Positions 1 through 64,000 of a stretch of DNA of 64,000 nt are shown here, one piece after another. Below the pieces are notes generated by a model. The model made no database searches. It was not told the origin of the DNA and saw only the letters and a program-made list of their open reading frames with translations. The DNA lies in NCBI GenBank assembly GCA_036397835.1, contig DASWIG010000188.1, positions 18,964-82,963 of the forward strand. The letters are read 5' to 3'. Within the stretch, counting starts at the first letter, position 1. Each line of letters begins with the position of its first letter. The translations under genes and the position numbers were made by a program. Source of the DNA: Thermoanaerobaculia bacterium (GTDB lineage: Bacteria > Acidobacteriota > Thermoanaerobaculia > Multivoradales > J023).

Positions 1-3000
1 CTCCCGCGCCCGGACGATGTCGGAGGCGCGCAGGGGCTCGCCGCTGAGCAGCATCAGCCGCAAGGCGGCGCCCGAGCTCGGCGGCGGCGTCAGCAGCCAC
101 GACCGCAGCAGCGTCGGCACGGCGCTCAGCACCGCGCTCGCCTTGTGGCGCACGAGGTCGGCGAGCTGAGCCGCCGGATCGCCGAGCGCCGCGCGTTCCG
201 GAAACACCACACGCGCTCCCGCCGCGAGCGGCCCCAGCACGTCGCGCACCGAAGCGTCGAACGACGCCGCCGCGACCTGGAGCACGGTGTCGCGTGCGCC
301 GAGGCGGCAGCGCCGGATCAGGTCCACAAGGTAGCTGACCGCCGCGTGGTGGCTTGCCATCACGCCCTTCGGCGCGCCGGTGGATCCCGAGGTGTGGTAC
401 ACGAAGGCCAGGTCGGCGGCGTCGGTTCCGCTGTCGGCGCCGAAGCGGACGGCCGCGGGGACGGGCTCGCCGCGGCCGTGGGGCCTCCCTCGCGGATCGA
501 TCAGGATTCGTCCCGGCGCCTCGGGCACGCGCGGGCAAAGCTGAGCGGAGGTCACGACCAGGCGCGGGCCCGGACCGGCCAGCGCCTCGTACAATACCCG
601 CGAGTGACGCGCGGCCGGGTGAGAAGGATCGAGAGAAACGAACGCACCGCCCGCTTTCAGGATTCCCAATTGCGCGACCGCCAGCTCGGGTGAGCGCTCG
701 CAGCAGCATGCCACGCGGACCTCGCGCCGCACGCCGAGACGCCGTAGCCGACAGGCGAGGCGATCGGCCCGCCGAAGAAGCTCGGCATAGCTCAGGGCGT
801 TTGCGCCGACGACCGCGGCCACGGCGTCGGGAGTGCTCACGGCTTGGCGTTCGACGAGCTCGTGAAGGCCGTGGCGGTGCGGCGGAGCCGGCGCGGGCTG
901 CCCCCACTCGAACAGCGTCTGGTGGCGGTCGCCGCGTCCCAGGAAGGCCAGGCGCGAGAGCGGCCGGCTGCCCTCCAAGGCCTCGCCGAGCAGGTGCCTC
1001 AGATGCCTCGACAGACGGTGGATCGTCGTGGCGTCGAAGAGCTCTCTGCGATACTCGATCGTAGCGTCCGTGGTACCGGCCGCCTCGCCCAGCCGCAAAG
1101 TGAGGTCGAAGCGGCTGGCCACGCCGCCGCCTGGTGGGAGCGCGTTGAATCGCGTTCCGGAGGCTTGCTGTTCCAGCCGTCGCGGGTTGTTCTGCTGGAC
1201 GACCATGACCTGGAAAAGCGGCGTATGAGTCAGGTCACGCTCGGGCTGGAGCTCCTCCACCAGTTTCTCGAAGGGGACCTCTTCATGAGCATAGGCGTCC
1301 AGGGTGACCCGCCGTACGCGATCCACCAGGTCTTCGAAGGTGAAAGCGCCATCGAAGACCGTGCGCAAGACCAGGGTGTTGACGAAGAAGCCGATCAGCG
1401 GCTGCGTTTCAACGGTGCCGCGTCCTGCCACCGCCGTCCCGACGCTGATGTCCGCCGAGCCCGTATAGCGCGAGAGCAACGCCTTGAAGAGCGCGAGCAT
1501 GCCCATGAACAGAGTCGCCCCCCGCCGGCGGCAGAGCCGGCGCAAGGCCTCAACTTGCGGCTCCGGAAAGCGCATGGCCCAGCCGCCGCTCGCCGTTCCC
1601 GCCGCCGTCCCTCGGGGACGGTCGACGGGAAGCTCCAACAACGCGGGCGCGCCGTGGAGCCGCGCTCTCCAGTAGGCCAGCAGGGACCTCAGAGTCTCTC
1701 CCTGGAGCCATCGGCGTTGCCACGCGGCGTAGTCCGCGTACTGGATCGCCGGCTCCGGCAACGGCGACGGGTCGCCTCGCAGCGCGGCCCCGTAGAGCGC
1801 CGTGAGCTCCGCGAAGAGCAGGCCCACCGACCACGCATCGGAGACGATGTGATGGATCGAGAGCAGGACGAGGCTCTGGTCGTCGGCGAGCCGTACCAAC
1901 CGGACCCGGAGCAGCGGGGGCCGGCGCAGGTCGAAGGGAAGCCGCGCGTGGTCGACGGCGAGCCGGGCCGCCTGGCGCTCGCCGAGATCCGTCGGCAAGG
2001 CCCCGAGATCGACGACGGACAAAGGAAACGGAGCGCAGGGCGCCACTCGAGCGAAAGGCTCGCCGCCGGCGGCATGGAATCCGGTTCGCAGCGCTTCGTG
2101 CCGGCGGACGACCTCGGTCAGGGCGGCCGCCAGCACCGCCGGGCGCAGCTCGCCCTCGATCCGCAGCGCGGAGACCACGTTGTAGGCATGGCTTGCCCCC
2201 TGGAGCTGATCCAGGAACCAGAGCCGATGCTGGGCGAAGGACAGCGGCAGCCGGTCCGACCGCGCGACGCGCTTGAGGGGAGGGACCGCGAGCGCTCTGC
2301 CGGCCCGCTTCGAGCGCTCGACGCTGGCTGCCAGGCCGGCCACCGTCGGCGCTTCGAAGAGGTCGCGCAAGACGACGTCGACGCCGAAGATCTCGCGAAT
2401 TCTCGCCAACACCCGGATCGCCGCCAGGGAATCGCCGCCGAGCTCGAAGAAGTCCTGGTGCAGGCCGCAACCGTCGAGGTGGAGCGTCTCGCTCCAGACT
2501 CCTGCGACCAGCTCCTCGACCGGCGTGGGCGCCGTCTCGCCGGCGCTCTGCGTCTCGGCCTCGCCGGGCAGGGGCAAGGCCTGGCGATCCACCTTGCCGT
2601 TGTCGGTGAGCGGCAACTGGCCGAGCAGGACGACCGAGCCGGGCACCATGTACTCCGGCAGGATCGCCTTCAGGTGCCGGCGCAGCTCCTCGCCGTCGAT
2701 CTCGGTTCCCGGCTGTGGCACCACCCATGCCCCCAGGCGCCGGTTGAAGCGCTCGCCGCCGACCGCGGACGCCACCGCGGACTGAACCGCGGGATGGCGA
2801 GCCAGCGCCGCCTCGATCTCTCCGAGCTCGATGCGATGCCCTTGGATCTTGACCTGGAAGTCCTCGCGGCCGAGAAACTCGACGTCGCCGGTCGGAAGAT
2901 AGCGGCCGACATCACCCGTCCGGTAGAGCCGCTCGCCGCTTCGCGGATGCGACAAGAAGCTCTTGCGGGTCGTTTCCTCGTTCCGCCAGTAGCCGTGGGC

Positions 3001-6000
3001 CAGTCCGGCGCCGCCGATGAAGAGGTCTCCCGGCACCCAGGTCGGGCGCGGCTCGAGCCGATGGTCGAGGACGCAGACCGTCTGATTCGTCATCGGCCGG
3101 CCGTAGGGGATGCTCGTCCACCACGGGCTCACGGCGGCGATCGGGTAGAGCACCGACCAGATGGACGCCTCCGTCGCGCCGCCCAGGCTGATCACTTCCA
3201 GACCGGCGACGATCTCTCGGACGGCGTCTGGAAGCTGTACCGGGATCCAGTCTCCGGACAACAGGGCCAGCCGCAGGGAGCTCAGGTCGACGTCGGGCCG
3301 GCCGGCGGCGTGCTCCACCAGCATTTCGAGCAACGCCGGAACCGAATTCCACAGGGTCACGCCGTGGCGCCGGATCAGCGCCGCCCAGGCCGCCGGATCG
3401 CGGGCCGCCCCGGGCTCGGGCACGACGACGGCCCCTCCCGCCGCCAGCAGCCCGAAGACGTCGTACACCGACAGGTCGAAGCTCAGCGAGGAGAGCGCCA
3501 GCACTCGGTCCCCGGCCCCCACGTCGAACCGGCGATTGACGTCGAGGATCGTGTTGACCGCGCCGCGGTGGTCGATCATCACCCCCTTGGGCGTGCCGGT
3601 GGAGCCGGATGTGAAGATCACGTAGGCGAGGTGATCCGGCCTGATCTCCACGGGCTCGGGACGGGTGTCCGCCGAGAGCTCCGGTTCCTCCTCGTCCACC
3701 GTCACGCGGCTGACCGTCTCGGGCCATTCGAGCCCCTCGTCGAGCCAGGGCTGGGTCACCGCCAGCTCGACCTCGCCCAGCTCCAGAAGCGCGCGTCGAC
3801 GGTCGGCGGGCAACGCCGGATCCACCGGCAGATACGCGGCGCCCGCCTTGAGAACCCCGAGCACCGCGACCACCTGCTCCCAACCCTTCTCCATGACCAC
3901 GGCGACGAGGCGGTTCGGCCGTGCGCCGCGCCGGCGCAGGCGTCGGCCCAACTCGTCCGAGCGCCTCGCCAGCGATCCGAAGCTCAGGGTCAGGCGGGGC
4001 GCGATCACCGCGTCGCGGGCCGGATCTTCGTCCGCCCGGCTCTCGAAGAGAGCGTGCAGCAACTCGTTGCCGGGCGGCGCCACGGCCGCGTCGATCGCCC
4101 GGCCTGCCAATTGGGCCTCCGGCACCAGGGAGACGTGCGTCTCTCGCCAGGCTCCGTCGCCCTCGGCCAGGCTCTCGAGCAACCCGCAGAAGGCGCCAAA
4201 CATGTCGTCGACCATCCCGGGAGGGAAGAGCTCGTCCACCACGTCCCAATTGAAGACCAGCGCGCCCTGACGTTCCGCGACCTGGTGATCGAGGTACACC
4301 TGAGGGGTCTGGCTGATCCCGAACTCGACCGTGCCGGCGCCCTGTTGCGGCGTCGCTCCGCGATCCTGCGATGAGACTTCGGAGCCCGCGCGGGTGTCGG
4401 TCATGGTCAGGGTGCTCGTGAAGACGATGGGCATTGCCGCCCGCGCCCCCCGGCCCCGGCCCTGGCGTCCCAGGTCCCGAAGCACTTGGACGCCGCTGAA
4501 GTACCGGTGGTCGAGGTCGTCCCAGAGCTGGTTCTGAATCCTCCGGGCCCGTGCTTCGAAGGGCTCCGGCCAGGCGGTGTCGATTTCGAGGAGGACCAGC
4601 GAGGTGAAGTCGCCAATGAGCTCGTTGACCTGAGGATGAAGCTCGAGGCGATGGAAGAGCGTGAGGTTGAGGGTGAAGCGGGGGCTCCGAGACCAGGTCG
4701 CCAGGACCTCGGCGAAAGCGGCCAGCACGAGGCCCGACGGAGTCAGGCCGAGGCGGCTTCCCCGCCCCTTCAGCCGCTGCCAGGAAGCCGCCGCCACGGT
4801 TCCCCGGCGGCGCACGAAACGCGGCCGCTTCACGGCCGAGAGGCTCTTGGCAAGGGGCAGGTCCGGCGCCGGCGCGAGGTCCGGCACCCGCCGGCGCCAG
4901 TAGTCCCGGGCCGCGAGGTATCGCGACGACTCCTTGAACGACTCCTCAGCCAGGATGTAGTCGCGAAAGGAGATCTCGAGCGGCGGCCGCCGGGCTTCGG
5001 GCTCGCGGTAGAACAGCCTCATCTCCGACAACAGCAGGTCCCAGCTCCAGGCGTCGCCGATGAGCAGGTCGAAGCTCACGTGGACCCGCACCCGCCCGTG
5101 GTCGAGCAACGAGGCACGCACGTCGAACAGCGGCCAGCGGTCCGCCGGCAAGATCTGGTGCGACATGCTCCGGCGCAGGGCGTCGAGCGCCGCCGAGCGG
5201 GCCTCCTCCGAGGCGCGGCGCAGGTCCAGGATCCCGACCCGGAATCGAGGCACCGCGGCCAGGATCCGCTGGCGGCCGTCCGGCTGGACGACGGCTCGCA
5301 ACATGTCGTGGCGTTCGATCAACCGTTGCCAGGCGCGCTCGAGGCGCTCGACGCTCAGGTCGTGGCTGTCCAGCTCCACGTAGATGTGGGTCGCCACGTT
5401 GCCCAGCTCGAAGTCGCCGCCGCGGCCGAGCCAGTAGGCCTGCTGAACGTCGGTCAGCGGGAAGGGAAGGTGCCGCCGGTCCGGGTCGGGAACCAGCTCG
5501 GGCAGCCATGCCGCCGTTCCCGCCGGAATCCCGCGCGAGTCGGGCGTGAGGCTTCCGACAAGAGCCGCCATCGCGCTGACCGTCGGAGCTTCCAACAGCT
5601 CGCGCAGGGCGACCTGAGCCCCGGTCTTCTCGCGCAATCGTTCGCCCAGGCGGGTGGCCAGAAGCGAATGCCCGCCGAGCTCGAAGAAGTCGTCGTGGAC
5701 GCCCACCGGCCGTACCCCGAGGAGCTCCTCCCAGACCTCCGCAACCTCGCGCTCGATCTGGCCGCGTGGCGCGAGATAAGGGGTCGCGACGTCGGACCGG
5801 CGCGACACGGCCTCGGTGGAAGCGTTCACGCCGGCGCGCGGACCCGCGCCCTCTCCCGCTCCGGCGTCGTCCCCCTCGGTGTCACGCACCGCGACGCTTC
5901 GCCTGGCTTCGATCCAGTATCGTTGGCGCTCGAAGGGATAGGTGGGTAGGGGGACCTTGTGACGGCTCTCGTCGGCATGGAACGCCAGCCAATCCACGTT

Positions 6001-8565
6001 CGCGCCCTCTAGCCAGAGGCGGCCCAGAGCCTGGATCAGGAAGGCGACGTCCGAGCCCGGATGTCGACCTGGGCGGACCGAGCTCAGCACGGCAGCTCGT
6101 CCTGAGTGCCCGGGATGCCGGCGCGCCAGGGTGCTCAACGTACGGCCGGGGCCCACCTCGAGCAAGATCCGGTCCGAGTCTGAAAGGAGCACCTCAAGGT
6201 TGTCGCTGAATCGCACCGTCGACCTCAGGTGCCGTACCCAGTAACTCGGATCGGTGGCCTCCGCGGGACGGATCCAGGTGCCGGTGAGATTGGAAAGGAA
6301 CGGGATTTTCGGCGGGCACAGGACGATCTCACCGAGCACGGAAGCGAACGGCTCCGACACGGGATCCATTGCCGCCGAGTGGAAGGCGTGAGAGGTGCGT
6401 AGCCGCCGGGTCTCCACTCCCCGCGCGCGCAGCTCGCTCTCGAGGTCCGCGAGCGGCTCCTCCGGGCCCGAGACCACGCATTGCCCCGGCACGTTGACCG
6501 CGGCGAGCGACAGTCCCTCCGGCATGAAAACCGCCAACGCATCCTCGGCGATCTCGACCGCCATCATCCCTCCTCTGCTCATCCCCTGCATCAGACGCCC
6601 GCGGGCGGCGACCAGCGGGAGCGCGTCCTCAAGGGTGAAGACGCCCGCCAGACACGCGGCCACGTACTCGCCGATCGAATGGCCGGCCATCGCTCGCGGC
6701 GCGATCCCCCAGTCCATCCACAGTCTGGCCAGGGCGTATTCGAAAGCGAAGAGCGAGCTCTGGGCGAGGGCGGTTTCACGCAAACGTTCCTCGGCCGCTT
6801 CCCGCGAAGGTCCCCCGCCCAGGAAGAGCGCCTCGCGCAAGTCCTCCTTCAAGTGGGGCGCGAGCAGCTCCGCGCAGCGATCGATTTCCCGCCGGAAGAC
6901 TCGTTCTTCGGCGTAGAGCTCACGTCCCATGTCCACGTACTGGGAGCCCTGGCCGGGGAAGAGGAAGGCGACCTCCCGATCGAGCTCTTCCCGGCAGCCC
7001 GTCGCCAATCGCGGCGGGTCGCCGCCGCGGAGCACGTCGAGCGCGTCGGGGACGTCCGAGCACACGGCGAAGCGCCGGTGTGGGAGACGCCGGCGGCCGA
7101 CCTGACAGGTGAACGCCACGTCGGCGAGGTCGCTGTCGCCGTTCGCTTCGAGATGGTCTGCGAGATTGCAGGTGACCGTCTCCAAGCCCGAAGCGCTACG
7201 GGCCGACGTCACGATCAGGTGCCAGGGCCTGGAGGTTCCCGAGGCCGGGCGCTCGGGCGCCTCCTCGAGCACCACGTGGGCGTTGGTGCCGCCGATCCCG
7301 AACGAGCTGACCCCGGCGCGCCGGGATCCGCCAGGCGCGGTCCACGGTCGTAGCGCCGTGTTGACGTAGAAGGGGCCCTGGTCGAGCTCGAGCCGGGGAT
7401 TCGGTGATTCGAAGTGGAGGCTCGGCGGGATGAGCCGACGATCGAGGCAGAGCGTGGTCTTGATCAAACCCGCGATGCCCGCTGCCGTGCTCAGGTGCCC
7501 GATGTTGGTCTTTACCGAGCCGAGCGCGCAGGCGTTGCGAGCGCCGTTGGTGCTGGCGAAGGCCTGGTTCAGGGCCTGGACCTCGATGGGATCCCCCAGC
7601 GGAGTCCCGGTGCCGTGGGCCTCGACGTAGGTGATCGTCTCCGGATCGATCCCCGCCAGGGTCTGAGCCGCCTGGATCACCTGCGCCTGTCCGGCGACGC
7701 TGGGCGCGGTATAGCCGACCTTCATCCCTCCGTCGTTGTTGATCGCCGTACCTTTGATGACGGCGTACACGCGGTCCGCATCGGCCAGCGCGTCGCCGAG
7801 CCGTTTGAGCACCACGACGCCCAGACCGTTGCCCCCCAGAGTCCCACGGGCTCTTTCGTCGAAGGCCCGGCAATGGCCATCGGGGGAGTAGATGCCCCCA
7901 TCGGCGTGCAAGTAGCCGCGGACCTGGGGGAGGGTCACCGACACGGCGCCGCTCAACGCGACGTCGCAATCGCCGGCCAGCAAACCCTGACACGCCATGT
8001 GGACGGCCACCAGCGCGGTCGAGCACGCGGTCTGGATGACGACGCTCGGCCCGGTCAGGTTCAGCTTGTAGGAAACCCGCGTCGCCAGGTAGTCCTTGTC
8101 GCTCGCGAGGACCGATTGATAAATCCCCACGGAGCGCAGGATCTCCGGGCGCGAGTAGAGGTTGTAGACGTAGGTATTGCGCTCCACGCCGGCATAGACG
8201 CCGATCATTCCGGGATAGGTCTGGGAGTCGCAGCCGGCGTCCTCCAGCGCTTCCCACGCACATTCCAGGAACAGGCGGTGCTGCGGGTCGGTGATCTCGG
8301 CTTCGCGGGGTGTGAAATCGAAGAAAGCGGCGTCGAAGTCCGCGACACCGTCGAGGACGGCGTTGGCTTTGACGTAGTTGGGATCGCGCAAATCGGACTC
8401 GGGAATTCCGGCCGCCGCCAGCTCCTCGTCGGAGAAAAAGGTGACGGACTCCACGCCGTGGCAGAGGTTGCGCCAGAACTCTTCGACGTTTCGCGCGCCC
8501 GGAAACCGCCCGGCCAGGCCGACGATGGCGACGTCCAGGCCTCCGATCTCTTCGTCGGCGCTCAT
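1..8565 (-). CDS. Hybrid PKS-NRPS megasynthase, partial (C-terminus beyond left edge): KS-AT(malonyl-type)-ACP-Cy-A(Cys-type)-PCP-C-A(truncated by window)
   Basis: Manual translation of the minus strand from the ATG at 8565-8563 (ATGA overlap with the TGA of the upstream NRPS at 8564-8562) gives MSADEEIGGLDVAIVGLAGRFPGARNVEEFWRNLCHGVES.... This frame has no stop down to nt 1, so the ORF track (which requires a stop) omits it; no ORF in this frame appears in the track. KS active-site Cys in TACSTALVAVHMACQ at ~8005-8050. AT GHSIGE with the His codon at 6681-6679 and HAFHS at ~6390, the signature of malonyl-CoA-specific ATs. ACP FFELGGHSLLATRL at ~5660-5700, directly after the post-AT linker (PTYPFERQRYWIE), with no KR or DH. 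Cy domain FPLTDVQQAYWLGRGGDFELGN (5401-5460) and DLLIGDAWS (~5045-5070). A domain LAYVIFTSGSTGTPKGV (~3595-3640) with the Cys-type fingerprint (SFDLSVYDVFG, WNSVPAL, LLSGDWIPV, GGATEASIWS). PCP FFELGGDSLAAIRV (~2430-2460). C domain HHIVSDAWS (~1840-1860). Second A domain LAFVYHTSGSTGAPKGV (~365-420) runs off the edge. Confidence 0.85.
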   Translation of the reverse strand, partial: MSADEEIGGLDVAIVGLAGRFPGARNVEEFWRNLCHGVESVTFFSDEELAAAGIPESDLRDPNYVKANAVLDGVADFDAAFFDFTPREAEITDPQHRLFLECAWEALEDAGCDSQTYPGMIGVYAGVERNTYVYNLYSRPEILRSVGIYQSVLASDKDYLATRVSYKLNLTGPSVVIQTACSTALVAVHMACQGLLAGDCDVALSGAVSVTLPQVRGYLHADGGIYSPDGHCRAFDERARGTLGGNGLGVVVLKRLGDALADADRVYAVIKGTAINNDGGMKVGYTAPSVAGQAQVIQAAQTLAGIDPETITYVEAHGTGTPLGDPIEVQALNQAFASTNGARNACALGSVKTNIGHLSTAAGIAGLIKTTLCLDRRLIPPSLHFESPNPRLELDQGPFYVNTALRPWTAPGGSRRAGVSSFGIGGTNAHVVLEEAPERPASGTSRPWHLIVTSARSASGLETVTCNLADHLEANGDSDLADVAFTCQVGRRRLPHRRFAVCSDVPDALDVLRGGDPPRLATGCREELDREVAFLFPGQGSQYVDMGRELYAEERVFRREIDRCAELLAPHLKEDLREALFLGGGPSREAAEERLRETALAQSSLFAFEYALARLWMDWGIAPRAMAGHSIGEYVAACLAGVFTLEDALPLVAARGRLMQGMSRGGMMAVEIAEDALAVFMPEGLSLAAVNVPGQCVVSGPEEPLADLESELRARGVETRRLRTSHAFHSAAMDPVSEPFASVLGEIVLCPPKIPFLSNLTGTWIRPAEATDPSYWVRHLRSTVRFSDNLEVLLSDSDRILLEVGPGRTLSTLARRHPGHSGRAAVLSSVRPGRHPGSDVAFLIQALGRLWLEGANVDWLAFHADESRHKVPLPTYPFERQRYWIEARRSVAVRDTEGDDAGAGEGAGPRAGVNASTEAVSRRSDVATPYLAPRGQIEREVAEVWEELLGVRPVGVHDDFFELGGHSLLATRLGERLREKTGAQVALRELLEAPTVSAMAALVGSLTPDSRGIPAGTAAWLPELVPDPDRRHLPFPLTDVQQAYWLGRGGDFELGNVATHIYVELDSHDLSVERLERAWQRLIERHDMLRAVVQPDGRQRILAAVPRFRVGILDLRRASEEARSAALDALRRSMSHQILPADRWPLFDVRASLLDHGRVRVHVSFDLLIGDAWSWDLLLSEMRLFYREPEARRPPLEISFRDYILAEESFKESSRYLAARDYWRRRVPDLAPAPDLPLAKSLSAVKRPRFVRRRGTVAAASWQRLKGRGSRLGLTPSGLVLAAFAEVLATWSRSPRFTLNLTLFHRLELHPQVNELIGDFTSLVLLEIDTAWPEPFEARARRIQNQLWDDLDHRYFSGVQVLRDLGRQGRGRGARAAMPIVFTSTLTMTDTRAGSEVSSQDRGATPQQGAGTVEFGISQTPQVYLDHQVAERQGALVFNWDVVDELFPPGMVDDMFGAFCGLLESLAEGDGAWRETHVSLVPEAQLAGRAIDAAVAPPGNELLHALFESRADEDPARDAVIAPRLTLSFGSLARRSDELGRRLRRRGARPNRLVAVVMEKGWEQVVAVLGVLKAGAAYLPVDPALPADRRRALLELGEVELAVTQPWLDEGLEWPETVSRVTVDEEEPELSADTRPEPVEIRPDHLAYVIFTSGSTGTPKGVMIDHRGAVNTILDVNRRFDVGAGDRVLALSSLSFDLSVYDVFGLLAAGGAVVVPEPGAARDPAAWAALIRRHGVTLWNSVPALLEMLVEHAAGRPDVDLSSLRLALLSGDWIPVQLPDAVREIVAGLEVISLGGATEASIWSVLYPIAAVSPWWTSIPYGRPMTNQTVCVLDHRLEPRPTWVPGDLFIGGAGLAHGYWRNEETTRKSFLSHPRSGERLYRTGDVGRYLPTGDVEFLGREDFQVKIQGHRIELGEIEAALARHPAVQSAVASAVGGERFNRRLGAWVVPQPGTEIDGEELRRHLKAILPEYMVPGSVVLLGQLPLTDNGKVDRQALPLPGEAETQSAGETAPTPVEELVAGVWSETLHLDGCGLHQDFFELGGDSLAAIRVLARIREIFGVDVVLRDLFEAPTVAGLAASVERSKRAGRALAVPPLKRVARSDRLPLSFAQHRLWFLDQLQGASHAYNVVSALRIEGELRPAVLAAALTEVVRRHEALRTGFHAAGGEPFARVAPCAPFPLSVVDLGALPTDLGERQAARLAVDHARLPFDLRRPPLLRVRLVRLADDQSLVLLSIHHIVSDAWSVGLLFAELTALYGAALRGDPSPLPEPAIQYADYAAWQRRWLQGETLRSLLAYWRARLHGAPALLELPVDRPRGTAAGTASGGWAMRFPEPQVEALRRLCRRRGATLFMGMLALFKALLSRYTGSADISVGTAVAGRGTVETQPLIGFFVNTLVLRTVFDGAFTFEDLVDRVRRVTLDAYAHEEVPFEKLVEELQPERDLTHTPLFQVMVVQQNNPRRLEQQASGTRFNALPPGGGVASRFDLTLRLGEAAGTTDATIEYRRELFDATTIHRLSRHLRHLLGEALEGSRPLSRLAFLGRGDRHQTLFEWGQPAPAPPHRHGLHELVERQAVSTPDAVAAVVGANALSYAELLRRADRLACRLRRLGVRREVRVACCCERSPELAVAQLGILKAGGAFVSLDPSHPAARHSRVLYEALAGPGPRLVVTSAQLCPRVPEAPGRILIDPRGRPHGRGEPVPAAVRFGADSGTDAADLAFVYHTSGSTGAPKGVMASHHAAVSYLVDLIRRCRLGARDTVLQVAAASFDASVRDVLGPLAAGARVVFPERAALGDPAAQLADLVRHKASAVLSAVPTLLRSWLLTPPPSSGAALRLMLLSGEPLRASDIVRARE
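4150..5470 (-). other. Heterocyclisation (Cy) domain following the PKS ACP
   Basis: Cy signature motifs FPLTDVQQAYWLGR (5401-5460) and DxxxxDxxS (DLLIGDAWS) in place of HHxxxDG; followed by a Cys-type A domain. Confidence 0.8.
6080..8565 (-). other. KS-AT didomain of the leftmost PKS module (KS ~7290-8565; AT ~6080-7050)
   Basis: KS N-terminus IVGLAGRFPGA...FW..L and active-site Cys TACST (~8040); AT GHSIGE (6681) and HAFHS (6390). Approximate domain limits. Confidence 0.8.
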
Positions 8566-11500
8566 CGGCGAGTTCCTGTCGGCTGTCGGGCTCGGCGTCG
8601 GCTGAGCCGCTCTCTGCCGGCTCGCAGCCCGGCGAGGTGCTTGCGGCGCCGCTCCTCAGCCCGCGGATCGGGGGAAGCGCGATCGAGGTGCGCCGCCAGG
8701 CTGGCGATCGTCGGGTATTGAAAGAGCTCGATCAGCGTCACTCGGTCGTCGATCTGGTCGCGCAGCTTGCCATGGACCCGGAGCAACAATAACGAGTGTC
8801 CGCCGAGGTCGAAGAAACTGTCGTGGATGCCGACCTGGTCGAGGCCGAGCTCTTCCCGCCAGATCCGTGCCACGGCGCGCTCGACCCGGTTGCCCGGGGC
8901 GCGGTACGCCGTCGCAAGCTCGGGCCTGGCGCCGTCCGGCTCGGGCAAGGCATTGCGCGCGACCTTTCCGCTGGAGGTGAGAGGCAGCGCGTCGAGGTGG
9001 ACGAAGGTCGCCGGGACCATGTGCTCGGGCAAGCGTTTTCTGAGGTCCGCGAGGAGTGCCGCGTCGGCGGCCGGCCGGCCGTCGTTGGACACCACGTAGG
9101 CGACCAGGCGCTGGTCCCCCGGAGCCGTCTCGCGGACCACCGCCACGGCCTGCCGTACCCCGGGCTGCTCCTCGAGAGCCGCTTCGATCTCGCCGAGCTC
9201 GATCCGGAAACCCCGCAGCTTGACCTGGAAGTCCAGACGGCCGAGGTACTCGATAGCGCCGTTCGTGCCGAAGCGAGCCCGGTCACCGGTCATGTAGAGG
9301 CGGCCCCCGGGCTCGATTGCCGCGGGATCGGGCACGAATTTCCCGGCGCTCAGCGCCGGGCGGGCGAGGTAGCCGCGGGCAAGTCCCATACCGCCGATGC
9401 AGAGCTCGCCGGCGACGTTGATCGGGACCGGTCGCAGCTCAGCGCCGAGGATCAGGATTCGGGTATTGGCGATCGGCCGGCCGATCGACACCCGGCTCAG
9501 CGCCGGCGGGCAGGCCCATGAGGTGACTTCGACGGCGGCCTCGGTCGGACCGTAGAGGTTGTGAAGCTCGGCCGCGAGACGCTGGCGGAAACGGCCCACG
9601 ACGTCGGGCGTGAGGCTCTCGCCGCTGGCGATCACTCTTCGTACGCTGCGGCAACGCTCGAGCTCCGGCTGCTCCAGGAACACCCGAAACATCGACGGCA
9701 CGAAATGCAGGGTCGTGACGTCGTTCCGAGAGATCAGGCCGGCCAGGTAGGAGCCGTCCTTGTGCCCCTCGGGACGCGCGACGACCAGACGTGCTCCGGT
9801 GATGAGCGGCAAGAAAAGCTCCCAGACCGAGACGTCGAAGCTGAATGCCGTCTTGTGCAGAATCTTCTCGTCGGCGCTGATGCGGTGGGCGTCCTGCATC
9901 CACCGTAGCCGGTTGCAGATCGCTCGATGCGTGTTGACCACGGCCTTGGGCTTGCCGGTCGATCCGGAGGTGTAGATGACGTAGGCCGGGCTGTCGGGAT
10001 CGGCGCCGGCCCGCGGAGCGGGCGGTTGGAGCGGCTCGGTCTCCGGACGGAGGGCGTCGAGCCTCAAGGCCGGAATCCGAAGATTCTCCGGTACCGGGAC
10101 GCCGGCCAAGAGCACTTTCACCCCGGCGTCTTCGAGCATGAAGGCCAACCGCTGCTCGGGGTAGCCGGGCTCGAGCGGGAGGTAGGCGGCGCCCGACTTG
10201 AGCGTACCGAGCAGAGCGACGACCATCTCGATCGAACGCTCGGCGCAGACTCCGACCACCTCTTCCGGACCGGCGCCCAGCACGCTCAGATCGCGGGCCA
10301 GTCGGCTCGCCTTCGAGTCGAGCGCGCGGTAGCTCAGCCACCGGCCCTCGAAGGTGAGCGCCACCGCCTCGGGCGAGCGCTCGGCCCGCTCCTCGACGAG
10401 CTCGTGGAGCAGCCCCGAGGCTCGGGGAATCGCCGTGTCGTTCCACTCTCTCAGCAACTGCTGCCGCTGCGCCTCGCCGATCAGCGAAAGGCTTTCGATC
10501 TCGGCGCCAGGCCGTTCGACGATTCCTTCGAGCAGCCGGGCGAGGTGGCCCCACAACCGCCGCGCCGTCGTGGCGTCGAACAGATCGGTCTTGTACTCGA
10601 TGTAACCGTGCAGACCTGCCCTTTCCTCGCCGATCGCCAGGGTGAGGTCGAAGCGGGACGTGCCGTTGCTGACCGCCATCATTCGCAACGTCATACCGGG
10701 CAGCTCGCGGGGCTCCGGCGCGGCGTTCTGGAAGACGAACATCACCTGAAAGAGCGGAGAGTGCCCCAGATCTCGCCGGGGCTGAAGCTCTTCAACCAGT
10801 TTCTCGAACGGCAGGTCCTGATGCTCGTGAGCACCCAGCATGGCCTCCCGCACCTGCGCCAAGAGCTCGACGAAAGTCATACTCCGGGCGAGCACGCCAG
10901 GAACAACCAACGTATTGACGAACATTCCGATCAGGTTCTCCGTTTCCGGCCGGATACGGCCAGATACCGGAATTCCGATGCACAGCCTCTCTTGCCCCGA
11001 GTAACGCGCTAACAGCAGCTCGAAAGCTCCCAGGAAGATCATGAAGAGAGTGGCCCCCTCTCTGCGGCCGAGCCTGCGGAGCGCATCGGTCAGGTCGCCG
11101 GGCACGCCGAAGAACCTGCGCGTTCCGCGCACGGTCGTCACCGGTGGTCGGGGACGGTCGATCGGAAGGTCCAGCACCGGGAAAGAGTTGCCCAGGCGGC
11201 GCCGCCAGAACTCCAGACGCTGCGCGAGCAACTCGCCGCGCATACGCGCGCGTTGCCAGACGGCAAAGTCGGCATACTGGGCAGATAGCTCAGCGAGCTG
11301 CGGCGCCCGACGGTCTCGGTACGCCTGGTAGAGCTCCCGCAGCTCACGGGTCAGGACGTCGAACGACCAGGCATCGCAGACGATGTGATGAATCGTCATC
11401 ATCAGTACGTGCTCGTCGAGGCTCAAGCGCACGAGGCTTCGGCGCCACAACGACCCCTGCGCCAGGTCGAACGGCAATCGTGCCATGCTCGTGAACAGTC

Positions 11501-13685
11501 TCGCCACGACCTGTTCGCGGATGGCGGGCTGAATCGTGCAAAGATCGACGATGGCGAGCGGCGAGGACGCGGCGGCGCGCGCTGCCTGCACCGGTTCCCC
11601 GTTCTCTAGCAGAAACGCCGTTCGCAAGATCGAGTGACGAGCCGTGATCTCGTTCAAGCTCCGCTCCAGCGCCGCCGGGTCGAGCTCGCCTTGGAGGCGC
11701 AAACCCAGAGGCAAGTTGTAGAGCGAGCTACCCGGAGTAAGCCGGTCCAAGAAGAGGAGCCGTTCCTGGGCGAAAGACAGGGGAATCCGCTCCTGCGGAG
11801 AGAGCCGCGGCAACGGCTCGAACCGAGCAACCGCTGGGCCTTCGTTACAGCGCAGTTTCTCGATCGCGTCCGCCATGCCTGCGATGGTCTCGGTCTCGAA
11901 GATCTGGTTCATGGGTATCTGAGTACCGAGAATCTGCGTCACACGGCCCAGCATCCGCAAGGCGGTCAAGGAGTGCCCGCCGAGATCGAAAAAACTGTCA
12001 TGGATGCCAACCATGTCGACTTGCAGGACCTCGGCCCAGATCTGCGCCAACAATTGCTCCACGACGGTGCGCGGCTCGCCGCCGGAAGGCGTAGCGCCGC
12101 TCGACTCGAGAGACGAGGGGTCGGGCAGGGCCAGCCGATCGATCTTGCCGTTCGCCGTTTTCGGCAGCTCGTCGAGTTGGACGTAGACAGAAGGAACCAT
12201 CGGCTCCGGCAGATCCTCCGCCAGGAAGGCGCGCAGCTCGGCGATCGCTACTGCACGCCGCGCAGCAAAGTAAGCGCACAAGTAGAGCGTCCCGGTCCGG
12301 TCCCCACGAGCCACGACCGCCACCTCTCGGATCTGCTCGTGGTCCAACAGACGATTCTCTACCTCCGTCACCTCGACGCGCACGCCACGGATCTTCACCT
12401 GCTGGTCCTTGCGGCCCATGAGCTCGAAATTACCATCGGGCTCTATGCGCCCCAGGTCGCCGGTGCGATAGACCACGTCGTTGGGATCGCGGCTGAAGGG
12501 GTTCCTGGTGAAGACCGCGGCCGTCAGCTCCGGCTTGCCGAAGTAACCCAGGCTGCAATAAGGCGTGCGGATCAGGATCTCTCCCAATTGACCTGGGGAG
12601 CACGGACGGTCCACCTCGTCCACGACCACGGCTCGCGCTCCGTGCATCGGCTTGCCGATGGGCACGGTGCGGCGATTCTTGTCCGCAGGCTTGACGAAGT
12701 AGAAGAACTTCGTCATAGTGGTCTCGGATGGGCCGTAGAGATTGACCAGTTGCACTCGGTCGCCACGGAGGCTCGTCCATTTCTCAACGTCCGAGGGCAG
12801 CAAATGCTCACCAGCCAGCAGCACGAATCGTAGCGCATCGAAGCCACGCGGCTCAAGAGCGGGATCGAGAATCGTGCGGAACAGAGACGGCACGGCGTGT
12901 ACGACTTCGAGCCGCTCGGCATCGATCCAATCGACGAGAGCCTGGGCGGTCAGCGAGGTTCCTCTTCCCGGGGGCACACAAACGGTGCCGCCGACCGCAA
13001 GCGGAACGAAGACGTCGCGCAAGAAGGCGTCGAAAGCGAAGTTCGTCAGTTGACTTACACGTACGCCGGACTCGATCCCCAGCGTGTCGACCTCCCAGCC
13101 GACATAGTGATCGATGGCCTTGAGGCGGCCGGAAATGCCCTTCGGCTCTCCGGTCGAGCCGGAGGTGAAATAGATGTAACAGATCTGGTCGGGATCGGCG
13201 TCTCGGAGCCGGCGCTGCGGTTCCCAGTAGTCGTCGGCACGATGGCTGTACCGGCCCGTCTCCATGACGCGCAGGCTCCGTCCCGACTGGGCCAGAACAC
13301 CCAGCGCGACCTGCGGAAAGCCCTCGGGGAGGCAGCCGTCCAACGCCTCAACGAGGTCAACGGCGGCCAGGAAACCCGAGGGTTGGGCCGTTAGAATCAT
13401 CGATTCGAGCCGCCGCCGAGGCAGGCGAGCATCGAGCGGCACGAAAACGGTCCCGGACTTGAGGCACCCGATGACTGCCGTGATCGCATCGACGGGATCA
13501 GTGCAGCAAACGCCGATCCTGTCGCCGGCCTTGATGCCGCGAGAAAGAAGGAAGTTGGCAACATTGCTCGACCGGTCGTCGAGATCGGCGTAGCTCACTC
13601 GTGCCTGCGCCGTGTCGATGGCGGTCGCCGATCGGTGACGGTCCACCGCTCGGCAGAATATGCGGTCAATGCTTTCGAATGCCAT
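8562..13685 (-). CDS. NRPS, A-PCP-C-A-PCP (~1707 aa); ends with PCP that hands over to the downstream KS
   Basis: The ORF track extends the start to a TTG at 13715, but an ATG at 13685-13683 lies 4 nt after the upstream gene's TGA (13692-13690: ...ctgTGAgataATGgca...) and gives N-terminus MAFESIDRIFCRAVDRH, a normal A-domain start. A cores ICYIYFTSGSTGEPKGI and AYVIYTSGSTGKPKAV; PCPs FFDLGGHSLTALRM and FFDLGGHSLLLLRV; C domain LSFAQERLLFL...HHIVCDAWS. Stop TGA at 8564-8562 overlaps the ATG of the next gene (ATGA). Confidence 0.85.
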   Translation of the reverse strand: MAFESIDRIFCRAVDRHRSATAIDTAQARVSYADLDDRSSNVANFLLSRGIKAGDRIGVCCTDPVDAITAVIGCLKSGTVFVPLDARLPRRRLESMILTAQPSGFLAAVDLVEALDGCLPEGFPQVALGVLAQSGRSLRVMETGRYSHRADDYWEPQRRLRDADPDQICYIYFTSGSTGEPKGISGRLKAIDHYVGWEVDTLGIESGVRVSQLTNFAFDAFLRDVFVPLAVGGTVCVPPGRGTSLTAQALVDWIDAERLEVVHAVPSLFRTILDPALEPRGFDALRFVLLAGEHLLPSDVEKWTSLRGDRVQLVNLYGPSETTMTKFFYFVKPADKNRRTVPIGKPMHGARAVVVDEVDRPCSPGQLGEILIRTPYCSLGYFGKPELTAAVFTRNPFSRDPNDVVYRTGDLGRIEPDGNFELMGRKDQQVKIRGVRVEVTEVENRLLDHEQIREVAVVARGDRTGTLYLCAYFAARRAVAIAELRAFLAEDLPEPMVPSVYVQLDELPKTANGKIDRLALPDPSSLESSGATPSGGEPRTVVEQLLAQIWAEVLQVDMVGIHDSFFDLGGHSLTALRMLGRVTQILGTQIPMNQIFETETIAGMADAIEKLRCNEGPAVARFEPLPRLSPQERIPLSFAQERLLFLDRLTPGSSLYNLPLGLRLQGELDPAALERSLNEITARHSILRTAFLLENGEPVQAARAAASSPLAIVDLCTIQPAIREQVVARLFTSMARLPFDLAQGSLWRRSLVRLSLDEHVLMMTIHHIVCDAWSFDVLTRELRELYQAYRDRRAPQLAELSAQYADFAVWQRARMRGELLAQRLEFWRRRLGNSFPVLDLPIDRPRPPVTTVRGTRRFFGVPGDLTDALRRLGRREGATLFMIFLGAFELLLARYSGQERLCIGIPVSGRIRPETENLIGMFVNTLVVPGVLARSMTFVELLAQVREAMLGAHEHQDLPFEKLVEELQPRRDLGHSPLFQVMFVFQNAAPEPRELPGMTLRMMAVSNGTSRFDLTLAIGEERAGLHGYIEYKTDLFDATTARRLWGHLARLLEGIVERPGAEIESLSLIGEAQRQQLLREWNDTAIPRASGLLHELVEERAERSPEAVALTFEGRWLSYRALDSKASRLARDLSVLGAGPEEVVGVCAERSIEMVVALLGTLKSGAAYLPLEPGYPEQRLAFMLEDAGVKVLLAGVPVPENLRIPALRLDALRPETEPLQPPAPRAGADPDSPAYVIYTSGSTGKPKAVVNTHRAICNRLRWMQDAHRISADEKILHKTAFSFDVSVWELFLPLITGARLVVARPEGHKDGSYLAGLISRNDVTTLHFVPSMFRVFLEQPELERCRSVRRVIASGESLTPDVVGRFRQRLAAELHNLYGPTEAAVEVTSWACPPALSRVSIGRPIANTRILILGAELRPVPINVAGELCIGGMGLARGYLARPALSAGKFVPDPAAIEPGGRLYMTGDRARFGTNGAIEYLGRLDFQVKLRGFRIELGEIEAALEEQPGVRQAVAVVRETAPGDQRLVAYVVSNDGRPAADAALLADLRKRLPEHMVPATFVHLDALPLTSSGKVARNALPEPDGARPELATAYRAPGNRVERAVARIWREELGLDQVGIHDSFFDLGGHSLLLLRVHGKLRDQIDDRVTLIELFQYPTIASLAAHLDRASPDPRAEERRRKHLAGLRAGRERLSRRRARQPTGTRR

Positions 13686-13689
13686 TATC

Positions 13690-16600
13690 TCACAGGGCCT
13701 CGCAGAACCCTGCAAGGACCGTGTCCTCTTCCGCTTCGCTCAGCAGCGACAACTGCGAAAGGCGCAGGGTGGGGTCGTCGACCATTTTCTGCATGAGCTC
13801 CCGGTAGTGGAGGTGGAGGCGTTCAATTGCGGGCCGGTCGTAGATATCGGTGCTGTACTCCGTAGCGACCACCAATCGGCGGCCCGCCGCCGACACGAAG
13901 AGCGTCAGGTCGAAGTTGGCGGAGACCCGCTCGGTCCCGATCGTCCTCAGGACGAGGCCAGGAACCCGTGTCGGAGGCTGCGGGACGTCTTGGAACGAGA
14001 ACTTGGCCTGGAAGAGGCCCTGGCCTTCTGCCCGACGTCTCCCCTGGAGATCCTCCAGGACTCGCTCATAAGGAACGTCCTGGTGGGCGTAGGCCTCGAG
14101 CGCCACCTCCCGGACGCGTTTCAGGACCTCGCGAAAGCTCGGGTCCCCCGTCAGGTCGCTGCGCAAGACGAGGATGTTGGCGAAATAGCCGATCGTCTCC
14201 TCGAGCTCCCGGCGCCGGCGATTGGCGACGTTGGTGCCGACCGCGATGTCGCGCTCCCCCGTGTAGAGAGCCAAGAGCACCTTGAAGGCCGCGACCATGG
14301 TCATGAAGAGGGTGGCGCCCTCCTGCCGGCTGAGCGCTCGGAGGCTCGCGGCGAGCCGCTCTGAAAGCTCGATCTGCGCCACCGCGCCTCGAAACGTCGG
14401 TCTGGTGGGCCGCCCGCGGGCGCCGGGAAGGTGGAGGATCGGGGGAGCGGTTTTCAACCGCCGGCGCCAGTAGGCCAACTGCGCCTCGAGGACGTCGTGG
14501 CTCAGCCAGCGCCGTTGCCACCGCGCGAAGTCGGGATACTGAACGAGGGCGTCCGACGCCGGGGCGGGCCGGCCCTCGATCCGGGAGCTGTAGAGACGGA
14601 CGATCTCGGCCACCAGGACCGCCATCGACCAGGCGTCGGAGACGATGTGGTGCATCGAGAGGACCACCGCGTGCTCCTCCGGTGCCAGGCGCAAGACGCA
14701 GACTCTGAGCAGAGGAGCGCGAGCGAGGTCGAAAGGGAGATCCAGCAGCTCCCGGATCCGGCGCTGGGACTCCCGGCCGCGGAGAGGCTCGGCCAGGGCC
14801 GTGAGGTCCAGAACCGGCAGCAATGACCTCCATTCGGAAGAGACGATCTGTGCGACCTTGTCGCCGTCCTCGACGAAGGTGGTGCGCAGCGCGTGGTGGC
14901 GGCGGCTCGCCTCGTCGAAGGCGGCGTGGAGAGCGGCAAGGTCCAGGCTCCCTTCGAGGCGTACGAGAGCGGGGATCTTGTAGCCGAGACGGTTCGCGTC
15001 GACCCGGTGGAGGAACCACATGCGCTCCTGGGAGTGGGACAGCGGCATTCGCGTTCCCGGGGGGAAACGCTCGATCGGCTCGGACTCGATGGCCGGGATG
15101 TGCGCCGTGCTTCTCGCATCTTCGATCTCCGCAGCGAATTTCGCCAGCGTGGGCGCCTCAAAAAGGCTCCTCAACGGGAGCTCGATTCCGAAGGTCTCGC
15201 GGACCCGCGATATCACCTGGGTAGCGAGGAGCGAATGGCCGCCGAGAGCGAAGAAGTCGTCCTCGCTCCCGAGCCCTTCAAGCCCCAGGACCTCGCCCCA
15301 GATACCGGCGAGCAGCTCCTCGGCCGGAGCACGGAGAGGCTCGCCGGCTCTGCGTCGGCCGGCCGCGGACCTCGTCAGGAGCTCGGCTTGGATGGAGGCG
15401 CGGTCCAGCTTGCCGTTCGCGGTGACCGGCAGGGCGTCCATCGTGACGATGGTGGAAGGGACCATGTAGTCGGGGAGCTTGCGGGTCAGGAAGCGGCGGA
15501 TTTCCGGGACCTCGGGCACCGCTCCGATCGACGGGACGATGCAGGCGGCGAGGCTCTTGTCCTCGGAGGCATCCGTGACGACGACAGCCACCGCCTCGTG
15601 AACGGCCTCGTGCCGGCACAGGACGTTCTCGATCTCTCCCAGCTCGATGCGAAAGCCTCGGATCTTCACCTGTTGATCGAGGCGTCCCAGGAACTCGAGG
15701 GTTCCTCCCGGCCAGAAACGGCTGCGGTCTCCGGTCCTGTAAAGGCGTCCTCCCCGCCGCTGGCCGAATGGATCCGGGATGAACTTCCGGGCGCTCAACA
15801 CCGGCTCGGAGGCGTATCCCGAGGCCAGGCACTGCCCGCCGATGAAGAGGTCGCCGGGCACCCCGGCGGGGCAGGGCTCGAGCGTTGCATCGAGCACGTA
15901 GTAACAGGCGTTGTCGATCGGCCGGCCGTAAGGAATGCTCCGCCACCGCGGGTCCACGGCGGTGACGACGTGGAAATTCGACCACACCGTGGCTTCGGTG
16001 GCGCCCCCGAGCGCGACGAGCCGGGCTGCGGGAAAAACTCTCCCGAGCCTGGCCGGCAGCGTCGTCGGGACCCAGTCGCCGCTCAGGAAGACGAGCCGCA
16101 GGCACGCCGTGGACAGGCCGTCTTCAGGCAAGAAGGGGATGAGCTGCTGCAACGCCGCCGGCGCCGAGTCCCAGAACGTGACCGGCTCCTGGGCCAGCAG
16201 GCGGGCGAGCTCGGCAGGCTCGCGGACCTCTTCGTTCGAGGCCACCCGCACCGAACCGCCGGCGGCGAGCACGCCGAAGACGTCGTAGACCGACAGATCG
16301 AACGACACCGACGTGACGAAGAGAATGCGGTCCGCCGGCCCCACGTCGAAGGTCCGGTTGACCCATCGGATGAGGTTGATTACCGGACCGTGACGGACGA
16401 CGACGCCCTTCGGCGTCCCGGTCGTGCCCGAGGTGAAGATGGTATACGCGAGGTCCGCAGCGCTCGCCGTCACGGCGGGGCTCCAGGTCGGTCGCCGCTC
16501 CAGGTCGCGGGCACTCGAGACCCGCGCCTTCCCTCCGGACCTTCCCCGGGCCCGTAACGTGCCCTCGGTCGCCTCCGCGTCCGCGACGACCAGGTGCTCG

Positions 16601-18390
16601 AGCCCGAAATCCTCTTCCAGGACTCGTTCCCAGGTCTCGAGCAACGCCGCGCTCGTCACGGCGCAAGTCACGCCGATCGAGCGCAGGATCCAGCGAGCCC
16701 GCTCGACCGGGTAGGTCGGGTCGAGAGGGACGTAAGCCGCCCCCGCTTTGAGAATGCCGAGCAGCGCGACGATCATCGCGGGCGATCGGTCGAGCAGGAT
16801 CGCCACCGGCGCCCCACGGCCGACCCCCAGCGACACCAGGTGATGGGCCAGCCGATTGGCCTCGGCGTCGAGGGCGCCGAAGCTCAGCGTCGACTCGGCT
16901 GTCGTCACGGCGGCCGCGTGCGGCCGCCGGCGTGCCTGCGCTTCGAAGATCTGGTGGATCGAGGTGTCCCCCACGCCCTTCCGGCCGGTATCCTGCCACT
17001 GGACCAGGGCTTGCTGACGCTCAGCCTGCGTCAGCATCGAAAGGTCACGCAGCCGCCCGTCTTGCGCCCGCGGCATGCCCTCGAGCAGCGCCGTGAGGTG
17101 TCTCAGCATGCGATCGATCGTCGCGTCGTCGAAGCGGTCACGAGGATAAAGGGCTCGCAGCGCCAGGCCTGGACCCGGCGTAACCATGAGGCTCAGCGCA
17201 TAGCCCGACTTCGGCTCGTAGCGCACGGAGCCCAGAGCGAGACGACCGGATCGCGCGGACTGCGGCAGCCGTTGGCTCGGCCCCTGGAACCAGGGAACGT
17301 TCTCGAACACCAGGATGCTCTCGAACAGGGGAGCGCGGCCGCGCACCTCGCTCCAGCCCTGAACCTCGGCGAGCGGGCTGTGCTCGTAGCGCCGGATGCG
17401 GAGCTGCTGTTCCTGGAGCTCGCCGAGCCAAGGCAGCACAGGCACCGCCGGTCCGAGGCGTACCCGTACCGGCAGAGTGTTGATGAAGAGCCCGACCATG
17501 GACTCGACACCCGGCAGGTCGTCGGGACGCCCGGATACCGTGGCGCCGAATACGACGTCCCGCTCGCCGCCGCTGTAGCGATGCAGGAGCAAGCTCCAGG
17601 CACCGCGCAAAAGACTGCTCAGGGTCAGCCGGTGTCGCCGCGCCATCCCTTCCACCTCCGCGGTCGCGGCGGCGGACACCTGGCGAGTGGCGCCGCGATA
17701 TCCGCTGCCGCGAAGGTGGTCTCGCTGCGGCACTCGGTCGACGTGGAGCGAGGTGGCCGAGCGCACGCCGGCAAGCTCCCGGCGCCAGAAGGCCTCGGCC
17801 GCGTCGAGCTCCTGCCGGCGCAGCCAGGAAACGTAGTCCCGGTACGGACGCGCCTCGCCGAGGGACGGTGGGCGGCCCGCCCGCAAGGACTCGTAGAGCT
17901 CGTGGAAGTCGCGGAGCACGTGCGAGAGGGACCAGGCGTCCATCAGAATGTGGTGATAGCTCAGTAGGCACTGATACTCCTCGGGAGCGTGGCGGATCAG
18001 CGCGACCCGCAGGAGCGGTGCCTTCGAGAAGTCGAATCCGCGCTTGCGATCCTCTTCGAGGTACCTCCGCAGCCGCTCTTCCCTGGCGGCCGGTTCGCTC
18101 GGCGCCCAGTCATGCGCCTCGAAGAGCAGCCTGACGCGCCGCAGCACGAGCTGGATTGGAGCGTCGCGGCGTCTCCAGGAAAACACCGTCCGCAGCGCGC
18201 CATGACGCCGCAGGTTTTCTTCCCAGGCACGGCGGAACACCTCGACGTCGATGCCACCGGGAGCCGTGACGTCGAAGATCACCTGATCGTGATAGAGCCC
18301 GGCCTCCGGATCGTAGAGGGCATGAAAAAGCATGCCCTGCTGCAGGGGCGAAAGCGGATAGATGTCCTCGATGTTATTCGTCTTCTTCAT
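13690..18390 (-). CDS. NRPS, C(DCL-type N-terminal motif)-A(Cys-like fingerprint)-PCP-C (1566 aa)
   Basis: ATG at 18390 (ATGAAGAAGACGAATAAC = MKKTNN), overlapping the TAA of the upstream gene by 17 nt. N-terminus IEDIYPLSPLQQGMLFH and HHILMDAWS; A core AYTIFTSGTTGTPKGV with SFDLSVYDVFG, LSGDWVP, GGATEATVWS, WRSIPYGRP; PCP FFALGGHSLLATQV; second C LSHSQERMWFL...HHIVSDAWS. The protein ends with a C domain, and the next gene begins directly with an A domain. Confidence 0.85.
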   Translation of the reverse strand: MKKTNNIEDIYPLSPLQQGMLFHALYDPEAGLYHDQVIFDVTAPGGIDVEVFRRAWEENLRRHGALRTVFSWRRRDAPIQLVLRRVRLLFEAHDWAPSEPAAREERLRRYLEEDRKRGFDFSKAPLLRVALIRHAPEEYQCLLSYHHILMDAWSLSHVLRDFHELYESLRAGRPPSLGEARPYRDYVSWLRRQELDAAEAFWRRELAGVRSATSLHVDRVPQRDHLRGSGYRGATRQVSAAATAEVEGMARRHRLTLSSLLRGAWSLLLHRYSGGERDVVFGATVSGRPDDLPGVESMVGLFINTLPVRVRLGPAVPVLPWLGELQEQQLRIRRYEHSPLAEVQGWSEVRGRAPLFESILVFENVPWFQGPSQRLPQSARSGRLALGSVRYEPKSGYALSLMVTPGPGLALRALYPRDRFDDATIDRMLRHLTALLEGMPRAQDGRLRDLSMLTQAERQQALVQWQDTGRKGVGDTSIHQIFEAQARRRPHAAAVTTAESTLSFGALDAEANRLAHHLVSLGVGRGAPVAILLDRSPAMIVALLGILKAGAAYVPLDPTYPVERARWILRSIGVTCAVTSAALLETWERVLEEDFGLEHLVVADAEATEGTLRARGRSGGKARVSSARDLERRPTWSPAVTASAADLAYTIFTSGTTGTPKGVVVRHGPVINLIRWVNRTFDVGPADRILFVTSVSFDLSVYDVFGVLAAGGSVRVASNEEVREPAELARLLAQEPVTFWDSAPAALQQLIPFLPEDGLSTACLRLVFLSGDWVPTTLPARLGRVFPAARLVALGGATEATVWSNFHVVTAVDPRWRSIPYGRPIDNACYYVLDATLEPCPAGVPGDLFIGGQCLASGYASEPVLSARKFIPDPFGQRRGGRLYRTGDRSRFWPGGTLEFLGRLDQQVKIRGFRIELGEIENVLCRHEAVHEAVAVVVTDASEDKSLAACIVPSIGAVPEVPEIRRFLTRKLPDYMVPSTIVTMDALPVTANGKLDRASIQAELLTRSAAGRRRAGEPLRAPAEELLAGIWGEVLGLEGLGSEDDFFALGGHSLLATQVISRVRETFGIELPLRSLFEAPTLAKFAAEIEDARSTAHIPAIESEPIERFPPGTRMPLSHSQERMWFLHRVDANRLGYKIPALVRLEGSLDLAALHAAFDEASRRHHALRTTFVEDGDKVAQIVSSEWRSLLPVLDLTALAEPLRGRESQRRIRELLDLPFDLARAPLLRVCVLRLAPEEHAVVLSMHHIVSDAWSMAVLVAEIVRLYSSRIEGRPAPASDALVQYPDFARWQRRWLSHDVLEAQLAYWRRRLKTAPPILHLPGARGRPTRPTFRGAVAQIELSERLAASLRALSRQEGATLFMTMVAAFKVLLALYTGERDIAVGTNVANRRRRELEETIGYFANILVLRSDLTGDPSFREVLKRVREVALEAYAHQDVPYERVLEDLQGRRRAEGQGLFQAKFSFQDVPQPPTRVPGLVLRTIGTERVSANFDLTLFVSAAGRRLVVATEYSTDIYDRPAIERLHLHYRELMQKMVDDPTLRLSQLSLLSEAEEDTVLAGFCEAL

Positions 18391-21300
18391 CGAAGTCCGC
18401 CTCCGCGAATTCCTCGACCAGGCGTTCGAGCTCGTCGTGGCTCAGGTCGGCTTCCGAAAACTCCGCCGGGGCGTAGGCCGACCCCCCGGCCGCGCCTTCT
18501 TCGATCAGCTCGCCGAGCGCCGCGACGCCTTCCCGCGCCAGCGACTCGATCGTGCCGCGACGAAAGAGCAGGCCGTTGTAGGTCCAATCGACGCGCAGGC
18601 GTCCGGCGAGAACGCACCCGGTCACTTCCAAGGGACGGTTGTAGAGGCCGCGTGGGCCCAACACCTGCACGCCGTCGGCAACGGCGGCAAGCCACCCGGC
18701 CGAGTCCCCGCCCGGCACGTCGAGGTTGCCGAGAAAGCCGACGAGCACGTCGGCCGGCGGCTCGGCCCGCAGGCGCGTGGCGGTCTCGGTTTGCGGACGA
18801 AGGTACCGGAGCTGGCCGTAGAGAAGGCCGTCGCCTTCGAGCGACCTGAGTCGTTGCTTGACCCGCCTTAGCGCCTCGGTCGGCGACGTGTCCGCCCCCA
18901 GCTCCATGCGCAGTGGAAAGACGTTGCCGAAAGGCCCGATCGTCGCCGTGGTGTCAGGGAGGTCGAGGAATCTGCGGGATCGGCTGCCTTCGACGTCGAC
19001 ACGCAGGGCCGGAGTGGCCGACCGGCGTGCCAGCACGCGCAAGACCGCGGCGAGGAGCACTTCCTCGATCTCGGCCCGCAACGTCTCCGCGACCCGGCAG
19101 AGAAGCGTGGACGTGAGCTCCGTGCTCAGGTGAGTCGAAATCGTTCGGAGCGTGACGCCTCGCGTCCGGGAGCGCCGCTCCGGATGGTCGACCAGCAGAA
19201 ACGGCGTCGAGGCCTCTCGGTGCGCCGACTCGGGAAGCTCAGCCGACGGCGAATGACGGCTCACCTGTTCGGCCCAGCGCCGAAACGAGATCGGAGCCGC
19301 CCGTGGCGGGCTCGCTGGCGGAGTGTCCGGCGGACGGCAAACCCGATCGAGTTCCGCCAGCAGGACGGGCCACGAGGCGGCGTCGGCTGCCAGACGATGG
19401 ACGACGAGCAGTAACCGAGAGGGGCGATCGGCCGGCGATTTCACTCGGGCCACGCGCAGCAGAGGCCCCCTCGTCACGTCGAATCCGACCCTCGCTTGCG
19501 CCTCGATCGCCGCGAGAAGGCCGCTCCACCTCCCGTCCGGAACCGACGACACGTCGATCTCGGCAAACGGGCACCCGTTCCTCGAGGAGCTCGCGACTTG
19601 CCAGAAACCGGACACCAGCCTCTCGATGCGAAGCCTCAGAGCGTCATGACGGCGGGCAAGCTCCATCACCGCCCGCGAGATCGCCGCCGCTTCATGGGGG
19701 CGTCTCTCCTCGAGCCAAAGGGCGTGGGCGGCGCGCTCAGGCGCCGTCTGCTCCTCGAGCAGCGCCACTTGAGCGGGCGCCAGCGGCACTGGGCCGAGCG
19801 TGGTGCCTTGGTCGGCCTGGCCCTGCTCGCAGAGGCGAGCGGCGAGGGCGGCGATGGTCTGGTGCTCGAAGACGTGCCGGGTGCTGACCGTCAGGCCGGC
19901 CTCGGCGGCACGGGTGATGAAGAGGATACCCTTGATCGAGTCGCCGCCCATCTCGAAGAAGTTGTCGTGGACGCCGATCTCGTCGACGCCGAGGACCTCG
20001 GACCAGATGCGCGCCAGGGTTCGTTCCACCGCCGTCCGCGGCGCCACGGCGGTTTCCCGCCGGTCTTGGCCGAGCTGGTCGGGGGTCGGCAAGGCGCCGC
20101 GGTCCACTTTGCCGTTGGCCGATAGCGGCAGCTTCTCGAGCGGCACGAAGAGGGCGGGCACCATGTGCTCGGGCAGCTTGCGGCGCAGGAACTCCCGCAC
20201 GCCGCCGATCCACGCCGCGCGGTCGACGGAACCGGAGACGAGCGGAGCCTCCGCTTCCTCCGCAGTCTGGCCGGCCCCCGGCGCACGCACCACGAAGGTG
20301 GGCGACGGGTAGCGCACCCGCGGCGACTGCGCGGACGCAGCCACGCGGCCGCCCACGTGACTGTGGAGCAGGACGTGATCGTCGCCGAGGACCAATCGGC
20401 CGCGCAGGTCCTCGAACGCCAGGTCGCCGATCGGGCACAGACCCAGGCCTAGACCCGACGCCTCGCTCATCAGGAGCTGGCTCATGTAGCCCGCCTCCAG
20501 CAGGCAAAAGTCCCGGGCGCTTTCGCCGTAGAGCGGCCGAATGGCGCGAAGATCGCCGATCAGGAACAGCGCGAACGCCGCCTGGTCGAAGATCGGCTGA
20601 TTGTGGACGCCGTACAGGCTCCGGTCGACGCTCTCCCCCGCCTGCAGCAGGACAAGCTGATGGTCTCTGGCGTGGTGATAGTAGAGGCCGGCGGGGGCGT
20701 CTTCCACCGCGGCCGGCTTGACGTAGAGGTAGGTCTGGACCGGGTACAGATTGCCGGCGGAGGGATAGCGGTACTTCGGCAGCGGGAAATCGCCGAGCCT
20801 CACCTGGCCCAGCGCGCCCATCAGGCGGCTCAGAGCCGAGAAGGGGACGGTCTCGCCGAGGAACTCGCGATGGCTGCGGCGCGTGCCGAAACCTCGGGCC
20901 AGGGTCTCGTCGGCGTCGAGTTGGAGGAGCTGAAGGCCCTGGCGATCGTCGAGGTCCCGGCGCAAGCCCGGTTCGCTGAGCTTGAAGTCCAGGCTGCCGA
21001 GCGCGTCCAGGGGGCCCACCGGGCTGGCCGCAGGAGCCGCCGCGGACGATCCGGGCCCCGGCCCCCGCGGTCCCAGACGGGATGCGCAGGAGGCCGCGTC
21101 GGGGGCTGTGGCCGAATCCCGAGATTCGGCGAATTCGGGCACCAGGTAGGCAGCCAGTCGCTGCCGCGAACGCGTCCCGACCGCGGTCACTACGGCCGAT
21201 CGGACCAGCGGGTGAGCCTCGAGAGCCGCCTCGACCTCGCCCAGCTCGATCCGATGTCCCTGGATCTTGACCTGGAGATCCTCGCGGCCCAGGAACTCGA

Positions 21301-24300
21301 TCGTCCCGTCGGGGAGATAGCGGCCCAGGTCCCCGGTCCTGTAGAGGCGCTCGCCACTCCGCGGTTCGGCCACGAACCTGCTCGCCGTCGTCGGCGCGTC
21401 TCTCCAATACCCGAGCGCCAGACCGTCCCCGCCGATGTAGAGCTCCCCGGGGACCCAGACCGGACGCGTCCTGAGGTCTTGGTCGAGCACGTGGAAGCGC
21501 TGATTTCGCATCGGCCGTCCGTAGGGGATGCTCGTCCACGACGGCGGCACCTCTCGGACCGGGTAGAGGATCGACCAGATCGACGCTTCCGTCGCTCCTC
21601 CCAGGCTCACCACTTCGGCGTTCGGACAGAGCCTGCGAATCCGATCCGGCAGATCCACCGGTATCCAATCCCCTGAGAGGAGGACCCGCCGTAGGGAAGT
21701 CAGATCGGCCCCCGGAGACCGCGAAGCCCATTCGACCAGCATCTCCATCAACGCCGGCACCGTGTTCCACACCGTCACGCCGTGGGAGGCGATCAACTCG
21801 GCCCAGCGCTCGGGGTCCCGCGCCGCCGCCGGCTCCGGCAGCACCAGCGCGCCACCGGCGGCCAGGAGGCCGAAGACGTCGTAGACCGACAGGTCGAACG
21901 ACAGCGACGAGAGCCCCAGCACCCGGTCGGCGGGACCGATTCCGAAGCGCTCGTTGACGTCGTGCACGGTGTTGAGCGCGCCCCGGTGATCGATCATCAC
22001 GCCTTTCGGCTTGCCGGTCGAGCCCGAGGTGAAGATGACGTACGCCAGGTCGCGCGGCCCGCAGGCCGGCGGCGCGCCGCTTCCTTGGGCAGTCCCGGCC
22101 GCCGGATCGTCCGCGGTCACCGCGACGAGCTCGACACCCGGCGGCCATGCCAACTCTCGGGTCAGGCCGCCTTGCGTCACCGCCACCGAAATCCGGCCGT
22201 TCTCGAGCAGGAATTGGCGACGCTCGTCGGGCACCCGGGCGTCGATCGGCAGATAGGCCGCCCCGGCCTCGAGGATTCCCAGAACCGCCACCACCTGTTC
22301 CCATCCCTTCTCCATCACCACCGCCACCAAGCGGCTCGGCCCGACGCCCAGGCCCCGCAGGCGCTCCGCCAGGCAGCGCGCGCGCCGCGCCAGCTCGCCG
22401 TAGCTCAGGCGGACGCCGTCGGCCAGGACCGCGAGGTCTTCAGGCGACCGCGCCGCTCGGAGCATAAAGGGTGTCTGCAGGAGGTGCCGCGGAGCCGGCG
22501 CCGCGGTGGCGTTGGCCTGGTCCAGGACGGCCAGTTGCTCCTCGGGCACGCGGGCCGGCCTGCGCAGGCTCCACGTCGATTCCTGGTCCGCCAAGCGCAG
22601 CAGTAGGTCGTGGAAGGCGGCGAACATCGCGTCCAACAATCCGTCCGGGAAGAGGTCCTCGATCGCGTCCCAGTTGAAATGAAGTCCTTCGGGGCCTTCC
22701 GAGACCTGGTGATCGAGCCACACCTGGGGCGTTTGCGAGATGCCGTAGACCGAGCGGCCGTCCTGGCCCGCCGAGACCGTCTCCTCGGAAGCGCCGACCG
22801 CCGCCGGACCGCCGGTCTGCGACGGCTCCTCGCCGTGGAACAACGTGCTGGTGAAGACCACCGGCATGGTGGCGCTGGCGGTGCGGCCCCGGGCCCGTGC
22901 CCACTCCCGGAGGACGCTCACCCCGTTGAAGTAGCGGTGCTCAAGGTCGAGCCAGAGCTGCTCCTGAACCGTCCGGGCAAAGCGCTCGAACGTCTTGCCT
23001 CCTCGGGCGTCGACCTGGAGCAGGGTGAGAGAGGTGAAGTCTCCGACCACCTCGTTGACCTGGGGGTGGAGCGGCAGACGGTTGAAGGTCGTGACGTTGA
23101 TCGTCATCTCGGCCGACTTGCTCCACGTCGCCAGCCCGTCGGCGAACGCCGCCAGGAGAAGACCGGAGGGCGTCAGGCCGGCGTCCGCCGCCCGCTTCTT
23201 GAGGCGCGACCACCTACCGCGTTCGAGGACGGCGCGGCGGCGGCTGAAGCGGGGCCGGGTGAGCGTCCCGGGCCGGCGGGCGAGCGGCAGCTCCGGGGCC
23301 GGCGGCAGGCTCTCGAGGCGATCGAGCCAATATCGCCGCGAGCGCTCGTAGGGCGGCGAATCCCGAAACGCGGCCTCGGCGGCGACGTAGTCGCGAAACG
23401 TCACGTCGAGAGGCGGGAGCTCGGCGTCGGGGTCCTGGTAGAGCCGCATCAACTCGCGGTAGAGGATGAGCGAGCTCCAGGCGTCGATCAGCAAGATGTC
23501 GCTGCTCACGTGCAGCCGAACGCCTTCCTCGAGCCGGGTCGCCCTGAGCTCGAAGAGAGGCCAGCGATCGGCCGGCAGGACTTGGTGCGACATGCGCTCG
23601 CGGATCGCCTCGAGCTCGGAGGCCACGACGGCAGGCGGCTCGCCTCTCAGGTCGGCGACGGCGATCCGGTAGGGAGGGACGTCCCGCAACACCCGCTGGC
23701 GACCGTCCGCCAGGACCACCGCCCGCAGCATGTCGTGGCGCTCGATCAACCGCTGCCAAGCCCCTTCGAGACGTTGGAGGTCGAGGCTTGCCGACTGGAT
23801 CTCCATGTAACCGTGGGAGGCCACGTTGCCGAGCTCGAAAGCGTCGCCGCGGCCGATCCAATAGGCCTGTTGAACTTCGTTCAGACTGAAGGGCTCGAAG
23901 CGCCGCGCCCGATCCGGCTCGATCGTGGGGAGGGCGGCCGGAAGCGACGCGCTGCGTTCTTGCTCTGCGCGCATCTGATCGACGGCGGCGGCCAGGCCGG
24001 CGACCGTCGGAGCCTGGAAGAGCCGACGCAAGGGGACGTCGACTCCGAACGTCTCGGACACCCGGTTGACGAGCTGGATCGCCGCCAGGGAGTTGCCGCC
24101 CAGGTCGAAAAGGCTTTCGTGGGCTCCGACCCGCTCACGCCCCAGGATCTCCTGCCAGATCACGGTCAGCTCTCGCTCGACGGGAGTGGTCGGCCCGGCG
24201 TCGCGCCGGGTCTTCGGCGCGGCTTCCTCGGGCGCCGGCAATGCCCGCCGGTCGATCTTGCCGTTGGGGGTCAGCGGAAGCGTCGCGAGCGCGACGAACG

Positions 24301-27300
24301 TCGCCGGCACCATGTACTCGGGGAGGCGCCGCGCCAGGTAGCTCCGGAGGTCCGAATCCGCCGGCGCGGGCTCGTCACGCGGCACCAGGTAGGCCACCAG
24401 CCGCCGCCGGCTGCGCTCGGGGCCCATCGCGACGACGGCCGCCGAGCGCACGTCCGGGTGGCTCTCAAGAGCCGCTTCGACCTCGCCCAGCTCGATCCGA
24501 TGGCCCTGGATCTTGACCTGGTGGTCCTCGCGGCCAAGAAACTCGATGGTCCCGTCAGGAAGGAACCGGCCCAGATCGCCCGTCCGGTAGAGCCGTCGTC
24601 CGCTCGGCGAAGCCACGAAGCTTCGCGCCGTCTTGGCGGCATCGCGCCAGTAGCCCCGCGCCAGGCCCACCCCTCCGATGAAGAGCTCGCCGATCACCCA
24701 TACCGGGCGCGGAGCCAGGAAGGCGTCCAAGACGTGAAATTCCTGGTGGCGCATCGCTCGCCCATAGGGCACGCTGTTCCAGGACGCCTCCACCTTCCCA
24801 ATCGGGTACAGGATCGACCAGATCGAGGCCTCCGTGGCGCCGCCCAAGCTCACCACCTCGGCCCGCGGGCACACCGCCCGGATCCGATCCGGCAGATCCA
24901 CCGGAATCCAATCCCCCGAGAGCAACACCAATCGCAACGAGCTCAAGTCCACGTCGTGTCGGCCGTCCGCCCACTCGATCAGCATCTCCATCAGCGCCGG
25001 GACCGTGTTCCAGACCGTGACTCGCCGCGCCGCGATCAGCTCGGCCCAATGCCCGGGATCCCGCAGCGCCGCGCCCTCCGGCAAGACCACGGCTCCGCCT
25101 GCCGACAGCAAGCCGAAGACGTCGTAGACCGAGAGGTCGAACGACAGAGACGAGAGATCGAGCACCCGGTCGCCCGGACCGATGCGAAAGCGTTCATTGA
25201 CGTCGAGGACCGTGTTGAGGGCGGCACCGTGCTCGATCATCACGCCCTTCGGCCGGCCCGTCGAGCCGGAAGTGAAGATCACGTACGCCAGCTCGCCGGA
25301 ACCTCCCGGTTCGCGGCGGACAGGTTCCTGGAAGCTTGACGGATCCTGATCGCCCTCTTCCGTCACCACCAACGGCGACACGGCGGTCGGCCATTCCGGC
25401 GACTTGGCGAGCCACGGCTGCGTCACGGCGACGGACACCTCGGCGCTGGCCATCAGCTCGGCGCGGCGGCGTCGCGGCAAGGCCGGATCGATCGGCAGGT
25501 AGGGGGCGCCGGAATCCAGGATGGCCAGCACCGCCACGACCTGCTCCCAACCCTTGTCCATGACGACCGCGACCGGACGCTCGGCCGCCGCGCCCGCGCG
25601 GCGCAAGCGCGCGCTCAAGATTCGAGCGCGGCGCTCCAGCTCTCCGTAGCTCAGCTCCGTGAACGGCTCCATTCCGCCACGCAGTGGAGCGACCACCGCC
25701 GTCCGGTCCCGGTTCACCGCGGCCTGGGCCAGGACCGGCTCATGAAGCCTCCCGCTACCGGCGGCGTGCGGGATGGCCCCGCCATGGACACGCGCCCACG
25801 GCGCGTCGGCGGGCACCATCCGGCCGGCCAGATCCGGACGGCTGGCTCGCCACGCGAGGTCGTCCTCCGCCAGAGATTCGAGCAGGTCCCGGTAAGCGGT
25901 CAGCATGGCGTCGAGAAGGCCCGCTGGGAACAGCTCTTCGACCGCGTCCCAGTTGAACCGCAGCGCCCCCTCCTGCTCCCAGACCTGGTGATCCAGCCAC
26001 ACCTGGGGCGTCTGGGAGACGCTGTAGACCGACTCGCCGGAAGCTCCCCGCCGCTCGTCCCCGGGACGGTCAGGAGTCGCCACCGCGGGCATCGTCAAGG
26101 TGCTGGTGACCACCACGGGCATCAGAGCGCCCGGGGCGCGGCCCTCGAGCCGCGCCAGCTCGCGCAGCACCCGCACCCCGCTGAAGTATCGATGATCGAG
26201 ATCCTCCCAGAGCCGTGCCTGGATCGCCCGGGCCCGCTCCTCAAACCGCGCCCCCTGCCGGAGGTCCACCTCCAGCAGCGTCAGGGACGTGAAGTCCCCC
26301 ACGATCGAGTCGACCTCGGGGTGAATCGGAAGCCGGTTGAAGAGCGTCAGGTTGAGGGTGAAGCGAGGATTGCGCGACCAGGTTGCCAGGACCTCGGAGA
26401 AGGCGGCCAAGATCAGGGCCGAGGACGTCAGGCCGCAGGGCGCGGCCCGTTGCTTCAAGCGCTTCCATGCCGGAGCCGCGAGGCTCGCGGAACGGCGGAG
26501 GAACCGAGGGCGCTCCACGGACTCGGGGGCCCGGGCCAGCGGGAGCTCCGGCGCCGGGGGCAGTCCGGCGAGGCGAGCCATCCAGTAGTCGCGCGAGCGC
26601 CGGTAGAGCGCGGAGCCCTCGAGCTGACGCTCGGCGAGGACGTAATCTCTGAACGACAGATCGGGAGGCTGCAGCCGGAGGGTGGGGTCGGCCGCCAGCC
26701 GGGCGTAATCGCGGGCCAGGATGCGGAAGCTCCAGGCGTCCCAGATCAGCGCGTCGCAGCTCAGGTGGACCCGTGCGCGCCCTTGCGGCAGCAGGGAGGC
26801 CTTGACCTCGAAGAGCGGCCATCGGTCGGTGGCGAGCACTTGGTGCGACAGGGTGCTCCGCATCCGCGCGAGCTCACGCTCCCGCTCCTCGGTCCGCATC
26901 CGGCGGAGGTCGCGAACCTCGATCTCGTAGGCGGGCACGTGCTCGAGGATCCGCTGGGTGCCGTCGGCGAGGACGACCATCCGGAGCATTTCGTGGCCCG
27001 CGACCAGGCGGTTCAGAATGCTCTCCAGGCTCGCCATCTCGACTCCCTGGGCTTCGATCTCCAGGTAGCTGTGGGTCGCGACGTTGCCCAGCTCGAAAGC
27101 GGCCTGGCGGCCTATCCAGTAGGCCTGCTGGACATCGTTCAAGGGGAACGGCTCGAAGCGCCGCGCCGGATCGGGCTCGACCCGGGGCAGCGCCTCCGGC
27201 ACCACGGGCTCGATCTCCAGGGCCTTCTCGCGCAGGATCTCTTCGGCGAGCCCGGCGACCGTCGAGGCCTGGAAGAAGACCCTGAGTGGCAACCTCGCGT

Positions 27301-30300
27301 GGAAGCGCCGCTCAACCCGGTCGAGGAGCTGCGTCGCCAGGAGAGAGTGCCCCCCGAGCATGAAGAAATCGTCGTCGACTCCCAGCTCGTCGAGCTCCAA
27401 GACCTCTCTCCAAAGGGCGGCCATCGCCTCTTCCGTGGGGTTGCGGGGCGCCACGAGGCCGGCGGCGGTCCGCGGACGCCGCTCCTCGGCCAACGGCGTC
27501 GTTGCGATCGGACGGCGTTCGGCGATCATCGAAGCCACCGGCAGCGTGTAGCCCGAAAACCGCTCGACGATCAGGGCGTGACGCTGTGCTGGACTGAGCA
27601 GCGGGAGCTCCATGATCGGCCTGTCCGGCTCCGACAGCGCGGCGACCACCAGAGCCTCGAGGTGCCCCAGCATTCGCTTCGTGGTGGTGGCGGCGAAGAG
27701 GTCGATCCGGTAACCCAGCTCCAGGGCGACGCGACCTTTTCGTTCCGCCGCCGCCAGGGTGAGATCGAATTTCTCCGTCCTCGCGGCGACGTCGAGAGGC
27801 TCGATACGCAGCCCTGGCACCTGCGCCTCGGCCTCCCGCAGCGGGCTGCTGGCGAAGAGGAACATGACCTGGAAAAGAGGAGAGTGGCTGAGGCTTCGTC
27901 GCGGCGAGAGCTCCTCCACCAGCCGTTCGAAGGGCAGGCTCTGGTGCGCGAAACCGTTCAGGGCCTCGCGGCGCACGTGATCGACCAGGGCCTCGAACGA
28001 CGTGACTTCGGCGATGATGCTGCGCAATACCAGGGTGTTGACGAAGAAGCCGATGAGCCCCTCGAGCTCGATGCGGTCGCGGCCGCTGACCGGTGTACCG
28101 ACACAGATGTCCTGCTGGCCCGTGTAACGAAGGAGAAGCGCCTTGAAAGCGCTCATCAGGGTCATGAATAGGGTCGCTCCCCGTATCCGGCTGAACTCCC
28201 GCAGCCTGTCGGACAGCGCCGTGGAGAGCACTCGGGTCGAGCTGGCGCCGCGATACCGCTGCACGGCGCCGCGCGGGAAGTCGGCGGTCAGCTCGAGCGT
28301 CGCCGGCGCACCTTCCAAGCGCTTCTTCCAGTACTCGAGATCGGCCGCGATCCCTTGGCCTGCCAGCCAACGCCGTTGCCAGTGGCCGAAGTCGAGGTAC
28401 TGGATCGGCAGCTCCGGCAACGGAGAGGGACGGCCGGCCGACCGCGCCGCATAGAGGGTCATCGCCTCCCGCGTCAGAACCTCCATCGACCAGCCGTCGC
28501 TGACGATGTGGTGAAGGGTGAGGATCAGCGCGTGATCGTCGGGACTCAGCTCCAGCAGGAAGAGCCGCAGGAGAGGGCCTCGGGCTAGATCGAACGGCCT
28601 CAGCGACTGGATGGCCGCGATCCTCCTTGCTTCCGGCTCACGCGCCGCCGCGATCAGGCCGGACAGGTCCACGCGCGGCAGCGATACCCTGGCAACGGCG
28701 GAGATCTCCTGGATCGGGCGCCCCTCTCGCGAGGAGAAGACCGTGCGCAGAGTCTCGTGACGCCAAACGATCTCGGCCAGGCTGCCCGCGAGCGCCTCGA
28801 CGTCGAGACCGCCGCGCATCCGCAGCGCGACCGGGATGTTGTAGACCGCGTTGCCCGGCTCAAGCTGATCGAGGAACCACAGCCGCTGCTGTGCGAAGGA
28901 AAGAGGCTTTTCACCTTCCCGAGGGACGACCTCCATGGCCGGCAGGTCGGAGCGCCGGCCCGCCCGGTTCCCGCGATCGATCAGGCCCGCGAGCTGCGAG
29001 ACCGTCGGCGAGGTGAAGACCTCCTGGAGCGACACCTCGGCGCGAAAGGCCACGCGAATCCGCGACACCAGACGAGTCACCAACAGCGAGTGGCCTCCGA
29101 GATCGAAGAAGCTGTCGTGAATGCCGACTTTGTCGACTGCGAGCAGCTCGGCCCAGAGACCGGCCAGGATCCTCTCCGTTTCACTGGCCGGAGCCACGTG
29201 TCGGCGCCTCAGGAGCTTGCGCGCCTCCTCAAGGCTCGGCAACCGGCGGGTGTCGACCTTGCCGTTCAGAGTCAACGGCATCCGTCGCAGATGGACGAAG
29301 AGGTTGGGTATCGTGCCCTCGATCAGAAAACGCTTGAGGTGGCGGCGCAAATCCGCCTGGTCGAGCATCTGCCGGGACACGTAGTAACCGAGCATCACTT
29401 GGCGGCCCGCCCCTTCCTCGGTCACCACGACCGCGGCGTCGCGGATCTCCGGATGACGGATCAGGGCGAGACGGATCTCGTTGAGCTCCACCCGGAAGCC
29501 GTGGAACTTGACCTGGTTGTCCATCCTGCCGAGGAAATCCACGCCGCCTTCCGGAAGCAGCCGGGCGTAATCGCCGGTGCGGTACATCCGCATGCCGCCG
29601 CGCCGGTCGAACGGGTCGCAGACGAACTGCTGCGCCGTCGTCCCCGGACGCGACAGGTAACCCTGGGCCAACCCCGGCCCGGCGAGAAACAGCTCGCCGC
29701 TCATGTTCTCCGCCACCGGCTGCAGCGCGCCGTCCAGCAGGTAGATCCGGGCCCCGGCACCAGCCCGGCCGATCGGCACGAAGGCCCGGTCGTCCTCCTC
29801 GGGCTCGAAGCGGTGGATCATGCAGCCGACGGTCGCCTCCGTCGGACCGTATTCGTTGTAGATCTCGATCTGTCCGCCGAAGCCCTCGTGGACGGACCGG
29901 GCCAGGCGGCTCGTCAGAGCCTCGCCGCCCACCACTAGGCGCCGGATTCCACATGCCTCCCGGCGATGCTCCGTGAGCAGCGCCAGGTGGCTCGGCGTCA
30001 GCTTCAGCACGCTGGGGCGCCGCTCGGAGAGAATGCGCGGGAAGGGGGACTGGCCGTCAATCCAGGGATGAACGAGGATCGCTCGGCCGGCCGCGAGCGG
30101 CGTCAGGACGGAGGTCACGGTGAGGTCGAAGGCGAGCGAAGAATGGAGGACGAAGTCGAGGTTCTCGCCGCTCAGGTAGACCTCCATTGCCCATTCGACA
30201 TAGTTCGCCAGCGCGGCGTGCGAAACCGCCACTCCCTTGGGCTGACCGGTAGAGCCGGAGGTATGGATCACATAGGCGAGGTCGGCCCCGCCGAGCTCCG

Positions 30301-31489
30301 GCCATCCTCCGGTGGGCGAGGCGGCCAACTCCTGCTCCCAGCCGGCGTCCAGGCAGAGCGTCTCGACGCCGGCCAGGGTCTCGAATCCGTCGATCCCGGA
30401 CCGCGACACCACCAGGGCGATGCCGGCACCGCGGACGGCCGACGACCTCCTTTCCGGCGGGTGCTCCGGATCCAGAGGCACAAAGGCGGCTCCCGCCTTC
30501 AGGATGGCTAGAATCCCCGCGACGGCTTCGGGCGATGGCTCGAGGCAAAGCCCTACGCAGTCCCCTCTTCCTACGCCACGGTCCCTCAACACGCTCGCAA
30601 GTCCCGTCACGAGGCGACCCAGCTCCCCATAGGTCATCTGGCCATGCTCTGAAAGGACGGCCTTGGCCTCGGGATTGGCCGCGACCCGCTCCTCGAAGTG
30701 CTGGCCCGCGCCGCGCGTTGGGGACCGCGAACGACCCCGCGGACAGACGAGCCACTTCGACGGCCGGGTCCGGGAGAGAAGCCGAAGGGCCGAGATCTCG
30801 AGCTCGGGCGCGCCCGCCATTCGTCCAAGCACGTCCTCGAGCTGCGCCGCGAAGGTCGCCACCGTCGAGTGCTTGAACAGGTCCCGGCGGTACTCCACCT
30901 CGGCCCCGAGCCCGCCCCGGCCGGCCGAGAAGGCGACCACGACCTCGCTGTGCGCTTCACGGTAGTGCTCCTCGTCGTTGACGGCGTCCAGAAGGACGCC
31001 GACGCGCAGAAGGCTCCGGGGGTTCGCCCAACCCCGATCCAAGATCTCGGGAATCTTCGCGAGAGGATACTTCTGGTGGGTAAAGGCTTCGGACAGGCTG
31101 TTCTTGACGGCGTTCAGGACCTGACGGACGGTGTGGGTAGGTGCCACACGGTCACGAATCGCCAGAATCCGGTTGAAGGCGGCAGCCTCCTCGAATCGCC
31201 GGTGGACCGCCGTACCGACGACGACGTCCTCGAGGCCGGTGTACTTGGCGAGGACGACCTTGACCGCCGAGATCAGGAAGGCCAGGGTCATGGAGGCATT
31301 GTCCGAGCACACCCGGCGCACCGCGCTTACGGTCGCGGGAGCTAGGCCCAGATCCAGGCGGCCGAAGGGTCCGGCACGGCGGCCGGTGGCCAGGTAGTCG
31401 CAAGGCAATCCGGCGGCGGACCAGTCTCCGGCAAGCTTCTGCGCCCAGTACTTCCTCTCCGTCTCCAGCTCTTCGTCGAGAAGACTCAC
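18374..31489 (-). CDS. Giant NRPS (~4370 aa from the GTG at 31489; ORF remains open to 31834): truncated-C - A - PCP - C - PCP (A-less) - Cy - A - PCP - Cy - A(Ox-embedded) - PCP - E-like
   Basis: Motifs in order. C-terminal half of a C domain only (ERKYWAQKL...LPCDY...TLAFLISAVKVVLAKYTGLEDVVVGTAVHRR, no HHxxxDG). A core LAYVIHTSGSTGQPKGV (~30190-30285). PCP FFDLGGHSLLVTRL (~29100). C domain LSFAQQRLWFL...HHIVSDGWS (~28500). PCP DDDFFMLGGHSLLATQL (27335-27380), reached only ~390 aa after HHIVSD, so there is no A domain. Cy1 FPLNDVQQAYWIGR (27121-27180) and DALIWDAWS. A core LAYVIFTSGSTGRPKGV (~25280), PCP LFDLGGNSLAAIQL (~24100). Cy2 FSLNEVQQAYWIGR (~23900) and DILLIDAWS. A core LAYVIFTSGSTGKPKGV (~22030) with an inserted Ox domain (KYRYPSAGNLYPVQTYLYV, ~20770). 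PCP FFEMGGDSIKGILF (~19940). C-terminal E-type domain (LGPVPLAPAQ..., VVHRLAADAASW, EGSRSR...TIGPFGNVFPL) and acidic tail EEFAEADFDEEDE. The first ~115 codons of the track ORF (R/G/P-rich; contains the VATQPVATQPVAV tandem-repeat translation) are judged non-coding; GTG at 31489 is the most upstream plausible start, but the real start is uncertain. Confidence 0.85.
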   Translation of the reverse strand: MSLLDEELETERKYWAQKLAGDWSAAGLPCDYLATGRRAGPFGRLDLGLAPATVSAVRRVCSDNASMTLAFLISAVKVVLAKYTGLEDVVVGTAVHRRFEEAAAFNRILAIRDRVAPTHTVRQVLNAVKNSLSEAFTHQKYPLAKIPEILDRGWANPRSLLRVGVLLDAVNDEEHYREAHSEVVVAFSAGRGGLGAEVEYRRDLFKHSTVATFAAQLEDVLGRMAGAPELEISALRLLSRTRPSKWLVCPRGRSRSPTRGAGQHFEERVAANPEAKAVLSEHGQMTYGELGRLVTGLASVLRDRGVGRGDCVGLCLEPSPEAVAGILAILKAGAAFVPLDPEHPPERRSSAVRGAGIALVVSRSGIDGFETLAGVETLCLDAGWEQELAASPTGGWPELGGADLAYVIHTSGSTGQPKGVAVSHAALANYVEWAMEVYLSGENLDFVLHSSLAFDLTVTSVLTPLAAGRAILVHPWIDGQSPFPRILSERRPSVLKLTPSHLALLTEHRREACGIRRLVVGGEALTSRLARSVHEGFGGQIEIYNEYGPTEATVGCMIHRFEPEEDDRAFVPIGRAGAGARIYLLDGALQPVAENMSGELFLAGPGLAQGYLSRPGTTAQQFVCDPFDRRGGMRMYRTGDYARLLPEGGVDFLGRMDNQVKFHGFRVELNEIRLALIRHPEIRDAAVVVTEEGAGRQVMLGYYVSRQMLDQADLRRHLKRFLIEGTIPNLFVHLRRMPLTLNGKVDTRRLPSLEEARKLLRRRHVAPASETERILAGLWAELLAVDKVGIHDSFFDLGGHSLLVTRLVSRIRVAFRAEVSLQEVFTSPTVSQLAGLIDRGNRAGRRSDLPAMEVVPREGEKPLSFAQQRLWFLDQLEPGNAVYNIPVALRMRGGLDVEALAGSLAEIVWRHETLRTVFSSREGRPIQEISAVARVSLPRVDLSGLIAAAREPEARRIAAIQSLRPFDLARGPLLRLFLLELSPDDHALILTLHHIVSDGWSMEVLTREAMTLYAARSAGRPSPLPELPIQYLDFGHWQRRWLAGQGIAADLEYWKKRLEGAPATLELTADFPRGAVQRYRGASSTRVLSTALSDRLREFSRIRGATLFMTLMSAFKALLLRYTGQQDICVGTPVSGRDRIELEGLIGFFVNTLVLRSIIAEVTSFEALVDHVRREALNGFAHQSLPFERLVEELSPRRSLSHSPLFQVMFLFASSPLREAEAQVPGLRIEPLDVAARTEKFDLTLAAAERKGRVALELGYRIDLFAATTTKRMLGHLEALVVAALSEPDRPIMELPLLSPAQRHALIVERFSGYTLPVASMIAERRPIATTPLAEERRPRTAAGLVAPRNPTEEAMAALWREVLELDELGVDDDFFMLGGHSLLATQLLDRVERRFHARLPLRVFFQASTVAGLAEEILREKALEIEPVVPEALPRVEPDPARRFEPFPLNDVQQAYWIGRQAAFELGNVATHSYLEIEAQGVEMASLESILNRLVAGHEMLRMVVLADGTQRILEHVPAYEIEVRDLRRMRTEERERELARMRSTLSHQVLATDRWPLFEVKASLLPQGRARVHLSCDALIWDAWSFRILARDYARLAADPTLRLQPPDLSFRDYVLAERQLEGSALYRRSRDYWMARLAGLPPAPELPLARAPESVERPRFLRRSASLAAPAWKRLKQRAAPCGLTSSALILAAFSEVLATWSRNPRFTLNLTLFNRLPIHPEVDSIVGDFTSLTLLEVDLRQGARFEERARAIQARLWEDLDHRYFSGVRVLRELARLEGRAPGALMPVVVTSTLTMPAVATPDRPGDERRGASGESVYSVSQTPQVWLDHQVWEQEGALRFNWDAVEELFPAGLLDAMLTAYRDLLESLAEDDLAWRASRPDLAGRMVPADAPWARVHGGAIPHAAGSGRLHEPVLAQAAVNRDRTAVVAPLRGGMEPFTELSYGELERRARILSARLRRAGAAAERPVAVVMDKGWEQVVAVLAILDSGAPYLPIDPALPRRRRAELMASAEVSVAVTQPWLAKSPEWPTAVSPLVVTEEGDQDPSSFQEPVRREPGGSGELAYVIFTSGSTGRPKGVMIEHGAALNTVLDVNERFRIGPGDRVLDLSSLSFDLSVYDVFGLLSAGGAVVLPEGAALRDPGHWAELIAARRVTVWNTVPALMEMLIEWADGRHDVDLSSLRLVLLSGDWIPVDLPDRIRAVCPRAEVVSLGGATEASIWSILYPIGKVEASWNSVPYGRAMRHQEFHVLDAFLAPRPVWVIGELFIGGVGLARGYWRDAAKTARSFVASPSGRRLYRTGDLGRFLPDGTIEFLGREDHQVKIQGHRIELGEVEAALESHPDVRSAAVVAMGPERSRRRLVAYLVPRDEPAPADSDLRSYLARRLPEYMVPATFVALATLPLTPNGKIDRRALPAPEEAAPKTRRDAGPTTPVERELTVIWQEILGRERVGAHESLFDLGGNSLAAIQLVNRVSETFGVDVPLRRLFQAPTVAGLAAAVDQMRAEQERSASLPAALPTIEPDRARRFEPFSLNEVQQAYWIGRGDAFELGNVASHGYMEIQSASLDLQRLEGAWQRLIERHDMLRAVVLADGRQRVLRDVPPYRIAVADLRGEPPAVVASELEAIRERMSHQVLPADRWPLFELRATRLEEGVRLHVSSDILLIDAWSSLILYRELMRLYQDPDAELPPLDVTFRDYVAAEAAFRDSPPYERSRRYWLDRLESLPPAPELPLARRPGTLTRPRFSRRRAVLERGRWSRLKKRAADAGLTPSGLLLAAFADGLATWSKSAEMTINVTTFNRLPLHPQVNEVVGDFTSLTLLQVDARGGKTFERFARTVQEQLWLDLEHRYFNGVSVLREWARARGRTASATMPVVFTSTLFHGEEPSQTGGPAAVGASEETVSAGQDGRSVYGISQTPQVWLDHQVSEGPEGLHFNWDAIEDLFPDGLLDAMFAAFHDLLLRLADQESTWSLRRPARVPEEQLAVLDQANATAAPAPRHLLQTPFMLRAARSPEDLAVLADGVRLSYGELARRARCLAERLRGLGVGPSRLVAVVMEKGWEQVVAVLGILEAGAAYLPIDARVPDERRQFLLENGRISVAVTQGGLTRELAWPPGVELVAVTADDPAAGTAQGSGAPPACGPRDLAYVIFTSGSTGKPKGVMIDHRGALNTVHDVNERFGIGPADRVLGLSSLSFDLSVYDVFGLLAAGGALVLPEPAAARDPERWAELIASHGVTVWNTVPALMEMLVEWASRSPGADLTSLRRVLLSGDWIPVDLPDRIRRLCPNAEVVSLGGATEASIWSILYPVREVPPSWTSIPYGRPMRNQRFHVLDQDLRTRPVWVPGELYIGGDGLALGYWRDAPTTASRFVAEPRSGERLYRTGDLGRYLPDGTIEFLGREDLQVKIQGHRIELGEVEAALEAHPLVRSAVVTAVGTRSRQRLAAYLVPEFAESRDSATAPDAASCASRLGPRGPGPGSSAAAPAASPVGPLDALGSLDFKLSEPGLRRDLDDRQGLQLLQLDADETLARGFGTRRSHREFLGETVPFSALSRLMGALGQVRLGDFPLPKYRYPSAGNLYPVQTYLYVKPAAVEDAPAGLYYHHARDHQLVLLQAGESVDRSLYGVHNQPIFDQAAFALFLIGDLRAIRPLYGESARDFCLLEAGYMSQLLMSEASGLGLGLCPIGDLAFEDLRGRLVLGDDHVLLHSHVGGRVAASAQSPRVRYPSPTFVVRAPGAGQTAEEAEAPLVSGSVDRAAWIGGVREFLRRKLPEHMVPALFVPLEKLPLSANGKVDRGALPTPDQLGQDRRETAVAPRTAVERTLARIWSEVLGVDEIGVHDNFFEMGGDSIKGILFITRAAEAGLTVSTRHVFEHQTIAALAARLCEQGQADQGTTLGPVPLAPAQVALLEEQTAPERAAHALWLEERRPHEAAAISRAVMELARRHDALRLRIERLVSGFWQVASSSRNGCPFAEIDVSSVPDGRWSGLLAAIEAQARVGFDVTRGPLLRVARVKSPADRPSRLLLVVHRLAADAASWPVLLAELDRVCRPPDTPPASPPRAAPISFRRWAEQVSRHSPSAELPESAHREASTPFLLVDHPERRSRTRGVTLRTISTHLSTELTSTLLCRVAETLRAEIEEVLLAAVLRVLARRSATPALRVDVEGSRSRRFLDLPDTTATIGPFGNVFPLRMELGADTSPTEALRRVKQRLRSLEGDGLLYGQLRYLRPQTETATRLRAEPPADVLVGFLGNLDVPGGDSAGWLAAVADGVQVLGPRGLYNRPLEVTGCVLAGRLRVDWTYNGLLFRRGTIESLAREGVAALGELIEEGAAGGSAYAPAEFSEADLSHDELERLVEEFAEADFDEEDE
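18420..19800 (-). other. E-like (epimerisation-fold) C-terminal domain with a degenerate active site
   Basis: Preceded by an E-type PCP (GGDSIKGI). Has the E-type N-terminus GPVPLAPAQ, the S-W order in HRLAADAASW (E domains: HHxxxDGxSW; C domains: HHxxxDGWS) with the second His replaced by Arg, and EGSRSR in place of EGHGRE. Confidence 0.55.
20340..20950 (-). other. FMN-dependent oxidase (Ox) domain embedded between A-domain cores A8 and A9
   Basis: Insertion in the third Cys-type A domain: ...LGDFPLPKYRYPSAGNLYPVQTYLYVKP...GLYYHHARDHQLVLL...LEAGYMSQLLMSEASGLGLGLCPIG...RLVLGDDHVLLHSHVGG (20340-20400). This matches the EpoB/BlmIII/MtaD-type Ox domains that aromatise thiazoline to thiazole. 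Confidence 0.75.
22700..23930 (-). other. Cy domain 2 of the giant NRPS
   Basis: FSLNEVQQAYWIGRGDAFELGN and VSSDILLIDAWS. Confidence 0.8.
25900..27180 (-). other. Cy domain 1 of the giant NRPS
   Basis: FPLNDVQQAYWIGRQAAFELGN and LSCDALIWDAWS (DxxxxDxxS). Confidence 0.8.
27300..29000 (-). other. A-less module: C domain (~27650-29000) followed directly by a PCP (~27300-27480)
   Basis: HHIVSDGWS at ~28500 and the PCP Ser motif at 27335-27380, separated by only ~390 aa; there is no AMP-binding core between them. Confidence 0.75.
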
Positions 31490-31824
31490 GGCGACAGGCT
31501 GTGTAGCGACAGGCTGTGTAGCGACAGACCGTGTATCGACCCCCAAGTCGTCTCCTTCATGCCTGGGCCTCCGGATACACCGACAACGTCGCCGGCCGTC
31601 CTCGTGGCCGCCGACGGACCCACGCTGACCATCAGTGGCCCCTATCCTACCCGGCCGTCTTTCCGGGCGCAAGAGCGCCCCCGGCCTCCGCGCTGAATCG
31701 GCGCCGTCGGGCGGACTCGCGCTTCGCCTTCGACGCGATCCCTGGTAGCCTTGGGCCTCCGAAGCGCTCGGCGGGCTGGGGACCCGCAGCCGGCCCTCGG
31801 GGCGCTCTGGGTTGGTAGCGCCGG
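31490..31824. promoter_or_regulatory. Divergent intergenic/promoter region between the giant NRPS operon (-) and the glycosyltransferase-like gene (+)
   Basis: ~335 nt with no credible coding frame (both overlapping track ORFs are R/P/G-rich). Contains the tandem 15-mers and a second direct repeat, TGGGCCTCCG, at 31564-31573 and 31752-31761. No -35/-10 consensus assigned. Confidence 0.5.
31492..31536. repeat. Three tandem 15-bp direct repeats: CGACAGGCTGTGTAG (31492-31506), CGACAGGCTGTGTAG (31507-31521), CGACAGACCGTGTAT (31522-31536), plus a partial fourth copy CGACCCCC
   Basis: Read directly from the sequence. Lies immediately upstream of the putative GTG start of the giant NRPS, inside the divergent intergenic region. 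Confidence 0.9.
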
Positions 31825-32895
31825 ATGCCGCCAACCGGTCCTTCGCAGGTCATGACTCTGGCGATCGTCTCCACCGTCCGCGATGCCGGCAAGGTGCTCG
31901 ATTCCTTCATTCGGTACCATGTTGCCATAGGCTTCGATCGCCTGTTCATCATCTTCGACGACCCGTGCGACCCCATGGCCGAGAGTGCCCGGAGATACCC
32001 GCAGGTCACGGCTCTCACCAACGACGACGGTCTGCGGCGGCGTTGGAAGACCCGGAGGTCCTACGCGAGGGTAGGCCCCTTCATCGACGACCACGTGATG
32101 TCCAGGCAGATCTTGAACGCCGAGGTCGCCATCGAGATGGCGCTCGAGATGGGCCTGGAGTGGATTCTCCATATCGACGTGGACGAGCTCTTCCACTCCC
32201 AAGAAGCCCCCAAGAAGCATTTCGAATCGCTGGCGGAGCGTGGCATCGACTTCGTGACTTATCCCAACCACGAAGCCGTTCCGGAAGCGTTCAAAATCGA
32301 CGATTACTTCAAGACGGTCACGCTCTTCAATAAGAACGCTTACACGCTTGAAGCCGGGCAAGCTCGCGGTCGGCGCCGCTTCCTCTACTACGGCAACGGC
32401 AAATCCGCGGCGCGCCTTTGCCGGAACCTGATGGCAAAGAGCGTTCACGAGTTCATGCTGTCTCGAGAGCGGAGCTGGGCCTACCGGAACTTCCTTCACC
32501 TCTTCTTGCCCTATCGGAAGATTCCGCTGGTCAAACCGCGGGTGTCGTTCGGCGGATCGTGGCGCAAGAGGGGGAGCGGGGGAAGCAGGGCTGCGTCGCA
32601 AGATGTCCACAAGCTGCCGGTGATCCTCCATTACGCCTGTTGCGGATTCCAGCACTTCTGGCAAAAATACAAGACCCTGGGATCGTTTCCCGACCGTTGG
32701 TTCGGCCGCGTCGAGCTTTCGCGACAGGTGCCCTTTCACGTGCAAGCGCGAAACGTCGTGATGACGCAAGGGCGGGAGGCCGCCAGAAAGCTGTACCAGG
32801 AAGTAGTCATGGCTGGCGGCGAGCAGGAAACGCGTGACCGCCTCGAGGCCGGCACCTTCTGCCGCATTGTCGAGCCCTCTCGCCTCTTGGCCTGA
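31825..32895 (+). CDS. GT-A fold glycosyltransferase-like protein (GT2/GT92-DUF23-like; DxD-type motif); low-GC gene
   Basis: 356-aa ORF with ordinary (non-low-complexity) composition; ATG at 31825 (alternative ATG at 31852 giving MTLAIVSTVRD). N-terminal LAIVSTVRDAGKVLDSFIRYHVAIGFDRLFIIFDDPCDP resembles the nucleotide-sugar-binding start of GT-A enzymes, and LEWILHIDVDELFH is a DxD-type motif. GC ~55-58% versus ~72% in the flanking megasynthases, with different codon usage (AAA, AAT, TTT, TTC and AAG codons). Confidence 0.55.
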   Translation: MPPTGPSQVMTLAIVSTVRDAGKVLDSFIRYHVAIGFDRLFIIFDDPCDPMAESARRYPQVTALTNDDGLRRRWKTRRSYARVGPFIDDHVMSRQILNAEVAIEMALEMGLEWILHIDVDELFHSQEAPKKHFESLAERGIDFVTYPNHEAVPEAFKIDDYFKTVTLFNKNAYTLEAGQARGRRRFLYYGNGKSAARLCRNLMAKSVHEFMLSRERSWAYRNFLHLFLPYRKIPLVKPRVSFGGSWRKRGSGGSRAASQDVHKLPVILHYACCGFQHFWQKYKTLGSFPDRWFGRVELSRQVPFHVQARNVVMTQGREAARKLYQEVVMAGGEQETRDRLEAGTFCRIVEPSRLLA

Positions 32896-32919
32896 GGCGG
32901 AGCCTCGTTAGGTCTACTA

Positions 32920-32950
32920 GGACGTGACTTGCGCACGCTCGGTCACGTCC
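32920..32950. terminator. Perfect 9-bp inverted repeat GGACGTGAC-(13 nt)-GTCACGTCC between convergent stop codons (32895 and 32969); candidate bidirectional terminator hairpin
   Basis: Stem 32920-32928 pairs with 32942-32950; loop 32929-32941; no U-tract. Confidence 0.45.
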
Positions 32951-32968
32951 AGCACGGGCGAAGTGCTT

Positions 32969-35900
32969 CTAGAAGGCGAAATCGTCGTCGAGCTCCTCCA
33001 CGTGGATCGGCGTCGCGAGGGCGGCCGTCTCCCGCCGCGAAAGCACGTCGAGCTTGCTCAGCCGCGCCTCGGGGGTCGCGACGATGCTCTCCAGCAGGCG
33101 CCCGAACCGGTCGAGAAGATTGCGAATCGTCATCGGGCTGAAGAGGTCCCGGCTGTACTCGAGCTCGCCACGAAGGCCGTCCGGGCTCGGCCACACGTTC
33201 ATGAGCAGGTCGAATTTGGCGCTCCGTCTCTTGATCCTGAATCCGCTGAGCTGCAGGCCTGGAAGCTGCAAGGGCACGGAAGGCGCGTTGAGCAGTGAGA
33301 ACACCACCTGGAACAGCGGGTTGTAGCTCGGATCGCGCTCTGGTTGGAGCTCTTCCACGAGCTTCTCGAAAGGCGTGTCCTGATGGCCATAGGCATCGAG
33401 CGTCGACTCGCGTATCCGCGCGAGGAACTCAGTGAAAGGCGGATCGTCGATCAGCTCCACCGGCAACAGGAGCATATTGACGAAAAAGCCGACCAGGGGC
33501 TCGACTTCGGTCCGCGTCCGGTGCGCCACGTTGGTCGCCACGACGAATCTCCGCTGTCCCGAGTGCCGCCAGAGCAGCAGGTCGAACGCCGCCAGGAGCG
33601 TCATGAAAAGCGTCGCTTGGTTCTCGCGGCTCAGGCTCTCGAGCCGCAGGGTGAGGTCTCGTGAGAGCTGAACGTTCTCGGCCGCGCCGCGAAACGACGG
33701 CACCGGCGGCCGTGGGTAGTCGGCGAGCCCGGCGAAGAGGCGCGGGATCCCCTCGAGGCGTTCACGCCAGTACTTCAGCTCACGCTCCAACACTTCTCCG
33801 CGCAGCCAGTTCCGCTGCCAGCGGGCGTAGTCGCGGTACTGGAGCGGCAGGTCAGGGAGCAGCCGAGCCGCTTCGGCGAGGCCGGCTCCTCCCTTGAAGG
33901 CAGCGTAGAGCGTCTTCAGCTCTCCCGCGATGATCGCCTGAGACCAGGCGTCCGAGACGATGTGGTGCTGAGTCAGGAGGACGACGTGAAGTCTCGCGGC
34001 GAGGCGCACCAGGGTGATGCGAACCATCGCGCCGCGGGCCAGGTCGAACGGCCTGGCGGCCTCCGACTCCGCCAGGCGGACAAGCTCGGCGTCGCGGTCC
34101 GGCTCACGGAGCGAGCTCAGGTCGGCGACGGGGAGGTAGGAAGGCCTGATGGGACCGACGACCTGCACCGGCTCGCGGCCGTCGGAGGCCTCGATGGTCG
34201 ACCGGAGCACCTCGTGGCGCCGAAGGATCTCTCTCAGGCTCGCCGCGAGAGCCGTGACGTCGAGGTGCCCCTCGAGCCGCAGCGCTCCGTTCACGTTGTA
34301 GGCCGAGCTGGCGCCCCGCAACTGGCTCAGCCACCACAACCGCTGCTGGGCGAAGGAAAGCTCTGCCGAACGGGCTGTGGGATCGGCAAGGATGGCGGGC
34401 GGCGCCGGCGCGTCGCCACGCCTCATTCGGGCGATCTCGGCGCTGAGCTCCTCCACCGTCGGGTGCTCGAAGAGCTGGCGCAAGCCCACCTCCACCCCGA
34501 GGCTCCGACGAAGCCGGGAAACCACCTGCGTGGCGAGCAGGGAATGGCCGCCAAGGTCGAAGAAGTTGTCGTGGGGGCCGAAAGGCTCGATGCCGAGCAC
34601 GTCAGCCCAGATTCCCGTCACCAGCTCCACGATGGGAGTCCGCGGAGTCGCCGGCGACACGGTCTGCGGCGTGACCTCCGGAGGCGGCAACGCCCCCCGG
34701 TCCACTTTGCCGTTGCGATTCAGGGGCATCCTTTCCAGGAAGACCAGCGCCGACGGGACCATCGGATCGGGGAGGCGCTCGCGCAGGAACCGGTTCAGCT
34801 CCTCTCGGCTCGGCGCCGCGGCGGGAGCCACCACGTAACCCGCCAGCCTCGGATTCCCGGCGCCGTCGCGGGTCAGCACGGCCAACGCTTCACGCACCGC
34901 TGGATAGGCGGCAAGAGCCGCTTCCACCTCGCCGAGCTCGACGCGGAATCCGCGGATCTTGACCTGCTGATCGGCTCGGCCCAGATACTCCAATCCGCCG
35001 TCGGCGAGACGACGGGCAAGGTCGCCGGAGCGGTACAGGCGAGCGCCGGCCCGCTTGCTCCAGGGATGGGGAACGAAGCGCGAAGCGGTCAAGCCCGGGC
35101 GGTTCAGATACCCCCGGCTCAAGCCTTCGCCGGCTACGACGATCTCCCCCGTGACCCCAAGGGGAAGCACGGCCAGCGCCGCGGAGACGAGATGGACCTC
35201 GAGGTCCGGAAGCGGCCCGCCGATAAGACTTCCGCCGACTCTCCTGGCGGTGTGAGCCCGCCTGATCGGCAGCACCGTGACGTGCACGGTCGTCTCGGTG
35301 ATGCCGTACATGTTCACCAGCACGGGGCTCGACTCCCCGTGCCGATCGAGCCACGGGCGAAGTGAGCCAAGATCCAGGGCCTCGCCTCCGAAGATCACCC
35401 GCCGCAGAGCCAGCGCTCCGGGCTCGGCGACGTCGCGAAGGCTGCGAAAGGCCGAAGGAGTCTGATTGAGCACGCACACGCGTTCTCGCACCACGAGAGA
35501 ACAAAGCTCCTCGTGGGAGCGACTCGTCCAATACGGCACCACCACCAGGCGGCCGCCGTGAAGGAGAGCCCCCCACAGCTCCCAGACCGAGAAGTCGAAA
35601 GCGTAAGAGTGAAAAAGGGTCCAAGTGTCGCCGGAATGGAAGCCGAACCAGGGCCGCGTGGTCTCGAAGAGCCGCACGACGTTGTGGTGGGTCACCACCA
35701 CGCCCTTCGGTTCACCCGTGGAGCCCGAGGTGTAGATCACGTAGGCGGCCCGATGCGACTTGGGCGAGGTGTCCGGCCGGCACCTGTCAGGCTCTGCCGC
35801 GGGCCATCGGTGATCGAGATGGATCCTGCGCACACCGCTTTCCGACAGCTTCGGCGCGAGGGCGTCGGTCGTCAGCAACGCGGCGATGCCGGAGTCCTCG

Positions 35901-38900
35901 ATCTTGCGGGCCAGACGGTGGCGGGGCTCGTCGGGATCGAGCGGCACGTAGGCGCCACCGGCATTGAGCGTGGCGAGGATCGCCACGACCATTTCCGGCG
36001 TCCGCTCCAGGAAGAGACCGACGCGGACCTCGGGAGCGATACCGAGACGGCGGAGCCGGTCGCCCAACCGCCGCGACGTCCGGGCGAGCCGGGCGTAGCT
36101 CAGGGCGGCGCCTTCGAAGCTCACCGCCACGGCATCCGGGGTGCGCCCTGCCTGGACCGCGAAGAGCCCGTCGAGCGTCTTCTCGGGGCACGGCAAAGAA
36201 TCCGAGCCGCCCGAGCATTCCGTGAACGTCTGGTGGCTCTCGGCAACGCTCAGCAACGGGAGCGCATCGAGTCGCGTCTCGGCGGCGTCTTCGTCGGCCA
36301 TCGCCTCCAGAAGACGCCGATAGTGTCGCGTCATCCTTTGGACGGTCGTGGGATCGAAGAGCTCGGCGCGGTACTCGATCGCTCCGCCCAGCCGCTCGGC
36401 CGTCTCGCCCACCTGGAGGGTCAGATCGAAACGCGCCACGGTGACCGGTTGGCCAAGGGCCACGAGCTCGACGTTGCGCAACCTCGGCGGCACCCGCGGC
36501 AGGTTCTGGAGGACGAAGACCACCTGGAAGATCGGCGAATGAGCAAGGTCCCGCTGGGGCCTCAGCTCTTCCACCAGCTTCTCGAACGGGAGCTCCTGGT
36601 GGGCGAACGCCGCCAAGGTCGCTCGCCGCACCCGGCCGAGCAAGGTCCGCAGCGTCGGGAACGCTCGGCCGGAATCGCCACGAACGTCGGTGCGCAAGAC
36701 CAGCGTGTTGACGAAGAAGCCGATCAACGCCTCCGTTTCCACCTGCGTACGGCCAGCCACCGGGACTCCCACCACCACGTCGCGTTCGCCCGTGTAGCGC
36801 GAGAGCAGGGTCTGGAAGGCGGCGAGCAAAGTCATGAAGAGAGTCGTTCCTTCGCGGCGGCTCAGGAGCCGGACGCGGCGTCCGAGCTCGGGCGGCAGGT
36901 TCAGGGGACGTCGGCCGCCGCGCGAGCCCGGCTGCGCCGGCCGTGGGCGGTCGGCCGGAAGATTCAGAACCGGCGGCGCGCCCGCGAGGCGATCCCGCCA
37001 ATAGGCCAGATCCTTCTCCAGGTTCTCTCCCGCGAGCCAGCGCCGCTGCCACACGGCATAGTCCGCGTAGGAGATCGGGAGCTCCGGAAGCGGCGATTCC
37101 CTCCCGGCCGCCGAGGCCTCATAGAGCGCCACCATCTCCCGTGCGAACAGGTGCATCGACCAGCCGTCCGCGGCGATGTGGTGGAGGGTGACGAAAAGGG
37201 AGTGGTCCTGGTCGTCGACGCGTGCCAGGCTCACCCGGAGCACGGAGCCGCGGGCGAGATCGAAAGGCCGCAGAGCTGACGCCGCGGCGAGCCTCTTGAG
37301 CTCCTCCTCGCGGACTGCGGAGGGCAGCCGGCGCAGGTCGACCGCCGGCACCGGCACCGGAGCCGGCGGCAAGACCTCCTGCCGCGGTCCGTTGTCTTGC
37401 TCGGAGTACACGGTTCGCAAGATACCGTGGCGGCGAACGATCGCGGTCAGGGCATGGACCAGAGCCGCCACGTCGAGTCGGCCCACGAGGCGAAGCGCCA
37501 GGGGGATGTTGTAGGCCGGATTGATGGGCTCCAGCCGATTCAAGAACCAGAGGCGTTCCTGGGCGAAGGAGAGCGGCAGGATCCGGCTCGAGGCCGGGAG
37601 GAGGGGCGCGAGCCGCGGCCTCGGTGGCCTCGGTGATCCGGCTTCGGAGTTCATGGTCCGTTCGACCACGCGCGCCAGAGATCCGAGCGTCGAAGCCTCG
37701 AAGACCTCCTGGAGAGCGACCTCCACGCCGAACAAAGCGCGAATGCGGGAGGAGACCCGAATCGCCATCAACGAGTTTCCGCCGAGCTCGAAAAAGTCGT
37801 CGTGGAGACCGACCTGGTCTCGGTCCAGCAGATCACACCAAATCGTAGCCAGAGTCTCTTCGAGAGGCGTGCGCGGCGAGGCCCGGCTCTCTCGGGCATC
37901 CGAGGCGCCCGGATCAGGCAGGCCACGGCGATCGATCTTACCGCTCGGAAGACGAGGAAAGTCGTCCAGGACGACGAAGACCGACGGGATCATCGAGGCC
38001 GGCAGCTTTTCGGCGAGCAAGGCGCGCCAAGGCTCCGCGTCGCTTCCCGCGGCCGCGGCGCCCGACACGTAGGCCACGAGGCGCCGATCCGGTGTCGCGC
38101 CGGCGCCACGGTCCCCGCCGGGCTGCCACGTCACGACCAGGGCCTCCCGCACCCCGGGGAGCTGCCGCAGCGCCGCCTCGATCTCGGCCGGTTCGATGCG
38201 GTGCCCGCGGACCTTGACCTGGTGATCGATGCGGCCGCGGAACTCCACGTTGCCGTCGGCCAGATGACGCGCCAGATCGCCGGTTCGGTAGAGGCGTTCG
38301 CCCGGCTGCCGTGAAAGGCCGTCGGGAACGAACACCTCCGCGGTGCGGGCGCCCTCGCGGAGGTAGCCGCGCCCGAGGGCGACACCCCCTACGTGAAGCT
38401 CTCCCAGGAGACCGACGGGAACGACGCGCTGCGCGCGGTCGAGCACGAAGGTCCGCAGGCTGCGCAGAGCCCGTCCCACCGGCGTATGGAGGACGCCCTC
38501 CGCCAGCGGCCGCGCGAGGCGGAAGTGGGTGACGTCGTCCGAGCACTCGGTCGGCCCGTAGGCGTTGAGGAGAGGGACCTCGGGGAAGCGGCCGAGCCAG
38601 CGCCGAGCCAGCGCCGGCGCCAGGGCCTCGCCGGTCGGAATCAGCCACCGCAGCCGTCCGAGAGAGGCCTGCGTGCCCTGCTCTTCGATCTCCGCGAGAA
38701 GGTATTCGAGCAGGGAGGGAACCACCTCGAGATGGGTCACTCCGCCGGCAAGCGTCGCCCCGAGAAGCCTGCGCGGGTCCGGGGCCTCTTCTTCGGGAAC
38801 CACGTGGACGCGACCGCCGACCACGAGCGACGCCAGGAGTTGCCAGACCGACACGTCGAAGCACTGCGACGCGTTCTGAGCCACCACGCTCCGGGCTCCG

Positions 38901-41900
38901 AGACCCAGCTCGCCGATCTTGGCGGCGATGTGGTTCATCATGCCGGCGTGCTCGACCATGGCCCCCTTGGGCGTGCCGGTCGAGCCCGAGGTATAGATCA
39001 CGTAGGCGAGATCCTGGGGCCGGGAGCGCCACGGGATCTCCGCTTCCGGCACCTCCGCTCCGGCGTCCTCATCCGCCAAGAGCTCTTCGAGCCAGGCCAC
39101 CGCGAGCCCAGCGGGCGCCGCTTCGCGGCCTCCGCGCAGCCACAGCGACGGTCGCGTCAGCAGCAGCGACGCGCGGCTGCGCTCGAGAATCTGGATCTGG
39201 CGACGGCGGGGATGCGACGGCTCGAGCGGCAGGTAAGCCCCTCCCGCCCCGAGGACGGCGAGGACCGCCGTCAGGAGCTCGACGCCCCGCGCCTCGAGAA
39301 GGGCCACGATCACGCCGGGGCCTACCCCCAAGCGGGCCAGCCGGCGTGCGGCCCGGCGAGAGCTCCGTTCGAGGGCGCGATAGGTCACGTTGCGATGCCT
39401 GCAAACCACGGCGACGGAGTCGGTGTGGCGCTCCGCCGCCCGGCGAAACGCCGGTCCGATGAAGCCGATGTCGTCGGCCTCGGTCTCCGTGTCGTTCCAC
39501 TCCAGGAGGAGCTGCTGACGTTCGGCGCCGGTGAGGAGCGTCAGGCGCTCGAGGGCGACCTCGGGGTCCGCCGCGAAACCCTTGAGGAGCTGCTCGAGAT
39601 GGCGCAACAGGCGTCGGGCCGCCGTCGGCTCGAAGGACCGGCCGGAGCAGACCGCCCGCAGCTCGAACGGATCGCCCGGCCGCGCCATCAGGTAGAGCGG
39701 ATAGCCCGTGTCGATGGACGGCCAGTCGCGGCGTACCCAGGAGCTTGCCCGCGATGGGAAGTTCTCGATCGCCAGGAAGCAGTCGAAGAGAGGCTGACCG
39801 GCGCCCACGGCGCTCCATCTCCGGACGTCGACCAGTGGGACGTGCTCGTGGGCCTGGACGGCGAGCCACCGGTCACGCACTTGACGAAGCCACGGGAGCA
39901 GCCGCGCGCCGGGATCGACGCGAACCCGGAAAGGCAGGTTGTTGACCAGGAGCCCGACCATCGACTCGATGCCCTCCAGGGGAGCCGACCGTCCTCCGAC
40001 GACGTTGCCGAACACGACGTCGACGCGGCCGCAATAGCGGCTCAACAGGATCGCCCATGCCGCCTGGACCAGGATCCCCGGGGTCGCGGCGCATTGCCGT
40101 GCTACCTCCCGAAGAGAACCGGCCGTCTCCCCCGAGAGCCGGTGCGCGAGCTCGATCCAGGCGGCCTTCGCGGGCGGACCGAATGGCTCCACCACCAGCC
40201 GCGCCGGCCGCTCGAAACCCGCCATATGGTGTCGCCAGAATACCTCCGACGCCGCCTTGTCCAGGCTCTCCAGCCACTCGGCGTAGTCACGAAACGGCCG
40301 GGCCGGACCGAGAGCCGGAAGGCGGCCCGCCCTGAGGTCGCGATAGGCCGACTCGACTTCCGCCAGCACCACGGCGCTGGACCACCCGTCGGCAATCAGG
40401 TGGTGGTAAGTCCAGACCAGGCGATAGCCGTCGTCGGCGACTCGAAAGAGGGACAGGCGCAGCAGCGGCGGCGTGCGGAGCTCGAAACGGCGCGCGCCTG
40501 CTCCGGTGCGGACGTGCTCCTCGATGGCGAGCTCCTGTCGGCGCGGCGTCAGCTCACGCAGGTCGTGATCCTCGATGCTCAGCGGGACCTGCCGGTGGAC
40601 GACTTGCCGCGGGCCGGCCGCACCCTCGAGGACGAAGCCGCTCCGCAAAGCGGGATGGCGTTCGACGACCAGCCGCCAGGCCTTACCGAGGGCGTCGACG
40701 TCCAGAGGCTCGCCGATCGCAAGGTCGACGTGCTCGAGATAGCTGGAGCCTTCCCGCGTCGAAAGAGTGTGCACGTAGAGCCCCTGCTGCATCGGAGTCA
40801 GGGCATGAGCGCTCTCGTCGGGTTGGCGCTCGATCGGTCGCTCCGGCAAAACGGCCGTGCGCTCGCAGACCTTGGCCAGTCGGGCGACGGTGGGATGCTC
40901 CAGCAGATCGCGGACCTCGAAGGCCAGACCGTACCGGCGCGCTTCCACCACGATCTGCAAGCAGAGCACCGAGTCGCCGCCGAGGTCGAAGAAGGAATCG
41001 CCGACGCCCACTCGATCGATGCCCAAGGCCCGGCTCCAGCACTGGGCCAGTCGCTCTTCCGTGGGGTCGCGCGGTGCCAGGTAAGGTTGTTCCAGATCGG
41101 GCCGGCTGCGCCCGGGCTCCGGCAGGGCACGGAGGTCGATCTTGCCGTTGGGTGTCAGCGGGAAGGCGGTCACGGGCACGAACACCGCCGGCACCATCGG
41201 CTCGGGCAGCTTCTGGCGCAGGAATCGGAAGAGCTCGCTGGGACCGGGCGCCGGCTCGCCATCGGCCACCAGGTAGGCCACCAGCCGGCGCCGGCCACCC
41301 TGGTCCTCGCGCACCGTGACGACGGTCTCGAGCACGCGCGGATGTTCCTCCAGGGCGGCCTCGATCTCGGTGAGCTCGACACGGACGCCGTGGATCTTGA
41401 CCTGGTGGTCGATGCGGCCGAGGTATTCGATCTCGCCGCCGGCGAGATACCGGGCCAGGTCACCTGGACGGTAGAGACGCGCGCCCGGCCGGCCGCCGAG
41501 GGCATCCGGCACGAAACGCTCGGCGGTGAGGCCGGGTCGATCCAAGTAGCCGCGCGCCAGGACCGGGCCACCGACATAGAGCTCGCCGACGACACCGGCA
41601 GCGACCTCCCGCCATCGGGCGTCGAGGAGGTGGATGCGCGCGTGGTGGACGACTCTTCCCACGGGAGGATGGGACGGCCAGCTCCGCGTTTTCCCGGCGG
41701 GAAGGGTATACGCGGTCACCACGTGGGTCTCGGCGGGGCCGTAATGGTTGTGGAGGCGCGCTCGGGGCAACCGCTCCATGAATTCGCGCACCGGACGCGT
41801 GACCTGGAGCTGCTCGCCGGTGGTGACGAGCTCGACCAGGGCGAGCGGCAACGGGCCCCGTCCGCGGAGGTGCTCGCTGATCTGTTGGAGGACGACGACC

Positions 41901-44137
41901 GGCAGGATGGCCTTGTCGATACCGCGCTCCAAGAGAAAGTCGGCCAGCGCGGGAACGTCTCGGCGCAAAGGCTCCGGGACCATCTCGAGAGCGCCTCCCG
42001 AGCCCCAGGCCGCGAACATCTCGTGGATGCTGACGTCGAAATTCAAGCTTGAGAACTGCAGCGTGCGTCGGCCACGGTACAGAGCTTCGAGGTGCCAGTG
42101 GATCAGGTTGACCATCACGGCGTGAGGCAGCAGGATGCCCTTGGGCCGGCCTGTCGATCCCGAGGTGTACATGACGTAGAACGGATGCTCGGGATCGACG
42201 GCGACGGCGAGCCGTTCTGCGGCGCTCGCGACCGCGGCTTCCGCACCGATCAGGATCGTCGGACAGGGCGGCGTGGGAAACGCCTCGAGGAGCGGCCGGC
42301 GCGTGATCAGGGCCGTGAGCCGCGCGCCGTCGAGAATCGCCGCCAGCCTTTCCCGCGGATAGCCGGCGTCGAGCGGCACGTAGGCGCCGCCGGACTTGAG
42401 GGTCGCCAGGACCGCGATCATCATCTCGGGCGAGCGCTCGAGGCAGATTCCTACTCGGGCTTCCGGGCCGGCCCCGAGCTCGGCCAGGCGTCGGGCCAGG
42501 GCGTTGGCCCGACCATCGAGCTCGAGGTAGCTCAATGCCCGCTCGGCGAAGACCAGAGCAACGGTTTCTGGGATGCGATCGGCTTGGCGCTCGAGGAACC
42601 GGTGCAGAGGGCCCGAGCTTCGGGAAGCGGGGCTCGTCGTGCTCCACTCGCGGAGTTGCTGCTGCTCGGCCGGGGTCAGCAGACCGTGCCGCGAGAGAGG
42701 GGCCTCGGGCCGTGAGGCGAGAGAGGCGAGCAGGGTCTGCAAGTGCCCCGCAATGCGCCGCGCCGTCGTCGCTTCGAAGATCTCGGCGTTGTATTCGACG
42801 CTGCCGCCAATCCCCGATCCACGTTCGTAGAAATAAAAGTTCAGGTCCTCCAGGGTCTGGAGCTCGCCGCCTGGCTCGAAAGTGGTCAACGAAGGCCCGT
42901 CGGCCGATCGCGGACCGTCCACCTCGAGGCTCTCGCCATGCTCCGGCAGGTCCAGCAGCACGAGCATGGTGCGGTAGGGCCGCGGCGCGGCGGCGGAGCG
43001 CTGCGGGCTCAACGCCCGCAGGATCTCCTCGAACGGCACTTCCTGATGAGCGAAAGCTTCCGAAACGCTCTGCCGAGCGCGGGCGAGAAGCTCGGTGAAA
43101 TCGGGATCGCCGCCGAGGTCGCCGCGCAGGACGACCGTGTCGGCGAAGAGACCGATCAAACCGTGGAGCTCACGCCGCCGCCGGTTGCTGACGAGCGAGC
43201 CGACCCACACGTCCGTGCGCCCCGAATAGCGGCCGAGCAGTGCCTGATAGGCCGCGAGCAACGTCATGAAGAGCGTCGCTCCCGAGTGCCGCGAGATGGC
43301 CCGTACGGTCCGCGCGATGTCGGCGGCCCAGAAGAATGCTCGCCGGCCGCTCCTGAACACTCGCCGCTCGGGCCGCGGCCGGTCCGCCGGCAGGCGCAGC
43401 GCCGGGGGCTGACCCGCCAAAGTCCGACGCCAGAAGGCCAGGTGTTGCTCGATGCTCCCTTCTCCCAGCCGGCGGCGTTGCCAGAGCGCGTAGTCGCCGT
43501 ACTGCACCGTGAGCTCGCGCCAGGCCGGCGCGTGCCCGCGGCGTAGCGTCTCGTAAGCTCCCGCCAGCTCCCGCAACAGCAACCGGTTCGACCACTCGTC
43601 CGAGACGGCATGGTGGATCGAAAGCGCCAGCAGGTGGTCGCGCTCGTCCAGGTGAACCACGAACAGGCGCCATAGCGGCGCCTTCGCGAGGTCGAACGGG
43701 TAGTTGCCAAGGCGGCGGACGAGGCGGCGTCCGGCGCCGAAACGCAGCGGCTCCGGCAAGGCGGTCAGGTCGACGATGGGAAGGGCGACGCGACAGGCCG
43801 CCGGCTCGACGATCTGGACCGGTCCCTCGTCAGTCGTGCGCAAACACGTCCGCAGCGTCTCGTGGCGTTCGACGAGACGCCGCAAGGCGTCCGTCAGAAG
43901 CCCTGCCGAAAGCTCACCGGCGAATCGCAGCGTCTGGTTGAGGAGGAATGCGACGCTCGCCGGGGCCAGTTGTTGGTCCAGGAAAATGGATTCCTGGGCC
44001 ATGGACAGTGGGAACCGGTCTCGACGCTCCTGTCGGGGGATGATAGGTGGTGCGGCCTCACGCCGCTTCCTGCCGCGAAGCTTTCGCAACAGCAGGGCAC
44101 GCCGGTCGCCGCTCAGACCATCGAATAGACGTTCCAT
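32969..44137 (-). CDS. NRPS, (C-A-PCP)x3-C, 3722 aa; ends with an intact C domain and an acidic tail
   Basis: ATG at 44137, 18 nt after the upstream stop. C1 HHAVSDEWS; A PFYVMYTSGSTGRPKGI; PCP FFDLGGDSVLCLQI; C2 LTPMQQGLYVH...YHHLIADGWS; A LAYVIYTSGSTGTPKGA; PCP FFELGGNSLMAIRV; C3 LSFAQERLWFL...HHIAADGWS; A AAYVIYTSGSTGEPKGV; PCP FFDLGGHSLLATQV; C4 LSFAQQRLWWL...QHHIVSDAWS; tail VEELDDDFAF; TAG at 32971-32969. Confidence 0.9.
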   Translation of the reverse strand: MERLFDGLSGDRRALLLRKLRGRKRREAAPPIIPRQERRDRFPLSMAQESIFLDQQLAPASVAFLLNQTLRFAGELSAGLLTDALRRLVERHETLRTCLRTTDEGPVQIVEPAACRVALPIVDLTALPEPLRFGAGRRLVRRLGNYPFDLAKAPLWRLFVVHLDERDHLLALSIHHAVSDEWSNRLLLRELAGAYETLRRGHAPAWRELTVQYGDYALWQRRRLGEGSIEQHLAFWRRTLAGQPPALRLPADRPRPERRVFRSGRRAFFWAADIARTVRAISRHSGATLFMTLLAAYQALLGRYSGRTDVWVGSLVSNRRRRELHGLIGLFADTVVLRGDLGGDPDFTELLARARQSVSEAFAHQEVPFEEILRALSPQRSAAAPRPYRTMLVLLDLPEHGESLEVDGPRSADGPSLTTFEPGGELQTLEDLNFYFYERGSGIGGSVEYNAEIFEATTARRIAGHLQTLLASLASRPEAPLSRHGLLTPAEQQQLREWSTTSPASRSSGPLHRFLERQADRIPETVALVFAERALSYLELDGRANALARRLAELGAGPEARVGICLERSPEMMIAVLATLKSGGAYVPLDAGYPRERLAAILDGARLTALITRRPLLEAFPTPPCPTILIGAEAAVASAAERLAVAVDPEHPFYVMYTSGSTGRPKGILLPHAVMVNLIHWHLEALYRGRRTLQFSSLNFDVSIHEMFAAWGSGGALEMVPEPLRRDVPALADFLLERGIDKAILPVVVLQQISEHLRGRGPLPLALVELVTTGEQLQVTRPVREFMERLPRARLHNHYGPAETHVVTAYTLPAGKTRSWPSHPPVGRVVHHARIHLLDARWREVAAGVVGELYVGGPVLARGYLDRPGLTAERFVPDALGGRPGARLYRPGDLARYLAGGEIEYLGRIDHQVKIHGVRVELTEIEAALEEHPRVLETVVTVREDQGGRRRLVAYLVADGEPAPGPSELFRFLRQKLPEPMVPAVFVPVTAFPLTPNGKIDLRALPEPGRSRPDLEQPYLAPRDPTEERLAQCWSRALGIDRVGVGDSFFDLGGDSVLCLQIVVEARRYGLAFEVRDLLEHPTVARLAKVCERTAVLPERPIERQPDESAHALTPMQQGLYVHTLSTREGSSYLEHVDLAIGEPLDVDALGKAWRLVVERHPALRSGFVLEGAAGPRQVVHRQVPLSIEDHDLRELTPRRQELAIEEHVRTGAGARRFELRTPPLLRLSLFRVADDGYRLVWTYHHLIADGWSSAVVLAEVESAYRDLRAGRLPALGPARPFRDYAEWLESLDKAASEVFWRHHMAGFERPARLVVEPFGPPAKAAWIELAHRLSGETAGSLREVARQCAATPGILVQAAWAILLSRYCGRVDVVFGNVVGGRSAPLEGIESMVGLLVNNLPFRVRVDPGARLLPWLRQVRDRWLAVQAHEHVPLVDVRRWSAVGAGQPLFDCFLAIENFPSRASSWVRRDWPSIDTGYPLYLMARPGDPFELRAVCSGRSFEPTAARRLLRHLEQLLKGFAADPEVALERLTLLTGAERQQLLLEWNDTETEADDIGFIGPAFRRAAERHTDSVAVVCRHRNVTYRALERSSRRAARRLARLGVGPGVIVALLEARGVELLTAVLAVLGAGGAYLPLEPSHPRRRQIQILERSRASLLLTRPSLWLRGGREAAPAGLAVAWLEELLADEDAGAEVPEAEIPWRSRPQDLAYVIYTSGSTGTPKGAMVEHAGMMNHIAAKIGELGLGARSVVAQNASQCFDVSVWQLLASLVVGGRVHVVPEEEAPDPRRLLGATLAGGVTHLEVVPSLLEYLLAEIEEQGTQASLGRLRWLIPTGEALAPALARRWLGRFPEVPLLNAYGPTECSDDVTHFRLARPLAEGVLHTPVGRALRSLRTFVLDRAQRVVPVGLLGELHVGGVALGRGYLREGARTAEVFVPDGLSRQPGERLYRTGDLARHLADGNVEFRGRIDHQVKVRGHRIEPAEIEAALRQLPGVREALVVTWQPGGDRGAGATPDRRLVAYVSGAAAAGSDAEPWRALLAEKLPASMIPSVFVVLDDFPRLPSGKIDRRGLPDPGASDARESRASPRTPLEETLATIWCDLLDRDQVGLHDDFFELGGNSLMAIRVSSRIRALFGVEVALQEVFEASTLGSLARVVERTMNSEAGSPRPPRPRLAPLLPASSRILPLSFAQERLWFLNRLEPINPAYNIPLALRLVGRLDVAALVHALTAIVRRHGILRTVYSEQDNGPRQEVLPPAPVPVPAVDLRRLPSAVREEELKRLAAASALRPFDLARGSVLRVSLARVDDQDHSLFVTLHHIAADGWSMHLFAREMVALYEASAAGRESPLPELPISYADYAVWQRRWLAGENLEKDLAYWRDRLAGAPPVLNLPADRPRPAQPGSRGGRRPLNLPPELGRRVRLLSRREGTTLFMTLLAAFQTLLSRYTGERDVVVGVPVAGRTQVETEALIGFFVNTLVLRTDVRGDSGRAFPTLRTLLGRVRRATLAAFAHQELPFEKLVEELRPQRDLAHSPIFQVVFVLQNLPRVPPRLRNVELVALGQPVTVARFDLTLQVGETAERLGGAIEYRAELFDPTTVQRMTRHYRRLLEAMADEDAAETRLDALPLLSVAESHQTFTECSGGSDSLPCPEKTLDGLFAVQAGRTPDAVAVSFEGAALSYARLARTSRRLGDRLRRLGIAPEVRVGLFLERTPEMVVAILATLNAGGAYVPLDPDEPRHRLARKIEDSGIAALLTTDALAPKLSESGVRRIHLDHRWPAAEPDRCRPDTSPKSHRAAYVIYTSGSTGEPKGVVVTHHNVVRLFETTRPWFGFHSGDTWTLFHSYAFDFSVWELWGALLHGGRLVVVPYWTSRSHEELCSLVVRERVCVLNQTPSAFRSLRDVAEPGALALRRVIFGGEALDLGSLRPWLDRHGESSPVLVNMYGITETTVHVTVLPIRRAHTARRVGGSLIGGPLPDLEVHLVSAALAVLPLGVTGEIVVAGEGLSRGYLNRPGLTASRFVPHPWSKRAGARLYRSGDLARRLADGGLEYLGRADQQVKIRGFRVELGEVEAALAAYPAVREALAVLTRDGAGNPRLAGYVVAPAAAPSREELNRFLRERLPDPMVPSALVFLERMPLNRNGKVDRGALPPPEVTPQTVSPATPRTPIVELVTGIWADVLGIEPFGPHDNFFDLGGHSLLATQVVSRLRRSLGVEVGLRQLFEHPTVEELSAEIARMRRGDAPAPPAILADPTARSAELSFAQQRLWWLSQLRGASSAYNVNGALRLEGHLDVTALAASLREILRRHEVLRSTIEASDGREPVQVVGPIRPSYLPVADLSSLREPDRDAELVRLAESEAARPFDLARGAMVRITLVRLAARLHVVLLTQHHIVSDAWSQAIIAGELKTLYAAFKGGAGLAEAARLLPDLPLQYRDYARWQRNWLRGEVLERELKYWRERLEGIPRLFAGLADYPRPPVPSFRGAAENVQLSRDLTLRLESLSRENQATLFMTLLAAFDLLLWRHSGQRRFVVATNVAHRTRTEVEPLVGFFVNMLLLPVELIDDPPFTEFLARIRESTLDAYGHQDTPFEKLVEELQPERDPSYNPLFQVVFSLLNAPSVPLQLPGLQLSGFRIKRRSAKFDLLMNVWPSPDGLRGELEYSRDLFSPMTIRNLLDRFGRLLESIVATPEARLSKLDVLSRRETAALATPIHVEELDDDFAF

Positions 44138-44155
44138 CCCAGCCCTTCCCGACCT

Positions 44156-47100
44156 TCAGGCCTCGTCTGCGAGCTGATCGCGGACTTCCTCGTCGGAGAG
44201 CTCTGCGAGCTCTTGCAGGGCCTCGGCCAGGTCTTCATCACTGGCGTCGGCCAATTGGAGCTCCTCGACGAGGAGCGCGAGCTGGGCCACCGTCCGGACC
44301 TCGAAGAGCCTGAAGGCCGGTAAGTCGACGCCGTAGCGCTCCTGGAGGCGCGACATGATCAGGATCGCGCGCATCGAATGTCCACCCAGGTCGAAGAAAT
44401 CGTCGTGGAGACCCACGCGCTCGACCGCCAGCACCGCCGCCCATATCTCGGCGAGCTGTCGCTCCAGCTCCGTCGACGGGGCCACGTAGGGCCGGGCGGC
44501 CGCTTCCTCGAGCTCGGGCAATGCGAGGCGGTCCACCTTGCCGTTCGGCGTCATGGGCAGCTCGTCGAGGACGAGGAAGCGGCTCGGCACCATGTAGGGC
44601 GCCAGCCGCTCCTCCAGAAAGGCGCGCAGGCTCCGAGGCTCGGGATCACGCCCGACTCCTCGAGCCACGTAGGCGGCAAGCTCGATCTCGCCAGAGCCGG
44701 AGTCGCGGGCGCGGACCGCGCAGAGCTCGACGTCGGGATGAGCCCCGAGCGCCGCCTCGATCTCTCCGGGCTCCACCCGGTGCCCCCGGACCTGGACCTG
44801 GTGATCGAGCCGGCCCACGAATCGGAGACAGCCGCCGCCGTCGAAAAAGCCGAGATCGCCGGTGCGCAACAGGCGCGAACCGTGACGGCCGCTGTGAGGA
44901 TCCGGCACGAACCGCTCGGCGGTGAGCGCCGGCCGGCGCAGATAGCCGCGGCCGGGGGCGCCTCCGGCCACGTGGATCTCGCCGGTGCAGCCGATCGGCG
45001 AAAGCCGCGAGCGCCGATCGAGCACGAAGACCGCCACGCCCCGGATCGGCCTGCCGAGGGGCATCCCGTCCGGATCTTCGAACCGCCTCGGCACCGGGTG
45101 GAGCGCTACCATTCCGGCCGTTTCGGTCTGGCCGTACATGTTGACGAACCGCGGCGGGTCCTCGAAACGGCGTTCCCATTCGCGCGGGACCTCCGCCGCC
45201 AGGACCTCACCAGTCGACAGGGCGAGGCGTGGACGGTACCCGGCCGCGGCGGGAGAGCCGAGGACTTTGAGGCACCCGCGCCACAACGAGGGCACGGTAT
45301 CCATGACCGTGGCCGCGGTGTTCCTCGCAAGACCCAGGAGCCGCTTGGGATCGGACCGCTCCTCGTCGGTGGCTAGCACCAGCGCGGCGCCGCGGCTCAG
45401 CGGAACCAAGAGGTGACGCACCGAGGACGAGAAGGCGAACGAAGCGGTGTGAAGGAAGACGTCGTCTCCTCCGACTCCAAGGGCTTCAGGCAGGGAATCC
45501 AGGTAGTGAGCGAGGTTGGCGTGGCTCACCATGACCCCTTTGGGCTCGCCGGTGGAGCCCGAGGTGAACATCACGTAGGCCAGGCTTTGAGGATCGGCCT
45601 CCGGCGACGGCGCTCGCTCTTCGCGGTCCTCGTCGCGACAGTCTTCATCGAGGCGGAGCACCTGCGCGGGCGCCGGCAGCGCGTCGCGAAGGCGGCCGCG
45701 GGTCAGGATCAGGGCGGGCCGCGCCAGCTCGGCGACCCGCAGGTTCCGCTCGCGCGGATACGCGGGATCCAGAGGCACGTAGGCCCCGCCTGCCATCAGG
45801 ACGCCGAAGACACCCGCCACCATGTCCGGCGAGCGGTCGAGGCAGATCCCCACGAGCGTCTCCGGCCCGACGCCGCGCCGGCGCAGCCGGCACGCGACGT
45901 CGCCGGCGACGGCGGCGAGACGGCGGTAGCTCACGTGCTGCCCGGCGCAAATCACCGCGATCCGATCGGGCCCGTGCTCGACCCGCTCGAGAAAGAGCCG
46001 CACGGCGTCCGCGGGCCGGCGGCCGGGGACTTCCGGCGAGGAGACGCTCCAGACCTCGATCACCTCTCTCTCCGCCGGCGAGACGACGTCGAGGTCCTCC
46101 GGAAAACGGTCCGGGTCAAGGACCGCCGCGGCGAGCAGGGTCGAGAGCCGCTCCGCCATGCGGCGGGCGGAGTCGGGAGTCAGGCGGCCGGCGTCGTACG
46201 CGAGCTCGGCGTCGAGCGCCCCGGAGCACGCCGGGCCTGCGGCGCGGCGGAAGACCGCGAGCCGCACCACGAAACGCTCCGTCAGCGCGCTGTGGTGGGT
46301 CAGGGAGAAGCTCGCCTCGCCTCCCCTCCAAGAGGTCTCTCCTTCCTCGAAGAGAAAGGCCCAGGGCAGGAAGACGTCGTCCTGGGGTTGGTAGAATTCC
46401 TGCCAGTCGTAGAGCTCTTCCGTCAGCTCGAAGGCCTGGCCGGCGACTTCGCGAAAGCGCCGCCGGGGCCCGCAATCGAGGCGCAGGGGGAGATAGCGCT
46501 CCAGAGGACCGATGACCCGCTCCAGGCCTTCGTACGAACGGCCGTCGTAGCAGGTCGCGACGGGCACTTCTCGGCGGCCGGTGAGGCGGCCGAGAAGCGT
46601 GGCCCAGGCGGCCAGGATGACGGCGGCCGGGCTCACCCCCGAACGCTCGGCCAGGCGGTCGGTGGCCGCCGCGACCCCTTCGCCGAGCGTCACGGAGGTG
46701 AACCGAAGCTCAGGGGGCTCGGAGCCGCCGGTGCCCTCTAGGGGCAACCTGAGCCATCTCGTGTCGCCGGGGCGCCGATTCGCCCAGAACCGCCGTCCCT
46801 GCTCGGCGTCATCACCGTGGGCGAGCTCGTTCTGCCATTCGGCGAGGTCCACATACCGCATCGGCTCCTCGCCCTGCCGGACGCCGCCGCCGTAGGCCGC
46901 GGCGACTTCCGCCGCAAGCTGGCGAAGGCCGCGGCTGTCGGCTTGGAGCGCGGTGAGCTCGAGCTCGAGGGTCCAACGCTCCGGCGCCAACCGGATGAGC
47001 CTCGCCCTGATGGCGGAGCCGACGGCGGGCTCGGGAGACTTCCTGGTCTCGGCGGCGTCAGCGACGGTAAGCTCGACGACGGCTTCGGTCACGATCTGAA

Positions 47101-47362
47101 CCGGCAGGCGCAGCCCGGGCGGGCAGTGGAAACGGCTCCGCAGGACCTCGTGCCGCGTCACGACGTCTTGCAGGACGCTGCGCAGCCGGGACACCTCGAG
47201 TGGCCCGCGGACGTCGATCTCGAGCCGGGCAGGACAACAGGCCGGGAGAGCACCCGACTCCGGCTCGGCCCCGGCCGCCAGCGCCCACGCCCGCCTCTGT
47301 TGCGGCGACAGGCGGTATCCTCGTACAGGCTCCGGACGATCCACCGATTCCACCGGTTGCAT
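44156..47362 (-). CDS. NRPS, C-like (degenerate, lacks the HH motif)-A-PCP, 1068 aa
   Basis: ATG at 47362, 15 nt after the TauD-like stop. N-terminal ~450 aa has C-domain C1/C2-like motifs (RLSPQQRRAW, VTRHEVLRSRF) but LELTALQADSRGLRQL where HHxxxDG should be. A core LAYVMFTSGSTGEPKGV, PCP FFDLGGHSMRAILI, acidic tail DEEVRDQLADEA. Confidence 0.85.
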   Translation of the reverse strand: MQPVESVDRPEPVRGYRLSPQQRRAWALAAGAEPESGALPACCPARLEIDVRGPLEVSRLRSVLQDVVTRHEVLRSRFHCPPGLRLPVQIVTEAVVELTVADAAETRKSPEPAVGSAIRARLIRLAPERWTLELELTALQADSRGLRQLAAEVAAAYGGGVRQGEEPMRYVDLAEWQNELAHGDDAEQGRRFWANRRPGDTRWLRLPLEGTGGSEPPELRFTSVTLGEGVAAATDRLAERSGVSPAAVILAAWATLLGRLTGRREVPVATCYDGRSYEGLERVIGPLERYLPLRLDCGPRRRFREVAGQAFELTEELYDWQEFYQPQDDVFLPWAFLFEEGETSWRGGEASFSLTHHSALTERFVVRLAVFRRAAGPACSGALDAELAYDAGRLTPDSARRMAERLSTLLAAAVLDPDRFPEDLDVVSPAEREVIEVWSVSSPEVPGRRPADAVRLFLERVEHGPDRIAVICAGQHVSYRRLAAVAGDVACRLRRRGVGPETLVGICLDRSPDMVAGVFGVLMAGGAYVPLDPAYPRERNLRVAELARPALILTRGRLRDALPAPAQVLRLDEDCRDEDREERAPSPEADPQSLAYVMFTSGSTGEPKGVMVSHANLAHYLDSLPEALGVGGDDVFLHTASFAFSSSVRHLLVPLSRGAALVLATDEERSDPKRLLGLARNTAATVMDTVPSLWRGCLKVLGSPAAAGYRPRLALSTGEVLAAEVPREWERRFEDPPRFVNMYGQTETAGMVALHPVPRRFEDPDGMPLGRPIRGVAVFVLDRRSRLSPIGCTGEIHVAGGAPGRGYLRRPALTAERFVPDPHSGRHGSRLLRTGDLGFFDGGGCLRFVGRLDHQVQVRGHRVEPGEIEAALGAHPDVELCAVRARDSGSGEIELAAYVARGVGRDPEPRSLRAFLEERLAPYMVPSRFLVLDELPMTPNGKVDRLALPELEEAAARPYVAPSTELERQLAEIWAAVLAVERVGLHDDFFDLGGHSMRAILIMSRLQERYGVDLPAFRLFEVRTVAQLALLVEELQLADASDEDLAEALQELAELSDEEVRDQLADEA

Positions 47363-47377
47363 GGGCTCTCTCCGCGA

Positions 47378-48448
47378 TCAGGCGTTGCCGGACCACATCT
47401 CGTTCATCGCCGTCAGCAGACGCCTCTCTCCCCGGTACGGGTTGCGTCCGTGGGCGGTCAACATGTTGTCGAGGAGCAGCAGGTCGCCCTGCTGCCAGGG
47501 GAAAACGGCCGCCTCGGCCCACGACGCGCTGCGAAGGTGCCCGACGACCTCGGGCTCGATCGGCGCGCCGTCGCCGTAGAAAGTGCCGTGGGGGAGGCCC
47601 TCCTCTCCCAGTCGGGACTCGAGCGCGCCGCGCACCTCCGGATCGAGGTTCGAGGCGTGAAAGAGCACCACGTGATTGAACCAGACCTCCTCGCCCGTCT
47701 CCGGATGACGGGCCAGAGCGTCACGCACCGCGCGGGTGCGCAGGCGGTTTTCGCCACGCCATTCAAAGGTGATGCCCGAGGCCGAGCAGAAGGCTTCGAC
47801 CTCGGCGCGCCGGTCGGTCTTGAACACGGTGCGCCAGTCAATCCCCAGGCCTTCGCCATAATTGCGCATGTAGAGCACCTTGCGCCGCCGGAAGCGCTCG
47901 CGGACCTGGGGGTCGATGCGCTGAAGGATTTTGCGCGTATCGGCGATGGGCGTCTCTCCGCCTTCCTCCGCCGGAATCTCGCAGAAGAAGAATAGGTTCA
48001 TCGGCCAGGTCTTGGAGTAGGCGAGCTCGCTGTGGAGGAAAATGTCCTGATCGGCCGGATAGTCCGTGGAGGTGTAGACGTTGCCGCGGATAACGCTGCG
48101 CGGCGTCGTGGCATCTCGGTAGACCGCCAGGTCCTCTCGCGAGAAGGCCCGGACCACGGCTTCGAGCTCATCGACCCCCGACAGGTCGAAACCGCGAAAC
48201 AGCACACCGCCGACGGCTCGCTGCCAAGAGCGAGCCACGGCTCGGTTGTCGCTAAGCCAAGCGGCGAGGTCCACGCCGTCGGCGGCCGGGCGCGCCACCA
48301 CGGGCAATCGGCCGTCGGCGGAGGGTTCGAATCGCACCAGGTGCTCCGCCGCGCTCCTCGGAGCCGCGCGAGCGATCCCTGATGGGAGCTTCTTGGGAAG
48401 ACGCTTCGACGTTGTTGCCGTGCTCAATTGCGCACCTCCATGTCGCAT
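47378..48448 (-). CDS. TauD/TfdA-family Fe(II)/2-oxoglutarate-dependent dioxygenase (SyrP-like tailoring enzyme)
   Basis: 356 aa from the ATG at 48448 (overlaps the last 8 codons of the PKS-NRPS; the track ORF is over-extended to 48610 through an R/G-rich stretch). FLHSELAYSKTWPMNLFFFCEIPAEEGGETPIADTRKI and C-terminal LLLLDNMLTAHGRNPYRGERRL are typical of the TauD fold as found in NRPS clusters. Confidence 0.7.
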   Translation of the reverse strand: MRHGGAQLSTATTSKRLPKKLPSGIARAAPRSAAEHLVRFEPSADGRLPVVARPAADGVDLAAWLSDNRAVARSWQRAVGGVLFRGFDLSGVDELEAVVRAFSREDLAVYRDATTPRSVIRGNVYTSTDYPADQDIFLHSELAYSKTWPMNLFFFCEIPAEEGGETPIADTRKILQRIDPQVRERFRRRKVLYMRNYGEGLGIDWRTVFKTDRRAEVEAFCSASGITFEWRGENRLRTRAVRDALARHPETGEEVWFNHVVLFHASNLDPEVRGALESRLGEEGLPHGTFYGDGAPIEPEVVGHLRSASWAEAAVFPWQQGDLLLLDNMLTAHGRNPYRGERRLLTAMNEMWSGNA

Positions 48449-51400
48449 GTCTCGGGTGCCGGCTCTCGGCGAGAGCCGGCCGCCACCGCCGTGGGCACCG
48501 GTTTGCGCCGTCGCTCCCGGGAGGCGAGCTCGCGCCGGCTTTCCTGGCGCAAACGGTCGACCGCCGAGCTCGATCGGAGCTCGGGCTCCCCGGCGATCAG
48601 CTCGAGGCACCGTTCGAAGTCCCGGGCCAGAGCGGCGATCCGTGTTTCCGTGAAGAGGTCCGGGCGGTACTCGAACGCCGCGCCCCGCACTCCGTCGGCC
48701 TGCTCGAAGACGAAGACGGTGAGATCGTACTTCGAGGTACCGCGCGCCGATTCCCAGGGCTTGAGCACCAGACCCGGCAGCTCCATGGGCTCGTCGGGGT
48801 CACGCTGCACGATGAACATCACTTGAAACAGGGGCGCCCGGGTGGGATCGCGGGGCAAATCGAGCTCCGCCACCAGCCTCTCGAGAGGCAGGTCCTGGTG
48901 GGCGTAGCCGCCGAGGGCCACCTCGCGGACCCGTCTGAGCAGTTGGCCGAGCGTCGGATCGCCGTCGAGCCGCGTCCTGAGGACCATGACCGCGGCGAAC
49001 AGGCCGATCAACTCCTGCGTGCCGAGGGCGTTGCGTCCGGTGATCGGAGAGCCCACGAGGAGGTCCTCCTGGCCCGTGTGGCGGTAGAGCAACAAGTAGA
49101 ACCCGGCCAGAAGGGCCATGAAGAGGGTCGCCTCCTCGGCATCGGCCCGGCTCTTCAACCTATTTCCGAGGCCGTCGGCGAAAGCAACCGTATGGCGTGC
49201 GCCGCGAAAGCTCCGGAGCGCGGACCGGGGATAGTCGGCGGGGAGCTCCAAGGCCGCCGGAGCGCCGGTCAACTGGTCCTTCCAATAAGCCAGTTGTCGA
49301 TCGACCCGCTCCGCCGTCATCCAGCGGTCCTGCCACACGGCATATTCCACGTAGCGAAATGTGAGCTCCGGCAGGAGCGCCGGGCGGCCCTCCAGGCGAG
49401 CTCGGTAAAGGGCGACGAGCTCGCGTACGAAGAGGATCTGGGAAAACCGATCGCAGACCAGGTGGTGGAGGGTGATGGCGAGGACGTGCTCGTCGCCTTC
49501 GAGCCGTAGGAGCAAGACCCGTACGAGCGGGCCGCGCTCCAGGTCGAACGGCCGGGCGAGCTCGGCTCGCACCTGCCGGTGCGCCTCGCGTTCGCGGCCG
49601 TCCCTCGCCAGAGCGCTCAGGTCGACCTCCCTCACCAGGCACCGGAGATCGTCCGAAATGGTCTGAGCCGGCGCGTCACCGGCCAAGTGGAAGGTCGCCC
49701 GGAGCTCGTCCTGGCGCCGCGTCAACGCGTCGAGCGCGCTCTGCAGGTCATCGATCCGAAGCCTGCCGGAAAGGCGCAGGACGGTGGGCACGTTATAGGT
49801 CGGCGTGCCGGGGCGCAGGCGTTCGAAGAGCCAGATCTGGCGCTGGTTGAAGGAGAGGGGGAAGGGCCCCGGGCCGTCCCGCCGCTCGATCTCTCCGGCG
49901 GTGTCGCCGCCGTCCTCGCTTCCGAGCTCGGTCACCGCGGCGGCAAGCTCGGCGATGGTCGGGGCTTCGAAGATCGTCCGCAGAGACGGACGGACCGCGA
50001 AGTGCTGCTCGGTGAACGCTACCAGGCGCGTGGCGAGCAGCGAATCGCCACCGAGATCGAAGAAGTTGTCATGGACTCCGACCTCGGACAACCCCAGCAG
50101 GTCGCGCCAGATCGATGCCATTCGATCCTCGAGGTCGGTGCGCGGCGCGACCATGGCGGTGGCCAGGTCGGGCCGCGGGTGATTGGCTCCGGCCTGGGAT
50201 CGGAGCTGGTCGATCCGGTCGAAGTGGCGGCTCGGAGTCTGCTCGGCGAGCGCCCGCAGGCGGGTCGGAAGGTGGCGGGTCGAGATCAGCATTTGCGGCG
50301 GCAGGCGGTACAACCCGAGCAGACGGCGCAGGACCTCGGCACCTTCCCGCGGCCGGATCGCGGCCAGAAGCTCCTCTTCGCGCTCGCCTGCCCGCTCGTG
50401 AGTGTGGGCGAGAGCCGCGCCGATGTCCTGGGTGGCGCCGGCGGCGCCGATGGCGGCGGGATCGACGCGGCGCAGCGTGTACCCCTCGATCTCGACGAGC
50501 ACTTCTCCTTCCAGGTCGAGGAGCGTGAGATCGGTGGTCAGGATCTCGTCGGTCAGGGCTCGCAGGCGGGCATGGCTATAGAACGACCGCGGCAACGGAC
50601 GCAGCGGTCGCAGTCTCTCGTAGCCGTAGGGCAGGTAGAGCCCTTCCGCTCGGCGCTGGACGAAGCCGGTCGCGCCGTCGAGGAGCGCCGGATGGAGGCC
50701 GTAGACCCCGATCTCGGCGGCGAGCTCTTCGGCCAGGGTAATGGTGAGAAGGCCTTGGGAGTCGCCCCAGCGTAGCTGCTTGCTCGTTGTCGTCCAGTGG
50801 GGGCCGAAGAGGAAGGAACCGGACCGCCGATCGGCGCTCGCCGCGGCAGCCTCGTCGAGCTCGCTGCACTCGCGCCGGATCGCTTCCACGTCGACGGCGG
50901 GAATGGGCGAGGCGGTCCGCCGCACGGCCCGGCCCTCGACGTGGCGCACCGGCTCGCTCCCGAGCTCGGCCGAGCGGCTGTCGACGTGGAAGGCGAATCC
51001 GTCGTCGCGACGTTCCAGAGTGAGGTGCGCCCAGCGCTGCCCGGCGTCGGGCACGACCATGGGCTGGAGGAAGTAGACCTGGCGCAGCTCCCACTCGGCG
51101 TCGCCGAGCCTCTCCGCGCAGGCGGCACGGACCATCTCCAGGTATCCCGTGCCCGGCATCACCCCGCCATCGGTGAAGCGGTGCTCGTCGAGGACCCAGA
51201 AGTCCGCGGTGGTCAGCTTCGTGCGGTAGACGATCCTCTCCCCCGAGTCGTAGACGCACTCGCCCAGAAGCGGGTGATCCGGAGCGTAGAGGATCTCTTC
51301 AGGCTCGCCGATCAGCCCGAAGCTGGCCGCCGCTGCCACGGCTTGTCCGACCTCCTGCCAGGCGTCCCAGTTGACGCTCATCACGCGGGTGCCGCCGACG

Positions 51401-54400
51401 AGCGCCGCGGACTGGGCGAAGGCGTCGAGGAAGGAATTGGCGGCCGTGTGGTCGGTGAGACTGAAAGAGCCCGTGATCGCCGTGAGCGACGAGCACAGAA
51501 GAAGAAAGTCCGGCCGCTCGGCAGCGAAGACCCGCTCCAAGACCCGCGTGCCCTGCACCTTGGGAGCCAGGACCTCCGCCATGCGCGCGCGCGTCGTGAT
51601 CTCGAGGAATCCCCCCGGGAAGACGCCGGCGGCATGGAGAATGCCGTCGACGGCGCCGAACCTCCGCCTCACCTCGGCGCGGAGCTGCTCCATCGCCTCG
51701 ACGTCGGTGACGTCGGCCGCGGCAACCAGGACCTCGGCTCCGAGCTCCTGGCAGGCTCGAATCCGCCGGATTCGTCGGCTCACGGGATCGGAGGGCGGGT
51801 TTCCGGCGACGTGGCCGTCCCACGCTGAAGCTGGCGGAAACGCCGACCGGGTCACCAGCACGAGCCGCGCCTGGACGCTGCGGGCGAGCTCCTCGGCCAT
51901 CACCAGGCCCAAGCCGCCGAGGCCGCCCGTGATCAGGTAGACCCCTTGCGACTTGAGCAGAGATCTCGCTTCCCCAGCCGCCCCCGGCACCGGAACGTCG
52001 ACCCTTTCGAAGTCACGCCGCCAGCGCCGCGAGCCGCGATAGGCCACCGGCGAAATCCCGCCCATGTCGTCGAGCTCGCGGCGCACGGCGTCGAGCAGGT
52101 GCTCCTCAAGCCGGCTCTCCGGCGGTGGAAGAGCGAGCTCCAGGCACCGGCATTCGATGCCGGGGAACTCCTGAGGAATGACGGCGCAGGGACCGAGGAT
52201 GGTCGCTTTTTCGGGATGGACTTCATCGTGTCCTGTCACCTGAAAGAGATGGCTCGATAACACCCACAGGCCCAGAGCTTGCGGCGGCCGGCCTGCTGCG
52301 AGCGCCTGCGCCAGGAAGATCAGGCTGTAGAGCCCCAGGTCCAGATCCCGCTCAGGTTCCGGCGCGGCCGGTCCCAGGGTCCAAAGGTGCACGATGCGAT
52401 CGATCTCGTGGCCCTCGGCGCGCAGGTCCGTGAGGAGGTCGCTGTAGCCTCCGGGCTCACCGGGCTCGAGCGTGAAGGCGCCCGGCTCGACCTTGGCGAA
52501 GCGCTCTCCGGCCGCCACCAGCACCACCGTGTGCCCTTCGTCCTCGAGCCTCTCGGCCAGCCGCAGGCCGAAGCCCGCCTCTTCGATGAAGAGCACCCAG
52601 GTGCGCCTCGGCCCGGGCGTCGCCGGCGCCGTCAGCGCCGGAGGCTCCGGCTTCCAGGCCGGTAGGTAGAACCAGTCGTCGAGAGCGGTCTTGGCGAGCG
52701 TCGCCAGGGCCTCGTTGGGCACCGCCGTGTCCAAGCGAGACCGGGCCTCGATCCAGAACCGCTTCCGCTCGAAGGGATAGGTGGGCAGCGGCACGCGACG
52801 TCGGCGCTCCCCGGCCGCGAAGCTCGGCCAGTCGACGACCACGCCGGCGATCCACAGGCGTGCCAGCGCGTCGAGCAGGTACGCCTGGTCGGAATGCCGG
52901 TCGAAGGCGTGGCGCAAGGTGGGTACCGCCAGCCGTTCGACTCCGTCGCTCGCGGGCGCCTGCAGAGCCCAGGAGCTCAGGACCTGGCCGGGTCCGACCT
53001 CGACCAGCGCGCGAGCGGCATCCGCGCCCAACTGCGCGACCCCGGCCGCGAACCGTACGGGTCGGCACAGGTGATCGGCCCAGTAGCCCGGATCGGTCGC
53101 CTGCCCGGCCGTGATCCAGGTCCCGGTCACGTTGGAAACGAAAGGGATGCGCGGCGCCCGGAGGTTCGCTCGCGCGACGCGTTGGCGGAAGGCGGCGACG
53201 ACGGGGCTCATCATGGGGGAATGGAACGCGTGCGTGGTCTCGAGGCGGCGAGCGACGTCCCCTCGCTCTTCCAGCCGCCGGGCCAGGTCGGCGACGGCGT
53301 CCGGGGCCCCGCCCACCACGGTGACTCGCGGGGCGTTGACCGCAGTGATCGACAGGTCGGGCGTCAAGAGAGCTTCGACCTCGGCTTCGGAGATCGACAC
53401 GGCGAGCATCGCGCCGGCCGGCAGGCGGTCGATCATCTCGGCGCGGTCGGCGACCAGAGCGAGGCCGTCCTCGAGGTCGACCACCCCCGCCAGGCAGGCG
53501 GCTACGTACTCGCCGATGCTGAAGCCGAGCATCGCCGCCGGCCGCAGCCCCCACTCCACGAGCAGACGCGCGAGCGCGTACTCCACGGCGAAGAGCACCG
53601 GCTGCGCCAGCCGGGTCCTCAGCAGCTCGCCCGCCGCGCCGCCGTCGCCCTCGGCCGAGCGGCCGATCAAACGGGCGAAGTCGCTCTTGGGGGTGCTCCG
53701 CGCGATCTCGGGGGGATAGAGGACGGTCCGGAAATCGAGCCCCAACCGGGGCTCGAGCAGCTCGGCGCAGCGGTCGATCTGATCGCGGAAAACCGCCTCC
53801 TCGTCATAGAGCTCGCGGGCCATACCCACGTAGTGGTTGCCGAGGCCGGGGAAGAGGAACGCCACGGTGGCCCCCTCCGGCCGCGGCCGGCCGGTGAGCA
53901 GACGGCTCGGATGCTCGCCGCGCAGCAGCGCCGGCACGTCGTCGCCGCAGCGGCAGACCAGGGCGCGGCGGTGCTCGAAGGGCCGCCGGCCGAGCCGCAG
54001 AGTGTGGGCGACGTCCGCCAGCGCCTCCGGCGAGCTCGCCGGGCCGGCGGCGCCCGAAAGGTGCTCGGCCAGCCGGGCGGTCATCGTCGCGAGCGCGGAA
54101 GGCGTGCGGGCCGACCACACCAGGAGCTGGTGAGGCCGGCTGGCGCCGGAAGGCTCCGGAGGGGGCGCTTCCTCGAGCACCAGATGAGCATTGACGCCGC
54201 CCATGGCGAACGAGCTCACGCCCGCGCGGCGCGGCGCGGCCCCGGCGCCCTGCCACTCCCGCCCTTCCGACTGGACGTAGAAAGGGGTCGCGGCGAAGTC
54301 GACGTGGGGATTGGGCGTCGAGAAGTGGAGGCTTGGCGGCAAGAACCGGTGCTCGAGCGCGAGGACCACCTTGAGCAGGCCGGCGACGCCGGCGGCGATG

Positions 54401-55467
54401 TCGAGGTGGCCGATGTTCGTCTTGACCGAGCCGAGAGCGCAGAAGCCCGAGCGCTGCGTGGTCTCGCGGAAGACCTCGCTCAAGGCGGCGACCTCGATCT
54501 GGTCGCCCAACGGGGTGCCGGTGCCGTGGGCTTCGACGTAGGAGATGGTCTCGGCGTCGACTCCGGCCATGGCCTGCGCCATCGCCACCACCTCCGCCTG
54601 GCCGTCGACGCTGGGCGCCGTGTAGCCGGCCTTGAGAGCGCCGTCGTTGTTCATCGCCCAGCCACGGATCACCGCGTGGACGTGGTCGCCGTCTTCGAGG
54701 GCCTCGGCAAGACGCTTCAAGACGACGACGCCGACGCCGCGGCCCGAGACCGTGCCGTTGGCCTCGGCGTCGAAGGCGCGACAACGGCCGTCGGGGCTGA
54801 AGATCCCTTCGTGGGCGACGTAGCCGGATCGGCCGGGCAGGCTCAGCGCTACGCCACCGGCGAGCGCCATGTCGCACTGGTGGTTGAGCAGGCTTTGGCA
54901 GGCGAGAGCGGCGGCGACGAGCGAGGTGGAGCACGCCGTCTGAACGCTGGCGCACGGTCCCTGGAGATTCAGCTTGTAGGCGGTCAGCGAGGCGAGAAAG
55001 TCCTTGTCGTTCAGGATCCGAAGCTGGAAGGTGCTGACGGTTCGGGCCACCTCGGGATTGGCGGCGAGGTGATTGGCAAGGTAGAGGGGCGCACCCATGC
55101 CGCCGAAGACGCCGATCGAGCCGCCATAGGAGAACGGATCGTAGCCGGCGTTCTCCAGCGCCTGCCAGGCGTGCTCGAGGAAGAGGCGGTGGTGCGGATC
55201 GACGATCCGCGCCTCGGCCGGGTTGAAATCGAAGAACGCCGCGTCGAAGCTCTCGAAGCCTTCGATGACGCCGCTGGCGCGGACGTACCGGGGCTCGTTG
55301 AGCAAGAGCGGCGAGACCCCCGCCTCCTCGAGCTCCTCCCGGCGGAAGGAGGTGATCGATTCGACTCCTCCGCACAGGTTCCGCCAGTACTCGTCGAGGT
55401 CGGCGGCCCCGGGAAAGCGGGCCGACATGCCGACGATGGCGATACCTTCGATCCGCGATCCGCTCAT
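48424..55467 (-). CDS. Hybrid PKS-NRPS, 2347 aa: KS-AT(HAFH; GFSIG elbow)-psiKR-KR(Tyr position is His)-DH-like-ACP-C
   Basis: True start ATG at 55467-55465 (MSGSRIEGIAIVGMSARFPGA), overlapping the TGA of the methyltransferase gene (ATGA); the ~700 aa R/G/P-rich N-terminal extension in the track ORF 48424..57582 is a wrong-frame read-through. KS: TACSTSLVAAALACQ, EAHGTGTPLGD, KTNIGHLDIAAG. AT: FLFPGLGNHY, AMLGFSIGEY (53515-53535), HAFHSPMM. KR: GVYLITGGLGGLGL...HAAG and LTDHTAANSFLDAF (His codon CAC at 51450-51448 where the catalytic Tyr is expected). DH-like, after the KR: HPLLGECVY, LDEHRFTDGGVMPGTGYLEM, LHPALLDGATG (50665-50710). ACP NFFDLGGDSLLATRL. C: LSFNQRQIWLF...HHLVCDRFS. Stop TGA 48426-48424. 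Confidence 0.85.
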   Translation of the reverse strand: MSGSRIEGIAIVGMSARFPGAADLDEYWRNLCGGVESITSFRREELEEAGVSPLLLNEPRYVRASGVIEGFESFDAAFFDFNPAEARIVDPHHRLFLEHAWQALENAGYDPFSYGGSIGVFGGMGAPLYLANHLAANPEVARTVSTFQLRILNDKDFLASLTAYKLNLQGPCASVQTACSTSLVAAALACQSLLNHQCDMALAGGVALSLPGRSGYVAHEGIFSPDGRCRAFDAEANGTVSGRGVGVVVLKRLAEALEDGDHVHAVIRGWAMNNDGALKAGYTAPSVDGQAEVVAMAQAMAGVDAETISYVEAHGTGTPLGDQIEVAALSEVFRETTQRSGFCALGSVKTNIGHLDIAAGVAGLLKVVLALEHRFLPPSLHFSTPNPHVDFAATPFYVQSEGREWQGAGAAPRRAGVSSFAMGGVNAHLVLEEAPPPEPSGASRPHQLLVWSARTPSALATMTARLAEHLSGAAGPASSPEALADVAHTLRLGRRPFEHRRALVCRCGDDVPALLRGEHPSRLLTGRPRPEGATVAFLFPGLGNHYVGMARELYDEEAVFRDQIDRCAELLEPRLGLDFRTVLYPPEIARSTPKSDFARLIGRSAEGDGGAAGELLRTRLAQPVLFAVEYALARLLVEWGLRPAAMLGFSIGEYVAACLAGVVDLEDGLALVADRAEMIDRLPAGAMLAVSISEAEVEALLTPDLSITAVNAPRVTVVGGAPDAVADLARRLEERGDVARRLETTHAFHSPMMSPVVAAFRQRVARANLRAPRIPFVSNVTGTWITAGQATDPGYWADHLCRPVRFAAGVAQLGADAARALVEVGPGQVLSSWALQAPASDGVERLAVPTLRHAFDRHSDQAYLLDALARLWIAGVVVDWPSFAAGERRRRVPLPTYPFERKRFWIEARSRLDTAVPNEALATLAKTALDDWFYLPAWKPEPPALTAPATPGPRRTWVLFIEEAGFGLRLAERLEDEGHTVVLVAAGERFAKVEPGAFTLEPGEPGGYSDLLTDLRAEGHEIDRIVHLWTLGPAAPEPERDLDLGLYSLIFLAQALAAGRPPQALGLWVLSSHLFQVTGHDEVHPEKATILGPCAVIPQEFPGIECRCLELALPPPESRLEEHLLDAVRRELDDMGGISPVAYRGSRRWRRDFERVDVPVPGAAGEARSLLKSQGVYLITGGLGGLGLVMAEELARSVQARLVLVTRSAFPPASAWDGHVAGNPPSDPVSRRIRRIRACQELGAEVLVAAADVTDVEAMEQLRAEVRRRFGAVDGILHAAGVFPGGFLEITTRARMAEVLAPKVQGTRVLERVFAAERPDFLLLCSSLTAITGSFSLTDHTAANSFLDAFAQSAALVGGTRVMSVNWDAWQEVGQAVAAAASFGLIGEPEEILYAPDHPLLGECVYDSGERIVYRTKLTTADFWVLDEHRFTDGGVMPGTGYLEMVRAACAERLGDAEWELRQVYFLQPMVVPDAGQRWAHLTLERRDDGFAFHVDSRSAELGSEPVRHVEGRAVRRTASPIPAVDVEAIRRECSELDEAAAASADRRSGSFLFGPHWTTTSKQLRWGDSQGLLTITLAEELAAEIGVYGLHPALLDGATGFVQRRAEGLYLPYGYERLRPLRPLPRSFYSHARLRALTDEILTTDLTLLDLEGEVLVEIEGYTLRRVDPAAIGAAGATQDIGAALAHTHERAGEREEELLAAIRPREGAEVLRRLLGLYRLPPQMLISTRHLPTRLRALAEQTPSRHFDRIDQLRSQAGANHPRPDLATAMVAPRTDLEDRMASIWRDLLGLSEVGVHDNFFDLGGDSLLATRLVAFTEQHFAVRPSLRTIFEAPTIAELAAAVTELGSEDGGDTAGEIERRDGPGPFPLSFNQRQIWLFERLRPGTPTYNVPTVLRLSGRLRIDDLQSALDALTRRQDELRATFHLAGDAPAQTISDDLRCLVREVDLSALARDGREREAHRQVRAELARPFDLERGPLVRVLLLRLEGDEHVLAITLHHLVCDRFSQILFVRELVALYRARLEGRPALLPELTFRYVEYAVWQDRWMTAERVDRQLAYWKDQLTGAPAALELPADYPRSALRSFRGARHTVAFADGLGNRLKSRADAEEATLFMALLAGFYLLLYRHTGQEDLLVGSPITGRNALGTQELIGLFAAVMVLRTRLDGDPTLGQLLRRVREVALGGYAHQDLPLERLVAELDLPRDPTRAPLFQVMFIVQRDPDEPMELPGLVLKPWESARGTSKYDLTVFVFEQADGVRGAAFEYRPDLFTETRIAALARDFERCLELIAGEPELRSSSAVDRLRQESRRELASRERRRKPVPTAVAAGSRREPAPETCDMEVRN
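50300..51180 (-). other. DH-like domain located C-terminal to the KR
   Basis: HPLLG N-terminal motif, HxxxDGxxxP (HRFTDGGVMP) and HPALLDGA motifs; position confirmed at nucleotide level (50665-50710 encodes GVYGLHPALLDGAT). Confidence 0.6.
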
Positions 55468-56387
55468 CTCGCGATCCCCCGGCGCTGGGATCTCGCCGCG
55501 GCGAACAGCCGGCCGGCGCGGACACGGGTCCTGGACAAGGCCGGGCGGCCCACCGTTTCCGCCGGCCTGGACCGCGCGGCGTAGAGGTTCCAGATCGGCG
55601 AGCTCTCGTAGTGGACGTCCTGATCGGCGACGACCGTGAACCCACGCTCTTCGAGGACCTCGCGCAGACGCTCCACGCGCCCCGCGACGTCGTGGACCTC
55701 GACGACCACCTGGCGGATCTTGGGCCAGTCGGCCGGCTCGATGCCGGCCAGCACGTCCTCCTCGCTCTTTTGCACGTCGATCTTGAGCAGGTCGATCCGC
55801 TCCACTCCCTCGTCGCGAATGACCTGGGAGAGCGGCAGCAGCTCGACGTCGAAAGTCTTGTTGCGCAACCGCTCGGCGAGCAGGTCGTCGGCATGCTCGA
55901 GGACCTCCTCGACGCCCTCGACGCCTTGACGCCGCTGATTCTCGAAGATCGATCGCAGGGCCTCGCGCTCCTCGTCTGGATCGCCGTAGAACGACGACAT
56001 GCCGGAGCTCGAGAGGTAGAAGGTGAGCGTGCCCCGGCCGCTGCGGCGCGAGACGCCGCAGTGGAACAGCCGCACGGCTTCGCCATGGCCGGCGGTGTTG
56101 TGGCGCAGGATCTCGAACAGTGCCGGCGCCGGCTCGAACGCGTAGACCCGGGCACGCGGGCTGAACCGGAGGGCGAAGAGCGTGAAGAGCCCGATGTTGG
56201 CCCCCACGTCGAAGACGCACTCCGCGTCCGAGAGATCGATACCGTGGCGCACGTAGATCCTCTTGACGAAGATGTCCTCGTAGAAGTACCTCGCCTCGCT
56301 GGTGGTCTGACAGGCGATCTCCAGACCGTTGGGCAGGCTGAGCCGACGCGGGACCGAAGCGCTGATCGGGGGTAGGGGTTCCGGCAC
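55464..56387 (-). CDS. FkbM-family SAM-dependent methyltransferase, 307 aa
   Basis: GTG start at 56387 (12 nt after the upstream NRPS TAG at 56402-56400). ECVFDVGANIGLFTLFALRFSP is the FkbM-family SAM-binding signature; the TGA stop overlaps the PKS ATG. Confidence 0.75.
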   Translation of the reverse strand: MPEPLPPISASVPRRLSLPNGLEIACQTTSEARYFYEDIFVKRIYVRHGIDLSDAECVFDVGANIGLFTLFALRFSPRARVYAFEPAPALFEILRHNTAGHGEAVRLFHCGVSRRSGRGTLTFYLSSSGMSSFYGDPDEEREALRSIFENQRRQGVEGVEEVLEHADDLLAERLRNKTFDVELLPLSQVIRDEGVERIDLLKIDVQKSEEDVLAGIEPADWPKIRQVVVEVHDVAGRVERLREVLEERGFTVVADQDVHYESSPIWNLYAARSRPAETVGRPALSRTRVRAGRLFAAARSQRRGIAR

Positions 56388-56399
56388 CTGTGAGATCCT

Positions 56400-59300
56400 C
56401 TAGCCAAGTGAGCGGGGAGCACGCCTGCCCTCGCGGCGGCGCTGCATGAATTGCTTTTGCCGGTCGAGAGCGCCCGACGCCGCGATCGCTTCGCTCTGGC
56501 GCCGCGCCCTCTCGCGGCTCTGCTCGACGTTGTCCGCGTCCGTGTGCTTGCCTTCCAGAAGCTGCGCCAGAGAAGCGATCGTGGGGCGGCGAAAGAGGTC
56601 GACGAGAGAAACCGGGCCGGTGAAGCTGCGCTGGATCTCCTGATGGACGCGGACGAGGAGCAGCGAGGTCCCACCTGCCTCGAAGAAGTTCTCGTTGCGG
56701 CCGACGCGGTCGATCTTCAGCACCTCTTTCCACACGGCGGCGAGGCGCCGCTCGGTCTCGCCGGCGGGAGGAGCGAGCTGCGCTGCGTCGCCGCGGTGCC
56801 GGAACGTTTCCTGCCGCGGCAGGGCTCGGCGGTCGACCTTGCCGCTCACGGTCAGCGGCAGGGCCTCGAGGAAGGAGAAAAAGCTCGGCACCATGTGCTC
56901 GGGAAGGTGGCGGCGCGCCAGGGCGGCGAGCGCGGCCGGATCGGGCGGGGCGGCCGCGCCGCGCGGGACGACGAAGGCCACGAGCCGGCTCTCCGGCGCG
57001 TCGCCGTCCGGGGCCACGACCACCTGGCCCACCGCGGGGTGGCGGCGCAGAACCGACTCGATCTCTCCGGGCTCGATGCGGTAGCCGTTGAGCTTGAGCT
57101 GGTGGTCCACGCGGCCGAGGAACTCGAGGCTGCCGTCTCCGCGGCGCCGCGCCAGGTCCCCGGTGGCGTAGAGCCGGCCGCCGGGCACGACGGCGAAGGC
57201 GTCGGGCAGGAAACTGGCCGCGGTCAGCGCAGGCCGCCCGCAATAACCGCGCGCCAGGCCGGCACCGGCGATCAGGAGCTGTCCCGGCACCCGGGCCGGG
57301 GTGGGCCGAAGGTGGCGATCGAGCACGTAGATCCGCGTGTTGAGGATCTCGCGGCCGATGGCGACGGGGCCGGGGCCCGACTCGACGCGGCACGTGGCCG
57401 ACCAGATCGTGGTCTCGGTCGGGCCGTACACGTTGAGGATCCGGGCCCGCGTTTTCTCCCGCAGCTCGCTCAGGAGCGCCGGCGTCAACGTCTCGCCGCC
57501 GATCAAGAGCGTTTCGAGATTCGCCAGACCGGGAGCCGCGGCGCTGTCCGCCGCCAGGATCCTGGCCATCGACGGCGTACACTGCAGGTGGGTGACCTGA
57601 TGGCGCACGAGCTGCTCGGGCAGGGAGTAGCCCGTCTCCCGGACGGCCCGCGGCACGCCGTCACGGCGCAGGTCGGCGAGCGGCTCGAGGCTTTGCAGAA
57701 CGAGGTCGGCGTCGACTCCGAAATCGATCAGGCAGGCCACCTCGTCGACGCCGATCGAGCCGAGCGTGTGGATCGTCCGCGCGCAGGTTTCCGGGGTCCC
57801 CATGAGGCCGCTCTGATCGAAGTAGCGCTCGAAGCCGTGCGCCAGGACCGCTTCCTGCTCTTCGGGAGAGTAGTCCTCTGCCCGGCCCTGGCGGCCCAGG
57901 CTGCGCATCAGGTTGCTGACCAGCCCGGCCGAGCTGCGCAAGTAATCGTAGAACGGCTCGCGCACCAGCTCGCGCACCTCGTCGAGCCGCTCGCCCACGA
58001 AGGTGTGGAGCATCAACGTCACGTGCCCCTTGCCCGGGCCCCGGCCGGCCTCGCGCCAGGCCTGGCGGTAGACGGCGATCTTGTCGGCCACGTCGGCCAC
58101 GCTCTGGCCCAGCAGGTGGGTGAGAATCCCGGCCCCCATTTCGCCGGCGAGGCGAAACGTTTCGGGGTTGCCGCTGGCGGTGATCCACACGGGCAGCTCG
58201 GCCTGGACCGGCTGCGGACGGATCGTCACCGCGACCTCGTTGCCGCCGCCGCCCGCGAGCACTACCGCTTCGCCGTGCCAGAGGCGGCGCACCGTCTCGA
58301 TCTCGCGCAGCATGAGCTGCTTGCGGTCGGCGTAGTTGGCCGGGGCGAGGACGAAGTCGTCGGCATGCCAGCCGGAAGCGAAGGAGATTCCCACTCTTCC
58401 GCCCGAGATGTTGTCGACGACCGCCCACTCTTCGGCCACCCGCACCGGGTGGTGGAGAGGCAGGACCACGCTGCCGGCCCGGATCCCGACCTTCTCGGTG
58501 ACCGCGGCCACCGCCGATCCGGTGGTCGCGGGATTGGGATAGAGACCGCCGAAGTCGTGGAAGTGGCGCTCGGGTGTCCACACCGCGGCGAAACCGAGCC
58601 GATCCGCGGCTCGCGCCCCATCGAGGAGCAACCTATAAGCGCCGCCGCGGCGGCCGCCGGCGCCGGTTTGCGGCCGGGCGCTGGCGAAGTAGAAGAGACT
58701 GAGCTCCATGGCGCGCCGCGCCGCGGGCCGGGCGGCCCGGGCCGGCGTCTCCTGAGGGATCCCGCGGTGGCCTCCGAGCGAGTGTTGGAGGACGACGGTG
58801 GCGCCTCGGGTCAGCGTCCAGAAGAGCTCCAGCACCGAGATGTCGAAGGAAACGCTGGTGGCCGCGAGCCAGGTCCCCGGCTCGTCGCGCCCAAGGCGTT
58901 CATCCATGCCGGCGAAGAAGCTCACCACCTGGCGATGGGAGATCATGACCCCCTTGGGACGGCCGGTCGAGCCCGAGGTGTAGATGACGTAGGCCAGGTT
59001 GTCGGGCCCGGCCGGAAAAGGCCCGGCCGGGGCACGCCCGCGGGCGGCGGGGGTCAGGGATTCGACCCGGATTCCTTCGACGGACGCGCCCCCGTCCGGC
59101 GTGGCCGCCGAGCCCCGCACGAGGAGCAGGGCGGCGCCGGCGTCGGCCAGCATGAGCTCCCGGCGTCGTCGCGGGTAGGCCGGGTCGAGGGGCAGGTAGG
59201 CGCCGCCCGCCTTGAGCACGCCGAGCAAACCGACGACCAGCTCGGGACCACGGTCCATCTCGATCCCGACCACGATCTCCGGACCGACGCCCAGCGACTC

Positions 59301-62300
59301 GAGGCGGCGGGCGAGACGGCCGGCGCGGCGGTCGAGCTCCTCGTAGGTCAGCCGCTGGCCCTCGAAGTGAAGCGCCGGCGCCCCCGGCGACGCCGCGGCG
59401 CGCGTCTCGAAGAGCCCGTGAACCGTCGCCGGGGCGACGCCGCGCTCCGTGTCGGTCCACTCGCCCACGAGCTGCCACCGTTCGACTCGGCTGAGCACGT
59501 CGATCGCCGACAAGCGTAAGGCCGGATCCGAGGCCACGGCCTCGACGAGGCGCGCATAGTGGCAAGCCAGATGGCGGATCGTGGTGGCGTCGAAGAGCTC
59601 CGTCTTGTACTCGACGACGCCTGCAACGCCTTGCGCGGTTCGCCGCAGCGACAGCGTGAGGTCGAAGCGGGCGATCTCGGAGTCGAGGCTCATGGCCTGC
59701 GCCGCGACGCCTGGGAGCTCGAGGTCCTCGCCGACGGCGTGCCGGAAGTTGAACATCACCTGGAAGACCGGCGTGTAGGCGGGGCTACGCCGCGGCGCTA
59801 GATGCTCGACCACCCGCTCGAGGGGCACACCGAGGCGCGTGAAGGCCGTCAATACGGTTTCGCGGACCCGCTGCAGCAGGTTGGCGAAGCTCGGGTCGCC
59901 GGAGAGCCTGGTCCGCAAAGGCACCAGGTTGAGGAACAGCCCGATCAAGCCTTCGGTCCGCTGCTGGGGACGGTGGGAGACGGGAGAGCCCACCACGACG
60001 TCGGCTTCTCCCGTGTAGCGAAGGAGAAGGACCTTGAAGGCCGCCAGCAAGGTCATGAACAGGGTTGCGCCGTGGCGCCGGCTCATCCCGGTCAGGGCGT
60101 GCTCCGCGTCCGACGCCAGCCGCACCGCGCAACTGGCGCCCGCGAAGCCCATGACCGCCGGCCGAGGCCGGTCGGTGGGCAGCCCGAGCAGGGGCGGCGC
60201 CCCGGCCAGCGACTCCCGCCACTCGGCGAGCTCGCTCTCGGCGGCCCCGCTCTCGAGCCAGCGACGCTGCCAGGCCGCGTAGTCGGCATACTGCAAGGCC
60301 GGCTCCGGCAGGGTCGTGCCCGCGGCTCGCTCGCGACCGCTCCGGTAGAGCGCGCTCAGCTCGCCGACGAAGATCCGCAACGACTCCCCGTCGCTGACCA
60401 GGTGATGGGCGGCCACCAGCAGCACGTGGTCGCTTTCCCCTAGCCTGAGCACGGTGCAGCGCAGGGCGCCGCCGCGCTCCAGGTCGAACGGCCGCCCGAT
60501 CTCCCCGCGCATCCGGCGGCGGAGCTCGTCCGGGCGCACGCCGGCGGGAAGAGCGGAGAGGTCGGCGGTCGAAAGCGGCACCGGGGCGGGAGGAGCGAAG
60601 ACCTGCACCGGCCGCCCGTCTCGAATCTCTACTCGTAGCCGGAGGACTTGGTGGCGGCGAACGATCTCGTCGACGGCCTGCCCGAGCGCCGTCACCGAGA
60701 GCTCGCCGCGAAGCCGAAAGGCGCTCGCCAGGTTGTAGAGGGGACGGCCCGCGTGGAGATTCTCGAAGAACCACAGCCGCTCCTGGGCGAATGCCAGGGG
60801 CACGCCGTCCCGGTCCGCGAGAGGCTCGAGAGCCGGGACCGAGGGGCCGGCGCTCCGGCGCGCGCCGTCGATACCGGCGGCGAGCTCGGCGATCGACGGC
60901 CGCTCGAAGACCGTTCTCAACGCCATTTCGATCCCCAGGAGATCGCGAACCCGGGTCAGCATCCTCACGGCCAGGAGCGAGTGCCCTCCGAGCTCGAAAA
61001 AGCTCTGTTCTCGCCCCACGGTGCCCCGGTCCAGGAGCTCGCACCAGATCCCGGCCAGGAGCTCCTCCGTGGCGGTGCGCGGCTCGTCGCCAGGCTCCGG
61101 TTCGAGGGCCCGCGGCAGCGGCCGCTCTTCCAGAGCTCGTCGGTCCACCTTGCCGTTGGGGGTCAGAGGCAGAGAGTCGATAGCCGCGAAGTCGTGGGGC
61201 ACCATGTAGGGGGGCAGCTCGCCGCGCGCGTGCCGCGCCAGCTCGGCGAGCAATCGCGGCGCATCCCGCCGGCCGGGACTTGTCTGGACGTGGGCCCGAA
61301 GCCGGACCTCGCCATCCTCGGCCCGGTGCGCGGTCACCACCGCTCGGCGCACCGCCGGATGGCGCTCGAGCGCCGCTTCGATCTCCGCCGGCTCGATCCG
61401 GTACCCCAGGACCTTCAACTGGTGGTCGACCCGGCCGAGGAACTCCACGGCTCCGTCGGCCAGGCGGCGACACCGGTCACCGGTGCAGTAGAGGCGCTCC
61501 CCGGGCTCGCCGACGCGCGGATCGGGCACGAATCGCTGCGCCGTCGCCGCCGGTCGCCCCAAGTAGCCGCGGCCGACCGTGGCGCCGCCGACCAGGAGCT
61601 CTCCCGCCACCCCCGCCGGAGCCGCCCGCAGCGCCGAATCGGCCACCAACGCCCGCGTCTGCGGCAGGGGGCGGCCCAACGGCACCCGGTCGGTTTCCAG
61701 CGGACCGGGCTTGTGGTCGAGCGCCCAGGTCAGGCAGCCGACCGTGGCCTCGGTGGGCCCATAGTGGTTGAAGATGCGGCATTCAGGCGCGACCGCGCGG
61801 ACGCGGTCCACACTCTCGCGACTCGCCGCCTCGCCTCCCAGCACCAGGCGCAGCCGCGGCAGCACCTCGCCGAACCGGGAGGAGCCTGCCAACGCCGCCA
61901 GGTGCGAGGGCACGATCTTTGCGCAGTCGAGACGGTGCCTCAGGTTGTACTCGGCCAGCGCCTCGGCGTCGGCCGCAATCCTCGACGGCACCACGTGCAG
62001 ACGGCCGCCGCGGCAGAGCGCGGGAAAGACCATCGTGTGACCCAGGTCGGCGGCGAACGTCGTGAGCAGGGCGTAGGCGGCGCCTTCCGGCAGGCGGAGT
62101 CGCTCGCCGACGCCCCGGACGTAGGCGGCCAACTGGCGGCGCTCGATCGCCACGCCCTTGGGTGCTCCCGAGGAGCCCGACGTGAAGATCACGTAGGCCA
62201 GGTTCTCCGGACGGACCCGAACGGACGCATCCCGCCGCTCGTCGGCCCTGGACGGCCCCGGAGATGAACCGCCGTCCAGGAACAGGACCGGCGCGGCCGC

Positions 62301-64000
62301 GGGCAGGTCCGCGGCGAGCGCCGGGGTGGTGACGACCCCTCGCGGCCCGGCGTCGGCGAGCAACCGCGCCAGCCGGTGCCGAGGCTGGCCGGGCTCCAGG
62401 GGCAGGTAGGCGGCGCCGGCCTCGAGGACGCCCAGGATCACCACCACCATCGCGGCCGAGCGCTCCAGGTACGTGGCGACGACGTCGTCCGCGCCGACGC
62501 CCATCTGGCGCAAGCGCGCCGCCAACAGACCGGAGCGGCGGCGCAGCTCTCCGTAGGTCAGGCGCTCGTCGCCTCGGACCACGGCCACGGCGTCCGGGGT
62601 ACCGGCGGCGCGCTCGTCGATCTTGGCGTCGACGCTGGTGACCGCGTCGCCGCCGACGTCCGAGGGATCCCACTGCCAGAGCGCCTGTGATTGCTCCGCG
62701 CGGCTCAGCAGGGCCAGGTCAACCAGCCGCCGCTCCGGCGCCGCGGCGCCGCTCTCGAGGATCCTCCGGAAATGGCCGGCGAGCCGCCGGAGCGTGGTGG
62801 CGAAGAAGAGGTCCGTGCTGTATTCGAACGCTCCCCGCAATCCGGCCTGAGTCTCTTCGATCGCCAGCGTGAGGTCGTACTTTGCCGTCCCGGTGCCGAC
62901 CTCGAGGGGTCGCAGCGCGAGCCCCGCCGGCCGCCACTGCTCGCTCGGAGCGTTCTGGAGCACGAGCATCGCCTGGAAGATCGGCGTGCGCCCCGGCTCT
63001 CGCTTGGGAGCGAGCTCCGCCACCAAGCGCTCGAAGGGCAGGCCCTGGTGGTCGTAGGCCTCCAGACAAGCGCCGCGGGTGGAGCTGAGAAGCTCCGCGA
63101 ACCGCAGGCGGCCCGCCGGGAACCCGCGCAGCGCCAGCACGTTGACGAAGAAGCCCACGAGGCCTTCGAGCTCGCCCGCGCCCCGGTGCGCCGCCGGCGC
63201 GCCGACGGTCACGTCGTCCTGACCGGTGTGACGGTGGAGCAGGGTCTGTAAGGCCGCCAGCAGGGTCATGAAGAGCGTCACGCCGTGGCGCCGGCCGAGC
63301 GCCGCCACCTCCGTCGTGGTCTCCCGGCCCAGGGTGAAGGCCACCGCCGCCCCCCTCCCGGAACGCCGCGCGGGCCGCGGCCGGTCGGTGGGAAGCTCGA
63401 GCGGCGGCGCGCCCTCCAGCCGGCGGCGCCAGTAGCCGATCTCGTCGTCGAGCAGCGGTCCGCGGAGCCGAAGCCGTTCGCCGTGGGCGAAGTCGGCGTA
63501 CTGGAGAGGCAGCTCGGGCAGCGCCGGCGGCGCGCCCCGGCGGGCGCCGTCGTAGAAAGCACCGAGCTCTCGGGTGAGGAGGGCACGCGACCAGGCGTCG
63601 GAAACGACGTGGTGGAGGGTCCAGAGCAGCCAATGGCGTCCGCGGCCGAGAGCGAGGATCAGCACACGCCACGCCGGCGTCCGGCCCAGGTCGAAAGGCT
63701 GGCGCGCGGCATCGCGGGCGAGGTGCGCCGCCTCGAGCTCGCGGGCGGAGCAGGGCAGCGCCCCAAGGTCGACCCTGGGAAGCTCCACCGCGAACGGCGG
63801 GGCGATGCGCTGCACCGGCACGCCGCCGACCTCGGGAAATGACGTCCTGAGCACCTCGTGACGCCCCACGACGTTTTCGAGGGCCCAGGCGAGCGCGCCG
63901 TGATCGAGCTCGCCTTCGAGCTCGACGAAGTAGGGAAGATTGTAGGACGGGTCGCGAGGATCGAGGCGCTGGAGGAACCAGAGCTGCTCTTGAGCGGACG
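56400..64000 (-). CDS. NRPS, partial (N-terminus beyond right edge): C-A-PCP-C-A(MOx-embedded)-PCP, then a ~55-aa tail
   Basis: The frame is open to the window edge: ...SAQEQLWFLQRLDPRDPSYNLPYFVELEGELDHGALAWALENVV precedes the track's GTG-encoded M at 63869. HHVVSDAWS; A LAYVIFTSGSSGAPKGV; PCP FFELGGHSLLAVRM; C LAFAQERLWFF...AAHHLVSDGESL; A LAYVIYTSGSTGRPKGV...A4 SFDIS...[insert]...A5 LNVYGPTETT; PCP NFFEAGGTSLLLVRV (~56660-56700); TAG 56402-56400. No TE domain. Confidence 0.85.
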   Translation of the reverse strand, partial: SAQEQLWFLQRLDPRDPSYNLPYFVELEGELDHGALAWALENVVGRHEVLRTSFPEVGGVPVQRIAPPFAVELPRVDLGALPCSARELEAAHLARDAARQPFDLGRTPAWRVLILALGRGRHWLLWTLHHVVSDAWSRALLTRELGAFYDGARRGAPPALPELPLQYADFAHGERLRLRGPLLDDEIGYWRRRLEGAPPLELPTDRPRPARRSGRGAAVAFTLGRETTTEVAALGRRHGVTLFMTLLAALQTLLHRHTGQDDVTVGAPAAHRGAGELEGLVGFFVNVLALRGFPAGRLRFAELLSSTRGACLEAYDHQGLPFERLVAELAPKREPGRTPIFQAMLVLQNAPSEQWRPAGLALRPLEVGTGTAKYDLTLAIEETQAGLRGAFEYSTDLFFATTLRRLAGHFRRILESGAAAPERRLVDLALLSRAEQSQALWQWDPSDVGGDAVTSVDAKIDERAAGTPDAVAVVRGDERLTYGELRRRSGLLAARLRQMGVGADDVVATYLERSAAMVVVILGVLEAGAAYLPLEPGQPRHRLARLLADAGPRGVVTTPALAADLPAAAPVLFLDGGSSPGPSRADERRDASVRVRPENLAYVIFTSGSSGAPKGVAIERRQLAAYVRGVGERLRLPEGAAYALLTTFAADLGHTMVFPALCRGGRLHVVPSRIAADAEALAEYNLRHRLDCAKIVPSHLAALAGSSRFGEVLPRLRLVLGGEAASRESVDRVRAVAPECRIFNHYGPTEATVGCLTWALDHKPGPLETDRVPLGRPLPQTRALVADSALRAAPAGVAGELLVGGATVGRGYLGRPAATAQRFVPDPRVGEPGERLYCTGDRCRRLADGAVEFLGRVDHQLKVLGYRIEPAEIEAALERHPAVRRAVVTAHRAEDGEVRLRAHVQTSPGRRDAPRLLAELARHARGELPPYMVPHDFAAIDSLPLTPNGKVDRRALEERPLPRALEPEPGDEPRTATEELLAGIWCELLDRGTVGREQSFFELGGHSLLAVRMLTRVRDLLGIEMALRTVFERPSIAELAAGIDGARRSAGPSVPALEPLADRDGVPLAFAQERLWFFENLHAGRPLYNLASAFRLRGELSVTALGQAVDEIVRRHQVLRLRVEIRDGRPVQVFAPPAPVPLSTADLSALPAGVRPDELRRRMRGEIGRPFDLERGGALRCTVLRLGESDHVLLVAAHHLVSDGESLRIFVGELSALYRSGRERAAGTTLPEPALQYADYAAWQRRWLESGAAESELAEWRESLAGAPPLLGLPTDRPRPAVMGFAGASCAVRLASDAEHALTGMSRRHGATLFMTLLAAFKVLLLRYTGEADVVVGSPVSHRPQQRTEGLIGLFLNLVPLRTRLSGDPSFANLLQRVRETVLTAFTRLGVPLERVVEHLAPRRSPAYTPVFQVMFNFRHAVGEDLELPGVAAQAMSLDSEIARFDLTLSLRRTAQGVAGVVEYKTELFDATTIRHLACHYARLVEAVASDPALRLSAIDVLSRVERWQLVGEWTDTERGVAPATVHGLFETRAAASPGAPALHFEGQRLTYEELDRRAGRLARRLESLGVGPEIVVGIEMDRGPELVVGLLGVLKAGGAYLPLDPAYPRRRRELMLADAGAALLLVRGSAATPDGGASVEGIRVESLTPAARGRAPAGPFPAGPDNLAYVIYTSGSTGRPKGVMISHRQVVSFFAGMDERLGRDEPGTWLAATSVSFDISVLELFWTLTRGATVVLQHSLGGHRGIPQETPARAARPAARRAMELSLFYFASARPQTGAGGRRGGAYRLLLDGARAADRLGFAAVWTPERHFHDFGGLYPNPATTGSAVAAVTEKVGIRAGSVVLPLHHPVRVAEEWAVVDNISGGRVGISFASGWHADDFVLAPANYADRKQLMLREIETVRRLWHGEAVVLAGGGGNEVAVTIRPQPVQAELPVWITASGNPETFRLAGEMGAGILTHLLGQSVADVADKIAVYRQAWREAGRGPGKGHVTLMLHTFVGERLDEVRELVREPFYDYLRSSAGLVSNLMRSLGRQGRAEDYSPEEQEAVLAHGFERYFDQSGLMGTPETCARTIHTLGSIGVDEVACLIDFGVDADLVLQSLEPLADLRRDGVPRAVRETGYSLPEQLVRHQVTHLQCTPSMARILAADSAAAPGLANLETLLIGGETLTPALLSELREKTRARILNVYGPTETTIWSATCRVESGPGPVAIGREILNTRIYVLDRHLRPTPARVPGQLLIAGAGLARGYCGRPALTAASFLPDAFAVVPGGRLYATGDLARRRGDGSLEFLGRVDHQLKLNGYRIEPGEIESVLRRHPAVGQVVVAPDGDAPESRLVAFVVPRGAAAPPDPAALAALARRHLPEHMVPSFFSFLEALPLTVSGKVDRRALPRQETFRHRGDAAQLAPPAGETERRLAAVWKEVLKIDRVGRNENFFEAGGTSLLLVRVHQEIQRSFTGPVSLVDLFRRPTIASLAQLLEGKHTDADNVEQSRERARRQSEAIAASGALDRQKQFMQRRREGRRAPRSLG
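57650..58709 (-). other. Luciferase-like monooxygenase (LLM/MOx) domain inserted between A-domain cores A4 and A5
   Basis: ~350-aa insertion beginning MELSLFYFASARPQTG (ATG at 58709) and ending ...VDADLVLQSLEPLADLRRDG; the internal motifs GISFASGWHADDFV and AVWTPERHF are typical of the bacterial-luciferase/LLM fold. Confidence 0.7.

Follow-up and report, generated by a model that had tools for sequence, protein, structure and literature searches.

Why does a giant non-ribosomal peptide synthetase (NRPS) begin with only half of a condensation (C) domain, when the NRPS encoded just upstream ends in a whole one? The junction lies in a stretch of 64,000 nucleotides from a Thermoanaerobaculia bacterium, here called the window, and the earlier note on this DNA offered two explanations: either the half domain is genuine and serves condensation in trans by the upstream terminal C domain, or an ancestral C domain lost its 5' part when a low-GC glycosyltransferase gene was inserted. 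We favour, with a probability of roughly 0.6, the reading that the half domain, C*, is a genuine and conserved domain without catalytic activity, acting as scaffold and docking half in a split module that is served in trans by a live C domain. The features of the downstream gene and of the gap before it are as follows.

18374..31546, minus strand: downstream NRPS, with only the C-lobe of a condensation domain at its start
31544..31546, minus strand: most likely start codon, TTG, giving an NRPS of 4390 residues
31487-31489, minus strand: alternative start codon, GTG, without a Shine-Dalgarno sequence
31491..31540, minus strand: 15-bp tandem repeat, 3.3 copies
30773..31504, minus strand: C* domain, C-lobe only (residues 15-258), non-catalytic, defined by Pfam, the family HMM, the family alignment A2 and the nearest-neighbour test
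30737..30772, minus strand: C*-A linker, divergent and rich in Arg, Ser and Pro by homologue comparison
29246..30736, minus strand: adenylation (A) domain of module 1, code DLTKVGEVGK (Asn-type by code), motifs A3, A8 and A10 intact
28976..29200, minus strand: carrier (T) domain of module 1, GGHSL intact
31547..31851, no strand: intergenic region separating the divergent NRPS and GT2-like genes, with no N-lobe and no radical-SAM remnant
31852..32895, plus strand: GT2-like gene, 347 residues, PF13704 (Pfam), on the strand opposite to the NRPS genes

That the protein opens with half a C domain is borne out by the Pfam Condensation match, which covers only profile positions 188-450 of 456 (E = 4e-22) and is followed directly by AMP-binding; the family HMM scores 303 bits on the same region, and the protein sequence quoted in the earlier note is reproduced by minus-strand translation from 31834. 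A profile search against the PDB aligns C* to canonical C domains from residues ~186-280 onward, past the N-lobe. The absence of the N-lobe and of HHxxxDG likewise stands: a motif scan finds no HHxxxDG ahead of the first A domain of the downstream NRPS, and an N-lobe HMM run over all six frames of 31400-33000 with every filter off gave negative bit scores only, so that no N-lobe is hidden upstream of C*. The C*-A linker here is without the FNxTxxxYP motif of the C* family, and none of the alternative frames checked brings it back.

The start itself is better placed a little further upstream than GTG 31489, which had been taken as the first plausible one. Among the candidate starts listed, a well-spaced ribosome-binding site precedes only TTG 31546, where the Shine-Dalgarno sequence AAGGAG (31552..31557, minus strand) is read five bases 5' of the codon, and we therefore regard TTG as the likelier start. 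The gene calls are divided between TTG (ENA, 4390 aa) and GTG (JGI, 4371 aa), and homologues begin 0-20 residues ahead of the family boundary, a range that both codons fit. The tandem repeats reported at this 5' end are real (Tandem Repeats Finder); with the TTG start they are coding and appear as VATQP units in an N-terminal tail, whose residues 1-20 are predicted to be disordered, with pLDDT below 50 in the AlphaFold2 model. Neither a sigma-70 consensus promoter nor a terminator was found in the intergenic region. An assembly artefact is ruled out: six independent contigs from ENA and JGI metagenomes are 100% identical across the junction.

C* is a distinct, conserved, non-catalytic family with a fixed N-terminal boundary. 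When the 150 best representatives were re-ranked by single-domain score, the top places went to 18 lobe-only domains located at protein N-termini (74-176 bits), compared with at most 71 bits for the best internal C domain in the same ranking. Of 66 lobe-only domains, 63 have a nearest neighbour of their own kind, in a set where full C-lobes outnumber lobe-only domains 12 to 1, and in the reverse direction 804 of 806 full C-lobes have a full C-lobe as their top match. Thirteen columns of alignment A2 are invariant, an in-frame stop lies within 78 codons 5' of the boundary in 26 of 28 close genomic relatives, and close relatives come mostly from Acidobacteriota.

These results bear directly on whether the half domain could have been truncated recently at its 5' end when the glycosyltransferase gene was inserted, or could be a functionless relic in decay. 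Such a reading could draw on the opposite orientation of the GT2-like gene and on its GC content of 60.5%, which is indeed below that of its neighbours, as had been observed. As a sign of foreign origin, however, the low GC is weak evidence, because GC3 is only mildly lower (0.79, against 0.83-0.85 in the NRPS genes); the deficit lies mostly at codon positions 1 and 2. Comparison with homologous clusters, which the earlier note had proposed, finds the same lobe-only start in dozens of relatives that do not carry this gene. Furthermore, C* shares only 21-29% identity with the full C domains of the window, its residues are strongly conserved, and the upstream protein retains a whole C domain, so nothing has been cut in two. 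Together with the nearest-neighbour test, the shared boundary effectively refutes truncation, and we consider this explanation scarcely credible.

As to the gap between the two NRPS genes, the exact GT2-like protein encoded there is found on 23 contigs, its homologues, at 35-47% identity, have been annotated either as GT2 or as hypothetical proteins, and the closest of them adjoins a large synthetase, an ABC transporter and a type II thioesterase. In relatives the usual occupant is a co-directional B12 radical SAM gene of the PhpK type (about 20 loci; TIGR04479, 670 bits), and sometimes the gap holds other tailoring genes, for a CmlA-like beta-hydroxylase, a LanB-like dehydratase or a carbamoyltransferase. 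A radical-SAM remnant was looked for in the gap here and none is left; a gene replacement at this locus may have been recent. Since a tailoring gene sits just upstream of C* in most relatives, and since enzyme recruitment by degenerate C-type domains has been established (introduction of PMC8097023), C* might be thought a recruitment platform for the trans-acting enzyme of the gap, comparable to X or interface domains. We find this improbable: the slot enzymes that accompany the C* family differ widely, and at some loci (L017-L019, L025, L032 and L036) there is none at all, which argues against a specific enzyme-binding role. Nor was any slot enzyme found fused to C*; at locus L027, C* lies in a frame other than that of the radical-SAM gene.

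A partner for C* is more readily seen at the end of the upstream protein.

32969..44137, minus strand: upstream NRPS, ending in a T domain and a complete C domain
34430..34654, minus strand: last carrier domain (donor T), with a Thr-type A domain before it
33041..34387, minus strand: complete terminal C domain (Pfam 4-455 of 456, 320 bits) with HHIVSDA
32972..33040, minus strand: C-terminal tail of 23 residues, ending ...IHVEELDDDFAF-COOH, with the conserved F-x-F motif

The earlier note was thus right about the complete C domain that closes the preceding protein; this domain scores 227 bits with the N-lobe HMM and 378 bits with the C-lobe HMM and, judged by its motif, is apparently catalytically competent. 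The A domain ahead of the donor T has the Thr-type code DFWNIGMVHK. The terminus, ...EELDDDFAF, fits the pattern of related junctions: among 33 of these, all with a full C domain at the end of the NRPS preceding C*, 26 carry a tail of about 23 residues ending F-x-[FL]-COOH, as against none of 15 terminal C domains that have a different successor (an A domain or a full C domain) or no successor (Fisher p = 1.6e-7, although the loci are related and their independence is overstated). The remaining seven lack a clean F-x-F tail. In a prospective test with three proteins picked by the tail alone, the next protein had a lobe-only start in two cases; in the third, L059, it started directly with an A domain, implying that the tail may bind the A domain or some other surface.

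This pairing implies a partnership and so speaks against an arrangement in which the downstream NRPS is an independent line with a C*-A-T loading module, as in ACVS and ThdA, while the upstream terminal C domain releases or cyclises its own chain. Known C* examples do stand at true assembly-line starts (PMC7884236, PMC7253712), and the two NRPS genes here are in different transcription units with a divergent gene between them; but in relatives the pair is co-directional, often adjacent or translationally coupled, and mid-cluster, and the terminal C domain scores as an ordinary elongation C domain. An independent line is therefore very improbable.

The specificity codes were extracted by alignment to GrsA, and by code match the A domain of module 1 would be Asn-type; the similar DLTKIGEVGK is treated among Asp/Asn codes (PMC12283262). 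The AlphaFold2 model of C*-A-T, built on an alignment of only 11 sequences, has a pLDDT of 78 and a pTM of 0.73, and as a whole superimposes on holo-EntF (5T3D) with a TM of 0.79 (query-normalised) and an rmsd of 4.8 A. Since this TM could not otherwise be reached, C* occupies the C-lobe position in the model and is predicted to pack on the A domain at the canonical place. The AlphaFold packing could partly echo solved C-A structures learned by the network.

Canonical packing would also suit a C* that purely activates or stabilises adenylation in the manner of ADA, with no docking and with the F-x-F tail binding elsewhere, for example on A or T. For this there is experimental precedent: deletion of the ACVS C* abolishes ACV formation (PMC7884236), and adenylation by NPS3 needs its ADA domain (Kalb et al. 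2015, as cited in PMC7884236). The tail without C* at L059 points the same way, as do the C* proteins of L013 and L031, which have no upstream terminal C domain nearby. Against it stand the strong co-occurrence of tail and C*, the consecutive subunits of L032 and several representatives, which both begin with C* and finish in a C domain plus F-x-F, and N_13715 in this window, whose A domain has no C-lobe partner. We hold a purely activating C* to be unlikely. The cluster also has a second C|A split (13690..18390 then 8562..13715) that functions with no C*; a split module therefore does not strictly need one.

For the earlier proposal of in-trans condensation, the conserved family and the F-x-F pairing are thus positive evidence, and the docking contact itself is what we infer. 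Because C* is conserved and almost always follows a partner with a complete C domain and a matching tail, it looks like a natural module split and not like a gene broken by insertion. In our preferred reading, the upstream NRPS would provide a live C domain followed by a short acidic-aromatic tail, and the downstream NRPS would contribute C*-A-T. C* would hold the C-lobe:A-domain platform in cis, stabilising or activating the putative Asn-type A domain, and would also be where the upstream tail and C domain most likely land; once docked, the terminal C domain would join the upstream peptidyl-S-T with Asn-S-T1 in trans. In this reading the gap is a recurrent slot for a tailoring enzyme, here GT2-like, whose target is probably the residue that C*-A-T loads.

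Catalytically inactive domains of the condensation superfamily have elsewhere been kept for protein-protein interaction, as we propose for C*: the X domain of glycopeptide NRPSs recruits P450s, and the interface (I) domains recruit beta-hydroxylases; these are two-lobed and follow a T domain, whereas C* is one lobe before an A domain. The XUC concept, reportedly from Bozhuyuk et al. in 2019, is said to treat C-lobe, A and T (with the next N-lobe) as a co-evolving exchange unit cut between the lobes, about where C* begins, but as an engineered fusion point in one polypeptide, while the present arrangement is natural and has a whole upstream C domain plus an extra lobe.

Lobe-only C* domains as such are already known from ACVS and from the ADA of Lys2. 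By its described features the ACVS C* (Iacovelli et al. 2021, PMC7884236) resembles ours as an isolated C-lobe directly before the first A domain, with late motifs only and neither N-lobe nor HHxxxDG; it differs in standing at a true assembly-line start, lacking both a terminal C domain upstream and a partner tail, and in its very weak Pfam match (E about 1e-3, versus 4e-22 here). ADA, in NPS3/Lys2-type alpha-aminoadipate reductases, is, as far as the cited account goes, also a C-lobe-like N-terminal domain required by the next A domain, and positions 2-217 of the Lys2 model TIGR03443 (NCBIfam) align to C* residues 34-260 (E = 1.7e-9); however, it belongs to single-module reductases outside multi-subunit lines, with no docking context and another A-domain substrate. 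The C* of ThdA from thermoactinoamide synthesis (PMC7253712) and of fungal FmqA/FmqC-type proteins (PMC10212144) are annotated as truncated and presumably inactive ahead of the first A domain, and a gatekeeping effect on that domain has been suggested for such truncated C*/*C starter domains (PMC7253712, PMC10212144); each has been treated individually, as an inactive remnant at a line start, with no family, tail or slot reported. In SLiM/beta-hairpin, COM and PAX docking (PMC9113145), as in the contact proposed for our junction, a short and often acidic motif at the C-terminus of one subunit is recognised by a folded element at the N-terminus of the next, so that subunit order is enforced, and the same review names COM and PAX as the only NRPS-exclusive docking classes, plus beta-hairpin docking. 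Those pairs join T (or E) to C between modules, whereas here the break falls inside a module, at C|A; a C-lobe of 240 residues takes the N-terminal place, and the tail comes after a C domain. The literature searched yielded no description of a paired tail or gene slot at C*. Thus, C* together with the tail would represent a natural way to split one assembly-line module over two proteins.

The giant NRPS of this cluster begins with only half of a condensation (C) domain, a C-terminal lobe (C*) that stands at the very N-terminus of the protein with an adenylation (A) domain immediately next to it, as it does in the homologues. The genes at this junction are:

18374..31546, minus strand: 4390-aa NRPS starting with C*
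31852..32895, plus strand: GT2-like gene, in the gap (the slot) between the two NRPS genes
32969..44137, minus strand: upstream NRPS, ending in a carrier (T) domain, a complete C domain and a short tail

The earlier note had read the giant NRPS as starting with a half C domain devoid of N-lobe and HHxxxDG. Translation of the minus-strand ORF 18374..31834 gives the protein it describes, and the half domain is borne out by Pfam, by a motif scan and by an HMM of the N-lobe. The Pfam Condensation profile matches from position 188 to 450 of 456 only, with AMP-binding directly after, and HHxxxDG, which is present in all other C domains of the window, is absent before the first A domain. No other frame carries the missing half, since the N-lobe HMM, for which the C domains of the window served as source, was run unfiltered and gave negative scores throughout the six frames of 31400-33000. 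The completeness of the terminal C domain in the preceding NRPS is likewise confirmed (Pfam 4-455 of 456, 320 bits, HHIVSDA). When C* is aligned to solved C-domain structures, as had been proposed, sequence and family-profile searches alike align the second half only, the matches starting at about 186-208 in chains that begin with a C domain and at about 268-280 in PCP-C didomains; the PDB search found no solved structure that starts with a lobe-only C* domain.

Apart from the N-lobe and HHxxxDG, C* also lacks the canonical C4 (YxDYAxW) and C5 (GxFVNT) motifs of catalytic LCL- and DCL-type domains. Relative to full C-lobes, C4 is gone, C5 is cut down to xLNxxLALR, C6 reads HQK for HQD, and two stretches, one of about 5 and one of about 13 residues, are deleted, the larger lying at what we take to be the site of the latch to the N-lobe in C-domain structures. 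The YW, VGT, PLF and final EY..LF strands are kept, and thirteen columns are invariant in the family alignment. C* is no X or interface domain either; these enzyme-recruiting, C-like domains have a full-length two-lobed degenerate C fold after a T domain, and C* is one lobe at an N-terminus. The linker between C* and A (30737..30772, minus strand) is rich in Arg, Ser and Pro (RTRPSKWLVCPRGRSRSP) and no longer has the LLxxFNxTxxxYP motif that is conserved in the family; a compensated frameshift was rejected as the cause, because FNxTxxxYP is restored in no other frame. The AlphaFold2 model of C*-A-T (mean pLDDT 78, pTM 0.73, from an input alignment of 11 sequences) gives its best global Foldseek superposition with holo-EntF (5T3D; TM 0.79 normalised to the 890-residue query, rmsd 4.8 Å). 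As C* makes up 27% of the query, such a TM is reached only if C*, T and the two parts of the A domain are superposed together, and C* is predicted to take the normal C-lobe position on the A domain.

Four in-frame start codons are available to the C* NRPS. The GTG at 31489, preferred in the earlier note, is without a ribosome-binding site, whereas the TTG at 31546 is preceded by AAGGAG at a spacing of five bases; the remaining two overlap the divergent gene or follow a GGAGG at a poor spacing. Public gene calls are divided between 4390 aa (TTG) and 4371 aa (GTG). Under the TTG start the 15-bp repeat at 31491-31540 is coding and yields VATQP units in a 20-residue tail that is disordered in the structure model, while the Arg/Gly/Pro-rich frame farther upstream is non-coding, as was first thought; a promoter/terminator scan and an Rfam scan found nothing. 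Homologues place 0-20 residues ahead of the same C* boundary, so the half-domain conclusion is the same with either start. The junction is 100% identical over its full span on six ENA and JGI contigs, which excludes an assembly error.

C* is 21-29% identical to every C domain of the window, and its 26% identity to the upstream terminal C domain rejects a recent duplication of the latter. A word-indexed protein search with C* alone at E <= 1e-5 returned no match, the query protein itself included; an exhaustive HMMER search of 1.84 billion representatives gave 27,073 matches at E <= 0.001. When the best 150 of these were re-ranked by single-domain score, the top 18 (74-176 bits) all lay at residues 4-22 of proteins that start with Met and have the layout C*-A-T-(C-A-T)n, and no internal C domain scored above 71 bits. 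Scanning genomes with the family alignment gave 46 related loci. The close relatives are nearly all Acidobacteriota MAGs, so the window probably derives from this phylum, and an in-frame stop lies at most 78 codons upstream of the C* boundary in 26 of 28 close loci. Finally, the C-lobes of representatives and loci were pooled (882) and the best match outside the own protein was taken for each: the nearest neighbour was lobe-only for 63/66 N-terminal lobe-only domains and full for 804/806 lobes of full domains. The nearest-neighbour counts and the upstream stops indicate that C* is an old, coherent family whose boundary is fixed, and rule against a series of accidents. Two explanations had been offered at the outset, namely a docking remnant for condensation in trans and a 5' truncation of an ancestral C domain by insertion of the glycosyltransferase gene that now fills the gap. 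The same boundary throughout the family speaks against the second, and a recent truncation is essentially excluded; the first gains from the family and from the junction, although docking itself would be a further step.

At the related loci, six-frame translations were searched with HMMs for N-lobe, C-lobe, A, T, C*, KS, radical-SAM and GT, and the arrangement ...T-C(full), stop, [gene], C*-A-T-C... is conserved. In about 20 loci the slot gene encodes a B12-binding radical-SAM enzyme of the PhpK family (TIGR04479, 670 bits, cutoff 600). Elsewhere the slot holds a CmlA-like diiron beta-hydroxylase (L015), a LanB-like dehydratase and a protease (L021), a carbamoyltransferase (L061) or an MFS transporter (L033), it is empty in L017-L019, L025, L032 and L036, and in the window it is taken by the GT2-like gene on the opposite strand, whose protein sequence recurs unchanged on 23 metagenome contigs. 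Enzyme recruitment as the role of C*, a rival to a split module, has the frequent tailoring gene in its favour, and the variety of slot enzymes and the empty slots against it. A radical-SAM remnant was sought near the GT2-like gene and throughout the window, with chance matches only (E > 0.6).

Several of these loci are of interest in their own right. In some 20 Acidobacteriota clusters (L009-L035; e.g. L009:8255-9919) PhpK-family genes lie directly upstream of Asn- or Gln-type C*-A-T modules, and this adjacency suggests an undescribed methylation of carrier-bound Asn or Gln. An apparent radical-SAM-C* fusion in L027 was rejected, the two being in different frames with a stop in between. In a Blastocatellia relative an IS200-like Y1 transposase gene (L014:7326-7778) has been inserted and now separates the terminal C domain from the radical-SAM gene, so the slot tolerates insertions. 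In the Holophagales locus L032, successive subunits each begin with C* and end with a C domain. The same junction is present in a cultured member of the Bacillota, Rummeliibacillus stabekisii NBRC 104870 (L048, NZ_BJVD01000005.1; ...PDFKF, stop, and C* 31 nt downstream), which makes it experimentally testable.

The upstream proteins end uniformly 23 residues past the C-lobe with a motif of the type IEELDxSFSF; the window's own upstream NRPS has a complete C domain followed by such a tail of about 23 residues, IHVEELDDDFAF, ending F-x-[FL]-COOH. Our survey covered every protein of L007-L054 and the window that ends in a full C domain, 48 ends in all, a set that takes in Acidobacteriota, Aminicenantes, Halanaerobiales and the cultured Rummeliibacillus.

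Table. F-x-[FL]-COOH tail by the domain that comes next (junctions; with tail)
C*: 33; 26
A: 6; 0
Full C: 5; 0
Other or none (one C-lobe, three contig ends): 4; 0

The tail goes with a following C* at p = 1.6e-7 (Fisher test, uncorrected for relatedness in a non-independent sample of 48 junctions). Among the best 150 representatives it is found in 13 of 20 proteins that start with C* and end with C, several of the other seven being truncated fragments. In a prospective test, three proteins were picked solely for the tail and their downstream neighbour was then inspected: in L060 the next protein begins with C* (133 bits with the C* HMM vs 69 with the C-lobe HMM), in L061 the carbamoyltransferase gene is followed by an NRPS with a lobe-only start, and in L059 the following protein has an A domain at its very start. 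The pairing of tail and C* thus appears strong but, given L059, not absolute. The pairing speaks against another rival, in which the C* NRPS would begin an independent assembly line.

The A domain that follows C* has its core motifs intact and carries the code DLTKVGEVGK; this or DLTKIGEVGK is found in 17/21 relatives, and we take both to be Asn-type codes. C* is not bound to a single substrate, as the codes of other family members resemble those for Gln, Val or Ile. The DLTKIGEVGK code has been discussed among Asp/Asn codes (PMC12283262). The carrier domain of module 1 (C*-A-T) has its serine, and the last A domain of the upstream NRPS reads as Thr (DFWNIGMVHK).

The most economical reading is that a single elongation module would be divided between two proteins, the donor carrying the catalytic C domain and the acceptor keeping a lobe-only scaffold that would preserve the platform between C-lobe and A domain; these are the parts, and the only ones, that the computed evidence covers. 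An activating role for C* would follow by analogy with the C* of ACVS and the adenylation-activating domain (ADA), where it has experimental precedent (PMC7884236), and would fit the predicted packing on the A domain; a C* that is an ADA and nothing else is the rival that shares this precedent. In the split module the scaffold might double as the docking partner of the tail or of the C domain, which the co-occurrence statistics of tail and C* suggest, and the split would leave the aminoacyl-S-T open to a slot enzyme ahead of condensation. We speculate, with a probability of roughly 0.4, that the tail '...(D/E)xxF-x-F-COOH' and the C* of the next subunit form an unrecognised class of NRPS docking. 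It would split the module between C and A and also open a slot, genomic as well as kinetic, for tailoring of the aminoacyl-S-T ahead of condensation in trans; the enzyme would be a radical-SAM methylase, a beta-hydroxylase, a dehydratase or a carbamoyltransferase, and in the window the GT2-like protein. That the tail complements the C4 segment (YxDYAxW) missing from C* is a more speculative thought.

The rest of the cluster has further peculiarities:

8562..13715, minus strand: the ORF next after 13690..18390, which it overlaps; starts directly with an A domain
13690..18390, minus strand: full C domain at the end, followed by the tail ...LLSEAEEDTVLAGFCEAL; a third C/A split, without C*
18374..27166, minus strand: residues 1461-4390 of the 4390-aa NRPS; two Cy-A-T modules with the Cys code DLYNLSLIWK, the second with a nitroreductase-type oxidase within its A domain
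27233..28930, minus strand: residues 873-1438 of the same NRPS; C-T module without A, between module 1 and the first heterocyclisation module
44156..47362 and 48424..57582, both minus strand: a second odd junction, at which a PKS ends ACP-C with HHLVCD intact and the protein after it starts with a full-length, catalytically dead C-like domain (HHxxxDG changed to LTALQAD), then A-T
56970..59072, minus strand: luciferase-like monooxygenase domain inside a Gly-type A domain (DILQLGVIWK), mid-line

The junction of 13690..18390 with 8562..13715 looks like a simple break or frameshift in the C-A linker, and similar ones occur in L039, L043 and L052. Thiazole formation is expected of the oxidase-containing Cy-A-T module, and the final C/E-like domain of the 4390-aa NRPS has HR instead of HH (VVHRLAADAASW). 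The A domain behind the dead C-like domain has the code SSRDLTMGMK, in which the missing Asp235 suggests a substrate other than an alpha-amino acid. No ORF of at least 150 aa in 1..8560 has a Pfam match, the 1176-aa ORF 844..4374 (plus strand) included, and past the last NRPS neither a thioesterase nor any other release domain was found.

NRPS engineering relies on knowledge of permissible cut sites in modules and of the recognition between subunits. The point at which C* is cut is presumably in essence that used for the engineered XUC exchange units. If our reading is true, nature recurrently breaks modules between C and A, with an acceptor half that keeps the C-lobe only and a portable pair of tail and domain; this could lead to a new docking toolkit and would back the C-lobe plus A domain as a real functional unit. 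It would also give a rule for genome mining, in which an F-x-F tail after a terminal C domain points to a partner starting with C*, often with a tailoring gene between them, and so aid the ordering of subunits in the very large clusters of uncultured Acidobacteriota.

As a kind of feature C* is known: lobe-only C* domains have been described in ACVS, in Lys2/NPS3 (as ADA) and in several starter modules. Positions 2-217 of the Lys2 model TIGR03443 align to C* (E = 1.7e-9, 35.6 bits, as expected far below the whole-protein cutoff). In the part of the literature covered, we found no description of a recurrent tailoring-gene slot, and neither there nor in the docking-domain review did we find a mid-line C* after a terminal C domain or a conserved partner tail; the NRPS docking classes of that review are COM, PAX and beta-hairpin only (PMC9113145). 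Fuscachelin C3 was dropped as a natural terminal C domain acting in trans, because PCP2-C3 and PCP3 both come from FscG (PMC8097023), and the 'adaptor domain' of tomaymycin is a different N-terminal element. In COM, PAX and SLiM-beta-hairpin pairs the junction runs from a carrier or epimerisation domain to C and the N-terminal element is a small helical or beta-hairpin one, whereas here the junction runs from C to A and the N-terminal element is a C-lobe of 240 residues.

Follow-up and report, generated by a model that had tools for sequence, protein, structure and literature searches.

To our knowledge, the glycosyltransferases that tailor bacterial secondary metabolites belong overwhelmingly to the GT-B fold (family GT1). 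Enzymes of this kind (EryCIII or UDPGT type) share their expected role, decoration of a secondary metabolite, with the protein described here, termed GT, and two of them adjoin a GT homologue at another locus, L007. They differ, however, in fold and family, and GT has no match to PF00201 or PF06722.

The best structural matches to GT are the GT92 galactan synthase GalS1 (8d3t/8d3z) and the SunS-type glycocin S-glycosyltransferases (7msp/7msn). The likeness to GalS1 is structural only (10–13% identity, TM ~0.41); GalS1 elongates pectic galactan in the plant Golgi, whereas GT is predicted to be a bacterial cytosolic protein and is encoded in an NRPS cluster. The SunS-type enzymes match in fold at 14–18% identity with no sequence-level match, and diverge from GT in how the C-terminal half is folded. 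The substrate of SunS is a ribosomal precursor peptide, whereas GT has NRPS neighbours only, with no precursor or RiPP genes.

Two further systems resemble the pathway rather than the enzyme. Bleomycin (glycosyltransferases BlmE/BlmF, carbamoyltransferase BlmD) likewise comes from a thiazole-forming NRPS-PKS whose modules include Asn, Thr and Cys; its sugar is attached at a β-hydroxylated residue and is carbamoylated. The module order of the present cluster is not colinear with it; elsewhere, NRPS locus L177 pairs a member of the GT family with a TauD-type gene and a carbamoyltransferase (Carbam_trans). TauD-type β-hydroxylases are reportedly recruited by non-catalytic C-like 'interface' domains, as Reitz et al. 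are said to have described in 2019. The present cluster has a TauD gene followed by a C-like domain lacking HHxxxDG (gene D), and half a C domain in gene F, beside GT; unlike in such systems, homologues of GT elsewhere adjoin A-T proteins that carry no C-like domain.

The NRPS-PKS cluster around GT

The window, that is, the whole stretch of 64,000 nt that was analysed, is a 64-kb NRPS-PKS assembly line in which GT separates two large NRPS genes on the minus strand. Gene F (18374–31546, minus strand; 4390 aa) starts at a TTG codon at 31546, preceded by AAGGAG, and has the domain order ΔC-A(Asn)-T-C-T-Cy-A(Cys)-T-Cy-A(Cys, Ox)-T-C-like. Its two Cy domains, Cys codes and Ox domain support the thiazole chemistry foreseen in the original prediction; for the accompanying term 'lipopeptide', the window shows no counterpart in the form of a lipo-initiation module. 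Gene F opens with a C domain (30767–31477, minus strand) that is indeed truncated: it comprises the C-terminal lobe only, covers positions 188–450 of 456 in the Pfam Condensation profile, lacks HHxxxDG and is followed by the Asn-type A domain. Gene E (32969–44137, minus strand; 3722 aa) consists of C-A-T, C-A(Dab/Dap-like)-T, C-A(Thr)-T and a terminal C domain, which is complete (33074–34372) and contains HHIVSDA.

The TauD-family dioxygenase (47378–48610, minus strand) is likely a β-hydroxylase and could create a glycosylation site. The window contains no sugar-biosynthesis genes, and no sugar-modifying genes except an FkbM-type methyltransferase, the target of which is unclear. This methyltransferase was considered as an equivalent of the partner that neighbours the GT homologue at locus L090, and was rejected for lack of significant similarity. 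Glutamate mutase, AsnB, racemase and radical-SAM partners were sought in the window, and all are absent.

GT and gene F diverge from an intergenic region (31547–31851) that, from the gene starts, is presumed to be a bidirectional promoter; a scan of this region returned no sigma-70-like site, and an Rfam scan of positions 31300–33200 returned no match. A tandem repeat of three 15-nt units (31491–31540, minus strand) had been described as bounding GT upstream, but it lies ~310 nt upstream and inside gene F, where it encodes a (V/S)ATQP repeat at the N-terminus. On the other side, GT and gene E converge on a 73-nt gap that does hold the perfect hairpin noted earlier, in the form of a 9-bp inverted repeat (32920–32928 and 32942–32950, with a 13-nt loop). 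In stability this hairpin (32920–32950, stem 9–10 bp) surpasses shuffled sequence only modestly (z = −1.6 and −2.1), and it lacks a U-tract. An intrinsic-terminator scan at the GT locus found none; the hairpin may act as a factor-independent or bidirectional terminator.

The GT gene and its protein

The ATG-to-stop open reading frame at 31825–32895 (plus strand) encodes 356 aa, and represents an alternative, longer start. A start at Met10 (31852), giving a gene of 31852–32895 (plus strand) and a protein of 347 aa, is called on 23 metagenome contigs and agrees with the N-termini of homologues. The GT sequence is identical across all recovered contigs, from several samples, and six recovered contigs of the locus represent one strain (99.93–99.99% identity). 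A search of the metagenome collection with the N-terminus of gene F, aimed at an orthologous cluster that lacks GT, returned no relatives and likewise missed the source contigs, and a plasmid megablast with the locus gave zero matches.

GT matches PF13704 (Glyco_tranf_2_4, of the GT-A clan) with 50.6 bits against a gathering threshold of 27.5 (E = 2.8e-13). The match spans residues 19–136 and profile positions 1–97 of 98, and thus covers the N-terminal third of the protein only. The AlphaFold2 model (pLDDT 88.7, pTM 0.88) is confident outside one loop and is confidently GT-A, with the Rossmann-like α/β/α nucleotide-binding fold of that class, in keeping with the glycosyltransferase fold suggested for GT. 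Of the families proposed at the same time (GT2, GT92 and DUF23), none was recovered, there being no Pfam match to PF00535, nor to PF01697 at E ≤ 1. Some database records label relatives 'glycosyltransferase family 2 protein', which is automatic annotation.

All 26 invariant columns of the family alignment are kept in GT, and both motifs named in the original prediction, IIFDDPCDP and HIDVDELF, are present in the translation. The first contains FDDPCDP, the first Asp-rich nucleotide-binding motif (F35–P41 in 347-aa numbering; 31954–31974, plus strand), in which D36 and P38 are invariant and D37 and D40 at least 90% conserved across the family. The second contains the DxD motif D109-V-D111 (32176–32184, plus strand), the presumed ligand of the metal and nucleotide-sugar phosphate; none of 45 family sequences varies at D109, D111 or E112. 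His260 of ILHY (32629–32631, plus strand), also an invariant column, is presumed to be the C-terminal metal-binding histidine of the GT-A core, judging from the GT-A literature (PMC7185993) and its position only. Similarly, E141 (in NxEAVPE) is invariant and is a putative xED-type catalytic base by position alone.

An NCBIfam search of GT assigned no family, and a PDB sequence search with the single protein gave no match to any solved structure. The family profile retrieved one PDB entry, a designed PPR protein, which was discarded as a spurious repeat match. No characterised family member was found in NCBIfam, PDB sequence or literature searches, the last of which returned nothing relevant on PF13704 or DUF6065. 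GT is a real, intact member of an uncharacterised GT-A family. It is probably, with some room for doubt, a soluble, metal-dependent (DxD and His) GT-A-fold nucleotide-sugar transferase that serves as a dedicated component of the NRPS-PKS pathway.

An inserted loop marks NRPS-linked homologues

Between the VHxF and ILHY motifs, GT carries a subgroup-specific loop (residues 202–256; 32455–32619, plus strand) that is evident from alignments, loop lengths and pLDDT. Its length is 55 aa, where the family median is 15, and falls one residue short of the longest among 115 sequences. Its net charge is ~+10, and it is modelled with low confidence or as disordered, with pLDDT < 50 at residues 221–243. 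Relative to most homologues, GT has ~40 extra residues, mostly basic, inserted immediately ahead of the ILHY histidine, and also a 13-residue deletion. These two changes might be read as signs of a decayed or non-functional gene. Such decay is extremely improbable: the reading frame is intact and all invariant columns are kept, confidence in the model is high apart from the loop, the sequence is the same in every contig and sample, and the insertion is common to the NRPS-linked subgroup rather than unique to GT.

The subgroup is defined here by a VHxF-to-ILHY segment far above the median of 15 aa and by NRPS genes within 10 kb. GT has both the long loop and NRPS genes on either side, at distances of 73 nt and 305 nt. 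In the loop survey, all NRPS-adjacent members had at least 33 residues between the two motifs. Among loci with enough flank, long loops occurred at six NRPS and two non-NRPS loci and short loops at none and 67, respectively; the corresponding Fisher p of 1.4e-7 overstates the evidence, because the loci are not phylogenetically independent. The long-loop members L010 and L014 have no NRPS gene in the available flank.

Further members were picked prospectively by loop sequence, namely P0101 (~51 residues), P0004 (~52 residues) and P0076 (24 residues), and all three are flanked by NRPS genes on one or both sides. A loop of 24 residues, as given for P0076 and for the NRPS-embedded L177, falls under the long-loop cutoff; P0076 also has a carbamoyltransferase adjacent. 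P0058, a member with a Pro-rich loop, sits in an envelope-biogenesis region. Overall, the long-loop subgroup sits in or beside NRPS genes at about nine independent loci. Eight NRPS-adjacent sequences were compared, and six of them, from five independent loci, have a loop with a net charge between +6 and +11; a basic loop is not universal, because the loops of the NRPS-linked L007 and L091 are shorter and acidic. Hypervariable loops of GT-A enzymes have been reported to set acceptor specificity (PMC7185993).

The subgroup recurs within NRPS operons, in Acidobacteriota, in Bacteroidota and in unassigned metagenomic bacteria, and NRPS genes lie within 10 kb of the homologue at L007, L038, L090, L093, L121, L174 and L175. 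At L093, an A-T gene, the GT homologue and an NRPS gene follow in series on one strand, and at both L093 and L175 the homologue has a stand-alone A-T didomain immediately on one side and the first C domain immediately on the other. A stand-alone A-T is also found in the same locus at L090 and L121 (two genes downstream in the latter), and at L121/L117 the start of the GT homologue overlaps the NRPS stop. At L174, the homologue follows FAAL-ACP-C. Only in the window and at L038, where the homologue is likewise convergent with an NRPS gene, do GT or its homologue and the NRPS neighbour lie on opposite strands.

Two specificity types, DARH(V/L)ALMxK and D(I/V)WE(I/V)TADDK, recur among the A-T partners, and both also occur in the window. 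Sugar-tailoring genes co-occur with homologues at L177 (Carbam_trans) and at L007, where NRPS-TE, ABC transporter, methyltransferase and TEII genes, the homologue, the two GT1 genes, a DegT sugar aminotransferase and SbnA/B are found together. Neighbourhood clustering of 80 genome loci identified no single neighbour conserved across the family.

Composition and origin of the gene

As the original prediction stated, GT is the sole plus-strand gene: no other plus-strand frame in the window shows a coding-type GC1/GC2/GC3 pattern, and the other genes are all on the minus strand. Nor does any other stretch of 1,071 nt in the 64 kb have a GC content as low as that of its open reading frame. The contrast is smaller than was claimed, with a measured GC content of about 60.6–60.7% for GT (not 55–58%) and 69.3% for the window (not ~72%). 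Its codons are not A/T-ending, as GC3 is 0.79 and about four-fifths of them still end in G or C. GT had also been singled out as the only gene with atypical codons, but TauD (GC3s 0.785) and gene H over its first 350 codons (0.73) are as atypical or more so. The GC3s of GT is 0.783, versus 0.852 ± 0.033 for the cluster, and 3.1% of cluster segments have an equal or lower value.

Under the codon usage of the cluster, the amino acids of GT would give 63.0% GC, against the observed value of about 60.6%, so that amino-acid composition accounts for ~3/4 of the GC deficit. The residual in codon usage after this correction (−2.3 points) stands at the 4.5th percentile of megasynthase segments, and the proposed horizontal acquisition is, as a recent event, not supported. 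Features of a horizontally acquired island were sought in the window, where composition is in the cluster range and there are no mobility genes or flanking repeats; the inverted repeats around GT, a possible sign of inversion or of a mobile element, amount to short imperfect pairs only.

It had further been proposed that insertion of GT split one operon and truncated the C domain of gene F. Gene E, however, ends in a whole C domain, and a search of positions 31400–33000 for remnants of the missing N-lobe gave chance-level matches only. The idea that the half C domain of gene F is a recent duplicate of the terminal C domain of gene E was rejected, the two being 25–28% identical. Protein junctions split between C and A occur elsewhere in the cluster with no inserted gene (between G and H, and across B, TauD and D). 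No tie was found between the truncation of gene F and GT.

These results bear on whether GT is a passenger, that is, an unrelated envelope or polysaccharide glycosyltransferase that was acquired horizontally and inserted between the NRPS operons with deletion of half a C domain. The lowest GC content and sole opposite orientation in the window would fit such an origin, as would the half C domain of gene F and the many family members in non-NRPS settings (for example, an mla/lpt region and a DUF6065 module). Yet the GC deficit is mostly one of amino-acid composition, with GC3s no outlier, equalled by TauD and undercut by the N-terminus of gene H; there is no N-lobe remnant, flanking repeat or mobile-element gene, the terminal C domain of gene E is whole, split junctions arise in the same cluster with nothing inserted, and GT bears the NRPS-associated loop signature. 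A passenger origin is thus improbable.

Proposed role in the pathway

The role in the pathway that was originally suggested for GT gains support from the repeated embedding of its subgroup in NRPS clusters elsewhere. As this subgroup is found inside NRPS clusters of several unrelated bacteria, GT most likely belongs to the pathway as one of its enzymes and is not a stray insertion, judging from sequence and gene context. It is proposed that GT would transfer a sugar from a nucleotide sugar of primary metabolism to the peptide-polyketide, with Thr, Ser or TauD-generated β-hydroxy residues as candidate acceptors and the inserted loop as a putative part of the acceptor-recognition surface. Transcription of GT would start in the divergent promoter region common to gene F and may end at the hairpin common to the convergent gene E.

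Macrolide glycosylation provides a precedent for self-protection of the producer. GT might similarly inactivate a finished toxin in the producer until export, in which case the sugar would be absent from the active product. Self-protection, which the original prediction named as an alternative, fits every context result, as well as the separate transcription unit of GT on the strand opposite to that of the assembly-line genes, but the sequence fits tailoring equally. The window shows neither an extracellular deglycosylating enzyme nor a dedicated exporter, and most related loci co-transcribe the homologue with biosynthetic genes, even with translational coupling. Self-protection is hence quite unlikely as the function of GT.

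Tailoring by GT could also take place on the assembly line, if GT acted on a T-tethered amino acid or peptide and its basic loop docked an acidic carrier or the neighbouring megasynthase. The gene positions between A-T and the first C domain (L093, L175), near A-T (L121, L090) and after FAAL-ACP-C (L174) are consistent with such timing, as are the two recurring A-T types shared with the window, the charge of +6 to +11 in most of the loops compared, and the use in this cluster of a trans-acting TauD beside a catalytically dead C-like domain. However, timing does not follow from gene adjacency, the window has no stand-alone A-T, and two of the NRPS-linked loops are acidic. Moreover, we know of no GT-A enzyme that acts on a T-tethered substrate, and no docking surface can be modelled because the loop is predicted to be disordered.

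On-line modification by GT is accordingly rather unlikely. For the subgroup as a whole, it seems unlikely that the long-loop members form an unrecognised assembly-line class of GT-A enzymes acting on carrier-tethered substrates, with the basic loop as a carrier- or megasynthase-docking element. Were GT to act on-line, candidate substrates would be the residue that the recurring (Me)Asp-type or Dab-type A-T partner loads, or the Asn of module 1 of gene F; the half C domain with which this gene opens could, by analogy with the TauD interface domain, serve as a recruitment platform.

Implications

GT belongs to a GT-A family in which no member has been characterised and for which sequence comparison detects no solved relative; a single inserted loop suffices to recognise one of its sub-lineages. 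If its proposed role as a pathway enzyme is confirmed, this loop would offer a simple genome-mining marker for glycosylated non-ribosomal peptides, and the family a new enzyme scaffold for the glyco-diversification of peptides. The subgroup would also provide a test case for the retargeting of acceptor specificity by GT-A hypervariable loops. If on-line modification proved true, glycosylation would become a step within non-ribosomal peptide assembly. For the present cluster, confirmation of the proposed role would predict a sugar on a thiazole-containing peptide-polyketide.

Location of the glycosyltransferase gene and organisation of the assembly line

The glycosyltransferase gene studied here, GT, can be translated on the plus strand from an ATG at position 31825 to the stop at 32895 (356 amino acids) or, starting from Met10 at position 31852, to the same stop (347 amino acids). 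Gene calls on 23 metagenome contigs, drawn from several samples in JGI and ENA, give the shorter version. Because Met10 aligns with the N-termini of homologues, the 347-residue numbering is adopted. Six fetched contigs were 99.93–99.99% identical to the window across 21 kb with zero gaps, and the window therefore represents a single uncultured strain. In a frame-specific GC analysis, all other coding-type ORFs in the window lie on the minus strand, so that the original prediction was right to describe GT as a lone plus-strand gene wedged in among megasynthases.

The minus-strand neighbours were mapped by Pfam searches and an internal domain scan, and are given in transcription order. Gene A (>64000–56400) encodes C-A(Asp)-T-C-A(Gly-like)-T. 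This NRPS gene is followed, ahead of PKS gene B, by an FkbM-type methyltransferase gene (56387–55464; PF05050, 73.7 bits) that had gone unnoticed and that a longer shadow ORF hides in ORF lists. As its TGA overlaps the gene B ATG (ATGA), gene B (55467–48424; KS-AT-KR-DH-ACP-C) starts at 55467 and not at 57582. Downstream are gene C (48610–47378; TauD), gene D (47362–44156; a dead C-like domain, then A-T) and gene E (44137–32969; three C-A-T modules and a complete terminal C domain). Beyond GT lie gene F (31546–18374; half C, A(Asn)-T, C-T, Cy-A(Cys)-T, Cy-A(Cys, Ox)-T, C-like), gene G (18390–13690; C-A-T-C), gene H (13715–8562; A-T-C-A(Ser)-T) and gene I (8655–<1; KS-AT-ACP-Cy-A(Cys)-T-C-A...). 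A-domain codes were derived from an alignment to GrsA-PheA, with a reference sequence that reproduces the published DAWTIAAICK code.

Thiazole or thiazoline chemistry, as predicted, is confirmed by the presence of Cy motifs (DxxxxDxxS) together with an Ox domain. Residues 877–1437 of gene F (27235–28918, minus strand) form a C-T module without an A domain, between the Asn and first Cys (Cy) modules; loading of its T domain would have to come either in trans or from an adjacent A domain. In gene A, residues 1530–2481 (56400–59410, minus strand) comprise the A domain with the Gly-like code DILSLGVI-K, interrupted by a PF00296 luciferase-like monooxygenase. Myxothiazol and melithiazol assembly lines are known to have an A domain with a monooxygenase insert in their terminal-amide-forming modules; in gene A, by contrast, the interrupted module is internal and directly upstream of a PKS module.

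Composition of GT and the half C domain

GT has a GC content of 60.7%, against 69.3% for the window, and is its lowest-GC kilobase. The original prediction had recognised the low GC, but its composition figures were too strong: GC3 is 0.79, and the majority of codons end in G or C. The amino-acid sequence is rich in K, F, Y, I and N, and under the codon preferences of the cluster its expected GC is 63.0%, lower than that of any 347-codon megasynthase stretch. After this amino-acid correction, codon choice accounts for just 2.3 points of the deficit, and an equal or larger negative residual occurs in 4.5% of megasynthase windows. GC3s of GT (0.783) falls within the lowest 3.1% of cluster windows; that of TauD is 0.785, and gene H has 0.73 over its first 350 codons. 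Composition therefore lends at most weak support to recent horizontal transfer.

The original prediction, which took GT to be horizontally acquired, also proposed that its insertion may have split one ancestral operon and truncated the downstream C domain. The truncation itself is real: over the first 520 residues of gene F, the Pfam Condensation profile is matched only at positions 188–450 of 456, with an A domain after it, and HHxxxDG is absent from gene F. The start of gene F coincides exactly with ‘...E..YW..L’, where one C-domain lobe gives way to the other. Attribution of the truncation to GT insertion is unsupported. The terminal C domain of gene E is complete (profile positions 4–455, HHIVSDA) and finishes 15 residues ahead of the stop, which excludes simple insertion into one C domain. 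Furthermore, no N-lobe remnant was detected between genes E and F, no repeats flank GT, and a C/A-split junction without an inserted gene occurs where gene G ends in C and gene H opens directly with A. The half domain is not a recent duplicate either, with 25–28% identity to other C domains of the window.

Gene B also ends in C, and after TauD gene D opens with a C-like domain without the catalytic motif HHxxxDG, which makes this a second such junction of the assembly line. This order (44156–48610, minus strand) recurs in an unrelated GT-containing locus (L177, 1–9996) as terminal C, TauD, C-like domain lacking HHxxxDG, A-T, and this recurrence likewise counts against tying the truncation to GT. 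The arrangement resembles the non-catalytic ‘interface’ domains described for β-hydroxylase-recruiting modules.

Of the flanking features first reported, a perfect 9-bp hairpin (32920–32950) does lie downstream, in the 73-nt gap between GT and the convergent gene E stop. It folds on either strand with moderately unusual stability (z = −1.6 and −2.1) and has no U-tract; it may plausibly act as a terminator. The tandem repeat (15 nt × 3; 31491–31540) does not bound GT. It lies ~310 nt upstream, in the minus-strand N-terminal coding region of divergent gene F, where it codes for a duplicated pentapeptide, VATQP, within the unstructured leader before the half C domain. TTG 31546, which has AAGGAG ahead of it at 5-nt spacing, is the best start for gene F; an alternative start, GTG 31489, would place the repeat in the 5′ untranslated region. 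Neither a sigma-70-like promoter nor an Rfam element was detected in the divergent intergenic region (31547–31851).

GT-A fold of the GT protein

Residues 19–136 match PF13704 (Glyco_tranf_2_4) above the gathering score. In an alignment of 45 sequences, GT retains all 26 invariant positions, including D36/P38 (FDDPxDP), D109/D111/E112 (DxD), N139/E141, K184, H199, H260 and R300; that it is a dead gene is scarcely credible. AlphaFold2 on this alignment gave a model with pLDDT 88.7 and pTM 0.88, in which residues 221–243 are disordered. The Pfam match, the invariant motifs and the confident model together establish the predicted GT-A fold and its hallmark motifs. Sequence-level membership of GT92 or canonical GT2, families first named for the check, is not established, because Pfam returned neither PF01697 nor PF00535. 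NCBIfam and PDB sequence searches gave no meaningful match. Among 5.8 billion proteins searched, 154 relatives were found; the nearest beyond identical metagenome copies shares 44% identity, and those named at all are called solely ‘glycosyltransferase family 2 protein’.

Genomic contexts of GT relatives

The survey drew on 80 GTDB genome loci and 80 metagenome loci, together with the contexts of individual matches. The family is scattered through many phyla, and no neighbour gene is universal. Judging by its domain fusions, it has evidently come to serve very dissimilar acceptors: a Peptidase_C39-like N-terminal domain of bacteriocin-processing type occurs in metagenomic proteins P0119 and P0071, and a C-terminal α-amylase catalytic domain in Agarivorans (L047, 9998–12907). 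Cellvibrionaceae and Teredinibacter members (L043, L050) are about twice the usual length, and the L043 C-terminal extension has no Pfam match.

Among the closest relatives of the window protein in a neighbour-joining tree, two contexts recur. The first is a module of DUF6065, a 217-aa protein and GT, found with short-loop relatives in L089 (8417–11011), L092 (8532–11041), L035 (8474–11005) and L087 (10001–11802). The 217-aa protein has no Pfam match and a GCGRSGT motif at its start, and appears sulfotransferase-like by eye; neither it nor the DUF6065 protein occurs in the window.

The second context is NRPS clusters. In Pyrinomonadaceae L007 (42% identity) the order is C-A-T-TE, ABC, methyltransferase, TEII, GT, GT1, beta-lactamase, DegT, GT1, SbnA, SbnB; in L090 (44%) it is FkbM methyltransferase, GT, glutamate mutase, AsnB, Asp/Glu racemase, A-T, C-A...; and in L093 (38%) it is A-T, GT, C-A-T..., all on a single strand. 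L121, equivalent to L117, has NRPS, GT (its start overlapping the NRPS stop), radical SAM, A-T, NRPS. In Crocinitomix L038/L037 (30%), GT is convergent with an NRPS gene 3′ end, as in the window.

An enlarged loop in NRPS-linked members

A seemingly unique insertion in the window GT proved common to its NRPS-linked relatives. The segment between the VHxF and ILHY motifs (residues 202–256 of the window protein) has a median of 15 residues in the family (n = 115 non-identical sequences). It is enlarged in all NRPS-linked members, and not in DUF6065-linked or other non-NRPS members aligned, reaching 55 residues in the window, 54 in L093, 51 in L121/L117, 40 in L038/L037 and 33 in both L091 and L007. 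When the set was limited to loci flanked by 5 kb or more and obvious duplicates were collapsed, 6/8 long-loop and 0/67 short-loop loci were NRPS-adjacent (Fisher p = 1.4e-7, an upper bound on the strength of evidence because the loci share ancestry).

The rule was checked prospectively on proteins of the first search, none of which had been used to derive it. P0101 (L174; basic loop, 51 aa) lies in FAAL-ACP-C, GT, NRPS with MbtH near; P0004 (L175; basic, 52 aa) in glutamate mutase, A-T, GT, C...; and P0076 (L177; basic, 24 aa) in NRPS, TauD, NRPS, GT, convergent carbamoyltransferase. P0058 (L176, 10001–11068), with a Pro-rich loop of 28 aa, stands alone between an mlaFEDCB operon and a kdsD-kdsC-lptC-lptA-lptB-rpoN region in a betaproteobacterial MAG, a placement that may point to a function of this branch in the outer membrane or related to LPS. 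The subgroup occurs inside NRPS clusters at ~9 independent loci, window included, and that GT is a passenger unrelated to the pathway is judged rather unlikely. Loop net charge is strongly basic (+6 to +11) in most NRPS-linked loci and acidic in L007 and L091. A survey of half a million GT-A sequences found that hypervariable loops off the common core hold family-specific acceptor determinants (PMC7185993).

Recurring A-T partners

Stand-alone A-T proteins adjoin GT in L093, L175 and L090. They are mutually related (45% identity), and their best window match is the gene H N-terminal A-T (501–576 bits versus ≤340 for other modules). Their codes are DARHVALMAK and DGRHLALMAK, that of gene H is DARHLALMTK, and such codes are similar to that of microcystin McyB2. 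As glutamate mutase adjoins the A-T proteins in L090 and L175, we infer a substrate of 3-methyl-Asp or iso-Asp type. Gene H residues 1–660 (11700–13715, minus strand) are the most compositionally atypical stretch of the cluster (GC3s 0.73, residual −3.8 points). The stand-alone A-T proteins of L093, L175 and L090 are the closest relatives of this A-T, and the gene H A-T and GT possibly form a shared mobile sub-cluster.

A second recurring A type, D(I/V)WE(I/V)TADDK, occurs in gene E module 2, in L007, where it adjoins a Dap-forming SbnA/B pair, and in the L121 stand-alone A-T; L093 and L117 have it as well, by A-domain similarity alone. Thr- or Ser-type A domains occur in L090, L093, L117 and L121 as well. 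This pattern shows that GT-containing clusters share building blocks, and does not pinpoint an acceptor.

Proposed function

It is proposed that GT is probably a glycosyltransferase dedicated to the NRPS-PKS pathway. It would act as a DxD/His metal-dependent GT-A enzyme; as the window contains no sugar pathway genes, its donor would be a housekeeping nucleotide sugar. The acceptor would be the peptide-polyketide, with Thr (gene E module 3), Ser (gene H module 2) or a TauD-made β-hydroxyl as the most plausible sites, and the enlarged loop may contribute to acceptor recognition. Sugar-handling genes adjoining homologues, namely GT1 and DegT in L007 and the carbamoyltransferase in L177, support the view that the sugar chemistry of the family is genuine. 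Product glycosylation might serve self-protection, which is considered rather unlikely. The A-T adjacency of homologues and the basic loop would also suit action on carrier-tethered substrates, a doubtful but somewhat better candidate.

A tailoring glycosyltransferase in a biosynthetic cluster, the preferred reading, is already a known kind of thing, and would hold no conceptual surprise unless the on-line, carrier-tethered reading is true. What is new is a GT-A enzyme type without a characterised or solved relative detectable by sequence, forming a loop-defined subgroup that is repeatedly embedded in NRPS operons of different phyla and whose gene directly adjoins stand-alone A-T didomains in several loci.

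Follow-up and report, generated by a model that had tools for sequence, protein, structure and literature searches.

A histidine-less condensation-fold domain opening a Thermoanaerobaculia peptide-synthetase subunit is probably an interface domain with a TauD-type oxygenase partner

gI, a peptide-synthetase protein encoded in a 64,000-nucleotide stretch of DNA from a Thermoanaerobaculia bacterium (the window; part of contig DASWIG010000188.1), opens with a condensation (C) fold that lacks both histidines of the HHxxxDG motif. This N-terminal domain is in all probability an interface (I) domain, that is, a histidine-less condensation fold that works together with a TauD-type oxygenase encoded upstream. 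By its sequence it belongs to a large family that can be equated with the published I domains, which are paired with TauD-type hydroxylases acting on the carrier-bound building block; the link is based on common architecture and on the description of these domains in the literature. Since the family has already been described, the gI domain is a known kind of part, and no new general docking principle follows from it. gI and its surroundings comprise the following features (window coordinates):

44156-47362, minus strand: ORF of gI, a C-like-A-T peptide-synthetase protein of 1068 aa
46061..47332, minus strand: interface-like (I) domain of gI, aa 11-434, a full-length C fold (HMM scores, neighbour-joining clade, conserved columns)
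46934..46954, minus strand: TALQADS at the HHxxxDG position (T137 A138 L Q A D142 S143), neither His present, Asp142 retained
44537..45988, minus strand: adenylation (A) domain of gI, core motifs intact, code SSRDLTMGM(K) (Pfam; GrsA-PheA alignment)
44273..44458, minus strand: thiolation (T, carrier) domain of gI, GGHSM (Pfam)
44159..44272, minus strand: acidic C-terminal tail (…LADASDEDLAEALQELAELSDEEVRDQLADEA) behind the gI T domain (sequence reading)
47378..48427, minus strand: gene of a stand-alone TauD/TfdA-family Fe(II)/2-oxoglutarate oxygenase (Pfam TauD, 4e-43, 148.7 bits)
48424-55467, minus strand: gB, the PKS/NRPS protein upstream of gI, ending KS-AT-KR-DH-T-C
48532..49869, minus strand: C-terminal condensation domain of gB (Pfam Condensation 298 bits; canonical-C model 461 bits)
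49447..49467, minus strand: HHLVCDR in the C domain of gB, with His-His and Asp retained and Arg in place of Gly
49933..50124, minus strand: carrier domain of gB, donor of the growing chain (Pfam PP-binding)
42662..44044, minus strand: canonical N-terminal C domain of gC (HHAVSDE), acceptor of the chain carried on the gI T domain

The genes of gB, the TauD protein and gI are translationally coupled, as judged from the context of their starts and stops in the window. The ATG of gI is preceded by a Shine-Dalgarno sequence (GGAGAGAG) and separated by 15 nt from the TauD stop codon; the TauD gene in turn probably starts at a TTG that overlaps the gB stop codon (TTGA), with GGAGG ahead of it. Pfam recognizes Condensation, AMP-binding, AMP-binding_C and PP-binding domains in gI, the first of these over aa 16-307 only and with just 94.6 bits. 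The C-terminal tail of gI, probably helical, may serve in docking to the subunit that follows.

The HHxxxDG position of the opening domain was set by alignment of all 16 C-fold domains in the window. A preliminary description of this DNA had correctly recognized a condensation fold opening the protein that follows the TauD-like gene (its landmarks RLSPQQRRAW and RHEVLRSRF lie at aa 17-26 and 70-78 of gI) and the absence of both histidines, but its reading of the motif, ALQADSRG, was shifted by one residue. No alternative HHxxxDG is present. The sole His-His of the domain (LTHHSAL, at ~aa 355) was considered as another active site and rejected: it is located in the C-lobe, does not align with the motif, and shows no conservation among relatives. 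Membership in the canonical (LCL/DCL) condensation class fails on the lack of an HHxxxDG whose second His serves as the catalytic residue, and almost certainly the domain does not catalyze peptide bond formation. That it nevertheless has the C fold is evident on comparing solved C domains with a profile built from the domain plus its relatives (E = 3e-56, positions 11-447). Foldseek matches a model of the domain to C domains as well as X domains; this AlphaFold2 model, made from a 5-sequence alignment, is weak (mean pLDDT 61) and recovers the C fold with no trustworthy detail of tunnel or surface.

Assignment of the gI domain to the I family relies on a reference set defined here by architecture rather than taken from published seed sequences or from the antiSMASH profile. 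(antiSMASH 8 has profiles, newly added with reference to Reitz 2019, both for siderophore β-hydroxylases and for interface domains; PMC12230676.) The I-family HMM was built only from unrelated loci, and both it and the canonical-C HMM were made without the gI domain, which scores 289 bits against the former and 105 bits against the latter. All other C-fold domains of the window score the opposite way, with canonical C above I, and scores are bimodal between the two models. In neighbour-joining trees (Poisson correction), the gI domain clusters with I-like domains in 50/50 bootstraps. Its match to the family model is full-length (positions 4-444), and it is identical to the family at 59 of 78 conserved columns (those at least 85% conserved).

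The gI domain is, at the same time, a divergent member, with 26-36% identity to others (~30% overall), T-A in place of P-A, and Gln where Cys is usual, so that TALQADS stands against the usual P-A-L-C-A-D. A word-indexed homologue search with the gI domain alone, in a collection that does not contain gI itself, yields only 10 matches at 25-32% identity, and a metagenome scan for close relatives found none above 37%. I-family relatives are found at >543 genome loci ranging from cyanobacteria to Acidobacteriota; when 1.84 billion representatives were searched exhaustively by HMMER, the I-domain profile gave 114,990 matches, the top 150 of which by summed score are giant multi-C NRPSs and uninformative for the family. 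The family consensus at the HHxxxDG position is [PS][AS]LCAD[AST]: the Asp is present in 109/109 members, His at position 1 in 1/109 and at position 2 in 0/109.

What ties the family to oxygenases is its genomic placement, surveyed for about 176 full-length members from genomes and metagenomes. In nearly all of these relatives (112 genome, 64 metagenome), the domain opens its ORF and is placed directly N-terminal to A-T. Of 110 informative genome cases, 91 have a TauD-like domain directly upstream, stand-alone in 67 and fused to the preceding NRPS in 24; of 55 informative metagenome cases, 35 have one, and both samples together give ~76%. The preliminary description mentioned the TauD gene as a landmark only and missed this link. 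On the other hand, the 2.5 kb upstream contain no TauD in 17-36% of family members; among these are the self-contained I-A-T-C-A-T-TE protein of locus L017 and locus L001, which has a radical-SAM gene. The C domain ahead of the TauD keeps HHxxxD in 67/68 related loci. Of 81 A domains behind family members, 54 carry the Asp code DLTK[IV]GH[VI]G and 7 carry DSALIAEVW; Asn-like and His codes are also represented in the set, and these Asp, Asn-like and His codes match the substrates reported for I-domain/β-hydroxylase systems.

The TauD protein of the window has the iron triad of its fold, His-x-Glu (FLHSE) and the distal His (TAHGR), and both elements are kept in the homologue at locus L030 (Brasilonema sp. 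CT11). In fold, triad and the position of its gene directly before an I-A-T gene it resembles the stand-alone TauD β-hydroxylases (the TBH_Asp class, SyrP-like; 10.1101/2022.12.14.519525). It is 48-52% identical to stand-alone TauD proteins encoded ahead of I domains elsewhere, in front of Asp- as well as His-coded I modules; against the fused type, and against the TauD adjoining an A-T protein without an I domain, its identity is only 40%.

Known I-domain NRPSs, which make β-hydroxy amino acids (Reitz 2019; the I domain of MxgB; Glm), share with gI a histidine-less C fold as the first domain of an I-A-T module and a TauD-type Fe/2OG oxygenase directly upstream; in both, the preceding protein ends in a competent C domain. 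The oxygenase is stand-alone here and fused in MxgA and in cyanochelin CcsJK (C-TauD), which with CcsL has the same layout. In the case of myxoglucamide, where MxgA ends C-Ox and MxgB is I-A-T, the chain is extended by the C domain of MxgA and not by the I domain of MxgB, which is dispensable in vitro (PMC13638107). In glidomide biosynthesis the I domain is required for hydroxylation by GlmF, according to the account of that work cited in PMC13638107. gI differs from these systems in its adenylation code (see below) and in that the module contributed by its upstream partner gB is of the PKS type (KS-AT-KR-DH-T-C), where theirs is of the NRPS type.

These likenesses suggest a division of labor in which the A domain of gI, going by domain content, would load a substrate onto the gI carrier domain, where the stand-alone TauD protein would oxidize it, most likely by β-hydroxylation. 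The I domain, forming no bond itself, would be the platform that unites carrier domain and oxygenase, a role that family synteny and published work on I domains point to. The gB C domain, with its His-His kept, would attach the gI residue, in trans, to the polyketide-peptide chain borne by the gB carrier, and the canonical N-terminal C domain of gC would hand the chain onward. Assignment of the gB-to-gI bond to the C-terminal C domain of gB as a trans-acting catalyst is plausible by analogy with MxgA and MxgB and on the architecture of the two proteins. The preliminary description had read the end of the megasynthase at 48424-55467 as a C domain retaining HH and had proposed condensation in trans by it; the first point is borne out and the second stands as a plausible reading, in line with the retention of HHxxxD in related loci and with chain extension by the C domain of MxgA.

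A more general claim of the preliminary description, that every protein-protein junction of the cluster pairs a competent with a degenerate C/E-fold domain, does not hold. Such pairs are found at three of the window's seven junctions (gB to gI, gC to gD and gD to gE). The other four are built differently: T to KS at gA-gB, T to C (HHAVSDE) at gI-gC, C to A at gE-gF, and T to KS at the junction of gF with the next protein. The other degenerate domains it had pointed out are real. The half-C domain near 31489, at the start of gD, consists of the C-terminal lobe only, and a hidden N-lobe, sought in every frame of the 31834-32969 gap, was not found. (That gap carries a GT2-like gene on the opposite strand.) The E-like domain that ends the protein encoded at 18374-31834 reads HRLAADA, its second His being replaced by Arg. 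Of the cluster's three degenerate domains, one is an I domain, one a truncated canonical C domain, and the third an E domain with a His-to-Arg change; contrary to what had been proposed, they do not form one class of docking modules.

The narrower form of that proposal, in which the His-less domain is a generic structural or docking module that holds gB and gI together and has no specific relation to TauD, is the foremost alternative and is unlikely. It would fit the invariable subunit-opening position of I-family domains, the competent C domain that is usually last before them, the members that have no adjacent TauD, and the observation that the I domain of MxgB is not needed for hydroxylation in vitro (PMC13638107). 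However, the frequency of TauD adjacency across phyla far exceeds what generic docking predicts, and the same cluster splits C from A between gE and gF, and T from C between gI and gC, with no such domain. (As a split module, gB to gI has the same arrangement as gE to gF, the competent C domain ending one protein and the acceptor carrier located on the next, but with a His-less C-fold domain and an oxygenase gene inserted at the split.) The indispensability of the I domain for hydroxylation reported for glidomide, as cited in PMC13638107, also speaks against it.

That the domain is instead a cryptic catalyst, using the invariant Asp for non-amide chemistry such as dehydration of a β-hydroxy group or ester formation, is very improbable. 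Conservation of the Asp throughout the family and of 78 columns overall would be in keeping with catalysis, as would the new chemistry of other C-family members, such as the dehydrating C domain of AmbE (7r9x) and MxgH (PMC13638107). But no general base replaces His, the family Cys beside the Asp is Gln in the window, the β-hydroxyl is retained in known products of I modules, the β-OH-Asp/His siderophores (10.1101/2022.12.14.519525), and no experiment indicates catalysis. Least credible of all is a decaying relic of an active C domain, left after a module was split between two proteins: the low and partial Pfam score and the presence of real relics in the cluster (the half-C domain of gD, the E domain with HR) would suit it, but the full-length match to a family whose conservation extends from cyanobacteria to Acidobacteriota, the retained family columns and the intact ORF among tightly coupled genes do not.

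Returning to the gI domain as an I domain, the preliminary description had compared it with X domains. The X domain of glycopeptide NRPSs (4tx2/4tx3, 6m7l) is a dead C/E fold that is a platform for oxygenases acting in trans on carrier-bound substrates. The comparison is a good one, since in each case a C-like scaffold is partnered with an oxygenase that acts in trans. X domains are among the sequence and fold matches of the gI domain. They are not its nearest relatives, since canonical C domains (Txo1/Txo2) score higher. The X domain, moreover, comes after the final module's last T domain and recruits cytochrome P450 Oxy enzymes, whereas the gI domain precedes an A domain at the start of a subunit and has a TauD partner; this N-terminal position rules out membership in the X class. 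A P450 was sought among the Pfam-scanned ORFs, a subset of those in the window, and none was found. What survives of the preliminary interpretation is, in sum, non-catalysis, condensation in trans and the X-domain analogy, and what does not is the generic docking module.

The A domain of gI sets it apart from the Asp-, His-, Asn- or Glu-coded partners of other I domains. Aligned to GrsA-PheA numbering, it has no Asp235 and its code, SSRDLTMGM-K, is none of these types. Among family A domains, only that of L030 (SSRDLTMGT) is similar, and the trio of TauD, I domain and SSRD-type A domain is therefore conserved across phyla. The gI A domain has its nearest relatives (SSRDLAMGI) in stand-alone A-T proteins beside a TauD or an Ldh_2-type 2-oxo-acid reductase; at locus L084, an A-T protein with a nearly identical type of code adjoins a TauD and has no I domain. 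A literature search for the codes SSRDLTMG and SSRDLAMGI found no paper. Since the α-amine-binding Asp235 is missing, the pocket holds Arg239 and Asp278, and the SSRDLAMGI relatives have the neighbors just named, what is loaded may be an acidic 2-oxo or 2-hydroxy acid, or else an amino acid whose side-chain carboxylate is the group activated. It is accordingly conceivable, if rather doubtful, that the I-domain/TauD pair of gI serves a non-standard substrate of this kind instead of a standard α-amino acid, which would be oxidized on the carrier and joined by the gB C domain, possibly as an ester. If so, the interface-domain system would reach beyond β-OH-Asp, -His and -Glu and into the hand-over from PKS to NRPS.

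For annotation, the opening domain of gI should be labelled an interface domain with a TauD partner, and the labels inactive C domain and generic docking module should both be avoided. The residue of the gI module would then be predicted to be oxidized, probably β-hydroxylated, and the gB-to-gI bond would be assigned to the C-terminal C domain of gB. For the family, the survey provides a quantitative picture of a subunit-opening domain with an invariant Asp that has a TauD upstream in about three of every four cases and none in roughly a quarter. The Asp235-less A domain of gI is the one feature worth following up, suggesting as it does that the I/TauD pair may be used on a class of substrate for which it has not been described.

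The whole window (G+C ~70%) falls within a single large hybrid NRPS/PKS cluster encoded on the minus strand. Its genes are listed here in order of transcription; gA-gF and gI are the NRPS/PKS genes, gI being the one that opens with the domain under study.

Genes of the window cluster, with domain order
gA, 63998 (reading frame open to the right window end) to 56400, minus strand: C-A(Asp code)-T-C-A(interrupted by luciferase-like monooxygenase)-T
FkbM methyltransferase gene, 55464-56387, minus strand: between gA and gB
gB, 48424-55467, minus strand: KS-AT-KR-DH-T-C
TauD-family gene, 47378-48427, minus strand: between gB and gI
gI, 44156-47362, minus strand: C-like-A-T
gC, 32969-44137, minus strand: C-A-T-C-A-T-C-A-T-C
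GT2-like gene, 31825-32895, plus strand, opposite to the cluster
gD, 18374 to about 31500, minus strand: half-C-A-T-C-T-Cy-A-T-Cy-A-Ox-T-E-like
gE, 13690-18390, minus strand: C-A-T-C
gF, 8562-13715, minus strand: A-T-C-A-T
Hybrid ORF after gF, 8655 to 1, minus strand, open at the left window end: KS-AT-T-C-A-T-C-A

In gA the second A domain is split in mid-assembly line by a luciferase-like (FMN) monooxygenase (~aa 1721-2042 of the ORF) and directly precedes the FkbM-type gene and then the PKS module. The Pfam dehydratase domains of gB (aa 2103-2376 of the ORF) lie C-terminal to its ketoreductase (1880-2077), the reverse of the DH-KR order that is usual in PKSs. Plus-strand ORFs over positions 1-8655 have no Pfam matches and are probably spurious.

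The N-terminal segment of gI matches Pfam Condensation weakly (94.6 bits over aa 16-307), and normal A and T domains follow it. The preliminary description took it for a C-like domain without both catalytic histidines, and an alignment of the window's 16 C-fold domains agrees: the HHxxxDG columns of gI read T137-A-L-Q-A-D142-S, with both histidines lost and the aspartate kept. gB, as also described there, ends in a strong C domain that keeps HH (HHLVCDR). Coupling between gB, the TauD gene and gI is tight: the TauD gene probably starts at a TTG that overlaps the stop codon of gB (TTGA) and is preceded by GGAGG, and the gI ATG, preceded by GGAGAGAG, stands 15 nt past the TauD stop codon.

A first homologue search returned a handful of proteins with ~30% identity to the gI domain, in which L-P-[AS]-L-C-A-D replaces HHxxxDG and an A-E-W-Q-N-E motif lies further downstream. 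The profile built from these (A2) detects relatives in over 543 stretches of a species-representative genome collection, of which 80 loci were kept, mostly from cyanobacteria, with some from Acidobacteriota, deltaproteobacteria and others. When all C-fold domains of these loci are scored with an interface (I)-type and a canonical C-type HMM, the scores are cleanly bimodal: 112 full-length domains score over 100 bits higher with the I model than with the C model, each of them at the very start of its ORF. With both models rebuilt from the loci alone (the window and its first matches left out), the gI domain reaches 289 bits with the I model (positions 4-444) against 105 with the C model, whereas the remaining C-fold domains of the window all score higher with the C model. 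In a neighbor-joining tree built from 35 I-like and 45 canonical C domains together with 15 from the window (all its C-fold domains but the half-C), the gI domain falls within the I-like clade in 50/50 bootstraps. Where the active site used to be, the family reads [PS][AS]LCAD[AST], with the Asp in 109 of 109 members and His essentially never, and the gI domain retains 59 of the 78 columns with at least 85% conservation in the family. The gI domain therefore represents a conserved type kept by selection, not a decayed C domain.

The gI domain and the family pattern, with membership as defined here, match the type known in the literature as the interface domain, a C-fold domain paired with a TauD-type Fe(II)/2-oxoglutarate oxygenase and profiled in antiSMASH 8 (PMC12230676, which cites a 2019 study). 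The gI domain is a divergent new member of this already known type. No solved I-domain structure is apparent among its PDB sequence matches, the best of which are ordinary C domains, with X domains lower in the list. Synteny with an oxygenase gene is conserved in most of the family: a TauD lies directly upstream on the same strand in 91 of 110 informative I-like domains of the genome loci (67 stand-alone, 24 fused to the C-terminus of the upstream NRPS) and in 35 of 55 of the metagenome loci, and HHxxxD is kept in 67 of the 68 C domains that precede an I-associated TauD.

The A domain of gI (44537-45988, minus strand) has intact core motifs and the specificity code SSRDLTMGM(K), that is, Ser at position 235 in place of the Asp that binds the α-amino group, Arg at 239 and Asp at 278. 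A domains behind I-like domains have the Asp code DLTK[IV]GH[VI]G in 54 of 81 cases and the His code DSALIAEVW in 7 of 81; Asn-like codes also occur. Among 81 + 47 such A domains the SSRD-type code recurs only in Brasilonema sp. CT11 (L030, SSRDLTMGT), with 37% identity between its I-A-T protein and gI and 48% between its upstream TauD and that of the window. This locus, the closest analogue found of the TauD/I/A trio, carries two consecutive TauD + I-A-T-C units (8891-20371), the first with the SSRDLTMGT code and the second with an Asn-like one (DATKIGEVG). Elsewhere the nearest relatives of the gI A domain are stand-alone A-T proteins with the code SSRDLAMGI, which adjoin either a TauD, an ABC exporter and an MbtH protein (L084) or an Ldh_2-family dehydrogenase and TPP enzymes (L088-L090). 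Together the code and these contexts suggest that the substrate is acidic and other than a plain α-amino acid. A literature search for SSRDLTMG and SSRDLAMGI found no paper with either code. The window TauD shares ~50% identity with stand-alone TauDs ahead of Asp- or His-coded I modules, and ~40% with the fused type and the L084 TauD.

Two further degenerate domains named in the preliminary description do exist, at the ends of gD. The N-terminal half-C (30767-31474, minus strand; 78 bits with the C model vs 38 with the I model) is by these scores a truncated canonical C domain, consisting of the C-terminal lobe only. An Asn-like A domain (DLTKVGEVG) comes next, and the 1.1-kb gap upstream of the half-C, toward gC, encodes no N-lobe. 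(This gap has a lower G+C, 63%, and carries the opposite-strand glycosyltransferase family 2-like gene.) The C-terminal domain (18377-19795, minus strand) best matches solved epimerization domains (PvdL E2, BacC, TycB, GrsA) and reads HRLAADA, HR for HH, the second His replaced by Arg. It comes after a Cy-A-Ox-T thiazole-forming module, where nothing is left to epimerize, no stereocenter remaining. gE, which follows, starts with a DCL-like C domain (LSPLQQGMLFH, HHILMDA). The half-C and the E-like domain differ in kind from each other and from the I domain, and the idea of one unifying role therefore fails. Nor does every protein-protein junction pair a competent with a degenerate domain, as had been claimed: only gB-gI, gC-gD and gD-gE do so, and the other four are T to KS, T to C, C to A and T to KS.

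In myxoglucamide synthesis MxgA ends in C-Ox and MxgB has a His-less I domain at its start, ahead of A-T, and chain extension is done by the C domain (PMC13638107). For cyanochelin C the C domain and TauD at the end of CcsJK act together with CcsL. In the window, the C domain of gB would form the gB-to-gI bond in trans, and the I domain would be the platform on which the TauD enzyme oxidizes the substrate while it is held on the gI carrier. Condensation in trans and an X-domain-like scaffold were already part of the preliminary interpretation and can be kept, but it missed the oxygenase partnership and generalized too far. Published biochemistry disagrees on the need for an I domain (PMC13638107): GlmF depended on one, whereas in vitro that of MxgB could be dispensed with.

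Roughly one family member in four lacks a TauD immediately upstream, among them a self-contained I-A-T-C-A-T-TE protein (L017, 9983-17332) that adjoins restriction-modification genes, and at another locus (L001, 8283-12271) a B12-binding radical-SAM gene stands between a C-terminally fused TauD and an I-A protein. The I-like family may therefore serve partners other than TauD, and its domains may have a broader scaffolding role.
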